Part shown: positions 1 through 64,000 of the stretch, piece after piece | Layout of the letters: each line of letters starts with the position of its first letter | How positions within the stretch are numbered: position 1 is the first letter of the stretch | Made by a program: the position numbers and the translations under genes | The notes under the pieces: model-generated | Seen by the model: only the letters and a program-made list of their open reading frames with translations | What the model was told of the DNA's origin: nothing | The model's database searches: none | Origin: Squalus acanthias | Taxonomy: Eukaryota | DNA: 64,000 nt | NCBI GenBank assembly: GCA_030390025.1 | Contig: CM059431.1 | Coordinates: 140,928,001 to 140,992,000, forward strand | Direction of reading: 5' to 3'

Positions 1-983
1 GCGGTTCCTGGGGGACAGTCTTGCGACCGGGGAGATGCCCCTCTCTTGGCGAAGGGTAGTTATCGTCCTGCTGCCCAAGAGGGGTGATCTCCGCCTTTTA
101 AAAAACTGGCGCCCGGTCTCCCTCCTCAGCACGGACTATAAAATTTTTGCCAGGGCCATGTCTGCCCGCCTCGGCACCGTGCTGGCCCACATGATCCACC
201 CCAACCAGTCCTACACGGTCCCGGGCCGGACAATCCACGACCACATCCATCTGGTCTGGGACCTGTTCCACCTTTCCCAGAGGGCTGGTCTGTCGGTCGC
301 CTTCCTTTCCCTGGATCAGGAGAAGGCGTTTGACAGGTTGTATCACGAGTATCTTTTCGGAACTCTGCGCGCATTCGGGTTTGGGACACATTTTGTCGCC
401 CGGATCCGACTTCTGTACGCAGCCGCAGAGTGTCTGATTAAAGTTAACGGGTCTTTGACGGCGTCCCATCGCTTTGGGAGGGGGGTTCGTCAGGGATGCC
501 CCATGTCCGGTCAGTTATACGCCGTTTGCGTGGAGCCTTTCCTGCGCTTCTTGCGGAAGAGGTTGTCGGGACTGGCTCTGCAAGGGCTGGCCATGGAGGC
601 CGTCCTCTCGGCTTACGCTGATGATGTGCTCCTCATGGTCACGGATCCCGTCGACTTGTGGAAGATGCAAGAATGCCAGCAGGTTTACTCGGACGCATCC
701 TCCGCCAGGATCAACAGGGAGAAATGTTCTGGACTCCTGGTGGGCCAGTGGCGGGTGGACTCCCTGCCGGAGGAGTTCAGGCCCTTCGCCTGGAGCACAA
801 CGCACCTCCTCTACTTGGGAGTCTACCTCGGCCCTGCCGAGGATACCTGGCCGGTGAACTGGCAAGAGCTGGAGGCCAAAGTCACCGCTCACCTAGGACG
901 CTGGACGGGCTTGCTCCGAGTGTTGTCCTACAGGGGTCGAGCGCTGGTCATAAACCAGCTGATGGCCGCCATGTTGTGGTACC
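1..983 (+). mobile_element. Tx1-like non-LTR retrotransposon ORF2 (RT domain), 5' part, interrupted by a Gypsy insertion
   Basis: ORF 35-991 has the non-LTR RT motifs NWRPVSLL, SLDQEKAFD, GVRQGCPMS and AYADD. Reading resumes after the insertion as MLWY|RLVTLIPP. Confidence 0.9.
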
Positions 984-1198
984 TGTCATAAATCGCAAGT
1001 AACAACTCAGGAAGTACTTCTGGGCGGCCAGCTGGGGCGCCGTCCAGGGAGTATAAATACTCAGGCATGGGCCCACCTTGGGCAGAGACAATCTGGAAAC
1101 AGGAAGCTAGTGACTGCTAACTGGACCTCCATGTTTTGTTACAAGTTGATTAAAGCCTTGCTTTATGTTCAAGTGCGTAGTGAGTCTTTATTACGTCA
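984..1198 (+). repeat. Gypsy 5' LTR
   Basis: TGTCATAAATC...TTACGTCA. TATAAA at 1052-1057 and ATTAAA at 1149-1154. Repeated at 5280-5494. Confidence 0.95.
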
Positions 1199-1298
1199 AT
1201 TTAATCAACTTGATATCGTCTCCACGCTTTGGGTGATTCGGAACAACCAGCTGCAACTCGAACCACAGAAGGGAACTAGGGCAAGAAACTGATCCATC

Positions 1299-2699
1299 AT
1301 GGAAAAACTCCTTAGACCCGCTCGTCTCGACCTGGACCCGAATGCACCTGCGGCAGCAAAGGTATGGAAGCATTGGTTTCGTACCTTTAGCAACTTTCTT
1401 GAAGAATGTGGGGCGGATGTCCCTAATAAGTTACGAATGCTTATCAACTACGTGTCTCCTCATGTGTATGATTATATTGAGGACTGTATAGTCTATGACA
1501 CTGCTATCGAAATCTTACAGCAGCTATATGTCAAGTCCCCAAATGAAATATTTGCTCGACACCTACTGGCCACAACTCGGCAGCAGCCTGGGGAATCACT
1601 CGATGAATTTCTCCAGAAACATCGCAGGCTCAGCAAGGATTGTAACCTTAAAGCAGTTACAGCTGAACAGTATCAAGAGGAACTAATCCGCGATTCCTTT
1701 ATCAATGGGATCGCGTCCCCTTTTATACGTCAGCGCCTGCTGGAAAATAAAACCCTCAATTTACGGGCTGCTTATGACCAGGCGTGTTCCTTGGACTTGG
1801 CCAAGAAAAATGCAGACACTTATCTCCCACCACGTGCACGGGCGGCGGCTATCTCCTTTAATGAGTCTTTCGGTAGGTCTCGGGCGGATGCCCCCACTGA
1901 TGTTGACTCTACTCTAACGGACGACGACCCTACCCTAGAGGCCTTCGCTGATGACGACCCCGCCCTAGCAGCATCCTGGCAATCAGGAAGAAAGTGTTTC
2001 TTTTGTGGAGGGGCGTGCCATCACAGAAAATTTTGCCCGGCTCGTAATGTGACCTGCAATCATTGCAGCAAGAAAGGACACTTTTCCAAGGTATGCCAGT
2101 CACGGGCCTTTGCTAACAAGAAAGGCCGCTCCTCTAAAGTATACCGGTCGAGAGCTCCTGTTAGCTTCACAGCTGCTATCTATGGAGCTGCTCCTCCCTC
2201 AAGAACTACTGTTAAGGCTACAGTTGCCGAAGGGAAAATTGCCCCTCCTCCCATCACGGCTGTTTTTCCCCAAAGTTTGTTCCATGCAGCCACGAAGGTT
2301 TCAGTAAATGGGCACACTCTAAGCGCGCTAATCGACTCCTGCAGCTCTGACAGCTTCATTAGTAAGCGGGCTGTCAACAGGTTAAAACTGCACATTTATC
2401 CCTCGGACAGGGAGATTGCAATGGCTCTGACGACTCTGACCACCAATTCTTCTGGCTTCTGTCTTGTCAACCTCATCCTCAACGGCCGCATGTATCTCTC
2501 CACCCAGCTCGGAGTACTCGCAAACTTATGCAGCGATGTGCTTCTGGATAGGACTTCCAGAAGCAGCACAAGAAGATCACTTTTGAGTTTGGAGGGTCAA
2601 GGCCAGAGCTTACCATTTCTAAGGTGCCTTTTTGTGCACTCTCGGCGGCCTTACTCGGTGAACCCTCCCTGTTTGCCAATCTTCCCCCCCCCGCTGTAA
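1299..2699 (+). pseudogene. gag: Gypsy gag + aspartic protease (frameshifted near 2550 and at the C9 run 2684-2692)
   Basis: Zinc knuckles CFFCGGACHHRKFC and CNHCSKKGHFSKVC. Protease motif ALIDSCS. The natural continuation DFQKQH...FANL..CKPIATKSRR lies in two shifted frames. Confidence 0.8.
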
Positions 2700-5241
2700 A
2701 CCCATAGCCACCAAATCGCGGCGCTTTAGCCAAGATGATCGAGCGGTTATTGAGGCGGAAATCTCTCGCCTTTTAGTCGACGGTATTATCGAGTCATGTT
2801 CATCTCCCTGGCAGGCTCAGGTCGTCATTGTGAGGAAGCCCTTAAAACAATTTGAAAAACGTCTGTGTATCGATTATTCGCAGACTATTAATCAATATAC
2901 CGATCTGGATGCCTACCCGCTGCCACGCATAGATGACATGGTCAACAACCTTGCCAAATACAAGGTATTCTCGACCTTCGATTTAAAAAGCGCTTACCAT
3001 CAGGTGCCACTGCAAAACTCCGACAAGAACTATACGGCCTTTGAGGCCAATGGTCGGCTTTTTCAGTTTCGCCGCCTTCCATTCGGGGTCACCAATGGGG
3101 TGGCCGTCTTCCAACGGGCCATGGATGGCCTAGTCCGGCAAGAGAACTTGACGGATACCTTTCCGTATTTAGACAATATCACTATTGCCGGCCATGATCA
3201 AAAGGAGCATGACGCCAATCTTCAGAGATTTTTTGACGTACTCCGCCGTCGCCACTTAACGTTAAACGAATCCAAATCGGTGAAGTCGGTGCCATCGGTG
3301 AACATTCTTGGCTACTGGGTGGGCAACGGCGTTATTAAACCGGACCCAGAGCGACTTTGTCCACTTCAGGAGCTCCCTCCCCCGACGAACCTCGGCTCTC
3401 TTCGTCGGGCACTTGGCATGTTTGCTTATTATGCAAAATGGATACCACACTTCTCCGATAAAATACAGCCCCTGCTCCATGCGAAGTCTTTTCCATTGGA
3501 AGCTACGGCTATTTCTGCCTTCAACCTCCTCAAACGACAGTTGGAGAAAGCCACGCTTCGCTCCATTGACGAAAATCTTCCTTTTGTGGTCGAATGCGAT
3601 GCATCGGAGGTGGCGATCTCCGTTACCTTGAATCAAGGTGGCCGACCCGTGGCATTCCTATCCAGAACCTTGCAGGGTAGCGAGCTCCATTACCCCCCCG
3701 TCGAGAAGGAGGCTACGGCCATCATCGAGGCTGTACGCCAATGGGGTCATTTTCTTGCTCGGCGTCATTTTACGCTTATAACTGACCAGCGCTCTGTGGC
3801 CTTCATGTTGGATAACCGGAGGCGCACGAAAATCAAAAATAATAAAATTCAACTCTGGAGGATGGAGCTGGCTGCCTTTGGATATACTATCTGTTGCCGA
3901 CCCGTCAAACAGAACGTGGCCCCAGATAACTTCACACGGGCATTTTGCTCCTCAATGTCAACGTCGACTCTGGCGGATTTGCATATGGACTTATGCCATC
4001 CTGGTGTGACCCGCATGTTGCACTTTGTGCGCTCCAAAAATCTACCATTTTCAACCGAGGACGTAAAGAAAACATGCTCATCCTGTAGGATTTGTGCAGA
4101 ATTGAAACCACAATTCCTTCGCCCATCAGATGGCTTACTCATACATGCAATGCAGTCTATGCAGAGGCTCAGCTTAGACTTTAAAGGGCCATTGCCTTCG
4201 TCGACAAGGAACACCTACCTACTTACGATGGTGGACGAGTATTCACGCTTTCCCTTCGCCTTCCCCTGCCCTAATATGCTTACCTCTACGGTAATTAAAT
4301 GCCTCGATCAGGTCTTTTCCCTTTGCGGGACGGCCAATTTTATCCACACTGATCGGAGTCCCTCCTTTATGTCGAGTGAACTTAAAAGTTACCTCTCCCA
4401 ACGGGGAATCGCCTCAAGTAGGACGACACCATATCACCCAATCGGTAACGGACAGGTTGAACGATACAATGCCATCATCTGGAACGCTGTCCGTCTGGCA
4501 CTAAGGTCACGCAACCTACCGGACCAGCAGTGGGAAACGGTGCTCCCCGACGTGTTACACTCTATCAGGTCTCTTCTCTCCACATCTACTAATGTCACGC
4601 CTCATGAGCGATTCTTCAAATTCCGGCGTCGCTCTACACATGGGACGTCTCTACCATCATGGTTGGTGGCTCCAGGCCCGGTGCTACTCCGGAGGTTCGT
4701 CCGGTCTGCCAAAAACGACCCTCTCGTTGACGAGGTGGAGTTAACGGAGGTAAACCCCACGTATGCGCACGTACGGTACCCTGATGGCCGGGAGACCACC
4801 GTTTCGCTCCGAGATCTGGCTCCCTGCCCAACCGGTCACACGGGCCCGAATGATGCAGGATCCCACGACGATGATATCAACACTCCGCACCCCTATGAAA
4901 ATGACGCCCCGCTTGGGACATCGGTGGATCTGCTGGCAATGCTACCGGATCAACTCAGGGAGCTGGATGCTCCCCGTAGGATGGCCACCCGAAACCAGGA
5001 CGCCGGACAATCTCCAGCCACGACTCGGGATCAGGCCAGCTCAGCACCTGTGGGGACCCGCACCCGGAGTCATGATATTCCCAGTCCTCCACAGGATGAT
5101 CAAGATGACGCGGACTCTACTGACTTACCGGTACGGGCCAAGCGACCCAGGGACCAGGATACGGTCCGGGGAGACGTGCCTTCCGGTCACAAGCAGAGAG
5201 CTAAATGTCTGCGGCTATTTCTGGTCCGCCTAGTCCATTAA
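2695..5241 (+). CDS. pol: Gypsy pol (RT, RNase H, integrase)
   Basis: LCIDYS, FDLKSAYHQ, LPFG and YLDN in RT. VECDAS, EKEA and LITD in RNase H. HHCC plus LDF, TD and VER in integrase. Confidence 0.9.
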   Translation, partial: CKPIATKSRRFSQDDRAVIEAEISRLLVDGIIESCSSPWQAQVVIVRKPLKQFEKRLCIDYSQTINQYTDLDAYPLPRIDDMVNNLAKYKVFSTFDLKSAYHQVPLQNSDKNYTAFEANGRLFQFRRLPFGVTNGVAVFQRAMDGLVRQENLTDTFPYLDNITIAGHDQKEHDANLQRFFDVLRRRHLTLNESKSVKSVPSVNILGYWVGNGVIKPDPERLCPLQELPPPTNLGSLRRALGMFAYYAKWIPHFSDKIQPLLHAKSFPLEATAISAFNLLKRQLEKATLRSIDENLPFVVECDASEVAISVTLNQGGRPVAFLSRTLQGSELHYPPVEKEATAIIEAVRQWGHFLARRHFTLITDQRSVAFMLDNRRRTKIKNNKIQLWRMELAAFGYTICCRPVKQNVAPDNFTRAFCSSMSTSTLADLHMDLCHPGVTRMLHFVRSKNLPFSTEDVKKTCSSCRICAELKPQFLRPSDGLLIHAMQSMQRLSLDFKGPLPSSTRNTYLLTMVDEYSRFPFAFPCPNMLTSTVIKCLDQVFSLCGTANFIHTDRSPSFMSSELKSYLSQRGIASSRTTPYHPIGNGQVERYNAIIWNAVRLALRSRNLPDQQWETVLPDVLHSIRSLLSTSTNVTPHERFFKFRRRSTHGTSLPSWLVAPGPVLLRRFVRSAKNDPLVDEVELTEVNPTYAHVRYPDGRETTVSLRDLAPCPTGHTGPNDAGSHDDDINTPHPYENDAPLGTSVDLLAMLPDQLRELDAPRRMATRNQDAGQSPATTRDQASSAPVGTRTRSHDIPSPPQDDQDDADSTDLPVRAKRPRDQDTVRGDVPSGHKQRAKCLRLFLVRLVH

Positions 5242-5279
5242 AGGAAGACTGGACTTCCAAACCTTTTAGGGAGGAAGAA

Positions 5280-5494
5280 TGTCATAAATCGCAAGTAACA
5301 ACTCAGGAAGTACTACTGGGAGGCCAGCTGGGGCGCCGTCCAGGGAGTATAAATACTCAGGCATGGGCCCACCTTGGGCAGAGACAATCTGGAAACAGAA
5401 AGCTCGTGACTGCTAACTAGACCTCCATGTTTTGTTACAAGTTGATTAAAGCCTTGCTTTATGTTCAAGTGCGTAGTGAGTCTTTATTACGTCA
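5280..5494 (+). repeat. Gypsy 3' LTR
   Basis: Direct repeat of 984-1198, preceded by the PPT and followed by the TSD GTACC. Confidence 0.95.
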
Positions 5495-6999
5495 GTACCG
5501 GTTGGTCACTTTGATACCTCCCCCTGCGTTTGTCGCCAAGATACAGAAGATGCTCATCGACTTCTTCTGGGACAAAAGGAAGCACTGGGTCTCTGCCGCG
5601 CTTCTGTGTCTCCCGCTTAGGGAGGGTGGTCAGGCGCTGGTGTGCCTTTGCACCCAGGCAGCAACTTTCCGTCTTCAGACGCTGCAGAGATACCTTTGCA
5701 TCGAGAATCCTCCCAGATGGTGTGCGCTGCCGATGTATTTCTTCCGCCAGATGCACGGTCTCAACTATGACATGCAGCTCCTGTTTGTGGAATTGGGCCG
5801 CACGCGAGCCTACCTGTGGGAGCTGCCTGTCTTCTACCAGAAACTGCTATGGGTCTGGAATCAAGTCGCCTCCAGGCGGAGTTCTCTCCGGTCAGGAGTG
5901 GCGGCTCTCCTTCGGGAGACGCTGCTCAGGAATCCTCACCTCCACGTCCGACGGATCGGCTGGCTGGTGGAGGGCAGGGCTGTGCCTGGCAAGGTGACCA
6001 GAGTCGGGGACCTGCTCGATGGCGGAGGAGCGGGCTGGATGGCGACAGAGGAGTTGGCGTGGTGCCTCTCGTGTGTTGACATCTGGCGCGTGACCAAAGC
6101 CATCGAGTCGCTGAAAGTGGCACTGGGCCCAGACTCCACTAGGTGTATCGAGGAGGCTCAAGCACGTGGGGCGATCCCGTCCGAACTGACCTCCGTTCGG
6201 ACGGAATTCCTCATCGGCGCGCGGCCCCGAAACCCCTCTCGGGAACCGGCGCCTCACAAATTGAGCCGTCTCGGGGAAATGCCCTCCGTGCCCTTTAGTT
6301 CTGCATGGAGGGGTTTCCTGTACGGGCTGCTCCTGCACACTTTCCACTTTGTCATCTTCGCCTGCCGTCCGGACATGCCTTGGCATGCCATCTTGCCGTC
6401 CATCAGAGGCGAAGGTCCCTAATGGAGGGCTCTCTACACGGGAGTCCTCCCCTTTTCTACTGGGGACTTGTCCTGGTTGCTGTTGCACGGAGCAGTCCCG
6501 TGCAATCAGTTTTTAAGTAGGTTCACAGACTCCCAGGCCACCTGTCTTTTTTGCTGCCTTGAGGAGTCCATGTTCCATGTGTACGTACAATGTGAGAATA
6601 TTTGAAGGGGCTGCTCCTTGCTTTTTGGTTGCACTTCAGTCCCACGCTCCTGATCTACGGTCACCCGGTGCGGAGGGGAGAGGGCTGGTCAGAGGACCTC
6701 CTCGTAGGACTGCTCCTGGGCCTGGCCAAAGTGGCCATTAACTGGTCCAGGCAGCGGGCGGTCGAGGGGGTCGTTCGGCGCAATTGCCTGCCTCTCTTCC
6801 GCAGCTATGTTCGCGCCCGGGTGGCCTTGGAGATGGAGCACGCGGTGTCCGCCGGCACACTCGAAGCCTTCCGAGACCGGTGGGCGCCGCAGGGACTGGA
6901 GTGCATCGTCTCCCCGGACAACGTTATTTTAGTTTAATGAGATAAGTTTCATTTGAAATTTTGTTAATTTAAAGTAGTTTTATGTTGACTCAAAAAGAG
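5495..6999 (+). mobile_element. Tx1-like ORF2 C-terminal part and 3' end (decayed)
   Basis: Continues the upstream frame (YRLVTLIPPP...FFWDKRKHWV). The decayed C-terminal Cys/His region near 6480-6600 contains stops. AT-rich 3' end. Confidence 0.85.
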
Positions 7000-7432
7000 T
7001 ACAAGGCCTACAATTCAGAGCAGCTGAAGGCAGTTAATTAGGGAAACTAGTTTATTTGTTTCAGGGCCTATAAAAACAAGCTTTGCAGTGCGATTTGCAC
7101 TAAGTGCGGTTTGAATAGAGTGCTGCGAGTTGGGTGAGTCAGGGAGTCTTAACTGTTTGCTAAAATCAAATATTTGTTTTTTCACATTTACAGTTACTGT
7201 TTACTGTTTAAAATCTAACATTTCCCAGCCTTAAGCATGGTTATCAAGGGTTATACAAGGTCTACAATTCAGAGGAGCTGAAGGCAGTTAATTAGGGAAA
7301 CTAAATTAAACTGGTTCTCCTGGAGCAGGGCTCAGCAAGTCCTTGGTTTCAGGGCCTATAAAAACAAGCTTTGCAGTGCGATTTGCACTAAGTGCGGTTT
7401 GAACAGAGTCCTGCGAGTTGGGTGAGTCAGGG
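7000..7432 (+). repeat. Duplicated block upstream of the CR1 (copies at about 7000-7143 and 7254-7432)
   Basis: TACAAGG.CTACAATTCAGAG.AGCTGAAGGCAG...GCCTATAAAAACAAGC...GGTGAGTCAGGG occurs twice. Confidence 0.75.
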
Positions 7433-10400
7433 ATTTAGCTGAGGAGTGGAAGGAGGTGATTCCTTGCTTCACCTTTGCTTTAACTAACTTTTCACCTGTA
7501 GGAATTGGTTCTTATTTTACACCAAGCAAAGAGTCCGAAAGCAGGAGCAGTCAAACAACAACTGTGAAACCGCTGAAGTGACGTCACAACCAGGGAAGGA
7601 GCTGATTGGTAAGTAGGAACTGTTGAGCATTTCCACTGTCCAGTCGTTAAAGGAAAAGTAAGGTCTCTAGTTTAGAGTTAGTAGTTTTTAAAGTGAAGTA
7701 CGGTCCGTAGAGTATTTAATATTATTTAATGTCAAAAATGTAAAGGGAGTAAATATAGGGTAGTACATGGCAGGGCAGCTCGGCTGCGTGGAGTGCTCCT
7801 CCTGCGCTTTGTAGGAAGTCTGGGACACGTTCGGTGTTCAGGGCGAACACATGTGCAGGAATTGTCTCCAGCTGCAGCTACTCGAAAGCCGCGTTTCAGA
7901 ACTGGAGCTGCGGCTGGAGTCACGGTGGAGCATCCGCGAGGCTGAGATCTTCGTGGCTAGCACGTTTAACGTGGTGGTCACACCGCAGGTAAAGAGTGCA
8001 CAGGCAGACAGGGATTGGGTGACCGGCAGACAGAGTAAAAGAACTAGGAAGGTAGTGCAGGAGTCCCCTGGGTCCAACTCCCTCTCCAACAGATTTTCCA
8101 TTTTGGATACTGCTGGGGGAGATGGTTTCGCAGTGGAATGCAGCAACAGTCAAGTCCATGTCACTACGAGTGTCTCAGATGCACAGGAGGGGAGGAAATA
8201 GAGTGGGAGAGCAATAGTGATAGGGGATACTATCGTAAGGGGAACAGGTAGACGTTTCTGTGGCCGCAGACGTGACTCCAGGATGGTATGTTGCCTCCCT
8301 GGTGCCAGGGTCAAGGATGTCACTGAGCAGCTGCAGGACATTCTGAAGGGGGAGGGTGAACAGCCAGAGGTCGTGGTACATGTCGGTACCAACGAAATAG
8401 GTAGAAAGAGGGACGAGGTCATGCAAGCAGATTATAGGGAGCTAGAAAATAAACTAAAACACAGGATCACAAAGGTAGTAATCTCAGGATTACTCCCAGT
8501 GCCACGTGCTCGCGAGATCAGCAATAGTAACATAGACAAAATCAATGCGTGGCTGGAGAGATGGTTAGGAGGGAGGGACTTATATTCCTGAGGCATTGGG
8601 ACCAATTCTGGGGAAGGTGGGACCAGTACAAGCTGGACGGGTTACACCTCGGCAGAAGCGGGACCAATATCCTCGCAGAGGGTGTTGCTGGTGCTGTTGG
8701 GAATGATTTAAATTAGTTTGTCAGTGTGCTGGGAACCTAAGTGTCGGCACAGAACGGAGAGAAACAAAGCTGGAAGTGCAAGTTAGTAAAGTAGTCAGCA
8801 AAACTAGCAGGGAGCATAAACAAAGGCCAACAGTAAAGAGGGTCAAATTGCAGAAAAGTGTTTAACAGACAAAGTTCAAGGCACTTTATCTAAATGCACG
8901 TAGCTGTAGCAACAGGATGGCTGAATTAATGGTAATAATAGAAGTAAATGGGTATGATATAATTGCCATTACAGATAATTGGTTGCAGGGTAACCAAAGC
9001 TGGGAACTGAATGTTCCAGGGTACTCAACAATTAGGAAGTACAGACAAAAAGGAAAAGGAGGTGGGGTAGCGCTGTTAATAATGGATGAGATCGGTACGG
9101 TAGAGATAAAAGATCTTGGCTTGGCAGATCGTGATGTAGAACTGGAATCAGTTTGGGTGGAGCTAAGAAAAAGCAAAGGGTGGAAAACATTGCTGGGAGT
9201 TGCGTATAGGCCACCAAACAGTAGTGGTAATGTGGAGCACAGTATCAATCAAAAGATTAGAAGTGCATATAACAAGGGCAATACGGTAATCATGGGGGGC
9301 TTTAATCTAAATATTGACTGGGCAAATCAAATTACCACTAATGGTGTGGCAGACGAATTCTTGGAATGCATGCGAGATGGTTTCCTGTATCAGTATTTGG
9401 AGGAACCAATCAGGGTACAGGCTATTCTGGCTCTGGTGCTGTGTAATGAGAAAGGGCTAATCAATAATCTTGTGGTAAAGGGGCCTTTAGGGGCAAGTGA
9501 CCAGAATATGATAGAATTTAGCATTAAGTTTGAGAGTGATGCAGTCCAATCTGAAACTAAGGTCTTCAATCTAAGCAGAGGAAACTACAAGTGTATGAGG
9601 GATCAGTTCGCCATGGTAGATTGGGAGACTACACTAAAAGGTATGAAGGTAGACATACAATGGCTAACATTCAAGGAAATAATGCATAATTTGCAACAAA
9701 CATATATTCTTCAACGGCATAAAAACGCAAAATGAAAAGTAATCCAACCATGGCTAACAAAAGAAATTAAAGATAGTATTAAGTCAAAGGAGGAAGCTTA
9801 TAAAGTTGCCAGAAAAAATGGTCAGCCTGAGGATTGGGATCTTTTTTAAATCAGCAAAGGAGGAACGAGAAATTGATAAAGAAATGGAAAATGGCATATG
9901 AGCGCAAACTATCGAAAAATATAAAAACAGATTGTAAAATCTTCTATAGGTATTTGAAAAGGAAAAGACTGGCGAAGGTAAATGTAGGTCCTTTACAGTC
10001 AGAGATGGGAGAATTTATAATGGGGTATTAGGAAATGGCCGTTAAATTAAATAAATACTTTGTTTCTGTCTTCAAGGTGGAAGACACAAAAAACCTCCCA
10101 GAAATACGAGAAAACCATGGGTGTGACGAGAATGAGGAATCAAAGAAATTATTATTAGTAAAAAAGAAGTAACAGCAAAATTAATGGGACTAAAAGTCGA
10201 TAAATCCCAAGGACCGGATGACTTACATCCTAGGGTTTTGAAAGAGGTGGCCATTGGGATAGTGGACGCATTGGTTGTCATCTTCCAAAATTCTATACAT
10301 TCTGGAACGGTTCCTGCAGATTGGAGGATAGCAAATGTAACCCCGCTATTTAAGAAAGGAGGGAGAGTGAAAACGAGGAACTACAGACCTGTTAGCCTCA

Positions 10401-11785
10401 CATCAGAAGTTGGGAAATGCTGGAATCTATTATAAAGGATTCAATAACTGGACACTTAGAAACTAATAGTAAGATTGGGCAGAGTCAACATGGATTTAAT
10501 AATGAGAAGTCCCGTTTGACAAACCTATTGGTGTTCTTTGAGGATGTAACTAGTGGAGTAGACAAAGGGGAACCGGTAGATGTGGTGTACCTGGACTTTC
10601 AGAAGGCCTTTGATAAGATCCCACACAAGAGGTTGGTGAACAAAATTAGCGCACATGGAATTGGGGGTAATATACTAGCATGGATTGAGAATTGGTTAAC
10701 AGACAGAAAACAAAGAGTAGGGATAAACGGGTCTTTTTCAGAATGGCTGGCTGTGAATAGTGGGGTACCGTATGGATCGGTGATTGGGCCCCAGCTATTC
10801 ACAATCTATATCAATGATTTGGACCAGGGGACTAATTGTAACATTTCCAAATTTGCTGATGATACAAAGCTAGGTGTAAGTGTCAGTTGCGAAGAGGATG
10901 TGAAGAGGCTTCAAGGGGATCTCGACAGGCTCAGTGAGTGGGTGAGAACATGGCAGATGGAATATAATGTGGATAAATGTGAAGTTTTCCACTTTGGTAG
11001 AAAAAACAGAAAGGCAGTGTATTTCCTAAATGGTGAAAGATTGGTGAATGCAGATGCTCAAAGGATCTGGGTGTCCTTGTACGTGAGTCATTGAAAGTGA
11101 ATGTGCAGGTGCAGCACGACATTAGGAAGGTAAGTGGTATGCTGGCCTTCATTACAAGAGGATTTGAGTACAGGAGTAAAGAAGTCTTACTCCAATTATA
11201 TAGGGCCTTGTTGTGACCACACCTGGAGTACTGTGTACAATTTTGGTCTCCTTACCTGAGGAAGAATATAGTTACCATAGAGGGAGAGCAACGAAGGTTC
11301 ACGAGATTGAATCCTGGGATGGCGGGACTGTCGTATAAGAAGAGATTGAGTAAACTAAGCCTGTATTCTCTTGAATTCAGCAGTTTGAGAGGGGATCTTA
11401 TTGAAGCTTACACAATTATTATAGGGCTTGAAAGGATGGATGCTGGGAGAATGTTTCCCTTGGCTGGGTGTGTAGAAACAGGGGCCACAATCTCAGGATA
11501 AAGGGTAGGCCATTCAGCACTGAGAGGAGAAGAATTTTTTTTCACACAGAGGGAGGTGAATCTTTGGAATTCTCTGCCCCAGACTGTGGAGGCTCAGTAA
11601 TTGGGTATATTCAAAACAGAAGTCGAGAGATTTCTGACTAGTAAAGGCATGAGGGCAATATGGCGATAGGGCCGGTGAATGGAGTTGAGGCAGAAGATCA
11701 GCCATGATCTCATTGAATGGTGGAGCATTCTCGATGGGCCGAATGGCGTGCTTCTGCTCCTATTTCTTATGTTCTTATGTTCTTA
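7433..11785 (+). mobile_element. CR1 LINE, near full length, decayed (ORF1 zinc finger + SGNH esterase; ORF2 APE + RT)
   Basis: ORF1 ATG at 7767 with IGD(S/T)IVRG and VHVGTN. ORF2 fragments [13 protein letters not shown] and KFADD. (TTCTTATG)n tail at about 11764-11785. Confidence 0.9.
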
Positions 11786-11999
11786 AATTAAACGAAAGTT
11801 CATAAAACTAAATTTAATTTGAAATAAATGAAATTAAATTAAATTAATTACATTTAATTAAATCTAGTTTATTATGTAGCACTTTAGGCATGACAGAATT
11901 AATATCCGAGTTGCATTGGCCAGTGATATTTGTTCCAATTCTCGTGTTCTTTGCTTGTAGAGTTGTAGACTGAACTGATATCCCAGGGTGACGGACTTG

Positions 12000-12754
12000 G
12001 GGCTGGATTTTGTCTTGGGGTCGGGTTGGGGTCGTGTCATCCGCATTTCGTGTTCCCGCCCCCCCAGCCCCGACTCCAGATTAATGTGGATGAATGATGC
12101 AATTTTCACTTAATTGGGCAATTGAGTTCCAGCATGTGGGAACCCATGAACTAATTAGTGGTTTCAGTCCGAAAGTCGCCTCCGATGATGTCATCATTGC
12201 TGCTGCATTGCAGGTCAGAGACTGCCTGCCTGGTCTCAGAGACTGCCTGGCTGTTGGTGAGAGATGACTTGGATGCGAGAGAGAGAGAGAGAGAGAGATG
12301 TTTTTCCATCCAGGTCCTCTCACAGCAAAGGCAGTCTCTGAAGACATTCAATGCAGCAGCATCAGAGGCGACTTTCAGACCTAATACTACTACTACCTTC
12401 ATCACATCTCCGTTCTAATAGCAGACCTGCAGCTGATAGTCAGCTATCCACTTGTGCTCCCGCCAGGTTTCACTGGAGTGTTTCACATCAGGCATACTTC
12501 ACGTCGGAAAAGGGTTAAACTAGCTAAAACGTTTCAAAATGGCATTACAGAGCCAATTTAGGACTTTTTAAGTGCTTTAATGGCCTCTCCCGCCTCTTGG
12601 AGGCGGGACGGAGTCGAGAATCCCGCGACTGATATTGTCAAAATTGCGTGGAGGCGGGATGGAGTCGGGATGTGTTCGGGACCCCCGAACCCGTAACTTT
12701 AACCCCCCCACACGCCTCCAAACCCGACTCCACGGGTCATTCAAAATCCAGCCC
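12000..12754. mobile_element. Non-autonomous DNA transposon (PIF/Harbinger-like MITE)
   Basis: 13-bp TIRs GGGCTGGATTTTG / CAAAATCCAGCCC. 3-bp TSD TTG on both sides. No coding capacity. Confidence 0.75.
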
Positions 12755-15321
12755 TTGGTGTTGGGTTTTACTTCCCTAACTTGTTGGTCTGGCGGAATTC
12801 CGGGACTGGGGAAAATGACATCTGGTCACTGAGAAAGCCGAAGCATTCTGACACAGACACTGACCGGCGGCAGCATTTCCTGTTCTAAGACACTCGGACT
12901 GTGACCTCATTTCCTGTGGCCCATCGTGAAGAGCGCCACAGTCTGGAGTCGGGGGCTCCTGATGACGTAGCGAGTGCTTCAAAAGTGGACCTGGTTCGTC
13001 ACACTTCTGACACCAACAGGCAATGGGTGCAACGCTCAGCCGATTCTGTGACGTGTCACCAATTATATTCAGGAGCTCCTGCTTCTTTCACTCTTCGCAG
13101 TTTGTATATTCAGCAGTTTCATTTGACTTTTGCAGTTCAAGGATAATAAATAAATCACAAATATTTATGGCTACTGTTTTTTCGGGATCATTAAACTTGT
13201 GGACATCAACTCTGGGCATTGATTTTCTTCCCATTAATGTAACATAAGATGTATTTAATTCCGGCTGTGGTAAAGATCCCTTAACATTCTTCTAGCATTG
13301 AGTGGAACAAGAGACAGATTCCGATGTTAAGGACGGCCGTCAGCCTCTGGACGGAGCTCTGTAATTCTCCACTAAAATTCTACAACCACAAAACTCTCTG
13401 CACTGTTATACAAACACATCTATGCGATCATCGTGTTCCAACATGTCGATACGCGATGGAGAACTTCGCGTGAGTTACACCCCAACTTTTTAAGTCTTTC
13501 TTTCGACACGATTATGCAATAATGTTTTAATAACATTTAAATCTGTTACTGAATCTAAGTATTTATGAGAGACTAGGTTTCATCTACAAGAAATAAAAAC
13601 GGACACACAATCCAAATAATGGCACTGCCCAAATAATTCTGACAGTAAAGAGTCTTGAAACAATTAGAGGCTTCTTCAAAGGTGTCGTTATTTTATCAGT
13701 TACTATTCGGAAAAGAGGAAAGATGTCACTAATTCCGTGATTTGACTGAACTTTCCGCCGCTTTACTGAATTATGTCGATTGGCAGCAGCGTATTTTCGA
13801 CCCGCCCAATTTTCTTTTTCATTATAGTAAATGAAAGTGGAAATTCGGTCGGGGTGTATGACTGGCGGACAGTCCGCTCCAGCCAGATTTCCGCCCAGAC
13901 CGAAATTGAAAATGACCTTAGATACAGAATATTCAGATTCCACTAATCCCAAATGTACTGATAACTACAGGCATGCAGTAGATGGAAGGCACCGCGATAA
14001 ACATACAATCCGACTGGGCGAAAAAAAATGCATGAAAGCCAATCAGTTAAACATTAATGTAAACCAACAAAGAAATTAATATCTGCGGCGCCCATCATTC
14101 GCAGAAGATGTATAAAGATCGAGCTGACACAGCGCTGCCTGTTTATATGTGTAACCCGGGATACTGAATAGAACAGCGGAAGCAGTCAGAGACAGTCCTC
14201 TGACTTTCTTACACATCCTGCAGTGTGAAAAGTGGATTTACCCAGTTGGAGGGTCAGCTTCTCTTCGAAATCTTACAACCTGCAACACATGTACTGCAGA
14301 ACAAATTGGAAAACATTTTCAACCGAGGCACTGAAATTAGCGGGCGGATAAAATGCTAGTTAATTGGCTCGAATCCTCATCTGAAGCATTTGCACCGATA
14401 AATGCTCTCAAACCCAGGTCCCCAGTGGTGCTGGACGGAGCTCCGAATACACCGCCTTGCACTGGGGGTACCCGTTCAATGCCAGTTGGTAAAAGGGACG
14501 AGGTTATACACGACAGTGTCTGTGCACCAACACACACAGCGGATTATTCCATGTAAATATCTGAGAGTCCTGTTTACTGATCCTTGCCTGAAATGCCCTG
14601 ATTATAAATTCTTATTTCTTACACTGTGTTAGTAGGTTACAGGGTCGCTGATTCACGTTAATATCACGCAGATTCACCATGATACATTTAGTAACAGCAA
14701 GTAACAACTTTATTTAATGTTGCTGAACAGACTTCAACTATTACTCAATAATCGAGACGTCAGAATAAACAGTAAAACGAGGCAACTCCAGTAAACATTC
14801 AAAAAATGCTGAAACATCGCAACACTGTGAAGGGGACAGCGGCACCGCTCCTTATTCGCAGGAGAAGAGGTGAAGCGGCCCTTGCAACTGCAATCAGTCC
14901 AAATAACATTTTCACCAAACCTGCGAGGAAAAAGTAACTGGACCGAGAGTTGTAAACGATAAAATCTTTCCCTAAAACTGGTGACTGATCCGGTCAATAT
15001 ATGGCAGAATTGATTGCATGTCCTCGCAGGATCAGATATTAAACCCGTTGATCAACTATTGTATTCCACTATTAAATTTCACTTCATCACTGACGTTTTT
15101 CATACTTAAGGGGGATGTCCTTGTTTGGGAGGAGAAACTCGACCAAAGAACTGCGGAAACCCACAGTCCTTGTTGGCGTTAAATGCTACAAAGGGCCCCA
15201 CATATACTCGCGTACCTGTGAGGTTTTTACAAGAACAATCCTATGTAGCGGTTAGTAGAGAGAACCCCACTCTAAGCTGGAACACGAGCTAGAACGGAAT
15301 TCTAATATCCCAACCGAAGCT

Positions 15322-15977
15322 CTAGTTCAGCTTTCTTTCATGTTTAACCAATCTTAGAATCAGTGTCCAGGGAGATTTCAGCATCTTCTTCAGCTCTTCT
15401 CTGAATCTCCTCTGGGTCGCTGCATAAATACACGTGTTCGGACAGGAACTCAAATGCTTCAGCATGGCTCCGGTTTCAGTGGCGACATAGGCTGGGTTTG
15501 TGCGGTCACCTCGGTAATAATTGACATCTGTCATTCTGGTAATCAAAAAATTCACTGCAGTTGTCAGCCACAGCAATATAAAACTGCCCGATATAGCGAA
15601 GAGCAAAATGATGGATTTCCTTCGGCTCTCCATCTCTGGATCGCTCTGTTTCTCACTGCTCTGACCCCGGAGTCCCCTGCGGGCTCTGCTGGCCATTAAT
15701 ATACGTTTGACGGTCAAACAATTAAACAAGGCCATTAAGGTAAACGGAAGCCAAACGAGCCATATGATGTGAAACCAGAGATACGCTTCACCTGGAGGGG
15801 AGGAAAAAAAAGCTACACTTGACCGACAGCCCCACTGCACCTTGTTAATTATTTGCTGAGATTCATCTGCAAACAAAACGACAATGCCCTTTAAAAAGAT
15901 TAGAACCGTGAACGTTGTTATAACCGCGGCCGCAGTTCTCTCGGTGCAATACTTTACTTTAAACTTCTGGCAGCAGA
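15322..15977 (-). pseudogene. GPR139/GPR142-like class A GPCR, exon 2 3' part (TM4-TM7), cut off by the ERV
   Basis: CCQKFKVKYCTERTAAAVI...DPEMESRRKSIILLFAISGSF...SSCPNTCIYAATQRRFREEL. The frame is open up to the TAG. Confidence 0.9.
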
Positions 15978-16493
15978 TGATGTAAGCTCCCAAAGTGCGG
16001 ACCCAGTGATATACAAGGTCGACGCTACTGGCTTGTTGGAAGAAAGACTGACCAAGTAATTGAAGTCACAACGGTTTATTACAGGCCTGGGGAGAACCTC
16101 TCATGTCGCTTACATGAGTACATCTCCACCGAGCTAATGAAAACACACATATTTATATCCAATCAGGTTTAAAAGTTACACACAATGCTAGGTCTAAAAA
16201 CACATTACTCGTTTTACAAATATTTCTGTCTTGCCTTTACAGAGATCCAATTAGGTTTAAAAGTTACTTGGTTAGCAAACATTTCTGTCTCGCCTTATGG
16301 GGATCTCGTTATCCGAGGGTGGCTGTAAAAGTTACATACAATGCTATCTGTAAATCTCGTTGAAGGAGGTAGACTCCGAAAGCTTGTAAGGTGTTGTGTG
16401 ACTTGAAACAAATCTCGTTAAAGGCCTGGCTTTCTGCAAATGAGTCATGCCCGAATTGCCCTGGTTATATCCAATTTTTAATATCTTACTTCA
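15978..16493 (-). repeat. ERV 3' LTR
   Basis: No difference from 23172-23687 seen by eye. On the - strand: ATTGG + TATAAA (16152-16157) and AATAAA (16075-16080). Confidence 0.95.
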
Positions 16494-16506
16494 ATTCCCC
16501 CCTTTT
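16494..16506 (-). other. ERV polypurine tract
   Basis: AAAAGGGGGGAAT immediately before the 3' LTR. Confidence 0.9.
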
Positions 16507-17300
16507 GACCTATTGGACAACTGTTCCAATACAGGTCAACATGTATTCCTATTGCCTGGTGTCTGCCTGAGCGTGCACTCTCTGGCCTTCTACCAGTCTA
16601 GGTTATACATGGGTATGACATAAACCAATTTATAAGCCGGTTTCACCCCACGCGGTATATGTGGACTTATTATTTTCTTGTCTTGGTTCTATGTTGCCAT
16701 CCCCGGGGCCCAAGAGCCCTGCATCAATGGTTTGGGCTTCTGGTTCGAGCTCGTCCTCCATTCCCTCGGTGGGTGCGTGACGTGTCCTTTCGAGACTGTC
16801 ATCACTCACCAATCCTGTTTCTGCCACTCCCGTCTTACGGTTGGCCGGCCTGGTTATTAATTACCATGTCCAATTCATCCCTTGTAATTTTAGGGCTATA
16901 GATCGGGTCTTACACCATCATGGCTTTACCTAATCTTTGAGCAGCAAGAATACACAGTATATTGTAATAACAATCACGAGGAATATCATTATGCTTTGCA
17001 CCACTGAGGCGCCCAACGTCCCCGACCAGATACTTGATTATCTTCCTTTTTGTCAGCCGTCCCTTCTTCCGTCGTTCTTCTAATTTGTCCTGTGGAAATA
17101 CAAGGCTGGTCGTCACCAGCAGTTAGTTATTCCATTCTTACTACTTTGCCAGTCTCCCAGATCTATTGAAACATACAGACCACGAAGAATGTTACTATCA
17201 TAATGCAACAGGATCATATTAACGCGAATACAAGGATGTCCTGTCCCTTTGGACCCTATGCAAATAATCCTTGCTTTCCTTGTACAATATGATTTCTGGG

Positions 17301-20300
17301 TTATTCATCAGCTTCTTTGTATAATTTTAATTGTGTCCAGTGTTTCCATCTTCCCTTTCCAGTGCCGTGCAGGTCTATGCATGCACAAGTGTCGCTGGTC
17401 ATTAATACCAAATAGGGTCCTTCCCACCGGGGCCGTAACCCAGGTTTTATTGGAATTATTCTAGACATTACCTGACTTCCCACCCCAGGTATGACTTTCT
17501 TTTGTTCCTCGGTATCCCTCTCCAGATCCTTGATTATCTGCTGGTCTCTAGCCTCCTGTCTCAGCCCGTGCAGTTCCGCACATAATTGCTTTATGAACCT
17601 TCTGATTCTGTCCTTTAAAGGTCCCACATCTTCCCCTCCGGTCACTACTCCTTCGGGAAGCGCCATTGCCCGTCCCGTCATTAATTCAAAAGGGGTCAGT
17701 CCGGTGGTGCTATTTGGTGTGGCCCTTAGTCTCATTAGGATTGTGGGTAACAGTTCCGCCCATCCCTGCCCCGTCTCCACAATGGCCTTTGTGAGAGATC
17801 GTTTTAAGGTCCGATTCATTCGTTCCACCATTCCTGAACTTTCGGGATGGTAAGGTATATGAAATTTCTGCTTTACGCCCAACAGGGCGCAAGCCTCTTT
17901 CATTACCTTTCCGGTAAAGTGTGTTCCATTATCTGAATCTATTTGTAATGGGACTCCCCACCGGGGTATTATTTCTTCTGCCAAGATCCGGGCCACTGTA
18001 CTGGCGGTACAGTTTCGGGTGGCAAAAGCTTCCACCCACCTTGTGAATTGGTCAATTATTACCAGACAGTAGGTTTTTCCTTTGCTTTTGGTTAATGGTC
18101 CTGTAAAGTCTATTTGTAGTTTCTCCCAGGGTCCCTTGGGTCTTGGCTGTCTACCCCATTTTACCTTTACTGGTTTTCCGGTGTTACATTGCGCACAAAT
18201 GTGGCAATCCTTACAATACTTCCTTATACTGCTTGATAGTCCGGGCCACCACCAGCATTGGCCTATGTTATTTATCATTCGGCTGGCCCCTGTATGGGCT
18301 TGTCCGTGATACAACCTCATTAGTTCCTGTTGGATACACTCCGGTGCACAGACCCGTCCCTCCTTCCTCCAGAACTTATCTCTGGATAGCATTACTCCCT
18401 TCTTTTCCCAAATGTTCAGCTCAGGTTCTGGTATGCCTTGATGTAACTTAACAATATTATACTCAAGTGGTATTAATGGGACTGGGGCTCCCCCTATCGG
18501 TGTTACATTGCCACAGGGCGCCTCCGTCATAACCTTGGCGGCCAGGTCTGCCGCTCTGTTACCTTGTTCTTGTGGAGTTTTTCCTTTGGTGTGCGCTTTA
18601 ACCTTTATTACTGCTAACTCCGTTGGTCCGCGCGCGGCATTCACCAAGGACTTTACTACGTCCAGGTGTTGGATGGGGGCTCCCCCAGAGGTGATGTACC
18701 CCCTCCTACTCCATGCGGCCATATAATCATGTACTATTCCGAAGGCGTAGCGGCTGTCGGTATATACATTAACCCTTTTTCCCATAGCCAGTTTCAGGGC
18801 TTCCGTTAAGGCTGTTAGTTCTGCGACCTGGGCAGATTTATCCCCTGGGAGAGTTCCGGCTTGTAACACCATCCCTTCCCCATTTACCACCGCCCAGCCT
18901 ATCCTCGGCTTTCCCTGTACATATTTTCGGGATCCATCTACATATAACTCCAAGTCCGCTTCGGCCAAGGGTATTTCTTTTATTTTGTCTAGGTCATTTT
19001 CTGGCTCTTCCTCATTCATGCATTGGTGGTCCTCTCCTTCCATGATCATCATGGAGGCTGGGTTCTGCCCCATATCCCTGACTATCTGTATTGACTTGTC
19101 TTTGGGTAATAGTACCGCCTCCCAGGCTGCTCGTCGAGCATTTGAGACAGACTTCAGTCGTCCCGTATTAAGTAATTCTACCAGGGTGTGCTGGGTGTGT
19201 AGTACAATATCTCCGGTCATTATAATCGGTTCACTGACCTGTACTGACCATCTGGCACAGTCTATAGCGGCCACGCAGCGGGGCATACCTGCCACGATGG
19301 GGGATCGTCTAGTGGAATAGTAGGCCACCGATCTCATGTTTCCTCCGTGCTCCTGGGCTACTACGGCGCTATAGTGTCCATCATGATTGTGACAGAATAT
19401 GTGATAGGGTCTCTCTTGATCAGGTAATCCTAACGCGGGGGCGGCGGTCAGGGCTTGTTTAAGTTTGGTAAATGCTTCTTCCTGAGTGGATGTCCACCCG
19501 ATGGGTTCTCCTGCTGCCCTACCCCCCTTTGTTAATTCATACAGAGGCGCGGCCATGTGTGAGAAGCCTTCTATAAAGTTCCGGCTAAAGTTAAAGAGAC
19601 CGAGTACCTGTCGTACTCCTCTCACGTTTATGGGCCTTGGCATTTGGCTGATTGCCTCCTTCCTTTCCTCTGGCATAGCCCTTTTCCCCATACTGACCCT
19701 ATACCCGAGGTATGTGACTTCCAATTTTCCTACCTGGGCTTTGGCTGGGTTTGCTTTAAAACCCGCCTCCCGTAGGGTTGAAAAGACCTTTACCAGGGCC
19801 CCCTTATGTCCCACTTTCGTTTCTGACGCTATTAGGAGGTCATCCACGTATTGTAAGAGGGTACTATTTTCACCCTCTAAGTCTAGGTCTTCAAGAGCTC
19901 TGGCCATGTGGCGGTGAAAAATGGCTGGACTGTTATGTAATCCTTGTGGGACCCGTGTCCATGTATACTGTTTGCCGCCTATTGTAAAGGCGAACTTTTC
20001 CTGTGATTCCTCATGCAGGGGAATGGACCAGAACCCGTTTGCGATGTCTAACACGGTGAATATTTTGTGTTCTGGTTTTAAACCGTTAAAGATAGTAGCT
20101 GGGCTTGCTACAATTGGATATTCCTTTGGGGTCACTTTATTTAAGGCTGTGTAATCGATTGTAAGTCGATATGACGCATCAGGTTTCTTTACGGGCCATA
20201 CTGGAGAGTTAGTGCCGGACACTGTTTCTCGCAGAATTCCCTGTTTCACGAGTTCCAATACTATACTCCGTACGGCTGTCTGGGCCTCCACTTTTAGGGG

Positions 20301-20864
20301 ATATTGTTTATGGGGTCGGTGGGTTGGCCCGGGGACTCTGACTGGGTTCATCTTAACCAGTCCGCAGTCCTGCTTGTGTTTGGCCCATAGTTCGGGGAAT
20401 CGGTGGCAAATTGCCCCCCACCCTCCCTTTTCGTCCCATTTGGGGTCTATTATTTGGATAGCGCTGATGGCACATGCTGTCTTGGATCCCTTTGAGTTAT
20501 GTCTCCCTTCCTTGTGGTTATCGGGCCATAGCAACTTATCCTGTTTGGGGTCTATTAAAACTCCCACTTCCCTTAGTATGTCTATACCCAGGATGGTTCC
20601 CTCAGTATTCTCACAGATCCAGAAACATGTAGGTATAATGAATTTTCCCAATTCTAGTAATACTGTCTCACTTTTCCATGCTTTAATTTTTACTCCCCCT
20701 ATCCCAGATATAAAAATATTTTCCTTGGTTCGCGGCAAGGGTACGTTTGTTAGAGATATTGCTGCCCCGGTGTCTATGAGCATTCTGCACTGTCGGCCCC
20801 CTACCAGTGCCTCAATAAACATTCTAGGGTCTCCCTTTACCGGGTCTCCGAGGGCCGCTACCTT
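17301..20864 (-). CDS. pol: ERV pol (PR-RT-tether-RNase H-IN), uninterrupted
   Basis: LIDTGA. SPVWPVKK, LDIANGF, PQG and YVDD. Degenerate RH tether, then YVDGS, AEL, YTDS and GNRAAD. HHCC, then IDF, DSD and VER. In frame with gag after a single TGA. Confidence 0.95.
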   Translation of the reverse strand, partial: KVAALGDPVKGDPRMFIEALVGGRQCRMLIDTGAAISLTNVPLPRTKENIFISGIGGVKIKAWKSETVLLELGKFIIPTCFWICENTEGTILGIDILREVGVLIDPKQDKLLWPDNHKEGRHNSKGSKTACAISAIQIIDPKWDEKGGWGAICHRFPELWAKHKQDCGLVKMNPVRVPGPTHRPHKQYPLKVEAQTAVRSIVLELVKQGILRETVSGTNSPVWPVKKPDASYRLTIDYTALNKVTPKEYPIVASPATIFNGLKPEHKIFTVLDIANGFWSIPLHEESQEKFAFTIGGKQYTWTRVPQGLHNSPAIFHRHMARALEDLDLEGENSTLLQYVDDLLIASETKVGHKGALVKVFSTLREAGFKANPAKAQVGKLEVTYLGYRVSMGKRAMPEERKEAISQMPRPINVRGVRQVLGLFNFSRNFIEGFSHMAAPLYELTKGGRAAGEPIGWTSTQEEAFTKLKQALTAAPALGLPDQERPYHIFCHNHDGHYSAVVAQEHGGNMRSVAYYSTRRSPIVAGMPRCVAAIDCARWSVQVSEPIIMTGDIVLHTQHTLVELLNTGRLKSVSNARRAAWEAVLLPKDKSIQIVRDMGQNPASMMIMEGEDHQCMNEEEPENDLDKIKEIPLAEADLELYVDGSRKYVQGKPRIGWAVVNGEGMVLQAGTLPGDKSAQVAELTALTEALKLAMGKRVNVYTDSRYAFGIVHDYMAAWSRRGYITSGGAPIQHLDVVKSLVNAARGPTELAVIKVKAHTKGKTPQEQGNRAADLAAKVMTEAPCGNVTPIGGAPVPLIPLEYNIVKLHQGIPEPELNIWEKKGVMLSRDKFWRKEGRVCAPECIQQELMRLYHGQAHTGASRMINNIGQCWWWPGLSSSIRKYCKDCHICAQCNTGKPVKVKWGRQPRPKGPWEKLQIDFTGPLTKSKGKTYCLVIIDQFTRWVEAFATRNCTASTVARILAEEIIPRWGVPLQIDSDNGTHFTGKVMKEACALLGVKQKFHIPYHPESSGMVERMNRTLKRSLTKAIVETGQGWAELLPTILMRLRATPNSTTGLTPFELMTGRAMALPEGVVTGGEDVGPLKDRIRRFIKQLCAELHGLRQEARDQQIIKDLERDTEEQKKVIPGVGSQVMSRIIPIKPGLRPRWEGPYLVLMTSDTCACIDLHGTGKGRWKHWTQLKLYKEADE

Positions 20865-22411
20865 TCAGGCGTTGCCTTTTTTTATCTGTTTGACCAGTTT
20901 TTCCATTTTCCTTGTCAGCTCCACTATGTCTTCCTCGTCGGAGGTGTCTGAGGAATCATCTCTCTTATACTTCCTACTCTTTCTCCTCTTCCTTTCTTCT
21001 CTTTCTCTGTCATCCTCCCAGTCTTGCATTCCCTTCCTGATCAGTTTCGCCATGCTTTCCTCGTTATTCTCTGACCTTCCAATACTTGACCCCGGTTTTC
21101 CTCCCTGTCTAGGTCCCTGACCTTCCCTTCCTCCTCCTTTATTCCAACATTGTTGTTTCCTATGCCCTGGTTTTCCACAATTATGACAGGAAGCCTTTTG
21201 CTGAGATGTCTGATTATCCCCTTTGTTCTGTTGCCTCGGGCAATCCCTTTTCATGTGGCCCTCCTGTCCGCAACCGAAGCATGCCGCCACACTTAATGCA
21301 TCCTCATTGTCGCTATCCGTCCTTAGGGCAGCTATTTTAGGTTTGGCTTGTTCTTGGACCTGATTATCTACTTCGCACGCCCACTGTATTAAGTCCTCCC
21401 AATTATGGTGGACCACTAGCCCCATTTTTATTGCATTCTGGTGCATTGGACTTAGTCCCTGTTTAAATGTTTGCAGAAAACAAGCGTTGTTTTTGTTTAA
21501 GGGGCCTGGGATCCCACAGTTACCCTCAAAGGCGGACCACTTTCGTTTTCCATAATCGATAGCGCTTTCTCCCTTTTTTTGTGTGATTCCGCTTATAGCT
21601 GCCCAATTTACGGGGGCCTGTCCCATTGCTGCTTCCACAGCGGCCTTGAATTGGTCGAACTCAGTGTTTAATTGTTGGATTGTCTGTCCTGTATTTGTGC
21701 CCCACTGGCCATTTCCGTGGTTGCCCTGCACTAATCTCCACTGTTCCTCGGGACATTTAGCTCGTACCAATTGATCGATATCTATACTATGTAGGGCATG
21801 GTTTATGCGTACTTCGCGCAGTTTGTGCCAGAATGTCTGATTATTCTGGCGGTGTTTTAAGGCTGGTAATTCATTGAGGAGAATCACCCGATCCTGCAGG
21901 CTTAACGGTGTGTAGGTCAACGTTGTGGTGGCCGGCCTGCCCGGTACTGCCGGGACGGCCGGATTCCCCCCTGCCGCCGGAATTTCCGGAACCGCGGGGA
22001 TTGCTGGCCTATATTGCAGTGTCACTGGTGCCATCGGAACAGGCTCCGGGGCTGCCGACTGGTGTCCTGTATATGGGGGAGGACAGCCAGTCGGCCCCCC
22101 CTGGGCAGCTCCGGGTATAACCTTTCCTGGGAGTTACCCGGTTTTGGGTTGGCTGCAGCTGCTGGATATGTTTTAAGGGCTCCGCGCTGGAGCATACGTT
22201 CCCGATCGTATCGTGCCGCTACGATAATGCACGCTTTCTCCAATTTATTTTTGGTTTGTTTCCTCCACCAGTCCCTTTGTGTGTCTGGTTTATCGTCCTG
22301 GTTCCACCCTGCCTTTCTCATTTTCTCAATTAATTTTTTATTCTTGTCGTAAACATATCGTGTTACAGACTCTGGGTCTCCCCAGGGTTCCTTATCCTCT
22401 TTGCTAGCCAT
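20865..22411 (-). CDS. gag: ERV gag (about 515 aa), split by a 1-nt frameshift in a G7 run at 22095-22101
   Basis: ORFs 22022-22411 and 20865-22034 join as LYPELPRGGPTGCPPPY...MAPV if one G is added. MHR-like ITQKKGESAIDY. Two CCHC knuckles. Confidence 0.85.
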
Positions 22412-22440
22412 AGTTTATTTATTTATTTATTTATTTATTT

Positions 22441-22965
22441 TTCGGCCAGAAGGACTTGTCCTTCACCCAGTGTTAAAACAACCTGTTTAACTACTTCTTA
22501 AGAGCCGCACCTCGTGGGCCTACCGGGTTTCTAAACCCTTGTTTGTTTATTTTAAAAACTCCCCGTTTTAACTACTACCTAAGTTTACTTTTCGGCCAGA
22601 AGGACTCGCCCTCCACCGTGTTAAAACTCCCCGTTTTAACTACTACTTAAGTTTACTTTTCGGCCAGAAGGACTCGTCCTCCACCGTGTTAAAACTCCCC
22701 GTTTTAACTCCTACTTAAGTTTATTTTTCGGCCAGAAGGACTCGTCCTCCACCGTGTTAAAACTCCCCGTTTTAACTCCTACTTAAGTTTACTTTTCGGC
22801 CAGAAGGACTCGTCCTCCACCGTGTTAAAACTCCCCGTTTTAACTACTACCTAAGTTTACTTTTCGGCCAGAAGGACTCGTCCTCCACCGTGTTAAAACT
22901 CCCCGTTTTAACTACTACTTAAGAGCCGCACCTCGTGGGCCTATCAGTTTTCTAAACCCTTGTTT
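22441..22965 (-). repeat. 68-bp tandem repeat array in the ERV 5' leader
   Basis: CGGCCAGAAGG recurs at 22593, 22661, 22729, 22797 and 22865 (68-bp period), plus a diverged copy at 22443. Confidence 0.95.
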
Positions 22966-23101
22966 TCCGGTACCGCAGTCCGGCAGTGTTAACCGCCTTC
23001 AATTAAAGGTGTCTTTCTTTTTATAGTTCTTTTGTACGTCAATCTTACTTAACGTCTCGCCAGCGATTAACCTCTAATTTTACAGGTGGTAATTTAAACG
23101 T

Positions 23102-23110
23102 ACTCACCCG
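23102..23110 (-). promoter_or_regulatory. ERV major splice donor
   Basis: CGG|GTGAGT about 45 nt downstream of the PBS. Confidence 0.7.
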
Positions 23111-23151
23111 TCTTAGGTTATCGCTGTCCGAGAGTTTTGTTCAGATCGCGC

Positions 23152-23169
23152 ATCCCATCCTCGTCGCCA
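23152..23169 (-). other. Primer-binding site, tRNA-Ser(GCT)
   Basis: TGGCGACGAGGATGGGAT, 2 nt after the 5' LTR. It is complementary to the vertebrate tRNA-Ser(GCT) 3' end AUCCCAUCCUCGUCGCCA (recalled sequence). Confidence 0.9.
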
Positions 23170-23171
23170 AT

Positions 23172-23687
23172 TGATGTAAGCTCCCAAAGTGCGGACCCAG
23201 TGATATACAAGGTCGACGCTACTGGCTTGTTGGAAGAAAGACTGACCAAGTAATTGAAGTCACAACGGTTTATTACAGGCCTGGGGAGAACCTCTCATGT
23301 CGCTTACATGAGTACATCTCCACCGAGCTAATGAAAACACACATATTTATATCCAATCAGGTTTAAAAGTTACACACAATGCTAGGTCTAAAAACACATT
23401 ACTCGTTTTACAAATATTTCTGTCTTGCCTTTACAGAGATCCAATTAGGTTTAAAAGTTACTTGGTTAGCAAACATTTCTGTCTCGCCTTATGGGGATCT
23501 CGTTATCCGAGGGTGGCTGTAAAAGTTACATACAATGCTATCTGTAAATCTCGTTGAAGGAGGTAGACTCCGAAAGCTTGTAAGGTGTTGTGTGACTTGA
23601 AACAAATCTCGTTAAAGGCCTGGCTTTCTGCAAATGAGTCATGCCCGAATTGCCCTGGTTATATCCAATTTTTAATATCTTACTTCA
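23172..23687 (-). repeat. ERV 5' LTR
   Basis: Direct repeat of 15978-16493, followed on the - strand by the PBS. Confidence 0.95.
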
Positions 23688-23956
23688 GCAGATAACTACA
23701 AATCGATCAAATGTGAAGGAGACGGTGAACCAAACAGACAAATCGAAGGTGACATGATTCATGTATAGATTGAACTTACACCCCGGAGTCTGGGACAGGA
23801 ATGAATATGGAAAATGATAACTGAAAACATAATACACCATTACATTGAAGATCATGACCAGTAGATCTGCTGTTGCCATGGTCATCATGTAGACAGAGAT
23901 ACACTTGGAAAGGCCGCAGTTTCCTCTGGAGAGAATCACAATTGTCACCAGGTTCG
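23688..23956 (-). pseudogene. GPR139/GPR142-like GPCR, exon 2 5' part (TM1 end to TM3)
   Basis: Acceptor ctctctttcctacag|CG. ANLVTIVILSRGNCGLSKCIS...ATADLL...SVWFTVSFTFDRFVVIC, then the LTR supplies an immediate TGA. Confidence 0.9.
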
Positions 23957-24365
23957 CTGTAGGAAAGAGAGAGGAGAGAAATAATGTTCCAGTATCTGAT
24001 TGAAATATATATGGAGATACCTGTGGAGAGCATTTTACTCCATTCAGTGTGATTATTAACACGGAGCAGTGTGAGAACAGGATTAGTATTGGAGCCATTA
24101 CCAGGGAAACCCACCCACACATTTAATGAGCTGCTGCAGCGCTCACTCTGCACGGGGGGACAAGACGGTCCGGAAATCCGCTAAAATCCTTGTGTTGGAA
24201 ATTCAAAAACATTGTAACATCAGTATTACGGGGAACGTGGAAAGTGCGGACACGCGGTTCACTGTGTCATGCTGACATCTGTAAAACTGTTACCTTATCC
24301 AACATGCGATATGAACAGGGACACAGTCAACACCGATTAACAACAAGCAGGTTACAATGGCTCAC

Positions 24366-24435
24366 CGGGGACACCGAAAGCTGCGAGAATCGGGTAGTAA
24401 ATCTCTTTTATCAGCAGTATATCTGGTCGCCCCAT
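24366..24435 (-). pseudogene. GPR139/GPR142-like GPCR, coding exon 1
   Basis: MGRPDILLIKEIYYPILAAFGVP followed by G|GTGAGC. The phase-1 join to exon 2 gives a 990-nt (329 aa) ORF once the ERV is removed. Confidence 0.9.
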
Positions 24436-24956
24436 TTTCAGTGAGAATGGATGAATTCTGTAGGTGATGAAAGATTCTGACTGTCGCACGGCTGAGTCAA
24501 TAGAGGGGAACCTATATTTATCCACACATCAATCCGCCAGGGAGTTAATCAAATTAACGCATAATTGTCATTAGTTAAAGTCATTTAACAAATAGACTGA
24601 AGTAAGTTGTTTTTTTTGACTGTTAATTCAGTTTAAGAGAAATTAATGAAATTGTTATTGTAAAGTTTCAAAAATACACACAATACAAACATTCTTTACA
24701 AATGGGAACTGGAATCACCCAATAATGGAGCTGACCCTATTCCAGCAGAACTGGTGGAAGCAGCGATATGGCAGTCATCGGCCTGACCCAGCCCTTCACT
24801 GACTCCTAGTGCTCCAACTCCTCTAGAACAGGCGCTGAAACAAATCCTGTAATATATGAAACAGTCCTGCAGCATTAGAGATGACCTTGTTCCTCCGGTA
24901 ATAGTAGCTCACAAAACTTACAACAGACGTGGACCTGCTCCTTCACTACTAGTCAT

Positions 24957-25178
24957 CATGATGCGGAGATGCCGGTGTTGGACTGGGGTGAACAAAAGTG
25001 AGAAGTCGCACAACACCAGGTTATAGTCCAACAGTTTTATTTGAAATCAAAGCTTTTGGAGCTTCTGCTCCTTCGTCAGGTGAAGATTTCACCTGACGAA
25101 GGGGCAGCAGCTCCGAAAGCTTGTGATTTCAAATAAAACGTGGACTATAACCTGGTGTTGTGCGACTTCTCACTTTTG
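24957..25178. mobile_element. Palindromic Penelope-derived mini-element
   Basis: Inverted arms of about 90 bp (24993-25178). 12-bp TSD ACTACTAGTCAT at 24945-24956 and 25179-25190. Same sequence as the Penelope 3' end at 53286-53412. Confidence 0.85.
25089..25126 (+). ncRNA. Minimal type I hammerhead ribozyme motif
   Basis: TCAC-CTGACGA-A-GGGGC(AGCA)GCTCC-GAAA-GC-TT-GTGA. Confidence 0.7.
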
Positions 25179-28166
25179 ACTACTAGTCATAACCTACATA
25201 GAAACTTAGATAAATAGGAGCTGGAGTAGGCCCTTCGGCCCTTCGATCATGGTTGATCCTCTATCTCAATACCATATTCCTGCTCTCTCCCCATACCCCT
25301 TGTAGCCTTTTCTGTCTGCAAATATATCGATCTCCTTCTTAAATATATCCAGTGACTCGGCCTCCACAGCCAGCTGTTGTAGAGAATTCGTCAGGTTCAC
25401 CACCCTCTGAGGGAAGAGATTTCGCCTCATCGCAGTCCTAAATATCCTACCCCGTATCCTGAGAATGTGAACAATCGTTCTAAACTTCCCAGCCAGGGGA
25501 AACATCCTCCCTGCATCCAGTCTGTCTAGCCCTGTCAGAATTTTATCCGTTTCAATGAGATCCCCTCTCATTCTTCTAAAGTCTAGTGAATACAAGTCTA
25601 TTCGATATAGTCTCTCCTCATACGACAGTCCTGCAATCCCAGGAATCAGTCTGGTGAACCTTCGCTGCACTCCCTCTACGGCAAGTATATCCTTTCTTAG
25701 GTAAGGAGCCCAAAACTGCAAATAGTGCTCCAGGTGGGGTCTCACCAAGGCCCTGTATAACTGTAGTAAGAAATCCTTGCTCCTGTCTCTAATCCTCTTG
25801 CAATGTAGGCCAACATAGCATTTGCTTTCCTAACTGATTGCTGCACCTGCATGTTTGCTTTCAGTGACTGGCGTATAAGGACTGCCAGGTCCCTTTTAAC
25901 TTCAACATTTCCCAATTTATCACAATTAAAATAATAGTCAGCCTTTCTGTTTTTCCTACCGAAGTGGATAACTACACATTTGTCCACTTTATACTGCATC
26001 TGCCATGTATTTGCCCACTCACTGATCCCTGCGGTATCCCACTAATCACCGCCTGACACCCTGAAAAAGACCCATTCGTTCCTACGCTCTGTTTCCTGTC
26101 TGTTAACCAATTTTCAATCCATGCCAGTATATTATCCCCAATCCGATGTGCTTTAATTTTGCACACTAACCTCTTATGTGGGAGTCTTTCAAAGGCCTTC
26201 TGAAAATCATAATACACCACATCCACTGGCTCTCCCTTATCTATTCTACCAGTTACATCCTCAAAAACTCCAGTGGGTTTGTCAAACACGATTTCCCTTT
26301 CATAAATCCATGATGACTTTGTCAAATCCCGTTGAAATTTTCTAAGTGTCCTGTTACCATATCCTTGATAATAGACTCTAGCATTTTCCCTACTACTGAT
26401 GTTGGGCTAACCGGTCTGTGGTTCCCTATTTTCTCCCTCGCTCATTTTTTGAATAGTGGGGTTACATTTGCCACTCTCCAGTCTACAGGAACTGTTCCAT
26501 AATCTATAGAATTTTTGAAGATGACATCCAATGCCTCCACTATTTCCATGACTACCTCTTTTATTATTCTGGGATGCAGATTATCAGGCCCGGGAGATTT
26601 ATCGGCTTTCAGTACAATTAATTTCTCCAACACTACTTTTTTACTGATACTAATTTCCTTTAATTCCTCCTTCTCACTGGACCCTTGGTTCCTTAGCATT
26701 TCTGGGAAGTTATTTGTGTCCTCTACCGTGAGGACAGAACCAATGTAATTGATTAATTGCTCTGTCATTTCCTTGTTCCCCATTATACATTCTCCCGTTT
26801 CTGAGTGTAAGGGACCTACATTTGTCTTCACTAATCTTTATATTTTTACATACTTGTGGAAGCCGCTTTTATGTTCCTTGACAGCATACTCTCATACTCT
26901 ATTTTTCCCCTCTTAATCAATCTCTTGGTCCTTTTTTGCTGAATTCTGAACTGCTCCCAATCCTCAGTCTTGCTACTTTTTCTGGCAACTTTATATGACT
27001 CCTCTTTGGATCTAATACTATCCTTAATTTGGTTTGTTAGCCATGGCCGCTTTTCCTTTTGTGTTTTTGCGCCTGAAAGGGATGTGTAACGGTTGCAACT
27101 CATGCATTCGTTCCTTAAAAGTTACCCATTTCCTATCCACCGTCATGCCTTTTAATGAAGCTCCCCAATCTATCATAGCCAACTCACTACTCATACCTTC
27201 CTTGTTTCCTTTGTTTAGATTTAGGACATTGTTTCAGGTTGGACTACTTCACTTTCCAAAGAAATGAAGAATTCATTAATGTTATGGTCACTCTTCCCGA
27301 AAGGACCCCGCACAACAAAATTATTAATTAAACACTTCTCATTGCACAATGCCCAATCTAGGATTACCTGTTCACTAGATGGCTCCTCATCGTACTGGTC
27401 TAAAAAAAATCTCGTACACACTCCAGGAATTCATCCTCCACAGTATAATTGCAAATTTGGTTTGGCCAGTCTATATGTACGCTAAAGACACCCATGATTA
27501 CTGCAGTACGCTTGTTACCTGTATCTCTAATTTCCTGTTTGATACCGTCCCCTGCATTACCACTACTGTTTGGAGGCCTTTATACAACTCTCAAAAAAGT
27601 GTTCTGCCCCTTGGTGCTTTTTGGCTCCACCTTGTGTAATTCTACATCTTAATTTTCTGAGCCAATATCCTTTCTCTCTATTGCTCTGATTTCATCCTTT
27701 ACGAACAACGCCAACCCAGCTCCTTTGCCTTTTTTGACTGTCCTTCCTAAATATGGAATATCCTGCAGCCATGTCTCCATAATTGCAGTTATATCTAGTT
27801 GCGCTGTTAATTCTTCTACCTTATTACGAATGCTTCGTGCATTCAGATACAGTGCCTTTAGATTTGTCTTTTTAATATTTTTAGACATCAAAAATGTTTT
27901 GGTACTATGGCCCTATTTGTCTTCCCGTTTTTTCTTACCAGGACCCTATTTGTTAGTGCACTCTTTTGTTTCTACGCTCTGTCCCTTCCTGACACAATCT
28001 GGTTATCCTTACCCCATTCCCGTTCCTGCACTGCTTCCTTGTCTTTTCTCTTTAGCATTCTAGATTTCTCTCCACCGTGACCGCCCCACCTAATTTAGTT
28101 TAAAGCCCTATCTACCTCCCCAGTTATTCGATTCGCTAGAACTCTGGTCCCAGCATGGTTCATGTG

Positions 28167-29173
28167 TAATAATAACAGAAAACGCTGGAAAAACTCAGCA
28201 GGCCAGGCAGCATCCGTGAAGAGAGAAACAGAGTTAACGTTTCAGGTCGAAGACCTTTCGTCAGAACTGGAAAAAATCAGGAAATGAATTAGATTTCAAG
28301 CAAGAATAAAGCTGGGAAAAGGGGAAGGGCATGAAAGAACCAAAGGAGAGATTAAGAGACAGTGAGAGACATTAAGAGATAATCAAGGCAAGAGGAGGTA
28401 TTGATGTAACAGGTTGAGGTTAAATGAAGTGTGAAATGCACTGGCAGAATGAAGGACAGCTGCCAGATTCTGGGAGGGAAAAAAAGGGGTGAGTCAAACA
28501 AAAGGGTGGATGAAAACATAAAATATAAATGTGATAGGGGCCGAGGTTATGATCTAAAATTTTTGAACTCGATGTTGAGTCCAGAGAGCTGTAGGGTGCC
28601 TAAACGAAACATGAGGTGCTGTAAATCGAGCTTACGCTGCCCTTCCGTGGACAGTGAGGCCAGAGTGGGAGTGGAGCGGAGAATTAAAGTGACAGGCCAC
28701 CGGGAGCTCGGGGTCCCCCTTACAGACTGAACGGAGGTGTTCCGCAAAGCGGTCACCCAATCTGCATTTGGTCTCCCCAATATAGAGCAGACCACATCGT
28801 GAGCAGCGAATACAGTATACTAAATTGCAGGAAGTACAAGTCAATCACTGTTTCACCTGGAAGGGGTGTTTGGGGCCCTGGACAGTGGGAAGGTGGGAGA
28901 TATGAGGGCATGTGTTGCATCTCCTGCGCTTGCACAGGAAGGTGCCAGGCGAAGGGGAAGAGGTGCTGGGGGTGGTAGAGGAGTGGACTAGGGTGTCGCG
29001 GAGGGAGCGGTCCCTGCGGAATGCTGAAAGGGGAGATCAGGAGAAGATGTGTTTGGTGGTGGGATCACGCTGGAGGTGGCGGAAATGGCGAAGGATGATC
29101 CGTTGAATGTGGAGGCTGGTGGGGTGAAAGGTGAGGACAAGGGGAACTCTATAATGGTTCCGGGAGGGAGGCG
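28167..29173 (-). mobile_element. Penelope-like element, 5'-truncated (GIY-YIG end + 3' pLTR)
   Basis: NLVYCIRCSRCGLLYIGET. 12-bp TSD ATGGTTCATGTG at 28155-28166 and 29174-29185. Same family as 61700-63453. Confidence 0.9.
28232..28268 (-). ncRNA. Minimal type I hammerhead ribozyme motif
   Basis: AGTT-CTGACGA-A-AGGTC(TTC)GACCT-GAAA-CG-TT-AACT. Confidence 0.75.
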
Positions 29174-30574
29174 ATGGTTCATGTGCAGTCCGTCCCAACG
29201 GAACAGCTCTCTCTTTCCCCAGTACTGGTGCGAGTGTCCCACGAATCGAAACCCACTTCTCCCACACCAATCTTTGAGCCACGCATTCATCTCTCTGATC
29301 CTGTTGGCCCTATGCCAATTTGCTCCTGGCTGAGGTAATAATCCAGAGATTATTATCTTTGTGGTCCTGTTATTTAATTTAGTCCCTAGCTGCTTAAAGT
29401 CTCTCCGCAGAACATCTTTCTTAGTCCTTCTTATGTCGTTGGTACCTACGTGGAACATGACAACTGGATCGTCCCCCTCCCACTCGAAGTGGTTCTCCAG
29501 CACGGAGGAGATGTCCTTTACCCTGGCAGCAGGTACGCAACATCGCCTTCGGGTCTCACGCTCCTGGCTGCAGAGAATAGTGTCTATCCCCCTAACTATA
29601 CTGTCGACAACAACAACCACCTTCATTTTTACTCCGCCCCACTTGAACGACTTCCTGTACCACGGTGCAGTGGCCAGTTTGCGCGTCCTCCCTGCAGTCC
29701 CCGCACTGCTCCACAAGAGTTGCAAGAACCTTGAATCTATTGGACAAGTGCAGGGACTGAGGCTCCAGCAATACTACCTCCTGGATCCCAGTACCTGCCT
29801 CACTCGCAGTCACACACTCCTGTCCCTGACCACATGTCAATTCTAAAGTATTTAGTCTAAGGGGTGTGCCTGCCTCCAGGAGCAAAAGTCCAGGTAACTT
29901 TCTCCCTCCCTGATGTCTCGCAATCTCTACAGCTCGTACTCCATCTCCTCAAATCGGAGACGAAGTTCCTCGAGCCGCAGACACTTACCACAGATGCAAT
30001 CGCCCTGGACATAAATGTCCACAAGCTCCCATATATTGCAGCAGCAACACATCTCCTGATCTGCCATTATTTAATTTATTTAATTCAATAGTTTAGAGTT
30101 AATCAAAGTAATTTCCTTGCTTAATTTAATAAATTAGTTAAATTAAGCTTCGTTTTAAAAATTTAGTTATATGCTATATGTTAAATTAAACGCTAGCCCA
30201 CATTCACAACCAATCACTTACCTGCCTTATGTTACGTCACACTGCCGTTTTCTCTTGCAGTTGCAGGTCTGCTGCTGCTTTTACCCCGCTCTCGGGCCTC
30301 GGTCTGCTCCCGCTCAGGTCCGCCGCCACTCTGCGGGAGAAGTTAGGAAAAGCAAGCAAAGCAGCACCTCGTTCCTCCACTTTACCGAACTCCCACAATT
30401 ACCGAACTCCCAATATGTTCACTTTATGTCAAGGTGCACTCCGTGACAAACTGCACACGAACCTCGCTGTTTATACTACTCAGATTTATGAGTCAGGTCT
30501 CTGGCAGTTCTTACACTTACACTACACGATACCGTGCTCCTCCACTACTAATGACAAACTACACTTACACTATA

Positions 30575-31032
30575 GTTGAAACTGCTCCTCATATACTATT
30601 TAGATTCTACATCTTCAGTAGAGATGAACGTGCTCCGACAGTATTATTTATATCCTATACCTACAGTAGAGATGACCGCGCTCCTCCTGTACTATTTACA
30701 CCCTACACCTACAGTAGAGATGACCGTGTTCCTCTGGTACTATTTATACGCTACACCTACAATAGAGATCACCGTGCTCCTCCTGTACTATTTACACCCT
30801 ACACCTACAGTAGAGTTGACCGTGCTCCTCCTGTACTATTTATATCCTACACCTACAGTAGAGATGACCGTGCTCCTCCTGTACTATTTATTTCCTACAC
30901 CTACAGTAGAGATGAACATGCTCCTCCTGTACTATTTATATCCTACACCTACAGTAGAGATGACCTTGCTCCTGCTGTACTAGTTATACCCTACACCTAC
31001 AGCAGAGATGACCGTGCTCCTCCTGTACTATA
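30575..31032. repeat. 48-bp minisatellite, left half
   Basis: Unit GATGACCGTGCTCCTCCTGTACTATTTATATCCTACACCTACAGTAGA, about 9 copies. Continues at 35982. Confidence 0.95.
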
Positions 31033-31310
31033 TATATTGATGATCTAGACGGGGGAACTAGATGTAATATTTCCAAGTTTGCAGACGACACAAAGCTGGG
31101 TGTGCGTGTGTGCTGTCAGGAGGATGCAGAGAAACTCCAGTATGATTTGCAGACGTTGGGTGATTAGGCAGATGAATGGCAGAAGCAGTATAATGTGGAT
31201 AAATGCGAGGTTATCCACTTTGGTGGCAAAAACAGGAAGGCAGATTATTATCTGAACGGCAATAGATTGGGAGAAGGGGAAGTGCAACGAGACCTGTGTG
31301 TCCTTGTGCA
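31033..31310 (+). mobile_element. 5'-truncated CR1, first part (inserted in the minisatellite)
   Basis: KFADDTKL region. Continues at 35277 (GTGCA|CCAGTCGCTGAAG). Confidence 0.8.
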
Positions 31311-34300
31311 TGGCTGATCCTCCAATTCAGTATCCCGTCCCCGCCTTCTCTCCGTAACCCTTAACCCCTTTTGCCTGTAGAAATACATCTAATTCCCTCT
31401 TAAATATATTTAATGAGCTGGCGTACACTGCCCTCTGTGGCAATGAGTTCCACAGGTTCACCACCCTCTGAGTGAAGAAATTCCCCCTCATTTCTGTCCT
31501 AAATGGTTTAGCCCTTATCCTTAAATTATGTCCTCTAGTTCTGTTCTCACCCGCCAAGGGAAACATTCCTTCTGCATCTAGTCTGTCTAGACCTGTCAGA
31601 ATTTTACACACTTCTATGAGGTCCCCTCTCAATCTTCTAAACTCCAGTGTGTACATCCCTAAACTACATAGTCTCTCCTCATAGGTCAATCCCGCCATTC
31701 CTGGTATCAGCCTGGTGAATCGCCGCTGCACCCCCTCCATGGCAAGAACATCTTTCCTCAGATGAGGCGACCAAAACTGTACACAGTACTCGAGGTGTGG
31801 TCTCACCAGTGCCCTGTACAGCTGCAGCAAGGTATCCCTGTTCCTGTATTCCAACCCTTTTGCTATGAAGGCCAGCATACCGTTTGCCTTCTTGATCGCC
31901 TGTTGCACCTGCATGCTCGCCTTCAGTGACTGGTGTACAAGAACACCCAGGTCTCTCTGTACTTCCCCCTCTCCCAATTTATTGCCATTTAAATAATAAT
32001 TTGCCCTCCCGTTCCTGCACCCAAGGTGGATAACTTCGCACTTGTCCACATTATAGTGCATCTGCCATTTATCCGCCCAATCACCCAGTCTGTCCAAATC
32101 GCTCTGGAGCTTCCTGGTCTCCTCCTCTGAGCCCACCCCCCTCCTAGTTTAGTGTCGTCTGCAAATTTGGAAATGCTGCATCCGACTCCCTGATCCAGGT
32201 CATTAATGTAAATTGTGAACAGCTGGGGACCCAGGACAGATCCCTGTGGTACCCCACTTGTTACTGCCTGCCATTCAGAAAATGAGCCGTTTATTCCAAC
32301 TCTCTGTTTTCTATCTGACAGCCAGTTCTCTATCCACGTCAATACTTTCCCCTTTATCCCATGAGCTTCAATTTTCCCTGCTAATCTTTTATGTGGGACC
32401 TTATCGAAGGCCTTTTGGAAGTCCAGGTACACCACATCTACTGGCTCTCCCCCATCTATTTTACCAGTTACTCCCTCAAAAAATTCCAATAGATTAGTCA
32501 AGCACGATTTACCCTTTGTAAATCCATGTTGACTCTGTCCTATCCTGTCCCCATTTGCTAAGTGCTCCGCTATTTCATCCTTAATGATGGACTCCAGCAT
32601 TTTGCCCACAACTGATGTAAGGCTTACAGGTCTGTAATTACCTGCTTTTTCCCTACCCCCCTTTTTGAATAGTGGGGTAACGTTAGCTACCCTCCAATCC
32701 ATGGGCACTGTTCCCGAGTCTAATGAATTCTGAAAAATCATACTTAGTGCATCCGCTATCTCTAGGGCCACCTCTTTCAGTACCCTAGGATGCATGTTAT
32801 CAGGCCCTGGGGATTTGTCCGCCTTCAATCCCTTTAGCTTCCTTAACACCATATCCTTAGAGATATTGACTTGCGTCAGTTCCTCCTTTGCAAATGTCCC
32901 TATTTTTCCCGATATCCCAGGGAGGTTTTTTGTGTCTTCCTTCGTAAAGACTGACCCAAAGTATGCATTTAGTTGGTCTGCCATTTCCTTATTTCCCGTT
33001 ATATATTCCCCCGTATCTGACTGCAATGGGCCAACTTTGGTTTTCACCAGTCTTTTCCTCTTGATATACTTATAAAAGCTTTTGGAGTTAGTTTTTATAT
33101 TTTCCGCCAGCTTGCTTTCATAAGCTAATTTGCCCGTCTTGATTAAGCCCTTTGTCCTCCTTTGCTCTATCTTAAACTGTTCCCAATCTTCCGCTCTGGC
33201 GCTTTTTTTGGCTATTTTATACGCCCTATCTTTGGATTTTATGCTGTCTCTAATTTCCCCTGTTATCCACGGTTGAGTCACCTTTTTAGATTTTTTTTAT
33301 GCCAGATTGGTATAAACAATTTTTGCAATTTTGTCATTCTATCTTTAAATGCTTGCCATTGTTTATCTACCTCCAGTCCTCCCAGGAACGTTGTCCAATC
33401 AGACCTACTCAGTTCCCGTCTAATGGCATCATAATTCCCCTTGTTTAAATTCAGGACCTTAGTATCTGAGTCAATTTCTTCGCTCTCCATTTCGAGTGAG
33501 AAATCGATCATGTTATGATCGCTCTGACCTAAGGGTCCCCGTACAACAAGATTACTAATTAGTCCCTTCTCATTGCACAGTACCCAGTCCAATATAGCCT
33601 GTTCCCGAGTTGGTTCCTCGACATATTGATCCAGATAACCATCCCTTAAACACTCAAGGAATTCCTCCTCCTCATTATTTTTACTGATTAGGCTATTCCA
33701 ATCTATATGTAAGTTAAAGTCACCTATGATGACAGCTGTGCTCTTATTGCACGCTTCTCTAATTTCCCTCGTGATGCCCTCCCCAACCTCTATTTTACTA
33801 TTTGGAGGCCTATATACCACTCCTATTAATGTTTTTCGCCCCTCGCTATTTCTTAGCTCCACCCATATAGATTCTGTATTAACTGAGTTAATATCCTTCC
33901 TTTCAATTGCATTTATCCCTTCTTTTACCAGCAATGCTACCCCTCCTCCCTTTCTTTTTCGTCGATCCTTCCTAAATACTGAATACCCCTGTATGTTAAG
34001 CTCCCAGCCCTGCTCACCCTGCAACCATGTTTCCGTAATCCCAATTAGATCATAATTATTAACCTCTATTTCCACAGCTAATTCATCTACCTTGTTCCTG
34101 ATGCTTCTCGCATTAAGGTATAAAACCCTCAGGCTTTTTTTATGCTCACATTTTTTATGAATTAGTTTGGCCCTTTGTTTTTTGTTCCTCACTCTTTTAC
34201 CATTTATTTCTGTCTGCCTTTCACTTTCCTCTATTTCACTACATAGGTTTCTAGCCCCCTGCCATACTAGTTTAAATGCTCCCGAACTGCTTTATCAAAA

Positions 34301-35276
34301 ATTACCCCGAGAACATCAGTTCCATCTTTGCACAGGTGTAGACCGTCCCTTTTGTTTCGGTCACACCTACCACAAAACTGGTTCCAATGCCTCAAAAATT
34401 TAAAACCCTCCCTCTTACACCACTGCTCAAGCCACGTATTTAGCCTAACTATCCTGTTCTCTGTACTCTTACTAGCACGTGGCACTGGTAGTAATCCAGA
34501 GATTACTACCTTCGAGGTCCTACTTTTTAGCTTGGCTCCTAACTCCCTAAATTCTACTTGTAGGACCTCTTCCCTTTTTTTAGCTACGTCGTTGGTACCA
34601 ACATGTATCACGACAACTGGCTGTTCCCCCTCCCCCTCCAGAATGTTCTGCACCCGCGCCGAGACATCCTTGACCCTTGCACCAGGGAGGCAACATACCA
34701 TCCTGGAGTCTCGGTCGCGACCACAGAAACCCCTATCTATTCCCCTTACAATCGAATCCCCTATTACTATAGCCCTGCCACTCTTTTTCCCTCCCTTCTT
34801 TGCAACAGAGCCAGTCATGGTGCCATGAGCCTGGCTGCTGGTGCCTTCCCCCGATGAGTCATCCCCCCCGACAACAGCACCTAAGGCGGTGAACCTGTTG
34901 CTAAGGGAGACAACCCCAGGGGATTTCTGCACTACCTTCCTGCCCTTGCTCTGCCTTTTGGTCACCCATGTACTATCTACGCTGGCCTTAACCTGCGGTG
35001 TGACCAACTCACTAAATGTGTTATCCACAACCCTCTCAGAATCGTGGATGCTCCAAAGTGAGTCCATCCGCAGCTCAAGGGCCGTCATGCGGTCCCACAT
35101 GAGCTGCAGCTGGACACACTTCCCGCACACATGGTTGTCAGGGACACAGGAAGCGTCCCTGATTTCCCACATGTTACAGGAGGAGCTCTACTGCCATGAC
35201 TTAACCCTTATATTACTTTTTAATTTTCTAGTTTTAGTTTATTTATTGACTTTTGTTTTCCCGAAGCTTACTTAGA
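31311..35276 (-). mobile_element. Young CR1 LINE (ORF1 + ORF2) lacking its 3' tail, nested in another CR1
   Basis: ORF1 at 34267-35172. ORF2 in three overlapping ORFs broken only at homopolymers (33291-33298 and 32136-32141). Confidence 0.92.
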
Positions 35277-35982
35277 CCAGTCGCTGAAGGTAAGCATGCA
35301 GGTGCAGCAGGCGGTTAAGAAGGCAAATGGTATGTTGGCCTTCATAGCGAGAGGATTCGAGTACAGGAGCAAGGATGTCTTGCTGCAGTTTTACAGGGCC
35401 TTGGTGAGACCACACCTTGAGTATTGTGTGCAGTTTTGGTCGCCTTATCTGAGGAAGGATGTTCTTGCCATGGAGGGAGTGCAGCGAAAATTCACCAGAC
35501 TGATACCTGGGATGGCTGGAATGACGTATGAAGAGAGATTGGGTCGATTAGGCTTATATTCGCTAGAATTCAGAAGAATGAGAAGGGATCTCATTGAAAC
35601 TTATAAAATTCTAACAGCACTAGACAGACAAGATGCAGGAAGTATGTTGCCGATGGTGGCGGAGTCCAGAACTAGGGGTCACAGTCTAAGGATAAGGGGT
35701 AAGCCATTTAGAACTGAGATGAGGAGGAATTTCTTCACCCAGAGAGTGGTGAACCTATGGAATTCTCTACCACAGAAGGCAGTTGAGGCCAATTCATTAA
35801 ATATATTCAAGAAAGAGTTAGATATATTTCTTAAGGCTAAAGGGATCAAGGGATATGGGTAGAAAGCAGGGACAGGGTACTGAATTTGGATGATCTGCCA
35901 TGATCTCATTAAATGTCGGAGCAGGCTCTAGGGGCCGAATGGCCTACGCCTGCTCCTATCGTCTATGTTTCTATGTTTCTAT
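35277..35982 (+). mobile_element. 5'-truncated CR1, 3' part
   Basis: MQVQQAVKKANG...LVRPHLEYC. (TTTCTATG)n tail. Confidence 0.9.
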
Positions 35983-36483
35983 GTACTATTTATAGCCTTC
36001 ACCTAAGTAGTGATGACCGTGCTCCTCTTGTACTATTTATATCCAACACCTACAGTAGAGATGACAATGCTCCTCTTGTACTATTTATATCCAACACCTA
36101 CAGTAGAGATGACAATGCTCCTCCTGTACTATTTATATCCTACACCTACAGTAGAGATGACCATGCTCCTCCTGTACTATGTATATCCTACACCTACAGT
36201 AGTGATGACCGTGCTCCTCCTGCACTATTTACACCCTACACCTACAGTAGTGATGACCGTGCTCCTCCTGTACTATTTATATCCTACACCTACAGTAGGG
36301 ATGACCGTGCTCCTCCTGTACTATTTACACCCTACACCTACAGTAGAGATGACTGTACTCCTCCTGTACTATTTGTACCCTACACCTACAGTAGTGATGA
36401 CCGTGCTCCTCTTGTACTATTTATATCCTACACCTACAGTAGAGATGACCATGCTCCTCATGTACTATTTACACCCTACACCT
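35982..36483. repeat. 48-bp minisatellite, right half
   Basis: Same unit as 30575-31032, about 10 copies. Confidence 0.95.
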
Positions 36484-37285
36484 AGGTGTCTGGAACTCAC
36501 TGCCTGAAAGGGTGGTAGAGGCAGGAAAACTAAGTACCTTAAAAATTACTTGGATGTGCTCTTAGGATGCTCTAACCTGCAGGGCTACGGAACAAGAGAT
36601 GGGAAGTGGAATTAGGCTAGATAGCTCTTTGTTGACCGGCGCGGACACTATGGGCCGAAATGGCCTCCTTCCATGCTGTAAATTTCTATGATTCTACGCT
36701 TCTATGAACTCCCACTACAAATACACTGTGGTTCAGAGGCTGGACTCTGATTTTCATGTTATAAAAAGGAAATAGAGGCACTGAAAGAGATGAAGAAGGT
36801 ATTTATAAGTTTTATACCAGAAATGAGAGATTATACCTGTCAGGAAAGATTCAACAATCCGCAGCACTTTTCTCTAGAAAAGAGAGTACTGACGGGTGAC
36901 CTGATAGAAGTCTTTAAAATTATGAATGGGTTTGATAGGTTAAACGAAGAGAAGACATTCCCACTTGTGAGGAGAATAAAACTAGTTACTATGAATATAA
37001 GATAGACACTAATAAATCCAAGAAGGAGTCCAGGAGAAACTTATTCAACAAGAGAGTGGTTAGAATGTGGAATTCTGTAATACAAGGATTAGTTGTGGCA
37101 AGTGACGTCGCTACATTGAAGGGGAAGCTAGGTAAGTACATAAGAAAATAAAGGAATAAAAGGGTGTGCTGATAGATTCAGGTGAGTGAGGTGGGAGGAG
37201 GCTTGTGTGGAACATAAACACCGACATGGACCAGTCGGCCCGTATGGTCTGTTCCAGTGCTGTACATTCTATATAAATCTATATA
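36484..37285 (+). mobile_element. Two old CR1 3' fragments
   Basis: TGGAACTCACTGCCTGAAAGGGTGG...(TTCTATG) tail, then a decayed LEKRxLxGDLIEVFKIM fragment. Confidence 0.6.
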
Positions 37286-37975
37286 AATAATATCATAAAC
37301 AATCTTTGGAACAGGCTCCTTGGAAAGACCGTGGAATCAGTTAGAAATAACTAACTCAACTGAAAATTAGAGTGATTGCTCTCAGAAAGTAACATTTTGG
37401 GAAACGGTATATGAATAATTTGAGACATGACCTAAGTGTGCAAGCTTCGGATGAAATGGTGACTTTGAACCAGTGGTCCACACAGCGCTGCGTCACTTTG
37501 GTTTCACTCTTGGCTTTACTGGGTATGTTGTAGACTAATTGATAGAGATCGATTGCGATGATTAGTAAACAACTGTATTAATGTAACATGCGACTAGCAG
37601 GATGGTAGAAGGTGAACTAGATGAACTGTGGTCATTTTTCCTCCAGTAGTTCCTGTGTTTCTTTGTTCTTTGTCCCCTCGTATTTCTCATCTATATGCTG
37701 GTCTTCAGCGACATAATCACCAGTGAATGGAGTAGATTCCGATTTTCAAAAAGCATTCGATAAATTGCCACACTAAAGGTTATTACACAACATTTAGGCT
37801 CATGGGATTGGTGGTAACATATTAGCATAGGCTGAGGATTGGTTAACGGACATAAAATAGTGAATAGGAATAAACAGGTAATTGCGATTTAGCAAGCTGT
37901 AACTAGTCGGGTACCGCAAGGATCAGTGCTTGGGCATCAGGTAATTACAATCTATATTAATGACTTAGATTAAAG

Positions 37976-40900
37976 GACATAAGAACATAAGATCATAAGA
38001 ACATAAGAAATAGGAGCAGGAGTAGGCCAATCGGCCCCTCGAGCCTGCTCCGCCATTCAATGAGATCATGGCTGATCTGATCCAACCTCAACTCTAAAGA
38101 ACACAAGAAGCAGGAGCAGGACCCGGCCACTCAGCCCCTGGGCCCGCTCCGCCACCCACAGGGCCTTGACCGATCCGAACTCAAACTCATGTCCAACTTC
38201 CAGCCCGCTCCCCGTAACGCCTGATTCCCTTTACTTCTAGGAAACGGTCTATTTCTGTTTTAAATTTATTTAATGAAGTAGCTTCCACAGCTTCCTGGGG
38301 TAGCAAATTCCACAGACCCACTACCCTCTGAGTGAAAAAGTTTCTCCTTATCTCAGTTTTGAAAGAGCAGCCCCTTATTCTAAGATTATGTCCCCTAGTT
38401 CTAGTTTCACCCATCATTGGGAACATCCTCACCGCGTCCACCCGATCAAGCCCCTTCACAATCTTATATGTTTCAATAAGATCGCCTCTCATTCTTCTGA
38501 ACTCCAATGAGTAGAGTCCCAATCTACTCAACCTCTCCTCGTAGGTCCACCCCCTCATCCCCGGAATTAACCGAGTGAACCTTCTTTGTACTGCCTCGAG
38601 AGCAAGTATGTATTTTCTTAATTATGGACACCAAAACTGTATGCAGTACTCCAGGTGCGGTCTCACCAATACCCTATACAAATGCAGCAATACCTCGCTG
38701 TTTTTATATTCTATCCCCCTAGCAATAAAAGCCAACATTCCATTGGCTTTCTTGATCACCTGCTGCACCTGCATACTAACTTTTTGATTTTCTTGCACCA
38801 AGACCCCCAGATCCCTTTGTACTGCAGTACTTTCCAGTTTCTCGCCATTAACATAATAACTTGCTCTCTGATTTTTCCTGCCAAAGTGCATAACCTCACA
38901 TTTTCCAATATTGTATTGCATCTGTCAAATCTCTGCCCACTCACCCAGCCTGTCGATATCCCCTTGTAGGTTTTTTATGTCCTCCTCACTCTCTACTTTC
39001 CCTCCCATCTTTGTATCATCTGCAAACTTTGATATGTTACACTCGGTCCCCTCCTCCAAATCGTTAATATAGATTGTAAAGAGTTGGGGACCCAGCACCG
39101 ACCCCTGCGGAACACCACTGGCTACTGATTGCCAGTCCGAGAATGAACCATTTATCCCAACTCTCTGCTTCCTGTTAGATAACCAATCCTCCACCCATGC
39201 CAGAATATTACCCCCAATCCAGTGATTTTTTATCTTGAGTAATAATCTTTTATGTGGCACCTTGTCGAATACCTTCTGGAAGTCTAAATACACTACATCC
39301 ACTGGTTCCCCTTTATCCACCCTGTACGTTATGTCCTCAAAGAACTCGAGCAAATTTGTCAGACATGACTTCCCCTTCATAAAGCCATGCTGACTTTGTC
39401 CTATTAAATTATGTTTATCTAAATGTTCCGTTACTGTCTCCTTAATAATAGACTCCAAAATTTTACCCACCACAGATGTTAGGCTAACTGGTCTATAATT
39501 TCCAGCCTTCTGCCTACAACCCTTTTTAAATAAGGGTGTTACATTAGCAGTTTTCCAATCTGCCGGGACCTTTGCTGAGTTCAGGCAGTTTTGGAAAATT
39601 ATTACCAAAGCATCCACAATTCCTACTGCCACTTCCCTCAAGACCCTAGGATGTAAGCCATCAGGTCCAGGGGATTTATCTGCCTTGAGTCCCATTATTT
39701 TACTGAGTACCAATTCCTTAGTGATTTTAATCGTATTTAGCTCCTCCCCCACTAGAGCCCCCTGTTTGTCCAGTCTTGGGATATTCTTAGTGTCCTCTAC
39801 CGTAAAGACTGAAACAAAATATTTGTTCAGCATTTTTGCCATCTCCATGCTTCCCACCATTAATTTCCCGGTCTCATTCTCTAAGGGACCTACGTTTGCC
39901 TTAACCACCCTTTTTCTTTTTATATAACTATAGAAACTCTTGCTTTCTGTTTTTATATTTTTTGCTAATTTATTTTCATAGTCTATTTTCCCTTTCTTAA
40001 TCAATCCTTTAGATACTTTTTGTTGTCTTTTGAAGACTTCCCAATCTTCTTTCCTCCCACTAACTTTGGCTACCTTATATGTCCTTGTTTTTAGTTGGAT
40101 ACTTTCTTTAATTTCTTTACTTAGCCATGGATGGCTGTCATTTCTTTTACACCCTTTTTTCCTCAGTGGAATATATTTATTTTGAAAGTTGTAAAATAAC
40201 TCCTTGAATGAACACCACTGCTCATGTACCGTCTTACCCTTTAATCTATTTTCCCAGTCCACTTTAATCAATTCTGCTCTCATGCCATCATAGTCTCCTT
40301 TATTCAAGCTCAGTATGCTTGCTTGAGAACCAACCTTCTCACCCTCTAATTGGATATGGAATTCAACCATGTTATGGTCACTCATTCCAAGGGGATCCTT
40401 AACTAGGACATTATTAATTAATCCAGACTCATTACACAGTACCAGGTCCAAGGTTGCTTGCCCCCTTGTAGGATCAGTTACATACTGCTCAAGAAATCCA
40501 TCCTTAAGACACTCAATAAATTCTTCCTCAAGGCTGCTCTGCCCAATTTGATTTGTCCAGTTAATATGATAGTTAAAATCCCCCATAATTATAGCTGTTC
40601 CCTTATTACATGCCCCAACTATTTCCTGATTAATACTTCTTCCAACAGAGTTGCAACTATTAGGAGGCCTATATACTACGCCCACCAGTGTTTTTTTCCC
40701 CTTATTATTCCTAATCTCTACCCAAACTGTTTCATTATCCTGATCTTTTGAACCAATATAATTTATCTGTATTACTGTGATTCCTTCCTTTATTAACATA
40801 GCAACCCCCCCCCCCCCTCCCCTTCCTTCCTGCCTGTCCTTCCTGATTGTAAAATACCCTGGCATATTTAATTCCCAGACGTTGTCACCCTGCAGCCATG

Positions 40901-43290
40901 TTTCTGTAATGGCCACAAGATCATACCCATACATAGTTATTTCTGCCGTTAACTCGTCAATTTTGTTACGAATGCTACATGCATTCAGATAAAGAACTTT
41001 CAAATGTGTTTTGCGACACTTACTTCCTGCTTTTTCCTTATTTAACACTTTACCTTTTACTCCATACCTTCTGTCCCTTCCTGACATGCTTTCCTCTGTC
41101 TCCCTGCTCAGGTTCCCAACCCCCTGCCACATTAGTTTAAATCCTCCCCAACAGCACTAGCAAACACTCCCCCTAGGACAGCGGTCCCGGCCCTGCCCAG
41201 GTGCAGACCGTCCGGTTTGTACTGGTCCCACCTCCCCCAGAACCGGTTCCAATGTCCCAGGAATTTGAATCCCTCCCCCTTGCACCATTCCTCTAGCCAC
41301 GTATTCATCTGAAATATCCTCCTATTTCTACTCTGACTAGCACGTGGCACTGGTAGCAATCCGGAGATTACTACCTTTGAGGTCCTATTTTTTAATTAAC
41401 CTCCAAACTCCCTATATTCTGCTTTTAGGACCTCATCCCCTTTTTTACCTATATCGTTGGTGACTATGTGCACCTCGACAGCTGGCTGTTCGCCCTCCCC
41501 CTCCAAAATGTTCTGTAGCCGCTCCGAGACGTCCTTGACCCTTGCACCAGGGAGGCAACATACCATCCTGGAGTCTCGGTTGCGGCCGCAGAAACGCCTA
41601 TCTATTCCCCTTACAATTGAGTCCCCTATCACTATAGCTCTTCTGCTCTTTTTCCTCCCAGCCTGTGCAGCAGAGCCGCCCATGGTGCCAGGAAGTTGGC
41701 TGCTGCTGCCGTCCCCGAAGTCATTCCCCCCAACAGTATCCAAAGCGGTATATCTGTTTGAGAGGGAGACGGCCACAGGGAACCCCTGCACTACCTGCCT
41801 GCATCTCCTACTCTGCCTGGTGGTCACCCATTCCCTTCCTGCCTGTACACCCTTCACCTGCGGTTTGACCAACTCACTAAACGTGCTATCCACGAGGTTC
41901 TCAGCATCGCGAATGCTCCAATATGCATCCAGCCGCAGCTCCAGCGCCGCAATGCGGGCTGTCAGTAGCTGCAGCTGGATACACTTCCCGCACACATGGT
42001 CGTCAGCGACACCGGAAGGGTCCCTGATTTCCCACCTAGAGCAGGAGGAGCACAACACGGGGCTGGGCTGTCCTGCCATGACTTACCCTTTAATTAATTG
42101 AACTTTAATTAAATCAAATCAATACCACCAATTTCACTCAATTAAATGAATTACTCAAGGGCCCTTGGTTACTAGCACTAGAAATTATAATCACAAAATT
42201 AAGATCTTCGAAACTTTATAAACTATGGGGTAGAAATTAGGTCGCGCCCCATTTGAGGCGCAAATATCGTCTGGACGCAAATATTAGCGCCTTGCGCTAA
42301 TTATCGGCACTGACTGGAAACTTCACTTTTACCGCCCCGGGAGGTGAGTGGAGCGCTAAAGCAGGCGCTGCACACCTGTCTTAAGGCGCAAAGGCCAAGG
42401 AGTGAGGCGCTACCTCAGAGCGCTGGCGAAGCTCATGTAATGTCAGTCAGCAATGGAACACACACACAATGGCACGGGCCAGTTCTTAAAGGGGATGGTT
42501 AATCTTGCTTTCCATCCACATCCTGTTCATTGCAGACTTGAATCTCGGCCTGGAGAGACTTGCACATCAAATGTGCTGGAAAGAACAATGGAGAGTACCA
42601 GGCAAACAGCTCAGAGTGCAGCTCCCACAGTCTCTGCTAAATCGATACAAGGAATGGCAAATCAAAATGAACCTGCAAAGTGCTGCTCAGTACCCAAAAC
42701 TCCTTCACACAACGTTGAATCTCTCCAGAAGTCTCTCCCTCTTGCTCTCAGAATGCGTAGTTCAAAAATGCCACCAACAATAAAAGACAGGAAGAGGCCC
42801 CCTTTAAATAGCGCCCCCCCCCCCAGCCCCACAGCGATTGAGAGCGTTCCAGTCTTCTGGTCGTTGGATGCGCCAGGCGGTAAGGCAGGGGGCGCCACTC
42901 AATTTCCGCTCCGGGGCGCCACAAGGGCATTGCACCATGGAATGACGTCACAATCTGCACGCGCAGGTGGTCGCAGCGGTAAGTTTTAGAGCCGCCGCAC
43001 AATGTCAAGTTAAGTTCCCGAGCGGCGCAAACATCGCTGCGCCCGGGCGTTAGCGGCTTTGCGCCCCATTAGCGCCCTCTTAAGGCGCTAACGGGAGGCG
43101 CAACCAACTGAATTTTTACCCCATAGGGTATGAACCTTAACTATCAAACTATCTCGTAGTATAAATACTAACCTGCCGTACTCACCCAATCAGCCACTCC
43201 CTCCTGCCCACGTCACGTTTTGAATCGTAACGTGGCTCTGGAACGCTGCCGCCGGTCTGAGATTGGTAAACCTCTGCAAACAAAAGACCT
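37976..43290 (-). mobile_element. CR1 LINE, full length with a few stops. Its 5' UTR is split by a MITE and it is nested in an older + strand CR1 (about 37730-37975 and 43290-43945)
   Basis: ORF1 at 41132-42079 (one TAA). ORF2 at 38187-41132 (at least two in-frame stops). (AAGAACAT)n tail at about 37976-38010. Confidence 0.9.
42227..43122. mobile_element. Harbinger-like non-autonomous DNA element
   Basis: TIRs GGGGTAGAAATT / AATTTTTACCCC. GC-rich GGCGC subterminal motifs. TSD not clean. Confidence 0.6.
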
Positions 43291-43944
43291 ATTGGAATGT
43301 ATCCAAGTTTGTTAACGATAAAAAGCTAGGTGGGAAAATACGTTGTGAGGAGGACACAAAGAGACTGCAAAGGGATATAGACATTTTCAGTGACTGAGCA
43401 AGAATGTGGCAGATGGAATTTAACGTGGTGAAATGTAAAGTTATCCTCTTAGGTAGGAAACATAGAAGAACAGAATATTTTTAAATGGTGAGAGATTGGG
43501 AAACGTTGGTGTTCAGAGTGACATGGGTGTCTTGTACAGGAATCACAGAAAGTTAACATGCAGGTACAGCAATATATTAGGAAAGCAAATGTTATGTTCG
43601 CCTTTATTACAAAATAATTAGGGTATAAGAGTAAAGACGTCTTACTGCAATTATATAGGGCCTTGCTGAGACCACACCTGGAGTACTGTGTATAATTTTG
43701 TTCTCCTTTCGCAAGGGAGGTTATACTTGCCTTAGAGGGACTGTCACAGAGGCTCACTATACTGGTTCCTGGGATGGGTTTATTGTCTTATGAGGAAAGA
43801 TTGAGTACACTAGGCCTAAATTCTCTAGAGTTTAGAAAAATGAGAGGTGTTTTCACTGAAACGTTGAAAATTCTTAAGGTTCTTGACAGGGTAGATGCTG
43901 GGAAGATGTTTCCCTGGCTGTGGAGTCAGGAACTAGGGGTCAAA

Positions 43945-44990
43945 GTGTTGTGTGGCACTACCACCGTACTAAATGGGATAGATTCAGAACAGATCTAGCA
44001 GCCCAAAACTGGGCATCCATGAGGCGCTGTGGGCCATCAGCAGCAGCAGAATTGTATTCCAAAAAATCTGTAACCACATGGCCCGGCATATTCCTCACTC
44101 TACCATTGCCACCAAGCCAGGGGACAAACCCTGGTTCAACAAGGAGTGTAGAAGAGCATGCCAGGAGCAGCATCAAGCGTACCTAAAAAGGAGGTGCCTA
44201 CTGGGGAAGCTGCAACACAGGACTACATGCATGCTAAAAAGCGGAAGCAGCATGCTATAGACAGGGCTAAGCGATCCCACAATCAACGGATCAGATCAAA
44301 GCACTGCAGTCCTGCAACATCCAGTCGTGAATGATGTTGGACCATTAAACAACTAACAGGAGGAGGAGGCTCCAAGAATATCCCCATCATCAATGATGGC
44401 GGAGCCCAGCACGTGAGTGCAAAAGACAAGGCTGAAGCGTTTGCAACCAACTTCAGCCAGATGTGCCGAGTGGATGATCCATATCGGGCTCCTCCCGAAT
44501 TCCCCACCATCACAAAAGCCATTCTTCAGCCAATTCGATTCACTCCACGTGATATCAAGAAATGGCTGAGCGGACTGGATATAGCAAAGGCTATGGGCCC
44601 CGACAACATGCGGGCTATCGTGCTGAAGATTTGTGCTTCAGAACTAGCCGAGCCTCTAGCCAAGGTGTTCCAGTACAGCTACAACAAAGGCATCTATCCG
44701 ACAATGTGGAAAACTGCCCAGGTATGACCTGTCCATAAAAAAACTGGACAAATCCAACCCGGTCAATTACTGCCCCATTAGTCTACTCTCAATCATCAGC
44801 AAAGTGATGGAGGGTGTCAATGATCAGATCAAAGCTCCGGTACACCATTGGTGAAGGGAGTGAATGTTTAACGTGGTAGGATGGGGTGCCAATCAAGCAC
44901 GCTGCTTTGTCCTGGATGTTCTCGAGCTTATTGAGAGTTGTTGGAGCTGCACTCATCCAGGCAAGTGGAGAGTATTCATTCACACTCCTG
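43945..44990 (+). mobile_element. Fragment of a second CR1-clade LINE lineage (about 44835-44990 inverted)
   Basis: KPGDKPWFN, KAMGPDN and YPTMWK.A.V.PVHK motifs. Confidence 0.7.
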
Positions 44991-46360
44991 TCCATGATTG
45001 GCCCAAGGATATAATGAGGTCTGGGGCCGAGTGGTCTGGGATAGAGAATTCCAAAGATTCACAAACTTCAATGAAGAAATTGCTCCTCATCTCAGTCTTA
45101 AATGGCCGACCCCTTATCTTGAGACTCTGTCCCCTAGTCCTAGACTCTCCAGCCAGGGAAAGCAACCTCTCAGCATTTACCCTTTCAAGGATCTCAACAT
45201 TGTATGTTTCAATTAGATCACCTCTCATTCCTCTAAACTCCAGAGAGTATAGGCCCATTCTACTCAATCTCTCCGCATAGATCAACCATTTCATCCCAGG
45301 AATCAATCTAGTGAAGCTCCGTTGTCTTTCAGTATCCTCCCATTAATTGTGTATTCCCTTGCCTTTCTGCCCCTCCGCAAATGCATTACCGCACACTTTT
45401 CCGAATTGAATTCCATTTGCCACTTTTCTGCCCAACTGACCAGTTGATCGATATCTTCCTGCAGTATAAAGCTTTCCTCCTCACTGTCAACCTCACGGCC
45501 AGTTTTTGTATCAGCTGCAAATGTATTTATCATGCCCGCTCATTAAAATCTAAATCATTAATAAATATTACAAGAAGTAAGGGACCGTGTACTGAGCCCT
45601 GTAGAACCCCACTGGAAACGGCTTGCCAGTCGCAAAAACTCGCCTCAAATATTACCCTTTGCTTCCTGCCACTGAGGCAATTTTGGATCCAATTTGCCAC
45701 TCACCCTTGGATCCCATGGGCTTTAACTTTTTTGATCAGCCTGCTATTTGGGACCTTGTCAAAAGCCTTGCTGAAATCCATGTAAACTACACAATCGCAC
45801 TGCCCTCATCGACCTTTCCTCTTACCTCCTCAAAGAATTCAAACAATTAGTCAGACACGACCTTCCCTGAACAAAACCATGCTGACTGACCTTGATTAAT
45901 TGGTGTCTTTCTAAATGAAGGTTTATACTGTCCCTCAGAATTGATTCCAATAATTTGCCCGCCACCGAGGTTAAACTAACTGGTCTGTAATTGCTCGGTT
46001 TATCCCTTCCTCCCTTTTTAAACAATGGTACAACGTTAGCAGTTCTCCAATCCTCTGACACCACTCCTGTAGCCAGGGAGGATTGGGAAATGATGGTCAG
46101 AGCCTCCGCAATTTCCTCCCTTGCTTCTTTTAATAGCCTCGGATATATTTCACCCGGCCATGGCGGTTTATTTACTTTCAAGGATGCTAAACCCTTAATA
46201 CTTCTTCTCTTACTGTGTTTATCCCGACCAATATTTCACGATTTCCTCCTTAACTTCAACGTCGGCATCGTCCTCCTCTTTTGTGAATACAGCTGCAAAG
46301 TATTCATTAAGTACCTTCCCCAAATCCTCCACCTCGGCACATAGACCACTATTTTGGTCC
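44990..46360 (-). mobile_element. CR1 ORF2 fragments (decayed)
   Basis: DWRTANVVPLFKKG...[15 protein letters not shown] and LEFRGMRGDLIE. Confidence 0.75.
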
Positions 46361-46364
46361 CTGC

Positions 46365-47068
46365 GGGTCCTAGCACATGAAACACAAAAAGTTAGCATGC
46401 AGGTACAGCAAGTAATTAGGAACGCTAATGCAATGTTGGCCTTTATTGCAAGGGATATGGAGTATGAAAGTAGGAAAGTTTTGATGCAACTTTGCAGGGC
46501 ACAGGTGCGTCCGCACCTGGAGTACTGCATACAGTTTTGTCTCCATATTTGAGGAACGATGTACTTGCGTTGGAGGCAGTGTGGAGAAGGTTCACTCGGT
46601 TGATTCCTGGGATGAAGGGGTTGACGTATGACGAAAGGTTGAGCAGGTTGGGCCTATACTCATTGGTGTTTAGAAGGATGAGAGGTGATCTTATTGAAAC
46701 ATCTAAGATTCTGAGGGGGATTGACAGGGTGGATGCTGAGAGGATGTTTCACCTAGTGGGGGTATCTAGAACTAGGGGGCATCGTTTCAGAATAAGTGGT
46801 CGCCCATTTAAGACGGAAATGAGGAGGAATTTCTTCTCTCAGAGTGTCATGAATCTTTGGAATTCTCTAACTCAGAGAGCTGTGGAGGTGGAGTCATTGA
46901 ATATATTGACAGACATTTGAACTACGAGGGAGTCAAGGGGTATGGGGATAGAGCGGGAAAGTGGTGTTGAGGCCAAGATTGGATCAGCCCTGATCTTATT
47001 GAATGGCGGAGCAGGCTCGAGGGGCCGATTGGCCTACTCCTGCTGCTGTTTCTGATGTTTTCTTATGT
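46365..47068 (+). mobile_element. CR1 3' fragment
   Basis: MQVQQVIRNAN...RRFTRLIPGM plus the CR1 3' UTR. Confidence 0.85.
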
Positions 47069-47069
47069 A

Positions 47070-47280
47070 TCTACCTCGTACTGTACCTGCCCCAGGAGTG
47101 TTTGATGGGACAGTGAAGATGGAGCTTTACTCTTTATCTAGCCCGTCCTGTACCTGCCCTCGGAGTGTTTGAGCGGAGATTGTAGATGGAGCTTTACTCT
47201 GTATCTAACCCGTCCTGTACCTGCCCTCGGAGTGTTTGAGCGGAGATTGCAGATGGAGGTTTATCTCTGTATCTAACCAG
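47070..47280. repeat. 67-bp tandem repeat, about 3 copies
   Basis: ACCTGCCC recurs at 47085, 47152 and 47219. Confidence 0.85.
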
Positions 47281-48314
47281 TTCTGATACAGAACAACGGG
47301 TACTATCCCGTTTTCAGATGATACACTTGGAAAAGTAGATGATACTGATGAGGATGAGATAGCAAGGATGGTGCGATGGGAAGAAGCCTGGCAGAGAAGT
47401 GCGGAGAAGTGTGAAGTGATGCACTTTGGGAGGACTAAAATTGAAAGACAATGAGCTATAAATGGCTCAGTGACAGGAAGCCAATGGTGGAAGTGAATGG
47501 ATGTTTTTTCAGACTGGGGCGAGGGCAGGGGGGTGGGATAGCTGTCCATGGTGTTCATCAAGCGTCAATTTGGGTCTTCAACTATTCACCACATTTATTA
47601 ATGACTCATTGTACAAAGGATGATCCACTTTGGAACCAAGTAAGATAATTCGGAGTATTTTCTAAATGATTGGAAGCTATTAACTTGAGGAGCAAAGAGG
47701 TTTGTGAGTTCCAGTTCACAAATCATTAAAAATGAGTAGACATGTACAAAAATATGTCTGATAAAGTCCGGCATAAGATAAAGTTAGCTAAACTTGATGC
47801 TCGTGGAATTGAAGGCAAATTATTGTCCTGGTTAGGAAATTGGTTGAGTGACAGGATACAGAGTGTACGGATAATGGGCAGGTAATTCAGTTGACAAGAT
47901 ATGACTTGTTGTGTCCCGAGGGTTCTGTGTTGGGGCCTCACCTATTCACCGTATTTATTAACGACTTAGATGATGAGATCGAGAGCCACATATCTAAGTT
48001 GGACGATGACACGTATAGGCTGCATTATAAGCAGTGTAGATGGACGCATTAAATTATATCGAGGTATTAATTGATTAAGTGAATGGGCAAAATTGTGGCA
48101 ATTGGATTTAAGTATTGAGGAAGTTTGTATTAGCTTTGGAGATATTAAGGTGAACTAATAGGGCAGATATATAGAAACAATTTCTGATGGTTGTGAAGTC
48201 TAGGACTAGAGGACAAATCCTCAAAAATTAGAGCCAGGAGTGAAGTTAGGAAATATTTCGACGTGCGAAGGGTGGCAGAAAGTTGGAAATTCTTTTGGCA
48301 AATGGCAGTTTTTC

Positions 48315-49495
48315 AGAGGTGAGGTGAGAGTGACAGCCCTTGGCATCAAGGCAGCATTTGACCGAGTGTGGCATCCAGGCGCACTAGTAAAATTGAAGTC
48401 GATGGTAATCCGGGGTAAAACTCTTCACTTGCTGGAGTCATACCGAGCACAAAGGAAGATGGTTGTTGCTGCTAGAGGCCAATCATTTCAGCCCCAGGAC
48501 AGCGTGCAGGAGATCCTCAGGGCAGTGTCCTGGGACCAAACAACTTCAGCTGCTTCATCAATGACCTTCCCCCCATCATAAGGTCACAAGTGGGGATGTT
48601 CGCTGATGACTGCACAGTGTTCAGCGCCATTCACAACTCCTCAGATAATTAAGCAGTCCATGCCCGCATGCAACAAGACCTGGACGACATTCAGGGTTGT
48701 GTAGATAAGTGGCAAGTAATATTCGCGCCACACAAGTGCCAGACAATGACTACCTCCAATAAGCAAGATTCTAACCACGGTATCTTGAAGTTCAACGTGA
48801 TTATTGTCGCCGAATCCCTGACCATCTACATCTTGTGGGTCACCATTGACCAGAAACTAACCTGGACCAGCCACTTAAATGCTGTGGCTACAAGAGCAGG
48901 TCAGAGGCTGGGTATTCTGCGGCATGTGTGTCACTTCCTTACTCCCCAAAGCCTTTCCATCATCTACAAAGCAGAAGTCAGGAGTGTTGTGGAATACTTT
49001 CCACGTGCCTGGACAAGTGCCACTCCAACAACACTCAAGAAGCTCGGCACCATCCAGGACAAAGCAGCCCGCTTGATTGCCACCCTATCCACCACCTTAA
49101 GCGTTCACTCCCTGTAACACCGGCGCTCCTGCAGTGTGTATCATCTACAAGATACACTGCAGCAACTTGCCAAGGCTTCTTCGAAAGCACCTCCTAAACG
49201 TACGACCTCTACCACCTAGAGGGACAAGGGCAGCAGGTGCATGGGGGCACCATCACCTCCAAGTTCCCTCCATGTAACATATGATCCTGACTTGGAAATA
49301 TATCACCATTCCTCCATCGTTGCTGGGACAAAGTCCTGGAAATCCCTTCCTAACATCAATGTGGGATTACCTTCACCACACGGACTGCAGCGGTTCAACA
49401 AGGTGGCTCACCAACACCCTCTCAAGGGGCATTAGGAATAGGAATTAAATGTTGGCCTTGCCAGCGACGCCCACATCAAAAGAATGAAGAAAGGA
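48315..49495 (+). mobile_element. 3' fragment of the second CR1-clade lineage
   Basis: IKAAFDRVWH, FADD and MQQDLDDI. Tail GGCCTTGCCAGCGACGCCCACATC...GAATGAA. Confidence 0.8.
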
Positions 49496-50689
49496 AGAGT
49501 TATTGGTGAAGATTAAAAAATAAATAAATTGTTATTTTTTAACTTTTTCTTTTGTCACTTGTATCTCACCCTCTCTCCTAATCACATCTTTGTTTTCTCT
49601 CATTTTTTCGGTCTTTGTACATGATTGGTCACTGAATTAACTATTATAATATACACTGCCTGGTTCAGACCCTGAGAGGCTAAGTAAGGATTCTTTAATC
49701 TGATTGGTTGAGGAGTTGCACAGTTGCTTGCCCTGTTCATCCGGGTCCCAGATCCCCTGTAGAGGGCGCCGCGCTGTTTTGGATTTCTAATCACCGCAAC
49801 TTCCAGAGCAAAAGCCCGGAGAAAATCTGTTGTCAATAGGAAGTGTAATGAACGGCGAGCGCCGTCAGTTCACTGCTGACTGCAAAATCCGGGCCAAAAT
49901 TTAGGACAGACGACCAAACCTTGATCACGCAGGTTGTTTTTAAGGAGCGTCTTAAAGGAGGAGTGAGAGGTGGAGAGCTTTAGGGAGGTAATGCCAGAGT
50001 TTAAGGACCAGACAGCTGTGGGCACGGCCACCAAAGGAGGGCCGAAGAATGTGATGGATGCACAAGAGGCTGGAGTAGGAGCAACTCAGATTGCTCGGAG
50101 ACATTAAAAAGCAAACCTGTCCATCTCTACTCTTGGAAGGCAGTAACTGCACATTATTGGTCTTGTAGAGCTGGGGGAGGTTACAGAGATAGGGAGGGGC
50201 GAGTCAATGATGGAACATTTTCAAATCGAGACGTTTCTGGACCGGGAACCAGTGTAGATCAGCGGGCACAGAGTTGACCTGTGATTCGGAGTTAGTGCGA
50301 ATTATGTTAGAGACAGCAGTGTTTTGGATGAGGTCATGTTTATGGAGAGTGGAAGATTCGAGGCAGTTCAGGAGAGCCTTGGCTAAGACAAGTCTGGAGG
50401 TGACAAAGATATGAATGTGGAATTGGTGCCAGATGGAGCGGAACTGATCGATGTGACACAGTGTTTCTGATGAACAGTATCTGGTGTCAGAAGCTCAGCT
50501 CAGGGTCAAACATGTCAGTGAGGTGCACAACAGTCCGCTTCAACCTGAGACACATGGCCAGGGAGGGGGATGCGCAGTGCCTGATGTTCAGTTCCATTGA
50601 CTGCAACAGAATGGTATATCAGGTGCTGCGTTCAACGGCGAGCGATCCAATTCCGTCCGCTTTGAACCACCGCCCGAGACGAATAGTGA

Positions 50690-51372
50690 CTGTTTAATTA
50701 GAAACAGTGAAGAGGGGAAGTTAGGGGAACACAGTAACTGTTTAATTAGACACAGAGAACAGGGGAAGTAAGGGGAATACGGTAACTGTTTAATTAGAAA
50801 TAGAGAACAGGGGAAGTAATGGGAACACGGTAACTGTTTTATTAGAAAAAGTGAACAGGGGAAGTAAGGGGAACACAGTAACTTTAATTAGAAAGAGAGA
50901 ACAGGGGAAGTAAGGGGAACACGGTAACTGTTTAATTAGAAAGAGAGAACAGGGGAAGTAAGGGGATCACAGTAACTGTTTAATTAGAAACAAAGAACAG
51001 GGGAAGTTTGGGGAACACGGTATCTGTTTAATTAGAAGCAGTGAACAGGGGAACTTGGGGAACACAGTAACTGTTTAATTAGAAAGAGCGTACAGGGCAA
51101 GTAAGGGGAACACGGTAACTGTTTAATTAGAAACAGAGAACAGGGGAGGTAAGGGGAACACGGTAACTGTTTAATTAGAAACAGAGAACAGGGGAAGCAA
51201 GGGGAACACGGTAACTGTTTAGTTAGAGATAGCAGACAGGACGATAATGGAGAACACAACAACTGTTTAAATAGAAATAGAAGACTGGGAAGTTTAGCGG
51301 TAAACAGTAAATGTTTATTTGGAAATAGAGAACAGGAGAAGAAAGAGGAACACGGCAACTTTTCAATTAGAA
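50690..51372. repeat. 48-bp purine-skewed minisatellite, about 14 copies
   Basis: Unit CTGTTTAATTAGAAACAGAGAACAGGGGAAGTAAGGGGAACACGGTAA. Confidence 0.95.
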
Positions 51373-52889
51373 ATAGAGGCAGAAGTAGGGGTCTTCAAAT
51401 ATCCTAATATAGACTAGGATAGTAATCGTGTGAAGGGCAGGGAGGGGAACGAATTTCTGAAGTGTGTTCAGGAGAACTTTCTTAATTAGTATGCTTCCAG
51501 CCCAACGAGGAAGGGGACATTGCTAAATCTGGTTCTGGGGGATGAGGTGAGTCAAGTGGAGCAATGTCTGTAGGGGAACATTGAAGGAACAGTGATCATA
51601 GAATCAGAAGGTTTAGATTAGATATAGAAAAGTAAAGGGAGCAATCTACAGTAAAAAATACTTATTTGGAGGTAGGCCAATTTCAGTGGGTTGAGAACTG
51701 ATCTGGCCCGGGTAAATTGGAATCAAGCATTGGCAGGCAAAACTGTAATTGAACAAGGGGCTGCCTTTAAAGAGGAGATGGTTTGGGTACTGTCGTGGTA
51801 CCTTCCCACAAGGGGGAACGGTAGCACAACCAAAGCCAGAGCTCCTTGGATGATGAAAGAGATAGAGAATAAGATGAAGCCAAAAAAAGGGGGAGTATGA
51901 CTGATGTCTGGTTGAGAATAAAAGTGAGAACGAGGCTGAAGATATAATGTTCAGGGGAGAAGTGAAAAAGTAAATAAGAGGGGCAAAGACAGAGTATGAG
52001 AATAGACTGGCAGCTAACATAAAATGGAATCCAAAAGTCTTATATAGGCATATAAATAATAAACCGGTAGTAAGAGTAGGGGTGGGGCTGATTAGGGATC
52101 AAAAGGAGGAACTACACATGGAAGCAGAGGGCATGGCTGAGGTACTCAATGAATACTTTGCATCTGTCATTACCAAGGAAGAAATGCTGCCAAAGTCATA
52201 GCGAAAGGGGAGGTAGATGAGATACTGGATGGAATAAAAATTACTAAAGAGGCGGTAGTGAAATGGCTGGCAGAACATTAAGTAGATAAGTCACCTGGAC
52301 GGGATGGGATGCATCCTAGGATACTGAGGGAGGTAATGGTGGAAATTGCGGAGGTACTGGCCATAATCTTCCAATCCTCTTTAGATTCAGGGGTGATGCC
52401 AGAGGAAAGGAGACTTGCAAATGTTACACCCTTGTTCCAAAAAAGGCTGGAAGGATAAACCCAGCAAATACAGACCAGCCAGTTTAACCCCGATAGTGGG
52501 GAAGCTTTTAGAAACGATAATCCGGAACATAAGCAACAGTAACTTGGACAAGTGTAGATTAACTAAGGAAAGCCAGCACGGATTTGTCAAAGGCAGATCG
52601 TGTTTAATTAAATTGATTAGTTTTTTGATGAGGTAAGAGAGAGGGTTGATGAGGGCAATGCGGTTGATGTGGTTTACATGGACTTCCAAAAGGCGTTTGA
52701 TAAATTGCCAGATAATAGGATTTCCAGAAAAATTGAAGCCCATGGAATAAAAGGGACAGTGGCAGCATGGTACGAAATTGGCTAAGTGACAGTACACAGA
52801 GAGTAGTGTTGAACGGTTGTTTTTCAGACTGGTGGAAAGTAAGCAGTGGTGCTCCACAGGCGCCGGTACCAGGACCACTGCTTTACTTG

Positions 52890-53412
52890 TCAGTCAGGGG
52901 CATTCAGCCTCAGATCTGCGGGTAAGCGTTCCCAAAGGCGGCCTTCGGGATACACGACAGCGCAAAATCATAGAGCAGAAACTGATAGCCAAGTTCCGCA
53001 CTCATGAGGATGGCCTCAATCGCGATATCGGGTTCATGTCACGATACAGAACGTGACTTGACATCATGGCCGGTCTTTCCAGGTTTTTTTTAAAAAACTA
53101 ACACAAAAACCAAACACAAATGGAGAGGATATGCAGCCAGCAGGTGTTTTGACACGTTGGACCCCCTGGGACACATCTCATTGTCTTGGCTGTGCTCTTA
53201 GTGTATCTTTGATGTAGGGAAAGATTTGAAAACATTTTTCCTGTGTTTATATTGTGAATTCTGGGAGATTCTCTCACAGCTACCCTACCTGAAGAAGGAG
53301 CGACAGCTCCGAAAGCTTGTAATTTTAAATAAATCTGTTGGACTATAACCTGGTGTTGTGCGACTTCTCATTTTTGTCCACCCCAGTCCAACGCCGGCAT
53401 CTCCACATCATG
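52890..53412 (+). mobile_element. Penelope-like 3' fragment (second family)
   Basis: GIY-YIG C-terminus ...QRKIIEQKLIAKFRTHEDGLNRD. Probable TSD ACTTG at 52885-52889 and 53413-53417. Confidence 0.8.
53286..53321 (+). ncRNA. Minimal type I hammerhead ribozyme motif
   Basis: TAC-CTGAAGA-A-GGAGC(GACA)GCTCC-GAAA-GC-TT-GTA. Confidence 0.7.
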
Positions 53413-54344
53413 ACTTGCTATATATTAAGGACTTGGGCTTGTGTATACAGGGCACAATTCCAAAAATTTCAAATGACACAAAACTTGGAAGTATAGTGAA
53501 CAGTGAGGAGGAGAGTGATAGACTTCAAGAAGACATAGACAGCTGAGGGAATCGGTGGATACCTGGCAGATGAAATTTAATGCAGAAGCATGCGATTGAT
53601 ACATTTCGGTAGGAAGAATGAAAAGAGGCAATATAAACTAAAGGGTACAATTCCAAAGGGGGTGCATGAACAGAGCAACCTGGGGATATATATGCACAAA
53701 TCGTTGAAGGTAGAAGGGTAGGTTAAGAATGCAGGATCCTGGGCTTCATAAATAGAGGCACAGTGTAGAAAAGCACGGAAGTTATGATGAACCTTTACAA
53801 AAAACTATTTCGATCCCAACTGCAGGATTGTGTCCAATTAATGGCACCGCACTTTAGGAAGGATGTGAAGGCCTTAGTGAGGATACAGAAAAGATTTACA
53901 AGCATGGTTCCATGTATGAGGGACTTCAGTTACATGGATAGACTGGAGAAGCTGGGGTTGTTCTCCTTAGAGCAGAGAAGTTTGAGAGGAGATTCATAGA
54001 GGTGTTGAAAATCATGAGGTGTATAGTCTGATTAATAGCGGGAAACTGTTCCCAATGGCGGAAACGTCCAGAACCAGAGGACACAGCTTTAATGTGATTG
54101 GCAGAAGAACCAAAGACGACATAAAAATTATGCAACGTGTGGTTATGGTCTGGAAGGCCCTGCCTGAAAGGGTGATAGAGGCAGATTCAATCGTGGCTTT
54201 CAAAATGGAATTGGAAAAGTACGTGAAGGAAAAAATATTAGGGCTACGGTGACAAGGAAGGGGATTGGATCTAGTTGCAGTTCTCTTGCAGGCTGGACGG
54301 GCCGACTGGCCTCATTATATGCGCGTAAATTTCTATGATTTTAT

Positions 54345-54590
54345 TATTGTCCTTTGCAATGGAATAGCACTTTACAATGGAGTAGAACTTTGCAATATAA
54401 TAGTCCTTTGCAATGGAATAGCACTTTGCAATATAATAGTCGTTTGCAATGAAATAGCACCTTGCAATGGACAAGTCCTTTGCAATGGAATAGCACTTTG
54501 CAATATAATAGTTCTTTGCAATGAAATAGCACCTTGCAATGCAATAGTCCTTTGGAATAGAATAGCACATTGCAATATAATTGCGCTTTG
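54345..54590. repeat. 18-bp minisatellite
   Basis: Unit CTTTGCAATGGAATAGCA and variants, about 13 copies. Confidence 0.9.
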
Positions 54591-54879
54591 CGGCGGACTC
54601 GAATTTTAAATGGGCGCCACTTGTGTTGCAGGATGGGGTCCCGCCCCGCTGCTTTCTGCCATTGTCTGGAGCCGCTCATAGGCTGTGCTGCTGCTCACAC
54701 ATACTCAGGCAGGCAGCACATGGTTCAGGAAGGAAGGAAGGAAGGAATGGTGGCTGCAGATCGCCAGCTCGGCTCCTGTATGTGAGTGAGTGAGTGTGGA
54801 GCTCAGGACCACAAGAGGCTGGGGGATTGGAGGGGGTGAAAATGCATGTAGGGGCTGATTGACGCCCCAGGAGATGAGC

Positions 54880-56236
54880 ATGGAGGGAGGGTGAAAAGAA
54901 GCAAATACAATAAAGAATAAAGAATAATAATAATAACTTATGTACTTTACTTCTGTAAACGAAATGTCTGTCTGTCTGTGATTTGAGTGGAGTGGAATAA
55001 AATGAATGGAAAGCTCCCACAGCAGCTTTTGCTCTGAAAACACTCCACAAACATTAGCCAATAAATCCGACTCCAGAAAAACATCAAATGTATTATTTTG
55101 AAAATAATAATAAAATAAATATAACATATATACATTTGTTTTTACAAAAGTCTTGTCTTGTCTTGGTTGGGTTCGGAATTAAAGGGGGAGTAAGGTCACA
55201 TAGCAGGATATGCTCTGACACTTCTGACAAACATTCCCCGATAAAGTCCAGCCCAGAAAAAAATCATATGGCTTGGGGTATATATGTAGCTTTGAGTTTT
55301 ACAAGTCTTGAAAGAAAGGCAAAGTAAGATCCCACAGCTGTGCGGTCTTGAATTAAATCAGTATAATCTAATGGTGTATACTTCCTGCTTTTTTCAGCCA
55401 TGAGATGCAGTACCAATGCACACGGCAGATAACTTGAATACAGACAAGCCCTGCATACACAGCAGCTTTTGCTGTCACTCTCTCTCTCTCACTCAAACAC
55501 AGGTCAGCCTGCAAAATTGCCACACAACACTGTCAGCAATGAAAGCAAGTTGAGTTCTCTAATTGCTCTGCTGTGTTTGGCAGTTTAAAAGCAAAAAAAC
55601 AATTGTCAGTATCTAATCTTTTCATTTTGTGGCCTACAGAATTAAGCTTTCTATTCTGCATCAAAAGCAAAATACTAACGATGCTGGAAATCTGAAATTA
55701 AAACAGAAAATGCTTGAAATACTCAGCAGGCCAGGCAGCATTTGTGGAGAGAGAGAGAAACAGTGTTAATGTTTCAGCTCGATGACCTTTCGTGAGATTC
55801 TGGCAAGGTTCTGACGACAGGTCATTGAACTGAAATGTTAACTCTGTGTGTCTCTCTCTCCACAGATGCTGCCTGACCTGCTGAGTATTTCCAGCATTTG
55901 CTGTTTTGAGTTCTATTCTGCCTGTTGTCTTGATTTCATGTGTCTCTCTCACTGCCTGCCTGCCTTGTCTTGTTTTTAGTGGAGTGGAATAAAAAGAATG
56001 CAAAGATCCCAGAGCAGCTTTTACTGTCAGGCAGTCCACAAAGACATTTTTCAGTATCTCACTGACTGACTGTCTGTCTTGAAGTGAAGTGAAGTGAAAT
56101 AAAGTGCAGTAAAGTGATACACCGCAGCATTAAATGTGGACCAGGCAAGAATGAAATCAATAGGGTTTAATACAACAACAGCAGATAATAAGAAAGCAGA
56201 CCACATCTCGCACAAACACCAGCTTTTGCTCTCTCC

Positions 56237-56274
<38 letters not shown>

Positions 56275-58810
56275 GACCCTGGCCAGCCTGCAGAGGGATG
56301 ACTGCCGTGTTGGAAAATTAAACCAAAAATACTCTTTTCTGTACCGTATCATTTCACTTTGTGGACTACAGAAACAGGCTTTCTATTCTGCATCTGCCTT
56401 TTGATTTAATGTCTCGCTCTGTCACTGGCTGTCTGTCGGTCTGTCTCTAACTCACATACTCTCCCTCCCATCCACATTGAACTAAAACTTACAGTGACAT
56501 TACTCACGGACTCACACAAACTCTGAATTTGCAGAAACACAGACACCCACTCACATACAGACTCACTCACACAGACACTGCAATTTGCAGAAACACACAC
56601 TCATACATCCATTTTGAAAGGGGTGCAGCCCGGGTGTGTTAATTTTTGATGATGTCCCTTCCTGGCTGTGTGGCCATGTTTGATGAGGGCAATCCAACAG
56701 GAAGAATTGAAGCCGAGGCCCCAGAAATCCGGGTCCCTGAGAGGAAATGAAAGCCCAGAGGATGAAAGGAAGGAAATAAAATCAGGAAGAAATAATAATA
56801 TATATACTTTGCTTTTATAAACGAAATGGCTGCCTGTCTGTCACTTGAGTGGACTGGAATAAAATGAAGGAAAATATCCCAGAGCAGCTTTTACTGTCGG
56901 ACAGTCCACAAAGACATTTTTCAGTATCTCACTGACTGACTCTCTGTCTTGAAATGAAGTGAAATAAAGTGCAATGAAGTGATACACAGCAGCATTACAT
57001 GTGGAGCAGGCCAGAAGGAAATCAATAGGGTTTAATACAACAACAGCAGGTAATAAGACACCAGACAGACACAAACACGAGCTTCTGCCCACTCTCTCTC
57101 TCTCACACACACACTCCCAGCCTGGCCAGCCTGCAGAGGGATGACTGCCGCATTGGAAGATTAAAACCAAAAAGACACTTTTCAGTATCTTATCTTTTCA
57201 CTTTGTGGCCGACAGAAACAGGCTTTCTATTCTGCAACTTGCCTTTTGATTTCATGTCTCTCTCACTCTCACGGACTGTCTGTCTCTCTGTCACTCACAC
57301 AGTCTCCCTCCGACCCACATTGAATTAAAATTTACAGTAACATGACACACACACTCACACAGACGCTGCAATTTTAAGACTCACAGACACCCACGCATAT
57401 ACAGACACACTCACACAGACTCTGCAATTTGCAGAAACACAGACACACACTCATATACATGCACACTCAGACAGACACTGCAATTTGCAGAAACTCACAC
57501 TCACACACACATCCATTTTGAAAGGGGTGCAGCCTGGGAGTGTCTATTTTTTATGATGTCCCTTCCTGGCTCTGCGGCCATGTTTGATGAGGACAAGCCA
57601 ACCGGAAGAGGTGAAGCCAACGCCGCAAACATCCGGGTCCCCAAGAGGAAATGAACGACCGGGAGTGTGAAAAGAAGGAAATACAATCAGGGATAAATAA
57701 TAATATATCTACTTTACTTTTGTTAACTAAATGTCTGCCTGTCTGTGATTTGCGTGGAAAGGAATAAAATGAATGGAATGATCCCACAGCAGATTTTGCT
57801 CTGAAAACACCCCAAGCCCATTCCCCAATAAACGCCAGTCCCGAAAAATATGAAATGGATTATGCTGAAAATACTTTAAAAAATCAATAATATATATATA
57901 CTTTGTTTTTACAAAAACTTGACTTGGTTTGGTTGGGTTGGGCTTAATGGTAGAGTAAGATCCCACCACAGGATATGCTCTGAAACACCCCACAAAAACT
58001 CCACCATAAAGTCCAGTCCAGAAAAAATCAATTGGCTTGAATTATATATGTAGCTTTGATTTTTACAAAAGTCTTGAAATAAAGGCAAAGTTAGATCCCA
58101 CAGCATTGCAGTCTGGAATTAATTCAGTATGATCTAATGGTGTATCCTTCCTCTTTTTTTCAGACATGAGATGCAATATCAATGCACACAGCTTGAACTC
58201 AGTCAAGCCCTATATATACACCCGCATTTGCTGTCTCTCTCTCTCTCACACACATACACACACACACACACACAGGCCAGCCTGCAAAATTGCCACACAA
58301 CACTCTCAGCAATTAAAGAAAGTTAATTTCTCTCATTGCTCTGCTGTGTTCGGCAGTTTAAAAGCAAAAATACACTTTTCAGTATCTTATCTTTTCATTT
58401 TGCGGCCTACAGATACAGGCTTTTTATTCTGCATCAACCGCAAAATACTGCTGATGCTGGAAATGGGAATAAAAACTGAAAATGCAGGAAATACTCAGCA
58501 GGTGATTCAGCATCTGTGGAGAGAGAGAGAAACAGAGTTAACGTTTCAGCTCGATTACCTTTCGTCAGATTCTGTCAAGGTTCTGAGGAAAGGTCATCGA
58601 CCTGAAACATTAACTCTGTTTTTCTCTCTCCGCAGATGCTGCCTGACCTGCTGAGTATTTCCAGCATTTTCTGTTTTGATTTCTATTCTGCATGTTGTCT
58701 TGATTTCATGTGTCTCTCTCGCTGCCTGCCTGTCTGTCTGTCTTGTCTTGATTTGTGAGGAGGGAAATTAGAAGAATGCAAAGATCCCACATCAGCTTTT
58801 TACTGTCAGA
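54880..58810. repeat. Complex diverged tandem duplication (about 2.8-kb period with an internal repeat of about 0.85 kb)
   Basis: About 54900-56035 matches about 57680-58810, and about 55960-56780 matches about 56850-57680. Both long copies include a palindromic Penelope-end element (about 55666-55910 and 58440-58680). Confidence 0.8.
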
Positions 58811-58819
58811 CCTACTTCA

Positions 58820-58928
58820 TAGGGGACCGAACGAGGCCTCGTCCAGAGGGGACCGACCGAGGCCTCCTCCAGAGGGGACCGACCGAAACCTCATCCTGAG
58901 GTGACTGACCGAGATCTCCCTCAGAGGG
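58820..58928. repeat. 26-bp tandem repeat, about 4 copies
   Basis: GGGGACCGACCGAGGCCTCCTCCAGA and variants. Confidence 0.8.
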
Positions 58929-59371
58929 GAAGAAGGTGGGATGTACTTTAGAGAAACGTTTATTTAATATATTAAAACAATGAATACAGTTATTGAAAAA
59001 GTCGAGGAGACCAGGCGTGAGCTGAAGTAAGCGGTGGAGTTTTATTAACACAACACAGGGACAACAACAATAACTTGCATTTATATAGCGTCTTTAATGT
59101 AATGAAACGACACAAGGCAATTAGCAGACAAAATTCGACACTGAGCCACATAAAGAGATTTGAGGAGAGATGGCCCAAAGCTCGGTGAAAATGGTAGGTT
59201 TTTAAAAGCGCTTAAAGGAGGCGGAGAGAGAGGTAGAGCTGCGAAAAGGTTTAGGGAAAGAATACCAGAGTTTAGGGCCTTGGCAGCTGAAGTCATGGCA
59301 CCAATGTGGAGCAAAGTAAATCCAGGATGTGCAACAGGTCAGAGGAGTGGAGAGATCTCGGAGGGTCGTTG

Positions 59372-59735
59372 TGACACTTGTTACAGTGTCTGACTCCTCA
59401 CTGGGAGAGACACATACTGTACACAGTGAAACTTGTTACAGAGTCTGACTCCTCACTGGGAGAGACACATACTGTACACAGGGACACTTGTTACAGAGTC
59501 TGACTCCTCACTGGGAGAGACACACACTGTACACAGTGACACTTGTACAGAGTCTGACTCCTCACTGGGAGAGACACACACTGTACACAGTGACACTTGT
59601 ACAGAGTCTGACTCCTCACTGGGAGAGACACACACTGTACACAGGGACACTTGTTACATAGTCTGACTCCTCACTGGGAGAGACACACACTGTACACAGG
59701 GACACTTGTTACAGTGTACGACTCCACACTGGGTG
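59372..59735. repeat. 54/55-bp minisatellite, about 6.5 copies
   Basis: ACACTTGTTACAGAGTCTGACTCCTCACTGGGAGAGACACACACTGTACACAGTG. Confidence 0.95.
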
Positions 59736-60060
59736 ACTCCCAGGAACACTGAGTGCCATTGTTAGTGTCCCACTGCAGCATAGACTGAGACCGACCCTGG
59801 GCTCTTCCTGTGTGTTCATTTCCCCAGTGACCCCATTGGGGAACATTCAGCCCCGGATATCCTGCAGAATCAGCGCTCTGGCGCCGGGCTTATGAGTCTC
59901 CTGACCCTGTGGCTGGGCCTCTGACCTCACAATGGGAGATGACGCGCGCTCAGCTCGAGCTGGAAACCGTTAAAGGGGCCGTCAGTATTTAAACCCGGAG
60001 CGCGGCCGCTTAAAGGGGAGGAACAGAAAATCGGCTAAAAATGGTCATCAATTGAAATCT

Positions 60061-61646
60061 TCACACATTCACACTCAGTCCGCGTCTTGTTCCCTGAAGT
60101 GACATCAGCTGATTCTTTCCGGTTGAACTGAACTGATTCCAGCCCAGCCTGAAACAGATTAAAGATTAAACAGGAAATAAACAGATTGAACAACAGTATA
60201 AATAACAGGGAGACTGGGGTTAATATTTCAATAATAATTACAGACAAATATTACCCATAAAATTGACTGAGTCCCATTTATATTTTAATTATTACATTAA
60301 ACATTAACACAAACACTCACCAGATCCGCTCCAGACTTCTGCAGGTCAGTACGAGGAGACGGAAAGCGGGGACAGATCGGTCTGTGAAGGAGTTTGATTC
60401 CAGGTTCACATCCGTCAGTGACCGGATTGTACTAAGAGCGGAGGCGAGATCCTCGCCACAAGAATCTGTGAGACCGACAGCATTCAGCCTGGGGATCATT
60501 TAGCGAAATAACAGGAAACAGGGTAAATCCCCAGAGTTTATCAATAACACTATTACTGATAATAATAATGTTCAGTGTCAGACATACAGCTATTATAAGC
60601 ACAATCTCATACAGTCTGGTACTTACACCAGTTTCTGTATTTTACACTCCGGGTTCCTCAGAGCCGCAGACACTAGTTTGACTCCTGAATCTCCCAGTTT
60701 ATTATAACCCAGGTTCAGATCCATCAGTGAGCGGTTTGTGCTGAGAGCGGAGGCGAGATCCTCGGTACAATAATCTGTGAGCCCGACATCAGGCAACCTG
60801 CGGATCAGAGAGAGAAATCACAGGAATCAGAGTAAATCTCCAGTGTTTATTAATAACACTATTACTAATACTAATAATCATATACAGCGTCAGACATCCA
60901 GTTATTATAAACACAATCTCACACAGTCTGGTACTTACTGCAGTGTCTCTATTTTACACTCCGGGTTCCTCAGAGAGGCAGACAGTAGTTTCACTCCTGA
61001 ATCTCCCAGTTTATTTTTACCCAGGTTCAGAACCGTCAGCGACCGGTTTGTAGTGAGAGCGGAGGCGAGATCCCCGGCACAAGAATCTGAAAGACCGTTA
61101 CCCCACAGCCTGGGATCAGAGAGAGAAATACAGGAATCAGAGTAAATTCCCCAATGTTTATAAATAACACTATTACCGATACTAATAATAATGTACATTG
61201 TTAGACACCCAGTTATTATAAACACAATCTCACACAGTCTGGTACTTACTGCAGTTTCTGTATTTTACAGTCCGGGTTTCTCAGAGCCGCAGACATTAGT
61301 TTCACTCCTGAATCTCCCAGTTTATTATTATTCAGGTTCAGAACTGTCAGAGACCGGTTTGTACTGAGAGCGGAGGCGAGATTCCCGGCACAAGAATCTG
61401 TGAGACCGACAGACCATGCACTGAGGATCAGAAAGAGAAATAACAGGAATCAGAGTAAATCCCAATGTTAATTAATAACACAACTACTGATCCTAATAAT
61501 AATGTGCAGTGTCAGACATCCAGTTATCATAAACACAATTTCACATGTCTGGTACTTACTCCAGTTTCTGTATTTTACAGTCCGGGTTCCTCAGAGCCGC
61601 AGACAGTAGTTTCACTCCTGAATCTCCCAGTTTATTGTAACTCAGT
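60061..61646 (-). CDS. NLR (NACHT-LRR; NLRP3/NLRC3-like) gene, last six coding exons: 61560-61646, 61250-61420, 60939-61109, 60627-60797, 60321-60488, 60061-60148
   Basis: Exons of 87, 171, 171, 171, 168 and 88 nt with canonical AG/GT sites in phase 2. They encode RI-type LRRs ([39 protein letters not shown]) and end ...GLSVNV*. The NACHT exon is not in the window. Confidence 0.88.
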
Positions 61647-61699
61647 CTAAACACAGAGAGTGAGAAACAAACTGAGTCAAAGCACGGATCTGATATATG

Positions 61700-63453
61700 T
61701 TAGCAAAATACTGCGGATGCTGGAAATCCGAAATAATAACAGAAAACGCTGGAAAAACTCAGCAGGCCAGGCAACATCCGTGGAGAGAGGAAGAGAGTTA
61801 ACGTTTCAGGTCGAAACCCTTCGTCGGAACTGAGAGAGCAAGAAATAAACAGATAAAAATGCAAGGGGGAGGCTGGGGGGAGGAATAAAAGAACAAAAGG
61901 GATGGTCTTTAGTGAGTAGAGACATTGAGAGATGCTCAAGGCAAGACGAGATGGTAATGAGACAGGTTGAGAAACAAAAGGTAATGTGTGAAATGCTGGC
62001 AGAATCAGAGACAGCTGCCGTGGGGGGAGAGAGAGAAAAAAAGGAAAAAGGCACGGACCAAAAGAGTGGATAAAATGTATACATATATGGTAGGGGCCGG
62101 GGTTATGATCTGAAATTGTTGAACTCGATATTGAGTCCGGAAGGCTGTAAAGTGCCTAAACGGAAGATGAGGTGCTGTTCCTGGAGCTTACGCTGCGCTT
62201 CCGTGGAACAATGCAAGAGGCCGAGGACGGTGAGGTCTGAGTGAGCGTGGAGGGGTGAATTAAAATGACAAGCGACCGGAAGCTCGGGGTCAACCTTCCG
62301 GACTGAACGGAGGTGTTCCGCAAAGCGGTCACCCAATCTGCGCTTGGTCTCCCCAATGTAGAGGAGACCACATCGTGAGCAGCGAATACAGTATACTAAA
62401 TTGCAAGAAGTACAAGTAAATCGCTGTTTCACCTGGAAGGGGTGTTTGGGGCCCTGGAGAGTGGGAAGGGGGGATGTATAAGGGCAGGTGTTGCATCTCC
62501 TGCGCTTGCACGGGAAGGTGCCGGGTGAAGGGGAAGGGGTGCTGGGGGTGATAGAGGAGTGGACTAGGGTGTCTCGGAGGGAGCGGTCCCTACGGAATGC
62601 TGAAAGGGGAGGTGAGGGGAAGATACGTTTGGTGGTGGGATCACGTTGGAGGTGGCGGAAATGGCGGAGGATGATCCGTTGAATGTGGAGGCTGGTGGGG
62701 TGGAAGGTGAGGACAAGGGGAACTCTATCGTGGTTCCGGGAGGGAGGGGCCGGGGTGAGGGCAGAAGTGCGGGAGATGGAACGGGCACGGTCGAGGGCCG
62801 TGTTGACCACGGTAGAGGGGAATCCTCGGTTGAGGAAAAAGGAAGCACTGGTATGGAAGGTGGCATCGTCGGAGCAGATGCGGCGGAGACGGAGAAACTG
62901 GGAGAAGGGAATAGAGTCCTTACAGGAGGCGGGGTGGGAGGAAGTGTAGTCCAGGTAGCTGTGGGAGTCAGTGGGCTTGTAGTGAATGTTGGTCAATAAC
63001 CTATCCCCAGAGATGGAGACGGAGAAGTCGAGGAAGGGGAGGGAAGAGTCGGAGATGGACCATGTGAAGGTGAGGGAAGGGTGGAAATTGGATGGAAAGT
63101 GAATGAAATTGTCTAGTTCAGGGCGAGAGCAGGAAACGGCACCGATACAGTCGTCAATGTACCGGAAAAAGAGGTGAGGGAGGGGACCCGAGTAGGACTG
63201 GAACAAAGAGTGTTCCACATATCCCACGAAAAGGCAGGCATAGCTAGGACCCATGCGGGTACCCATAGCAACACCTTTGATTTGGAGGAAATGAGTGGAG
63301 TCAAAGGAGAAGTTGTTCAATGTGAGAACAAGTTCAGCCAGGCGGAGGAGGGTGGCGGTGGATGGGGACTGGTTGCGCCTCTGTTCAAGGAAGAAGCGGA
63401 GCGCCCTCAGGCCATCCTGGTGGGGGATGGAGGTGTAGAGGGATTGTACGTCC
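61700..63453 (-). mobile_element. Penelope-like element (RT + GIY-YIG) in an NLR intron
   Basis: ORF 62103-63320 has GVAMGT, FRYIDD and NLVYCIRCSRCGLLYIGET. The 3' pLTR carries a mutated hammerhead at 61796-61831. Confidence 0.92.
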
Positions 63454-64000
63454 CTATGCCTGCCTTTTCGTGGGATATGTGGAACACTCTTTGTTCCAGT
63501 CCTACTCGGGTCCCCTCCCTCACCTCTTTTTAAGGTACATTGACGACTGTATCGGTGCCGTTTCCTGCTCTCGCCCTGAACTAGACAATTTCATTCACTT
63601 TGCCTCCAATTTCCACCCTTCCCTCTTCTTCATATGGTCCATCTCCGACTCTTCCCTCCCCTTCCTCGACTTCTCCGTCTCCATCTCTGGGGATAGGTTA
63701 TTGACCAACATTCACTACAAGCCCACTGACTCCCACAGCTACCTGGACTACACTTCCTCCCACCCCGCCTCCTGTAAGGACTCTATTCCCTTCTCCCAGT
63801 TTCTCCGTCTCCGCCGCATCTGCTCCGACGATGCCACCTTCCATACCAGTGCTTCATTTTTCCTCAACCGAGGATTCCCCTCTACCGTGGTCAACACGGC
63901 CCTCGACCGTGCCCGTTCCATCTCCCGCACTTCTGCCCTCACCCCGGCCCCTCCCTCCCGGAACCACGATAGAGTTCCCCTTGTCCTCACCTTCCACCCC
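63454..64000 (+). mobile_element. Inverted duplicate segment of the same Penelope element
   Basis: Near-identical reverse complement of about 62697-63243. Runs off the window end. Confidence 0.9.

Follow-up and report, generated by a model that had tools for sequence, protein, structure and literature searches.

Covarying complementarity between the LTR and the adjoining leader points to self-primed reverse transcription in a clade of animal Ty3/gypsy elements

A Ty3/gypsy retrotransposon of Squalus acanthias carries, in the place behind its 5' LTR where a tRNA-type primer-binding site (PBS) would be sought, an exact complement of a segment of its own LTR, and relatives from other animals preserve this complementarity through compensatory changes. 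The complementarity, its position, its covariation and the absence of a tRNA-type site are all direct observations. The start of the complement two positions past the terminal CA of the LTR (CA+2), the polarity of the pairing, in which the LTR segment has its 3' end towards U5, the lack of a TGG site and the covariation together argue for self-primed reverse transcription. It is therefore highly probable that these elements form a widespread clade of small animal Ty3/gypsy retrotransposons (~4-4.5 kb, LTRs of ~125-230 nt) that prime themselves and are not primed by a host tRNA. The original prediction of self-priming, made from this one copy, thus appears strongly supported by the comparison of relatives, which keep the pairing and show no tRNA-type PBS.

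The window, that is, the whole 64,000-nt stretch analysed (assembly GCA_030390025.1, contig CM059431.1, positions 140,928,001 to 140,992,000), contains a complete LTR element at 984-5494 (Table 1). Its LTR ends, target-site duplication, polypurine tract and domain order (Pfam: Asp protease, RVT_1, RT_RNaseH, Integrase_H2C2, rve) identify it as a Ty3/gypsy (Metaviridae) LTR retrotransposon, and the closest solved relative of its Pol is the Ty3 Gag-Pol/RT (E = 1.9e-53). The Pfam scan found no chromodomain (PF00385) in the window pol, in agreement with the original prediction, and none appears in the precomputed Pfam lists of relatives among the 120 matches listed. The reading frame of the window copy shifts between protease and RT. 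Tracts like GGGGAGAA, resembling the polypurine tract of the window, lie upstream of the 3' LTRs of relatives. The element is inserted in a LINE reverse-transcriptase frame (2-991 and 5495-6422; Pfam RVT_1, E = 1.9e-34) that resumes beyond the insertion, and contigs from three runs carry the LINE sequence unbroken (loose ends at 983/984).

Table 1. Features of the retrotransposon in the window
Feature	Position	Strand	Remark
5-bp target-site duplication GTACC, left copy	979-983	+	direct reading; right copy 5495-5499
5' LTR, TG...CA, 215 nt	984-1198	+	direct repeat of 5280-5494, 98% identical
TATAAA, candidate core promoter	1053-1058	+	GGGCGG box upstream at ~1023-1028; read from sequence
5' arm, candidate self-primer CAAGTTGATTAAA	1142-1154	+	exact reverse complement of 1200-1212
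Small hairpin CTTG...CAAG directly 3' of arm	1157-1173	+	minimum-free-energy fold
Second predicted hairpin, U5-side part of loop	1175-1196	+	minimum-free-energy and centroid structures
Single spacer A between LTR terminal CA (1197-1198) and slot	1199	+	A in 11 of 11 LTR-aligned elements
Primer-binding slot TTTAATCAACTTG	1200-1212	+	exact complement of 1142-1154
gag frame: two CCHC knuckles and aspartic protease	1299-2699	+	Pfam scan
pol frame: RT, RNase H, integrase (zinc-binding domain and core)	2662-5241	+	Pfam scan
Polypurine tract AGGGAGGAAGAA, adjoining 3' LTR	5268-5279	+	direct reading
3' LTR, TG...CA, 215 nt	5280-5494	+	arm copy at 5438-5450, without complement downstream

The exact reverse complementarity between the LTR segment (hereafter the arm) and the sequence behind the LTR (the slot), on which the original prediction was built, was confirmed both by direct reading and by a motif search of the window. 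Three details given with it were likewise borne out: the slot begins one nucleotide after the 5' LTR, the arm ends exactly on ATTAAA (1149-1154), and the TATAAA placed ~85 nt before the arm lies 89 nt before it. No other canonical poly(A) hexamer occurs in this 3' part of the LTR. Pairing stops at both ends of the 13 positions, with A facing A at 1141/1213 and G facing A at 1155/1199. With at most one mismatch allowed, the 13-mer has three matches in the 64-kb window, one in each LTR and one on the minus strand at the slot, against an expected count of 0.18, and three matches were reached in none of 100 shuffles. The 13-nt arm/slot duplex has an energy of -13.3 kcal/mol, and the stem is present in both the minimum-free-energy and the centroid folds of 1085-1300, where it spans a loop of 45 nt and encloses the two small hairpins of Table 1.

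Two further perfect inverted repeats were noted elsewhere in the window. One, of 12 nt (AAACAGAGTTAA / TTAACTCTGTTT, 58530-58621, 68-nt loop), lies in an apparent short interspersed repeat; it was considered as a second self-priming element and rejected, being part of an unrelated repeat. The other, of 16 nt (GTTTTATTTGAAATCA / TGATTTCAAATAAAAC, 25034-25139), has a 74-nt loop.

The family of the window element is young and very abundant in its host. A DNA search of the 3.7-Gb assembly with the LTR and leader as query gave at least 1367 first-look candidate copies; all 40 of the DNA-search copies that were scored are 99-100% identical, and the stretch from arm to slot is identical to the letter in the 16 loci compared, out of 30 fetched, the other 14 being minus-strand. 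In the protein search, a single open frame of 1315 codons was intact in 31 of 51 scored genomic copies. The uniform slot, the near-identity of the copies and the intact frames indicate that the family has recently undergone massive multiplication with exactly this slot. A second, more divergent lineage was not detected in the host genome when the shark relative protein P0076 was used as query, which returned only the same family at 61% identity. Read depth over the LTR (984-1198) is ~5-10 times that of the internal region in contig runs X1 and X2, and several-fold higher in X1, X2 and X9 taken together, a pattern that looks like DNA with solo LTRs and suggests that the window family has left many of them. 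From the one raw RNA run compared (X15, from another organism) no read could be placed.

Relatives of the window Pol at 55-83% identity were found in shrimp, a copepod, a soft coral, sea anemones, a tunicate, mussels, a catshark and a stingray, besides many further assemblies. Metagenome contigs were scanned with an alignment of 37 relative proteins, which gave 69 loci; the elements used in the comparisons below have 43-75% Pol identity and were taken from metagenomes and, as contaminant contigs, from bacterial bins. The viral contigs scanned held no relative of the window element. The RT motif, which is normally YxDD, reads YLDN in the window copy (~3170-3181, pol residues 169-172) and in 32 of the 37 aligned relatives, the remaining five having D in the last position; among 120 fetched proteins, 71 have Y-x-D-N, five have Y-L-D-D and 44 match neither pattern. 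YLDN is an odd motif for an RT family that is evidently active.

Many metagenome loci lack a readable 5' junction, and in the stem search the gag start was located and only the sequence upstream of it was considered. Of the metagenome loci, 27 had both a located gag start and 120 nt or more upstream of it, and 22 of these carry a perfect stem, 10-19 nt long. Its 3' arm directly follows ...ACA+A, and its 5' arm lies within the LTR, 24-68 nt farther upstream. The stem was decayed in L046 and L068, the latter still matching at 14 of 16 positions in a copy with LTRs 94% identical to each other, and no stem was seen in L047, L080 and L085. L043, L045 and L078 are three further cases of LTR/slot pairing. 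An unbiased scan of 611 kb, taking in the loci and the window, asked for perfect inverted repeats with arms of 11 nt or more and loops of 20-75 nt; it returned ~55, and ~23 of them are the LTR/slot pair. In an independent set, contigs from bacterial bins, four elements (L122, L124, L125 and L126) each have a pair of 14-15 nt. Seven contigs filed under bacterial metagenome-assembled genomes (L122-L128) encode this animal retrotransposon family and are most likely host DNA that was mis-binned.

For 11 elements the LTR ends could be set from LTR/LTR alignment alone, and in all 11 the slot starts at CA+2. The complement anchored at this point within the element's own LTR is 12-14 nt long in eight of the 11, the three exceptions being decayed copies, against a median of 5 when the slot is compared with the LTRs of other elements, a length that corresponds to a shared TTTAA core. 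L044, L040 and L095 represent a metagenome family that is only 55-58% identical in Pol and yet shares its exact 13-mer arm and slot with the window element; L039, a close relative of that family, departs from it by one compensated pair.

These data bear on the possibility that the slot binds a host tRNA, or a fragment of one, that resembles the LTR arm by chance, a reading that we consider nearly excluded. Internal tRNA fragments or half-tRNAs do serve some LTR elements, according to the accessible part of PMC6317226, yet the slots here vary among relatives of different sources and always match their own LTR, and a TGG-type tRNA site is absent from every slot in the relatives and the window, none of which begins with TGG. 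ARAGORN detected no tRNA in the window and Rfam gave no match for 900-1400. A search of the 13-mer against host tRNAs had been proposed along with the original prediction; a search confined to S...M flank contexts gave 32 genomic occurrences of the 13-mer in contexts other than the LTR or the slot, and the ten of these that were fetched lie in no tRNA.

Covariation was analysed in 18 distinct elements whose arms align without gaps, giving 13 pairs and 234 cells. Under a shuffle control that overstates independence, the 18 elements sharing descent, 97.0% of the 234 cells were paired versus 77.1% in the shuffles (observed level reached in 0 of 500), compensatory cells numbered 42 versus 10.2 (0 of 500), changes on both sides were seen in nine of the 13 pairs (3 of 500), and the covariation score of the 13 pairs was likewise reached by no shuffle in 500. 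When the partner was slid by 1-3 columns, pairing fell to 19-50%, and RNAalifold, working from the alignment alone, returned exactly these 13 pairs. Several stem columns show three pair types and close relatives differ by single compensated pairs, as between L039 and L044, where one base differs in the arm, in both LTRs, and the matching base differs in the slot. Compensatory change across family members, which the original prediction had put forward as a check, is therefore present.

The variation is not spread evenly along the stem. The inner five pairs, ...(A/T)TAAA with TTTA(A/T)..., are almost invariant, whereas the outer pairs vary freely, and the outer ends mostly begin with T. Towards the loop, the conserved feature of the arm is its ending in ...TAAA with RCC behind it and not the poly(A) signal itself, and in ~12 of the 16 elements folded a small RCC...GGY hairpin sits at or next to this junction. 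A U5-IR stem-loop is reportedly found in Tf1. On the other side of the fold, many relatives, including L093, L037, L042 and L039, have a slot that overlaps the gag ATG or stops 0-5 nt short of it; the distance is 86 nt in the window copy and 1-34 nt in most relatives. The stem would accordingly cover the context of the start codon in many of these elements.

The position of the poly(A) signal relative to the stem differs among elements. Among 21 distinct elements, ~12-13 have AATAAA or ATTAAA as the end of the arm, and the others have GTTAAA, TTTAAA, AATTAA or (A)GTAAAA there. In the window copy and in L031, where only 24 nt separate arm and slot, the arm hexamer is the only candidate signal; families with GTTAAA or TTTAAA have a separate hexamer in the loop (AATAAA in L036, ATTAAA in L033, GATAAA in L034), so pairing of the poly(A) signal is not universal. 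Retroviruses with a poly(A) signal in R have to pass over it at the 5' end, and the signal can be masked by RNA structure; the HIV-1 poly(A) hairpin and promoter proximity are known forms of this control. Unlike these, the complement described here lies outside the LTR, and for this reason only the 5' copy of the signal could be hidden; the effect is a candidate one and not clade-wide. The occlusion switch that the original prediction attached to the fold-back is supported only in part: in the window copy and most relatives the fold-back may dampen premature polyadenylation in the 5' copy only, the hexamer ending the arm there, while the rest lack it and several of them have a separate hexamer in the loop. 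We regard a true occlusion effect as plausible but less likely than not. The overlap of arm and hexamer may reflect occlusion, or the constraint that even a very short LTR must retain an R that can be used, reaching from the cut to the poly(A) site, or closeness to the cap.

The overlap with the hexamer would also suit a fold-back whose role is purely structural or regulatory, with something else acting as primer; it might mask the poly(A) signal of the 5' copy, gate gag translation or serve in dimerisation or packaging. The slot adjoining or overlapping the gag ATG in many relatives fits such a role too, and the arms could equally pair between two RNA molecules. A regulatory complement could, however, sit anywhere past the LTR, yet it starts at CA+2 in every independently bounded element, exactly where minus-strand synthesis must begin; none of these LTRs is followed by an alternative TGG... 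PBS, and pairing is kept also where the arm has no canonical hexamer. We therefore consider a purely regulatory fold-back improbable and favour self-priming.

Self-priming would proceed as follows. An LTR-derived RNA stretch of 12-19 nt (in the window, the arm of Table 1) would fold onto the slot behind the 5' LTR, and a cut, made by the RNase H of the element if the analogy with Tf1 holds, would open the RNA at the inner end of the duplex, between ...TAAA and RCC. The freed 3' OH would prime minus-strand DNA into U5, the minus-strand strong-stop DNA would span the loop only (45 nt in the window), and the first transfer would rely on the sequence from the cut to the poly(A) site. The primer would later be copied in turn by plus-strand strong-stop DNA, and a change in the arm would enter the slot within a couple of replication rounds. 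If the standard scheme applies, this rewriting of the slot by primer copying would explain both the perfect pairing in young copies and the frequency of compensatory changes. We infer the cut, the identity of the primer, the transcription start and any effect on polyadenylation by analogy with known elements; the conserved ...TAAA|RCC junction and the hairpin directly behind it are the only hints at the RNase H cut site that the sequences offer. The RNA's own 3' end was considered as the primer and rejected, because the hexamer must precede the cleavage site and the tail could not pair. One contig (L045) ends exactly at the inner end of the arm; that this might mark the end of an RNA was considered and then dropped, a break in the assembly being the probable cause.

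The position of the primer within the RNA depends on where transcription starts. In the window, the GC box and the TATAAA at 1053 suggest a start near 1084, which would place the arm ~58 nt inside the RNA, whereas Tf1 has it at the 5' end. The primer would then carry a long unpaired 5' tail, an obstacle to the second strand transfer if no second cut is made and no other start is used. By the logic of copying, the 5' end of the primer should match the outer end of the complementarity, and this speaks for transcription starting at the stem or for a second cut. Self-priming could then follow Tf1 strictly, with the RNA starting at ~1142, the primer being the 5' end of the transcript, the TATA at 1053 being irrelevant or serving a different RNA, and the hexamer overlapping the primer, both needing proximity to the cap. 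Under the replication scheme, plus-strand strong-stop DNA would copy the primer to its 5' end and complementarity should stop there; stems do end sharply, at family-specific lengths of 10-19 nt, and the 24-nt gap between arm and slot in L031 is in keeping with a very short R-U5. Also in favour of this arrangement, no TATA is conserved among the relatives at 80-90 nt before the arm; a conserved one at ~30 nt was likewise looked for and not found. The window copy, however, lacks a TATA or clear initiator ~30 nt upstream of the arm, and the first base of the stem is T in most families, T being an unusual first base for a polymerase II transcript. On balance, a start at the stem seems to us quite possible, falling somewhat short of an even chance.

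We consider it rather unlikely that the fold acts as a three-way switch, in which an internal, hexamer-bearing segment would pair with the slot, silence the 5' poly(A) signal and gate gag translation, with two cuts freeing the primer; the gating of translation is suggested by the slot adjoining the gag start codon in most relatives. If such a switch existed, self-priming would be independent of the RNA 5' end, unlike in Tf1.

By description, the window clade resembles in size, LTR length and hosts the Steamer and Steamer-like elements (Mag lineage of Ty3/gypsy) known from bivalves and further marine animals, which according to the accessible parts of PMC8905726 and PMC11046912 are ~4.5-5 kb long, have LTRs of 150-220 bp, a single gag-pol frame and two zinc knuckles, and live in marine metazoans. 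In the same excerpts the Steamer PBS is of tRNA-Leu type (TGGTGTCAGAAG, PMC8905726), in contrast to the window slot TTTAATCAACTTG, and MchSLE1, a Steamer-like element, has a tRNA-Asn site (PMC11046912); a Steamer-type tRNA PBS was not found behind the 5' LTR of the window element. Steamer-like elements are also described there with a YxDD box, whereas the clade mostly has YLDN. Some relatives have 3' LTR termini (e.g. CTACAACA) that look like AYANAACA, the Mag C motif of Table 3 in PMC3601003, a weak hint of kinship. In the literature searched, most subscription journals excepted, neither the PBS of this clade nor self-priming among Mag/SURL-like elements was found to be described.

Outside this group, a PBS has been predicted from complementarity to the element's own LTR for the Tcn1 chromoviruses and the TAR Ty1/copia elements of plants and fungi, which differ from the clade in belonging to other superfamilies or lineages and to other hosts, and for which the accessible part of PMC6317226 reports no link with a poly(A) hexamer. 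In the literature searched, as far as its sources were accessible, self-priming is experimentally documented only for fission-yeast Tf1 and predicted mainly for chromoviruses and one plant copia lineage. Measured against these sources, three things appear new: the clade itself, the ...TAAA|RCC junction that it conserves, and a primer arm overlapping the poly(A) signal. A chromodomain-less Ty3/gypsy clade with a Tf1-like logic and unusually clean covariation, spanning cnidarians, crustaceans, molluscs, tunicates and cartilaginous fish and very successful in one large animal genome, would mean that independence from host tRNAs is commoner among animal retroelements than is assumed by annotation pipelines that look for tRNA sites. 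Self-priming may also help these elements to move between distant hosts. Their matched primer/slot pairs constitute a natural series for studies of primer excision, and the hexamer overlap raises the idea that one RNA fold may couple priming with the choice between 5' and 3' poly(A) sites.

The closest parallel in priming logic is Tf1, whose PBS is complementary to its own LTR-derived upstream RNA and which is self-primed by fold-back, as described in the accessible parts of PMC7175516 and PMC4600332. According to the same excerpts, Tf1 and Tf2 of Schizosaccharomyces pombe, Tj1 of S. japonicus and the Tf1/sushi group likewise have the complement of their own LTR in place of a tRNA site (PMC7175516, PMC4600332). 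The likeness would extend to the cut at the inner end of the duplex that gives the primer and to the further hairpins between primer and PBS (PMC7175516, PMC4600332). The clade differs from the Tf1/sushi chromoviruses in having no chromodomain, so that it is likened to them by priming logic, and in its stems of 10-19 nt, whose inner end is ...TAAA|RCC and usually a poly(A) hexamer. Whereas the Tf1 primer lies at the RNA 5' end in the accessible descriptions, that of the clade may be internal, and its hosts, in contrast to those of Tf1, are marine animals, including one with a vertebrate-sized genome of 3.7 Gb.

Follow-up and report, generated by a model that had tools for sequence, protein, structure and literature searches.

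A shark receptor gene and a retroviral provirus were found to share the minus strand between positions 15322 and 24435 of the window, by which we mean the whole 64,000-nt stretch of DNA that was analysed. The provirus spans 7,710 bp, comprises two LTRs, a primer-binding site, a leader, gag, pro-pol, an env remnant, and a polypurine tract, and divides the second exon of the receptor gene. From the 5′ end of the receptor gene to its 3′ end, the features are as follows:

24366..24435, minus strand: host exon 1, with its ATG at 24435, matching the N-termini of shark paralogues.
23957..24365, minus strand: host intron (GT-AG), by the splice choice that aligns with the paralogues.
23688..23956, minus strand: 5′ part of host exon 2, encoding predicted TM1-TM3 and the DRF motif (Pfam 7tm_1 positions 2-88); its final five bases form the first of the two target-duplication copies.
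23172..23687, minus strand: 5′ LTR of 516 bp with TATA-like and AATAAA motifs, opening with TGA in the receptor frame.
23152..23169, minus strand: primer-binding site, agreeing at 18 of 18 bases with a primer against tRNA-Ser(GCT) from the literature (PMC9072684, available text).
22555..22923, minus strand: tandem array of a 68-bp unit (5.4 copies, 97% matches) within the 760-nt leader.
22025..22411, minus strand: 5′ piece of gag from its ATG (22411), matching the N-terminus of Heterodontus P0035 (E 8e-12).
20865..22133, minus strand: main piece of gag with two CCHC knuckles (Pfam), ending at a TGA in the pol frame.
17301..20864, minus strand: pro-pol, 1,187 open codons for protease, RT, tether, RNase H, and integrase (Pfam), with catalytic motifs present.
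16507..17307, minus strand: env remnant, with hydrophobic stretches in broken frames and an internal deletion junction near 17028.
16495..16506, minus strand: polypurine tract.
15978..16493, minus strand: 3′ LTR, of the same sequence as the 5′ LTR.
15973..15977, no strand: second copy of the 5-bp target-site duplication, from comparison of the bases outside the LTRs.
15322..15972, minus strand: 3′ part of host exon 2, encoding predicted TM4-TM7 and the tail and open to the stop (Pfam 7tm_1 positions 93-260).

When the window was compared with itself, the LTR pair (15978-16493 and 23172-23687) was found to be identical at 516 of 516 bases, with the exact match ending at both borders. On the minus strand the LTRs begin and end with TG..CA (TGA..TCA), and the same five bases are present at 15973-15977 and 23688-23692. 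These termini and the target duplication, together with the primer-binding site, the polypurine tract, and the protease-RT-tether-RNase H-integrase order, identify the element as a retroviral provirus. A gypsy identity was ruled out by Pfam, by the RT tree described below, and by the best PDB matches of Pol, which were to retroviral RT/RNase H (p80) at 1e-116, with Ty3 reaching only 1e-56. The gag and pol genes share one frame with a TGA between them, and the gag frame shifts near 22100 in the assembled copy. Between the pol stop and the 3′ LTR are approximately 800 bases in which the longest open frame is 76 codons; signal-peptide-like and membrane-anchor-like hydrophobic stretches were detected here, and stops interrupt their frames. 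This region was named an env remnant on the basis of its position, its hydropathy, and loose contig ends read by eye, and Pfam and BLAST comparison with the viral records L001 and L002 returned no credible match. The provirus copy as assembled is defective in that env is gutted and gag carries the frame change, two features that were missing from the first description of the locus. Two further observations were made on the noncoding and 3′ regions of the element. The leader at 22434-22923 holds, besides the 5.4 near-identical copies of the 68-bp unit, one diverged copy directly 5′ of the gag ATG. In addition, an acidic, Gly/Pro-rich open stretch of 76 codons (about 16630-16860, minus strand) is located 3′ of the env anchor remnant; its comparison with the 3′ ORF of SnRV gave no match, and contigs of sequencing runs X5 and X7 hold 13 extra bases within it.

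The receptor gene was examined after removal of the provirus together with one of the two duplication copies, which restores a two-exon ORF of 329 aa (exon 2 from 23956). Longer splice variants of 339-356 aa were dropped, with only the 329-aa form aligning with the paralogues. The restored receptor is identical at 258 of 328 positions to its best relative, P0123 of Heptranchias perlo, and the alignment is free of gaps at the junction. At conserved columns the receptor deviates in 6 of 128 cases, compared with a median of 8 across 120 homologues, and thus shows no visible decay apart from the insertion. The provirus and receptor are both on the minus strand, i.e., the insertion is in the sense orientation. 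Read in the receptor frame, the 5′ LTR opens with a TGA four codons past the DRF motif, so that 113 aa of the receptor are left. A poly(A) signal is positioned 414 bases into the LTR. Since the sense LTR provides both an immediate stop and a poly(A) signal, we infer that host transcripts would yield a three-helix fragment at most; they would end at the poly(A) signal of the 5′ LTR or give rise to a non-functional three-helix peptide. These results bear out the core of the first-pass annotation, which had described (i) a sense insertion four codons after the DRF motif; (ii) a 5-bp target duplication and LTRs without differences, the latter now by exact alignment; (iii) excision that gives a 329-aa, two-exon seven-transmembrane ORF with no other lesion; and (iv) an immediate TGA added by the 5′ LTR. 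Its claim that the insertion knocks out this receptor copy likewise stands, as the insertion is genuinely retroviral and places a stop at residue 113.

Within the 64,000-nt window, neither a second receptor copy nor a solo LTR of the provirus family was found. Other repeats were noted in the window. A full-length gypsy-type LTR element at 984-5494 (plus strand) has 215-bp repeats that are 97.7% alike, a 5-bp target duplication, and ORFs of 468 and 859 codons with protease, RT, RNase H, and integrase; it is followed by a 333-codon frame (5421-6422) with no Pfam match, which by eye is similar to the tail of a LINE ORF2. LINE fragments upstream of the receptor occupy 38925-41156 (minus strand) and much of 7700-47000, with one frame of 743 codons carrying endonuclease and RT domains. 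A Penelope-like element at 62103-64000 has a frame of 495 codons that matches RT and GIY-YIG weakly, and an inverted repeat of 547 bp (98.5% alike). An array of a 26-bp unit (4.7 copies) is located at 58808-58930, which places it 34 kb 5′ of the receptor ATG; a search of the 2.5 kb adjoining the receptor promoter found no such array.

Phylogenetic analysis of the RT was performed with a quick tree of 63 rows and a careful tree of 32 rows, chosen for spread from about 125 Pol sequences; seven sequences were dropped for short RT coverage, and L002 was restored from another ORF. In these trees, the element clustered with Mustelus, Heterodontus, and unnamed proteins (97/92), and these fell within a 14-row group that includes L001 (98/97), separate from 15 gamma/epsilon-type rows among which is avian reticuloendotheliosis virus (100/99). 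Placement in class I (gamma/epsilon), with the shark group held together with those rows, was rejected (p-AU 0.002, for a group named after the first RT tree was seen). Class I ERVs generate a 4-bp target duplication, and the 5-bp duplication of the element departs from this. L001 is 10,688 nt, equal to the published length of SnRV (PMC12193657, available text). The Gag of the element was found to match that of L001 (33% over 133 aa, E 2e-12). A homologue search with Gag over proteins of 232-739 aa was negative at E<=1e-5. A search for an accessory 3′ ORF such as that of SnRV gave no credible match (best E 0.32). By these comparisons the element is likely on the SnRV side and not in class I, in a tree whose references exclude named ERV-L, ERV-S, foamy, and loki sequences and in which the grouping with L001 rests on one branch. 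A literature search, to which subscription papers were mostly inaccessible, found no published description of the provirus.

The relationship of the receptor to human GPR139 and to other shark genes was also investigated. A search with the 3′ half of the receptor recovered 1,085 relatives at E<=1e-10 among 1,275 candidates. Among the best 120 of these 1,085, the 119 that were named are all from cartilaginous fish, and clustering at 90% identity gave about 24 clusters in Heptranchias, 29 in Pristiophorus, and 30 in Heterodontus (per-species counts by eye). The top hits point to a shark host, probably a squalomorph. Human GPR139 (PDB 7VUG and 9M42) is the best solved-structure match of the receptor family and is similar to the shark receptor in being a class A seven-transmembrane protein with a DRY-type motif; however, the closest full-length paralogue, P0123, matches human GPR139 at only 50 bits (E 2e-12), and the shark genes make up a large expansion of their own, whose members are named in databases by best hit. 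GPR139 is described as highly conserved among vertebrates (PMC12208981, available text); judged by the 50 bits of P0123, the shark receptor does not have the conservation expected of a GPR139 orthologue. It does have the properties of the shark family annotated as 'probable GPR139', with members of about 325-335 aa and 74-79% identity to the best eight shark paralogues. By sequence, then, the receptor is one of many close shark paralogues that are only distantly like human GPR139, and is not the conserved GPR139 itself, which corrects the label 'GPR139-like' given in the first-pass annotation. The same multiplicity was apparent in sequencing runs X5 and X1, where many receptor contigs were found that are 95-99% alike. 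With many close paralogues left, the loss of this copy is probably minor; the null would be tolerated for that reason and would represent an ordinary birth-and-death event. The proposed case of retroviral gene loss is therefore retained for this copy but is probably of little consequence in so large a paralogue family. No published account of the shark GPR139-like expansion was found by the literature search, again with most subscription papers outside its reach.

Sequencing runs were next used as a source of further copies of the provirus family. Twenty runs from 8 studies contain part of 15000-24600 (five organism codes, two rows unlabelled); 17 of the 20 hold at least half of the words of this stretch, with a maximum of 0.77, and the element makes up 0.80 of it. 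Contigs of four of the 20 runs (three of organism A and one of organism B) were compared over 14000-22400, which includes one junction of the two. Near-identical family copies were found in all four, with 1-7 differences per contig of 1-4 kb. A 5,027-nt contig of run X7 spans gag into the LTR with only about 70 additional bases, so the short env is a family trait that is probably older than the insertion. Loose contig ends were observed near 17028 and 17043 in runs X1 and X12, and 56 added bases are present there in X7, which hints at several length classes in the family, some of them longer in env. Separately, X1 and X12 have contigs that pass over the integrase region at 17760-18261 or break away from the window within it, which suggests internally deleted or diverged subfamilies. 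Depth in X5 was 21-67 within the element compared with 0-3.7 in the flank beyond the gene, and LTR depth was about 1.5-1.8 times that of the interior in X5 and X1. Depth does not measure copy number, and these values are a hint of many copies and few solo LTRs. In each of the four runs, the contigs that account for the bulk or the whole of the depth at the gag frame change disagree with the window; the break is therefore a base-calling error or else confined to this copy. The first-pass annotation had assigned the insertion to a still-active family; continuing activity is plausible at the level of the family but not for the copy present in this assembly.

The age of the insertion was estimated with the rate assumed for dating shark ERVs, 2.2e-10 per site per year (PMC4422223), and a rate of 7e-10 per generation from an epaulette-shark pedigree (PMC10587355), both as given in the available text of these papers. 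With zero differences in 1,032 LTR bases, the 95% upper bound is about 13 My at the former rate, and up to about 4 million generations (95%) at the latter. LTR identity is a weak clock in sharks, and identical LTRs are not to be equated with a very recent event. Of the term 'very recent' in the first-pass annotation, 'young for a shark' is justified from the sequence, while the identical LTRs allow for these much longer times.

Two readings of the insertion's history deserve serious weight. The stronger, for which we would put the chance slightly short of even, is that the insertion occurred within the last few thousand generations, is segregating, stems from an active family, and removed a real receptor function. 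The identical LTRs, the open pol, and the intact receptor frame are consistent with this history, although the weakness of the LTR clock in sharks lessens the force of the first. Also in its favour, one X5 contig exits at the 3′ junction, joining the 3′ host half to sequence in which the next 30 letters match the host 5′ half at 29, and no host-to-LTR contig across the junction was found among the pieces listed for the four runs over 14000-22400. The X5 contig shows that the uninterrupted target sequence exists as predicted; given its mismatch, the many closely similar receptor contigs in X5 and X1, and the 11 listed host places at which the whole depth of X1 departs from the window, it may derive from a paralogue rather than an empty allele. 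Counter to a recent insertion, near-identical copies of the element occur under at least two organism labels. The other reading, which is tentative though by no means negligible, is that the insertion is several million years old and fixed or nearly so, its LTRs having been left undiverged by slow mutation, gene conversion, or polishing. Comparison of the element interior with the X7 contig gave 7 differences in 3,979 positions (0.18%), and if all seven differences are assumed to postdate the insertion, the probability of identical LTRs is still 0.16; in addition, three of the seven listed pol differences are at first or second codon positions, and gag carries the frame change. However, at least part of this divergence predates integration, because both LTRs share differences from the contig majority (e.g., at 16123), and the receptor shows no decay. 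That the locus is an assembly artefact, with a repeat stitched into the gene or between paralogues, is most improbable: receptor family and element each exist in many copies and a spanning read is absent among the listed pieces, but the perfect target duplication of 5 bp, the TG..CA ends, and the precisely restored, gap-free frame are marks of integrase that a mis-join is unlikely to produce.

The suggestion that the 3′ LTR could drive a transcript of the TM4-TM7 half did not hold up. A functional half-receptor produced in this way, whether exapted or dominant-negative, is judged unlikely from the sequence, and we give it very little credence: the LTR has a TATA-like box and the frame is open for 247 codons from U5 into the 3′ half of the receptor, but this frame offers no ATG before residue 193, a position late in predicted TM5, so that the product would be at most 137 aa; four upstream ATGs follow the TATA-like box in the LTR and two more are out of frame in the host part; and the poly(A) signal is only 77 nt past the TATA-like box.

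Overall, we consider it likely that an env-deleted, LTR-identical provirus, itself likely of the SnRV side, stops one shark paralogue at residue 113 and was probably copied within the germ line rather than acquired by an infection that used its own envelope. The insertion, the stop, the open pol, the broken env, and the gag frame change are seen directly in this assembly. Other individuals also carry the deleted form with its stops, and env would therefore have decayed before this copy integrated. The copy could then have arisen by intracellular retrotransposition, with gag-TGA-pol readthrough and tRNA-Ser priming, or by packaging by an env-bearing relative. Alternatively, an env-bearing relative may have reinfected the germ line, with env deleted afterwards; the loose ends near 17028/17043 and the longer forms in X1 and X12 are compatible with this order of events. 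Beyond the germ-line copying of a defective provirus, it is conceivable, though rather unlikely in our judgement, that an SnRV-side retrovirus is still colonising the shark germ line, that env-deleted forms retrotranspose beside env-bearing relatives, and that the insertion is a segregating null allele. If true, this would be an ongoing retroviral invasion in cartilaginous fish, a group with no such case in the 2023 pan-vertebrate survey as far as its available text extends (PMC10435555), observed while it reshapes a large receptor family that is itself unstudied; the dated shark ERVs in the available text of PMC4422223 are tens of millions of years old. Gene-truncating ERV insertions are already well known, and the value of the present case is in the element itself: the provirus family, with its identical LTRs, its many copies in different individuals, and its varying env, may document how an infectious virus turns into a retrotransposon in a lineage that evolves slowly. 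The insertion would also be a ready population marker, if polymorphic.

The element was compared with known systems, for which the cited papers are quoted from their available text. SnRV and the SnRV-like ERVs (clade Huo, PMC6001957; CmiERV lineage I, PMC4422223) are likely on the same RT side, and SnRV-like ERVs are known in the elephant shark (PMC4422223, PMC4977317, PMC6001957). SnRV, as represented by L001, also resembles the shark element in the capsid-end/nucleocapsid portion of Gag (E 2e-12) and in having gag and pol in one frame with a stop between; it differs in that this stop is TAG rather than TGA, its RT is only about 40% identical, its env exceeds 1,000 codons where the shark element has a remnant, and its 3′ ORF shows no similarity to the shark sequence. 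The CmiERVs have LTRs that diverge by 2.4-3.3% and are dated to 54-75 My (PMC4422223), unlike the LTRs of the shark element, which show no divergence. XtERV-S, a class III element of Xenopus tropicalis, shares with the shark element a serine primer site, a gag-pol TGA, a 5-bp duplication, and identical LTRs; however, its primer is tRNA-Ser(AGA/TGA) rather than tRNA-Ser(GCT), its ends are TGT..ACA rather than TGA..TCA, its ERV-L-type Gag is without a distinguishable nucleocapsid whereas the shark Gag has two CCHC knuckles, and its env is intact (PMC8278194). Invading ERVs (ERVi) as defined by Wang and Han in 2023 need intact genes and shown polymorphism; the shark copy is similar to these in its identical LTRs but differs from them in its env remnant and gag frame change, which fall short of intact genes, and the ERVi hosts in the legend of Fig. 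2 of that survey comprise 37 orders with no cartilaginous fish, 13 cartilaginous genomes having been screened (PMC10435555). The mouse provides the precedent for env loss and intracellular spread in IAP, which is like the shark element in its lost env and inferred intracellular amplification; IAP is of class II (PMC6466679). The mouse ERV alleles, whose mobility has been proven by experiment, strike single-copy genes and in many cases have phenotypes, in contrast to the shark paralogue, yet these alleles likewise include sense insertions that truncate host genes, some of them exonic (e.g., MERV-L in Dock7) (PMC6466679).

Follow-up and report, generated by a model that had tools for sequence, protein, structure and literature searches.

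A shark endogenous retrovirus with identical LTRs and no full env gene, placed in a lineage shared with carp-like fish

Introduction

Published relatives of the provirus described here come from a whale shark and from cyprinid fish. The whale shark element, rh_ty_ERV4, is available as a consensus (Xu et al. 2018, PMC6001957, S2 Data and S2 Fig) that, in these supplementary items, spans ~6.9 kb downstream of gag and is placed at the end of the clade Huo block, going by label order only; judging from its length, it would have ~3 kb after pol, enough for an env gene. The cyprinid endogenous retroviruses (ERVs) Grar.ERVi.1 (9.6 kb) and Rrut.ERVi.3 (10.1 kb) have env intact by the selection criteria of the screen that found them (Wang and Han 2023, PMC10435555). 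In the available portion of that report, the screen required an intact env, and no cartilaginous-fish order appears among the hosts despite 13 genomes screened.

Among named exogenous viruses, snakehead retrovirus (SnRV; locus L001, recognised by its length of 10,688 nt and its RT motif), which has an env frame of 1,134 codons, gives the best match to our provirus in both reverse transcriptase (RT; 43% identity) and Gag (E=5e-10). IAP and MusD elements of mice are betaretrovirus-like and unrelated to it in sequence. Their likeness is that of a working model only, namely loss of env followed by intracellular amplification, as outlined in the accessible text of PMC10924933. Features shared with XtERV-S, ERV-L and ERV-S, as far as the available part of PMC8278194 describes them, are a Ser primer, in-frame gag and pol separated by a TGA, the lack of a myristoylation signal, a 5-bp target duplication and identical LTRs; XtERV-S and ERV-L differ in having YIDD and a post-integrase dUTPase and in lacking a Cys-His box, and the XtERV-S primer is Ser(AGA/TGA) rather than Ser(GCT). 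Here, we compare these systems with a minus-strand provirus of 7,710 bp at 15978..23687 of a 64-kb window, the whole stretch of DNA that was analysed.

Results

An earlier note on this DNA had described identical LTRs, a Ser(GCT) primer at 2-nt spacing, a Gag without Gly2, an intact retrovirus-type pol with characteristic RT motifs, and only about 800 bp between pol and the 3' LTR, all of which were borne out by the measurements below. The 5' LTR (23172..23687, minus strand) and the 3' LTR (15978..16493, minus strand) are 516 bp each, have TG...CA ends and differ at 0/516 positions, with a TATA box at LTR position 337 and AATAAA at 414. A 5-bp target-site duplication adjoins the 5' LTR at 23688..23692 and the 3' LTR at 15973..15977, which, together with the TG...CA ends, indicates insertion by integrase into the coding exon of a shark GPR139-like G-protein-coupled receptor (GPCR), a disruption that had gone unnoticed in the earlier note. 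The upstream half of this exon (23688..23957, minus strand) is 81% identical to residues 24-113 of protein P0393, the downstream half (15322..15972, minus strand) is 79% identical to its residues 114-323, and the reading frame is still open in both halves.

Next to the 5' LTR, the primer-binding site (23152..23169, minus strand) is complementary to tRNA-Ser(GCT) at 18/18 bases behind a spacer of 2 nt (23170-23171), a spacing also present in locus L012. SnRV differs in its 1-nt spacer and in its primer, which we take to be tRNA-Arg. The tRNA-Ser(GCT) sequence used for this match is the one given in the available portions of PMC9072684 and PMC8632637. A predicted splice donor at 23102..23110 (minus strand), from which an intron would begin at 23107, is the sole strong consensus within the element, and the hydrophobic leader that SnRV has upstream of its splice donor is absent. 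The leader contains a tandem array (22555..22923, minus strand; 5.4 copies of a 68-bp unit with 97% matches), and a polypurine tract (16497..16506, minus strand) lies 3 nt ahead of the 3' LTR. Rfam and tRNA scans of the 64-kb window returned 0 matches.

The gag gene lies in two frames. Its 5' piece (22022..22411, minus strand) starts with ATG at 22411, begins MASK, carries a YPEL motif and matches the N-terminus of the Heterodontus protein P0131 (E=2e-11); this frame closes at 22022. The 3' piece (20865..22133, minus strand), in another frame, carries PPPY, an MHR-like motif and two CCHC knuckles, and its terminal TGA shares the frame of pol. The break falls in the overlap at 22022-22133 and makes this copy defective in gag, a frameshift that had been missed, so that the copy in its present state would need Gag from siblings to move again. 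Either the break is real or the assembly is in error at that spot; a small length variant is present at this stretch in 4/4 public runs. Like the provirus, SnRV has a Gag that starts MAS without Gly2 and, after an in-frame gag stop, the codons V-A-A-L; the stop is TAG in SnRV and TGA here. Since the infectious SnRV also lacks Gly2, we rejected its absence as a sign of intracellular adaptation. No stable stem for a readthrough hairpin was found 3' of the gag TGA (z=-0.19), and a search for longer Gag fusions, a weak test, yielded 0/2,957 candidates.

Behind the in-frame TGA, pro-pol (17301..20864, minus strand) forms one open frame of 1,187 codons with the domain order PR-RT-RH-IN, comprising on the same strand a protease (~20819-20553), an RT with YVDD, SPVWPVKK and YTWTRVPQG (20315-19533), a tether (19496-19110), a second RNase H (18956-18534) and an integrase (18344-17304). 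No dUTPase match was found in pol.

To place the element, we used RT trees of 43 and 104 rows, in which foamy viruses were represented by mammalian rows only and not by fish foamy-like rows; ERV-L/ERV-S and class II had no rows, and a motif scan for an ERV-L reference gave 0 matches. In the 43-row tree, which contained two lokiretrovirus and five Gypsy rows, the RT falls within Retroviridae with 100/97 support and separately from all seven of these rows. Dual RNase H is also a trait of lokiretroviruses, and the integrase is as similar to the lokiretrovirus rows (39-41% identity) as to class I, as would be expected of a lokiretrovirus, the alternative being a Gypsy retrotransposon that has a second RNase H; given the RT placement, PQG in the RT where lokiretroviruses have CPFG, and an RNase H only 24% identical to the lokiretrovirus rows, we rejected both lokiretrovirus and Gypsy membership and regard either identity as extremely improbable.

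Within Retroviridae, the RT forms a clade with rows from Mustelus, Heterodontus and P0011 at 100/96, which is joined with cyprinid rows at 97/93. The class I clade excludes it (100/98 in the RT tree, 100/100 in the concatenated tree), so membership of class I (gamma/epsilon; clades Jin and Mu) was rejected, in agreement with the earlier reading of a retrovirus of other than gamma or epsilon type. Foamy (clade Tu) membership was rejected on the RT tree, the gag TGA in frame with pol and the Cys-His boxes, and ERV-L/XtERV-S membership on YVDD, the CCHC knuckles and the lack of a dUTPase match. The further suggestion that the element stands closer to SnRV than to gamma or epsilon types held in part: it agrees with the RT identity (35-40% to named gamma- and epsilonretroviruses, below that to SnRV), with Gag and with the stop context, but not with RNase H (36% identity to SnRV) and integrase (33%), both below class I. 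Trees of RNase H (94/91), of integrase (91/91) and of the concatenated domains (94/97) join the query group to class I with SnRV excluded, and SnRV was never sister to the query in free trees. Approximately unbiased (AU) tests of monophyly with SnRV gave p=0.10 (RT) and 0.15 (SnRV alone), and grouping with SnRV plus amphibian and turtle rows gave p=0.024 (RT+RH+IN). Judged by sequence, the provirus is a shark ERV whose lineage, found in sharks and cyprinids, is neither class I nor foamy and is rh_ty_ERV4-like, rh_ty_ERV4 being the nearest published relative.

The claim that this lineage is undescribed did not survive comparison with the published relatives. In the supplementary data available for rh_ty_ERV4 (PMC6001957), an NC knuckle is followed by a GG-G-EGQGP-Q motif that our provirus shares, the TGA gag stop is followed by GTA-xCG-GCC-CTC as in our provirus, and the RT, counted by eye, is ~64% identical over ~138 residues; the two are not near-identical. 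A look for the Ser(GCT) primer-binding site in the Xu 2018 consensus file gave 0 matches, a result of no weight because long sequence runs were truncated there at 400 letters. RT identity is 67% for Mustelus asterias XP_078069418.1 (P0268) and 57% for Heterodontus francisci XP_067870587.1 (P0131); both have an alignable Gag, and both come from automatic gene prediction and have never been described as ERV families in their records. Pimephales P0009/P0327 are 54% (RT), 56% (RNase H) and 61% (integrase) identical. By eye, the RT rows of Grar.ERVi.1/4 and Rrut.ERVi.3 resemble the Pimephales RT in the available alignment of PMC10435555, whose cyprinid elements differ from ours in their greater length, intact env and bony-fish hosts.

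A single-protein search of viral contigs gave no close relatives, an alignment scan gave 29 loci, most of which are reference retroviruses, and a metagenome scan returned 20 loci with a best identity of 39%. No near-identical described family was found in these comparisons, nor a paper describing this family in the literature searched, which lay outside subscription journals and Repbase/Dfam. A Ser primer, readthrough of a TGA, a Gag lacking Gly2, a dual RNase H and a spacer of 2 nt are each known already, and the last three were rejected as signs of novelty. The provirus represents a young, probably unnamed ERV family in a shark, within a lineage already sampled in sharks and carp-like fish.

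Between the pol stop and the 3' LTR, the 807 bp contain no full env, as had been stated, but two hydrophobic stretches that may be its remnant had been missed. Nothing is left in this copy of an ectodomain that could be compared with the Env of lokiretroviruses, which resembles the Mononegavirales F protein. The first (17181..17237, minus strand) has one internal stop and could be a signal- or leader-like remnant; the second (16939..16995, minus strand) is membrane-spanning-like, with a hydropathy of 3.03 over 19 residues (0/400 shuffles), and could be what is left of an env TM anchor. Two such strongly hydrophobic 19-residue windows were reached by 0/500 shuffles. They resemble an env with its middle deleted, a suggestion drawn from composition and order, since homology to envelopes went undetected: none of the three post-pol frames had a BLASTP match at E<=1 among 373 proteins, comparison with locus open reading frames (ORFs) gave chance-level matches only, and Pfam gave a single sub-threshold membrane match. 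From the env-like order of the two stretches and the greater length of the relatives, we infer an env-bearing ancestor. A 70-codon Arg/Lys-rich open frame (16913..17122, minus strand), with a splice-acceptor consensus near 17090 and no Pfam match, is a possible accessory exon.

All 4/4 public runs, which fall under three coded organism labels, had near-identical internal contigs (0-4 differences per 200-2,100 bases). One contig in X1 and one in X5 cross the pol stop and continue into query-like downstream sequence at a depth close to that of the pol contigs (571 vs 589 in X1, 40 vs 34 in X5), depth not being equal to copy number. LTR contigs were ~1.6-1.8x deeper than internal contigs in X1, X5 and X20. 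An unresolved contig joint at 17146/17148, at about half of the X1 depth, lies between the two hydrophobic stretches. These observations come from the contigs listed, beyond which there were 600 loose ends and 3,248 further pieces, and an env-bearing sibling may exist.

On balance, we lean towards intracellular spread of a young env-less family with multiple copies, which the contig evidence fits. In an env-bearing ancestor, the central part of env would have been deleted; the resulting env-less form would then have amplified within germ-line cells with Gag and Pol provided by members of the family. Priming by tRNA-Ser(GCT) and synthesis of Pol through readthrough of the TGA at the end of gag would follow known retroviral biology. 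Intracellular spread has a precedent in IAP, according to the available part of PMC10924933. The intracellular retrotransposition proposed in the earlier note is plausible for the family, but this copy in its present state is unable to make full Gag.

The broken gag speaks for the main rival, complementation in trans or reinfection, in which env-deleted genomes such as this one are passengers in particles provided by a sibling with env or by a circulating virus, as in the ETn/MusD and recKoRV/KoRV cases covered in the accessible portion of PMC10924933. Near-identical copies under three organism labels, the contig joint in the env-remnant zone and the cyprinid relatives, env-intact and recently invading according to the available text of PMC10435555, would agree with it as well. 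Because the dominant X1 and X5 contigs pass from pol into query-like post-pol sequence at pol-like depth, and pol is fully open across 3.56 kb, we consider this rival possible but less probable than spread inside cells.

The identical LTRs bound the insertion age to less than about 3-13 Myr at the assumed rates (from PMC10699275 and PMC4422223); with zero differences, the upper limit is ~5.8 Myr for a rate of 5e-10 per site per year and 13 Myr for 2.2e-10. This leaves room for a family that is no longer mobile after a short burst millions of years ago, its copies kept alike because sharks mutate slowly, or else multiplied through segmental duplication or conversion, and shared among organism labels through descent. 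Both interrupted GPCR exon halves are nevertheless still open, LTR contigs below twice the internal depth in three runs hint at few solo LTRs, and the 5-bp duplication shows that this copy arrived by integration, all of which make an immobile family improbable.

Discussion

The provirus and its family would be useful as a marker and as an example of a gene disrupted within the expanded GPR139-like cluster. If the family still moves without env, it would extend an IAP-type life cycle to cartilaginous fish, and if its lineage is a class I stem, this would bear on the origin of gamma- and epsilonretroviruses and on clade Huo as one natural group. We put forward only tentatively, as a rather unlikely conjunction, that the shark/cyprinid lineage is a class I stem group outside the SnRV clade and also contains a still-mobile, gene-disrupting env-less family near-identical across more than one shark species. 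The provirus also keeps class-III-like traits, namely the 5-bp duplication, the Ser primer and the SnRV-like Gag.

Structure and age of the provirus

The feature at 15978–23687 is a real provirus of an endogenous retrovirus (ERV) on the minus strand, young and env-less, with LTRs of 516 bp each that carry TG...CA termini and, as the earlier note had read them, show no mismatch; a 5-bp target duplication borders both. The primer-binding site, 18 nt placed after a 2-nt spacer, fully matches tRNA-Ser(GCT) (available parts of PMC9072684 and PMC8632637), bearing out the primer and spacing proposed earlier, and from known retroviral biology this tRNA would prime the element. The leader holds a single strong predicted splice-donor consensus and a tandem array of a 68-bp unit (22555–22923, 5.4 copies, 97%). 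Directly before the gag start, at 22414–22440, comes a run of (TTTA)n.

Gag is split over two frames (22411–22022 and 22133–20865), with the break within 22022–22133; each piece can be aligned to the Gag portion of a Heterodontus francisci protein (XP_067870587.1), and the second also finds retroviral Gag-like clusters in the ESM Atlas (0.87–0.91). A TGA in frame with pol closes gag, a layout described for gamma and epsilon viruses and XtERV-S (PMC8278194), and Pol would by analogy with known retroviruses be made by readthrough of this stop, after which no stable stem was found. Pol is intact, as claimed before: 1,187 codons without a stop encode protease, RT, tether, RNase H and integrase, with the catalytic motifs present, and the domain search of pol gave no match to dUTPase.

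The provirus halves a GPR139-like exon, whose stop-free halves (15322–15972 and 23688–23957; 79% and 81% identical to a Heptranchias protein) join at residues 113/114 of that protein. Named matches among the 120 listed for the exon flanks are sharks and rays, Heptranchias being the best among them; the host is accordingly a shark, probably a squalomorph. Sharks have a very large family of these receptors (1,085 matches), one member of which the insertion disrupts. LTR identity sets only an upper bound on age, which for zero differences is ~3, 6 or 13 Myr at 1e-9 (an assumed value), 5e-10 (PMC10699275, in part) or 2.2e-10 (PMC4422223, in part) per site per year.

Phylogenetic placement and published relatives

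For phylogenetic analysis, reference retroviruses were taken from viral_contigs; the snakehead retrovirus (SnRV), WDSV, FeLV and foamy loci were named by RT-motif match to labelled alignment rows in the available part of PMC10435555, loki rows were picked by the CPFG motif described in that of PMC7947760, and the remaining rows were labelled by their place in the trees or from background knowledge. RT trees built with FastTree (104 rows after dereplicating 312 RT-bearing rows) and IQ-TREE (43 selected rows) were concordant, placing the element within Retroviridae (100/97), together with Mustelus asterias (XP_078069418.1), Heterodontus and protein row P0011 (100/96), and then with cyprinid rows and two further rows (97/93). 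It was excluded from the class I (gamma and epsilon) clade (100/98) and placed outside both foamy and loki groups. SnRV falls in a separate RT group, and its forced union with the element was not rejected (p=0.10). A related lineage (P0004, P0006, P0012) carries HYVDD in RT and forms clusters of 11–120 members, many of them full length.

The proposal that the element is nearer SnRV than gamma or epsilon types holds in part. RT identity, which is 67% to Mustelus, 57% to Heterodontus and 54% to Pimephales, is 43% to SnRV against 40% to gamma, 35–39% to epsilon, 35–37% to foamy and 35–36% to loki sequences. RNase H, however, is 42–53% identical to most class I rows and 36% to SnRV, and the element's group joins class I in the RNase H (94/91), integrase (91/91) and concatenated (94/97) trees, with none of the three joins at the starred support level. 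That RNase H and integrase lean to class I is a point of note. With the concatenated data, a clade uniting the element with SnRV plus amphibian and turtle rows was rejected (p=0.024), and one of the element and SnRV alone was not (p=0.15). The trees lack rows for ERV-L/S, class II and the foamy-like elements of fish, and their SnRV and foamy branches are long, so that any deep placement of the group is tentative.

Contrary to the earlier suggestion, the lineage is not undescribed but has been sampled before; every feature of the provirus is known from elsewhere. A whale-shark consensus, rh_ty_ERV4 (Xu et al. 2018, PMC6001957, S2 Data), has the same nucleocapsid motif and TGA context, and its RT is ~64% identical over ~138 residues, counted by eye; in the label order, not the branches, of S2 Fig of that paper it closes the Huo (broad class III) block beside two cyprinid ERVs. 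Cyprinid ERVi elements of 9.6–10.1 kb have RT like the Pimephales proteins (Wang and Han 2023, PMC10435555, in part), and clade III ERVs are reported to be the majority in cartilaginous fish (bioRxiv 10.1101/2023.10.17.562709). No near-identical described family appeared in the portions of the literature searched, and the family is probably unnamed; one may exist in Repbase/Dfam or in the remaining parts of the PMC10435555 and Xu 2018 supplements, which lay outside the search.

The bases GTx GCG GCC CTC follow the gag stop in both the element (20852–20867) and SnRV (locus L001, 2191–2206), although the stop is TGA in one and TAG in the other, and are nearly the same in the available rh_ty_ERV4 sequence. 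The shared bases may act as a signal for readthrough or mark a protease site.

The region between pol and the 3′ LTR

The ~800 bp noted earlier between pol and the 3′ LTR measure 807 bp, with no full env and no open frame longer than 76 codons. Two hydrophobic 19-residue windows lie in sense, at 17237–17181 (one internal stop) and 16995–16939; two such windows occurred in 0/500 Markov shuffles in each of four one-stop-allowed settings, and one stop-free window at a lower threshold in 6/500 and 10/500. None was found on the antisense strand or in the leader. The order of the two windows would suit an env that kept its signal-like beginning and its membrane anchor but lost the ectodomain, a reading that stays an inference because BLASTP against proteins and locus ORFs, and Pfam, gave no envelope homology. 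An Arg/Lys-rich frame of 70 codons (16913–17122) shares bases with the membrane-like stretch but is read in a different phase; it has a splice-acceptor consensus near 17090 and is a candidate accessory exon.

Near-identical copies in public sequencing runs

The stretch 14500–24400 is partly present in 20 public runs (8 studies, five coded organism labels), the largest share in any run being 0.75, approximately the element's own share. Four of the 20 (X1, X5, X12, X20) were compared over 13000–22480, and all four contain internal contigs with 0–4 differences per 200–2,100 bases. Element contigs in these runs are >99.5% identical under three organism labels. Flank pieces listed in the four runs differ from the window by 8–14%, and the window's base is absent or in the minority at most flank places shown, so this insertion locus seems to be missing from them. 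All four carry a small length variant at the gag-break site, and the break may therefore be peculiar to this copy or stem from a fault in the assembly.

LTR contigs are ~1.6–1.8 times as deep as internal ones in three runs, and more so in X12. Internal depth in X1 (~570–670) is some 20–35 times that of rarer flank joints (16–31), with further joints at depths of 6 and ~60; as depth is not copy number, this is a rough hint of tens of copies. Sharing under several labels is no more than a lead toward spread across species, also explicable by slow shark evolution among close species, and possible ongoing mobility in sharks is a second point of note.

The element was inserted by integrase, has identical LTRs and no full env, and has near-identical copies elsewhere. 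Among the amplification routes laid out in the available parts of PMC10435555 and PMC10924933, we favour loss of env followed by intracellular amplification as the probable one. The absence of Gly2 lends this route no support, because SnRV Gag likewise begins MAS. In X1 and X5, a contig about as deep as those of pol continues beyond the pol stop with the element's own downstream sequence; an ambiguous joint at 17146/17148 and 600 further loose ends may hide copies that bear env. Help to env-less copies from an env-bearing sibling or virus is a reading we hold to be rather unlikely, and an extinct burst appears improbable.

Other elements in the window

By its motifs, a Gypsy-type LTR element occupies 984–5494 (215-bp LTRs 97.7% alike; ORFs 1293–2699 and 2662–5241). 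A 495-codon frame within 62103–64000 resembles, by eye, Penelope-type RT/GIY-YIG; together with the 547-bp, 99% inverted repeat there (62697–63243 / 63454–64000) it marks either an element of recent origin or a fold-back in the assembly. Arrays of 48-bp tandem repeats lie at 30435–31118, 35920–36555 and 50637–51408, amid many CR1-like LINE fragments.
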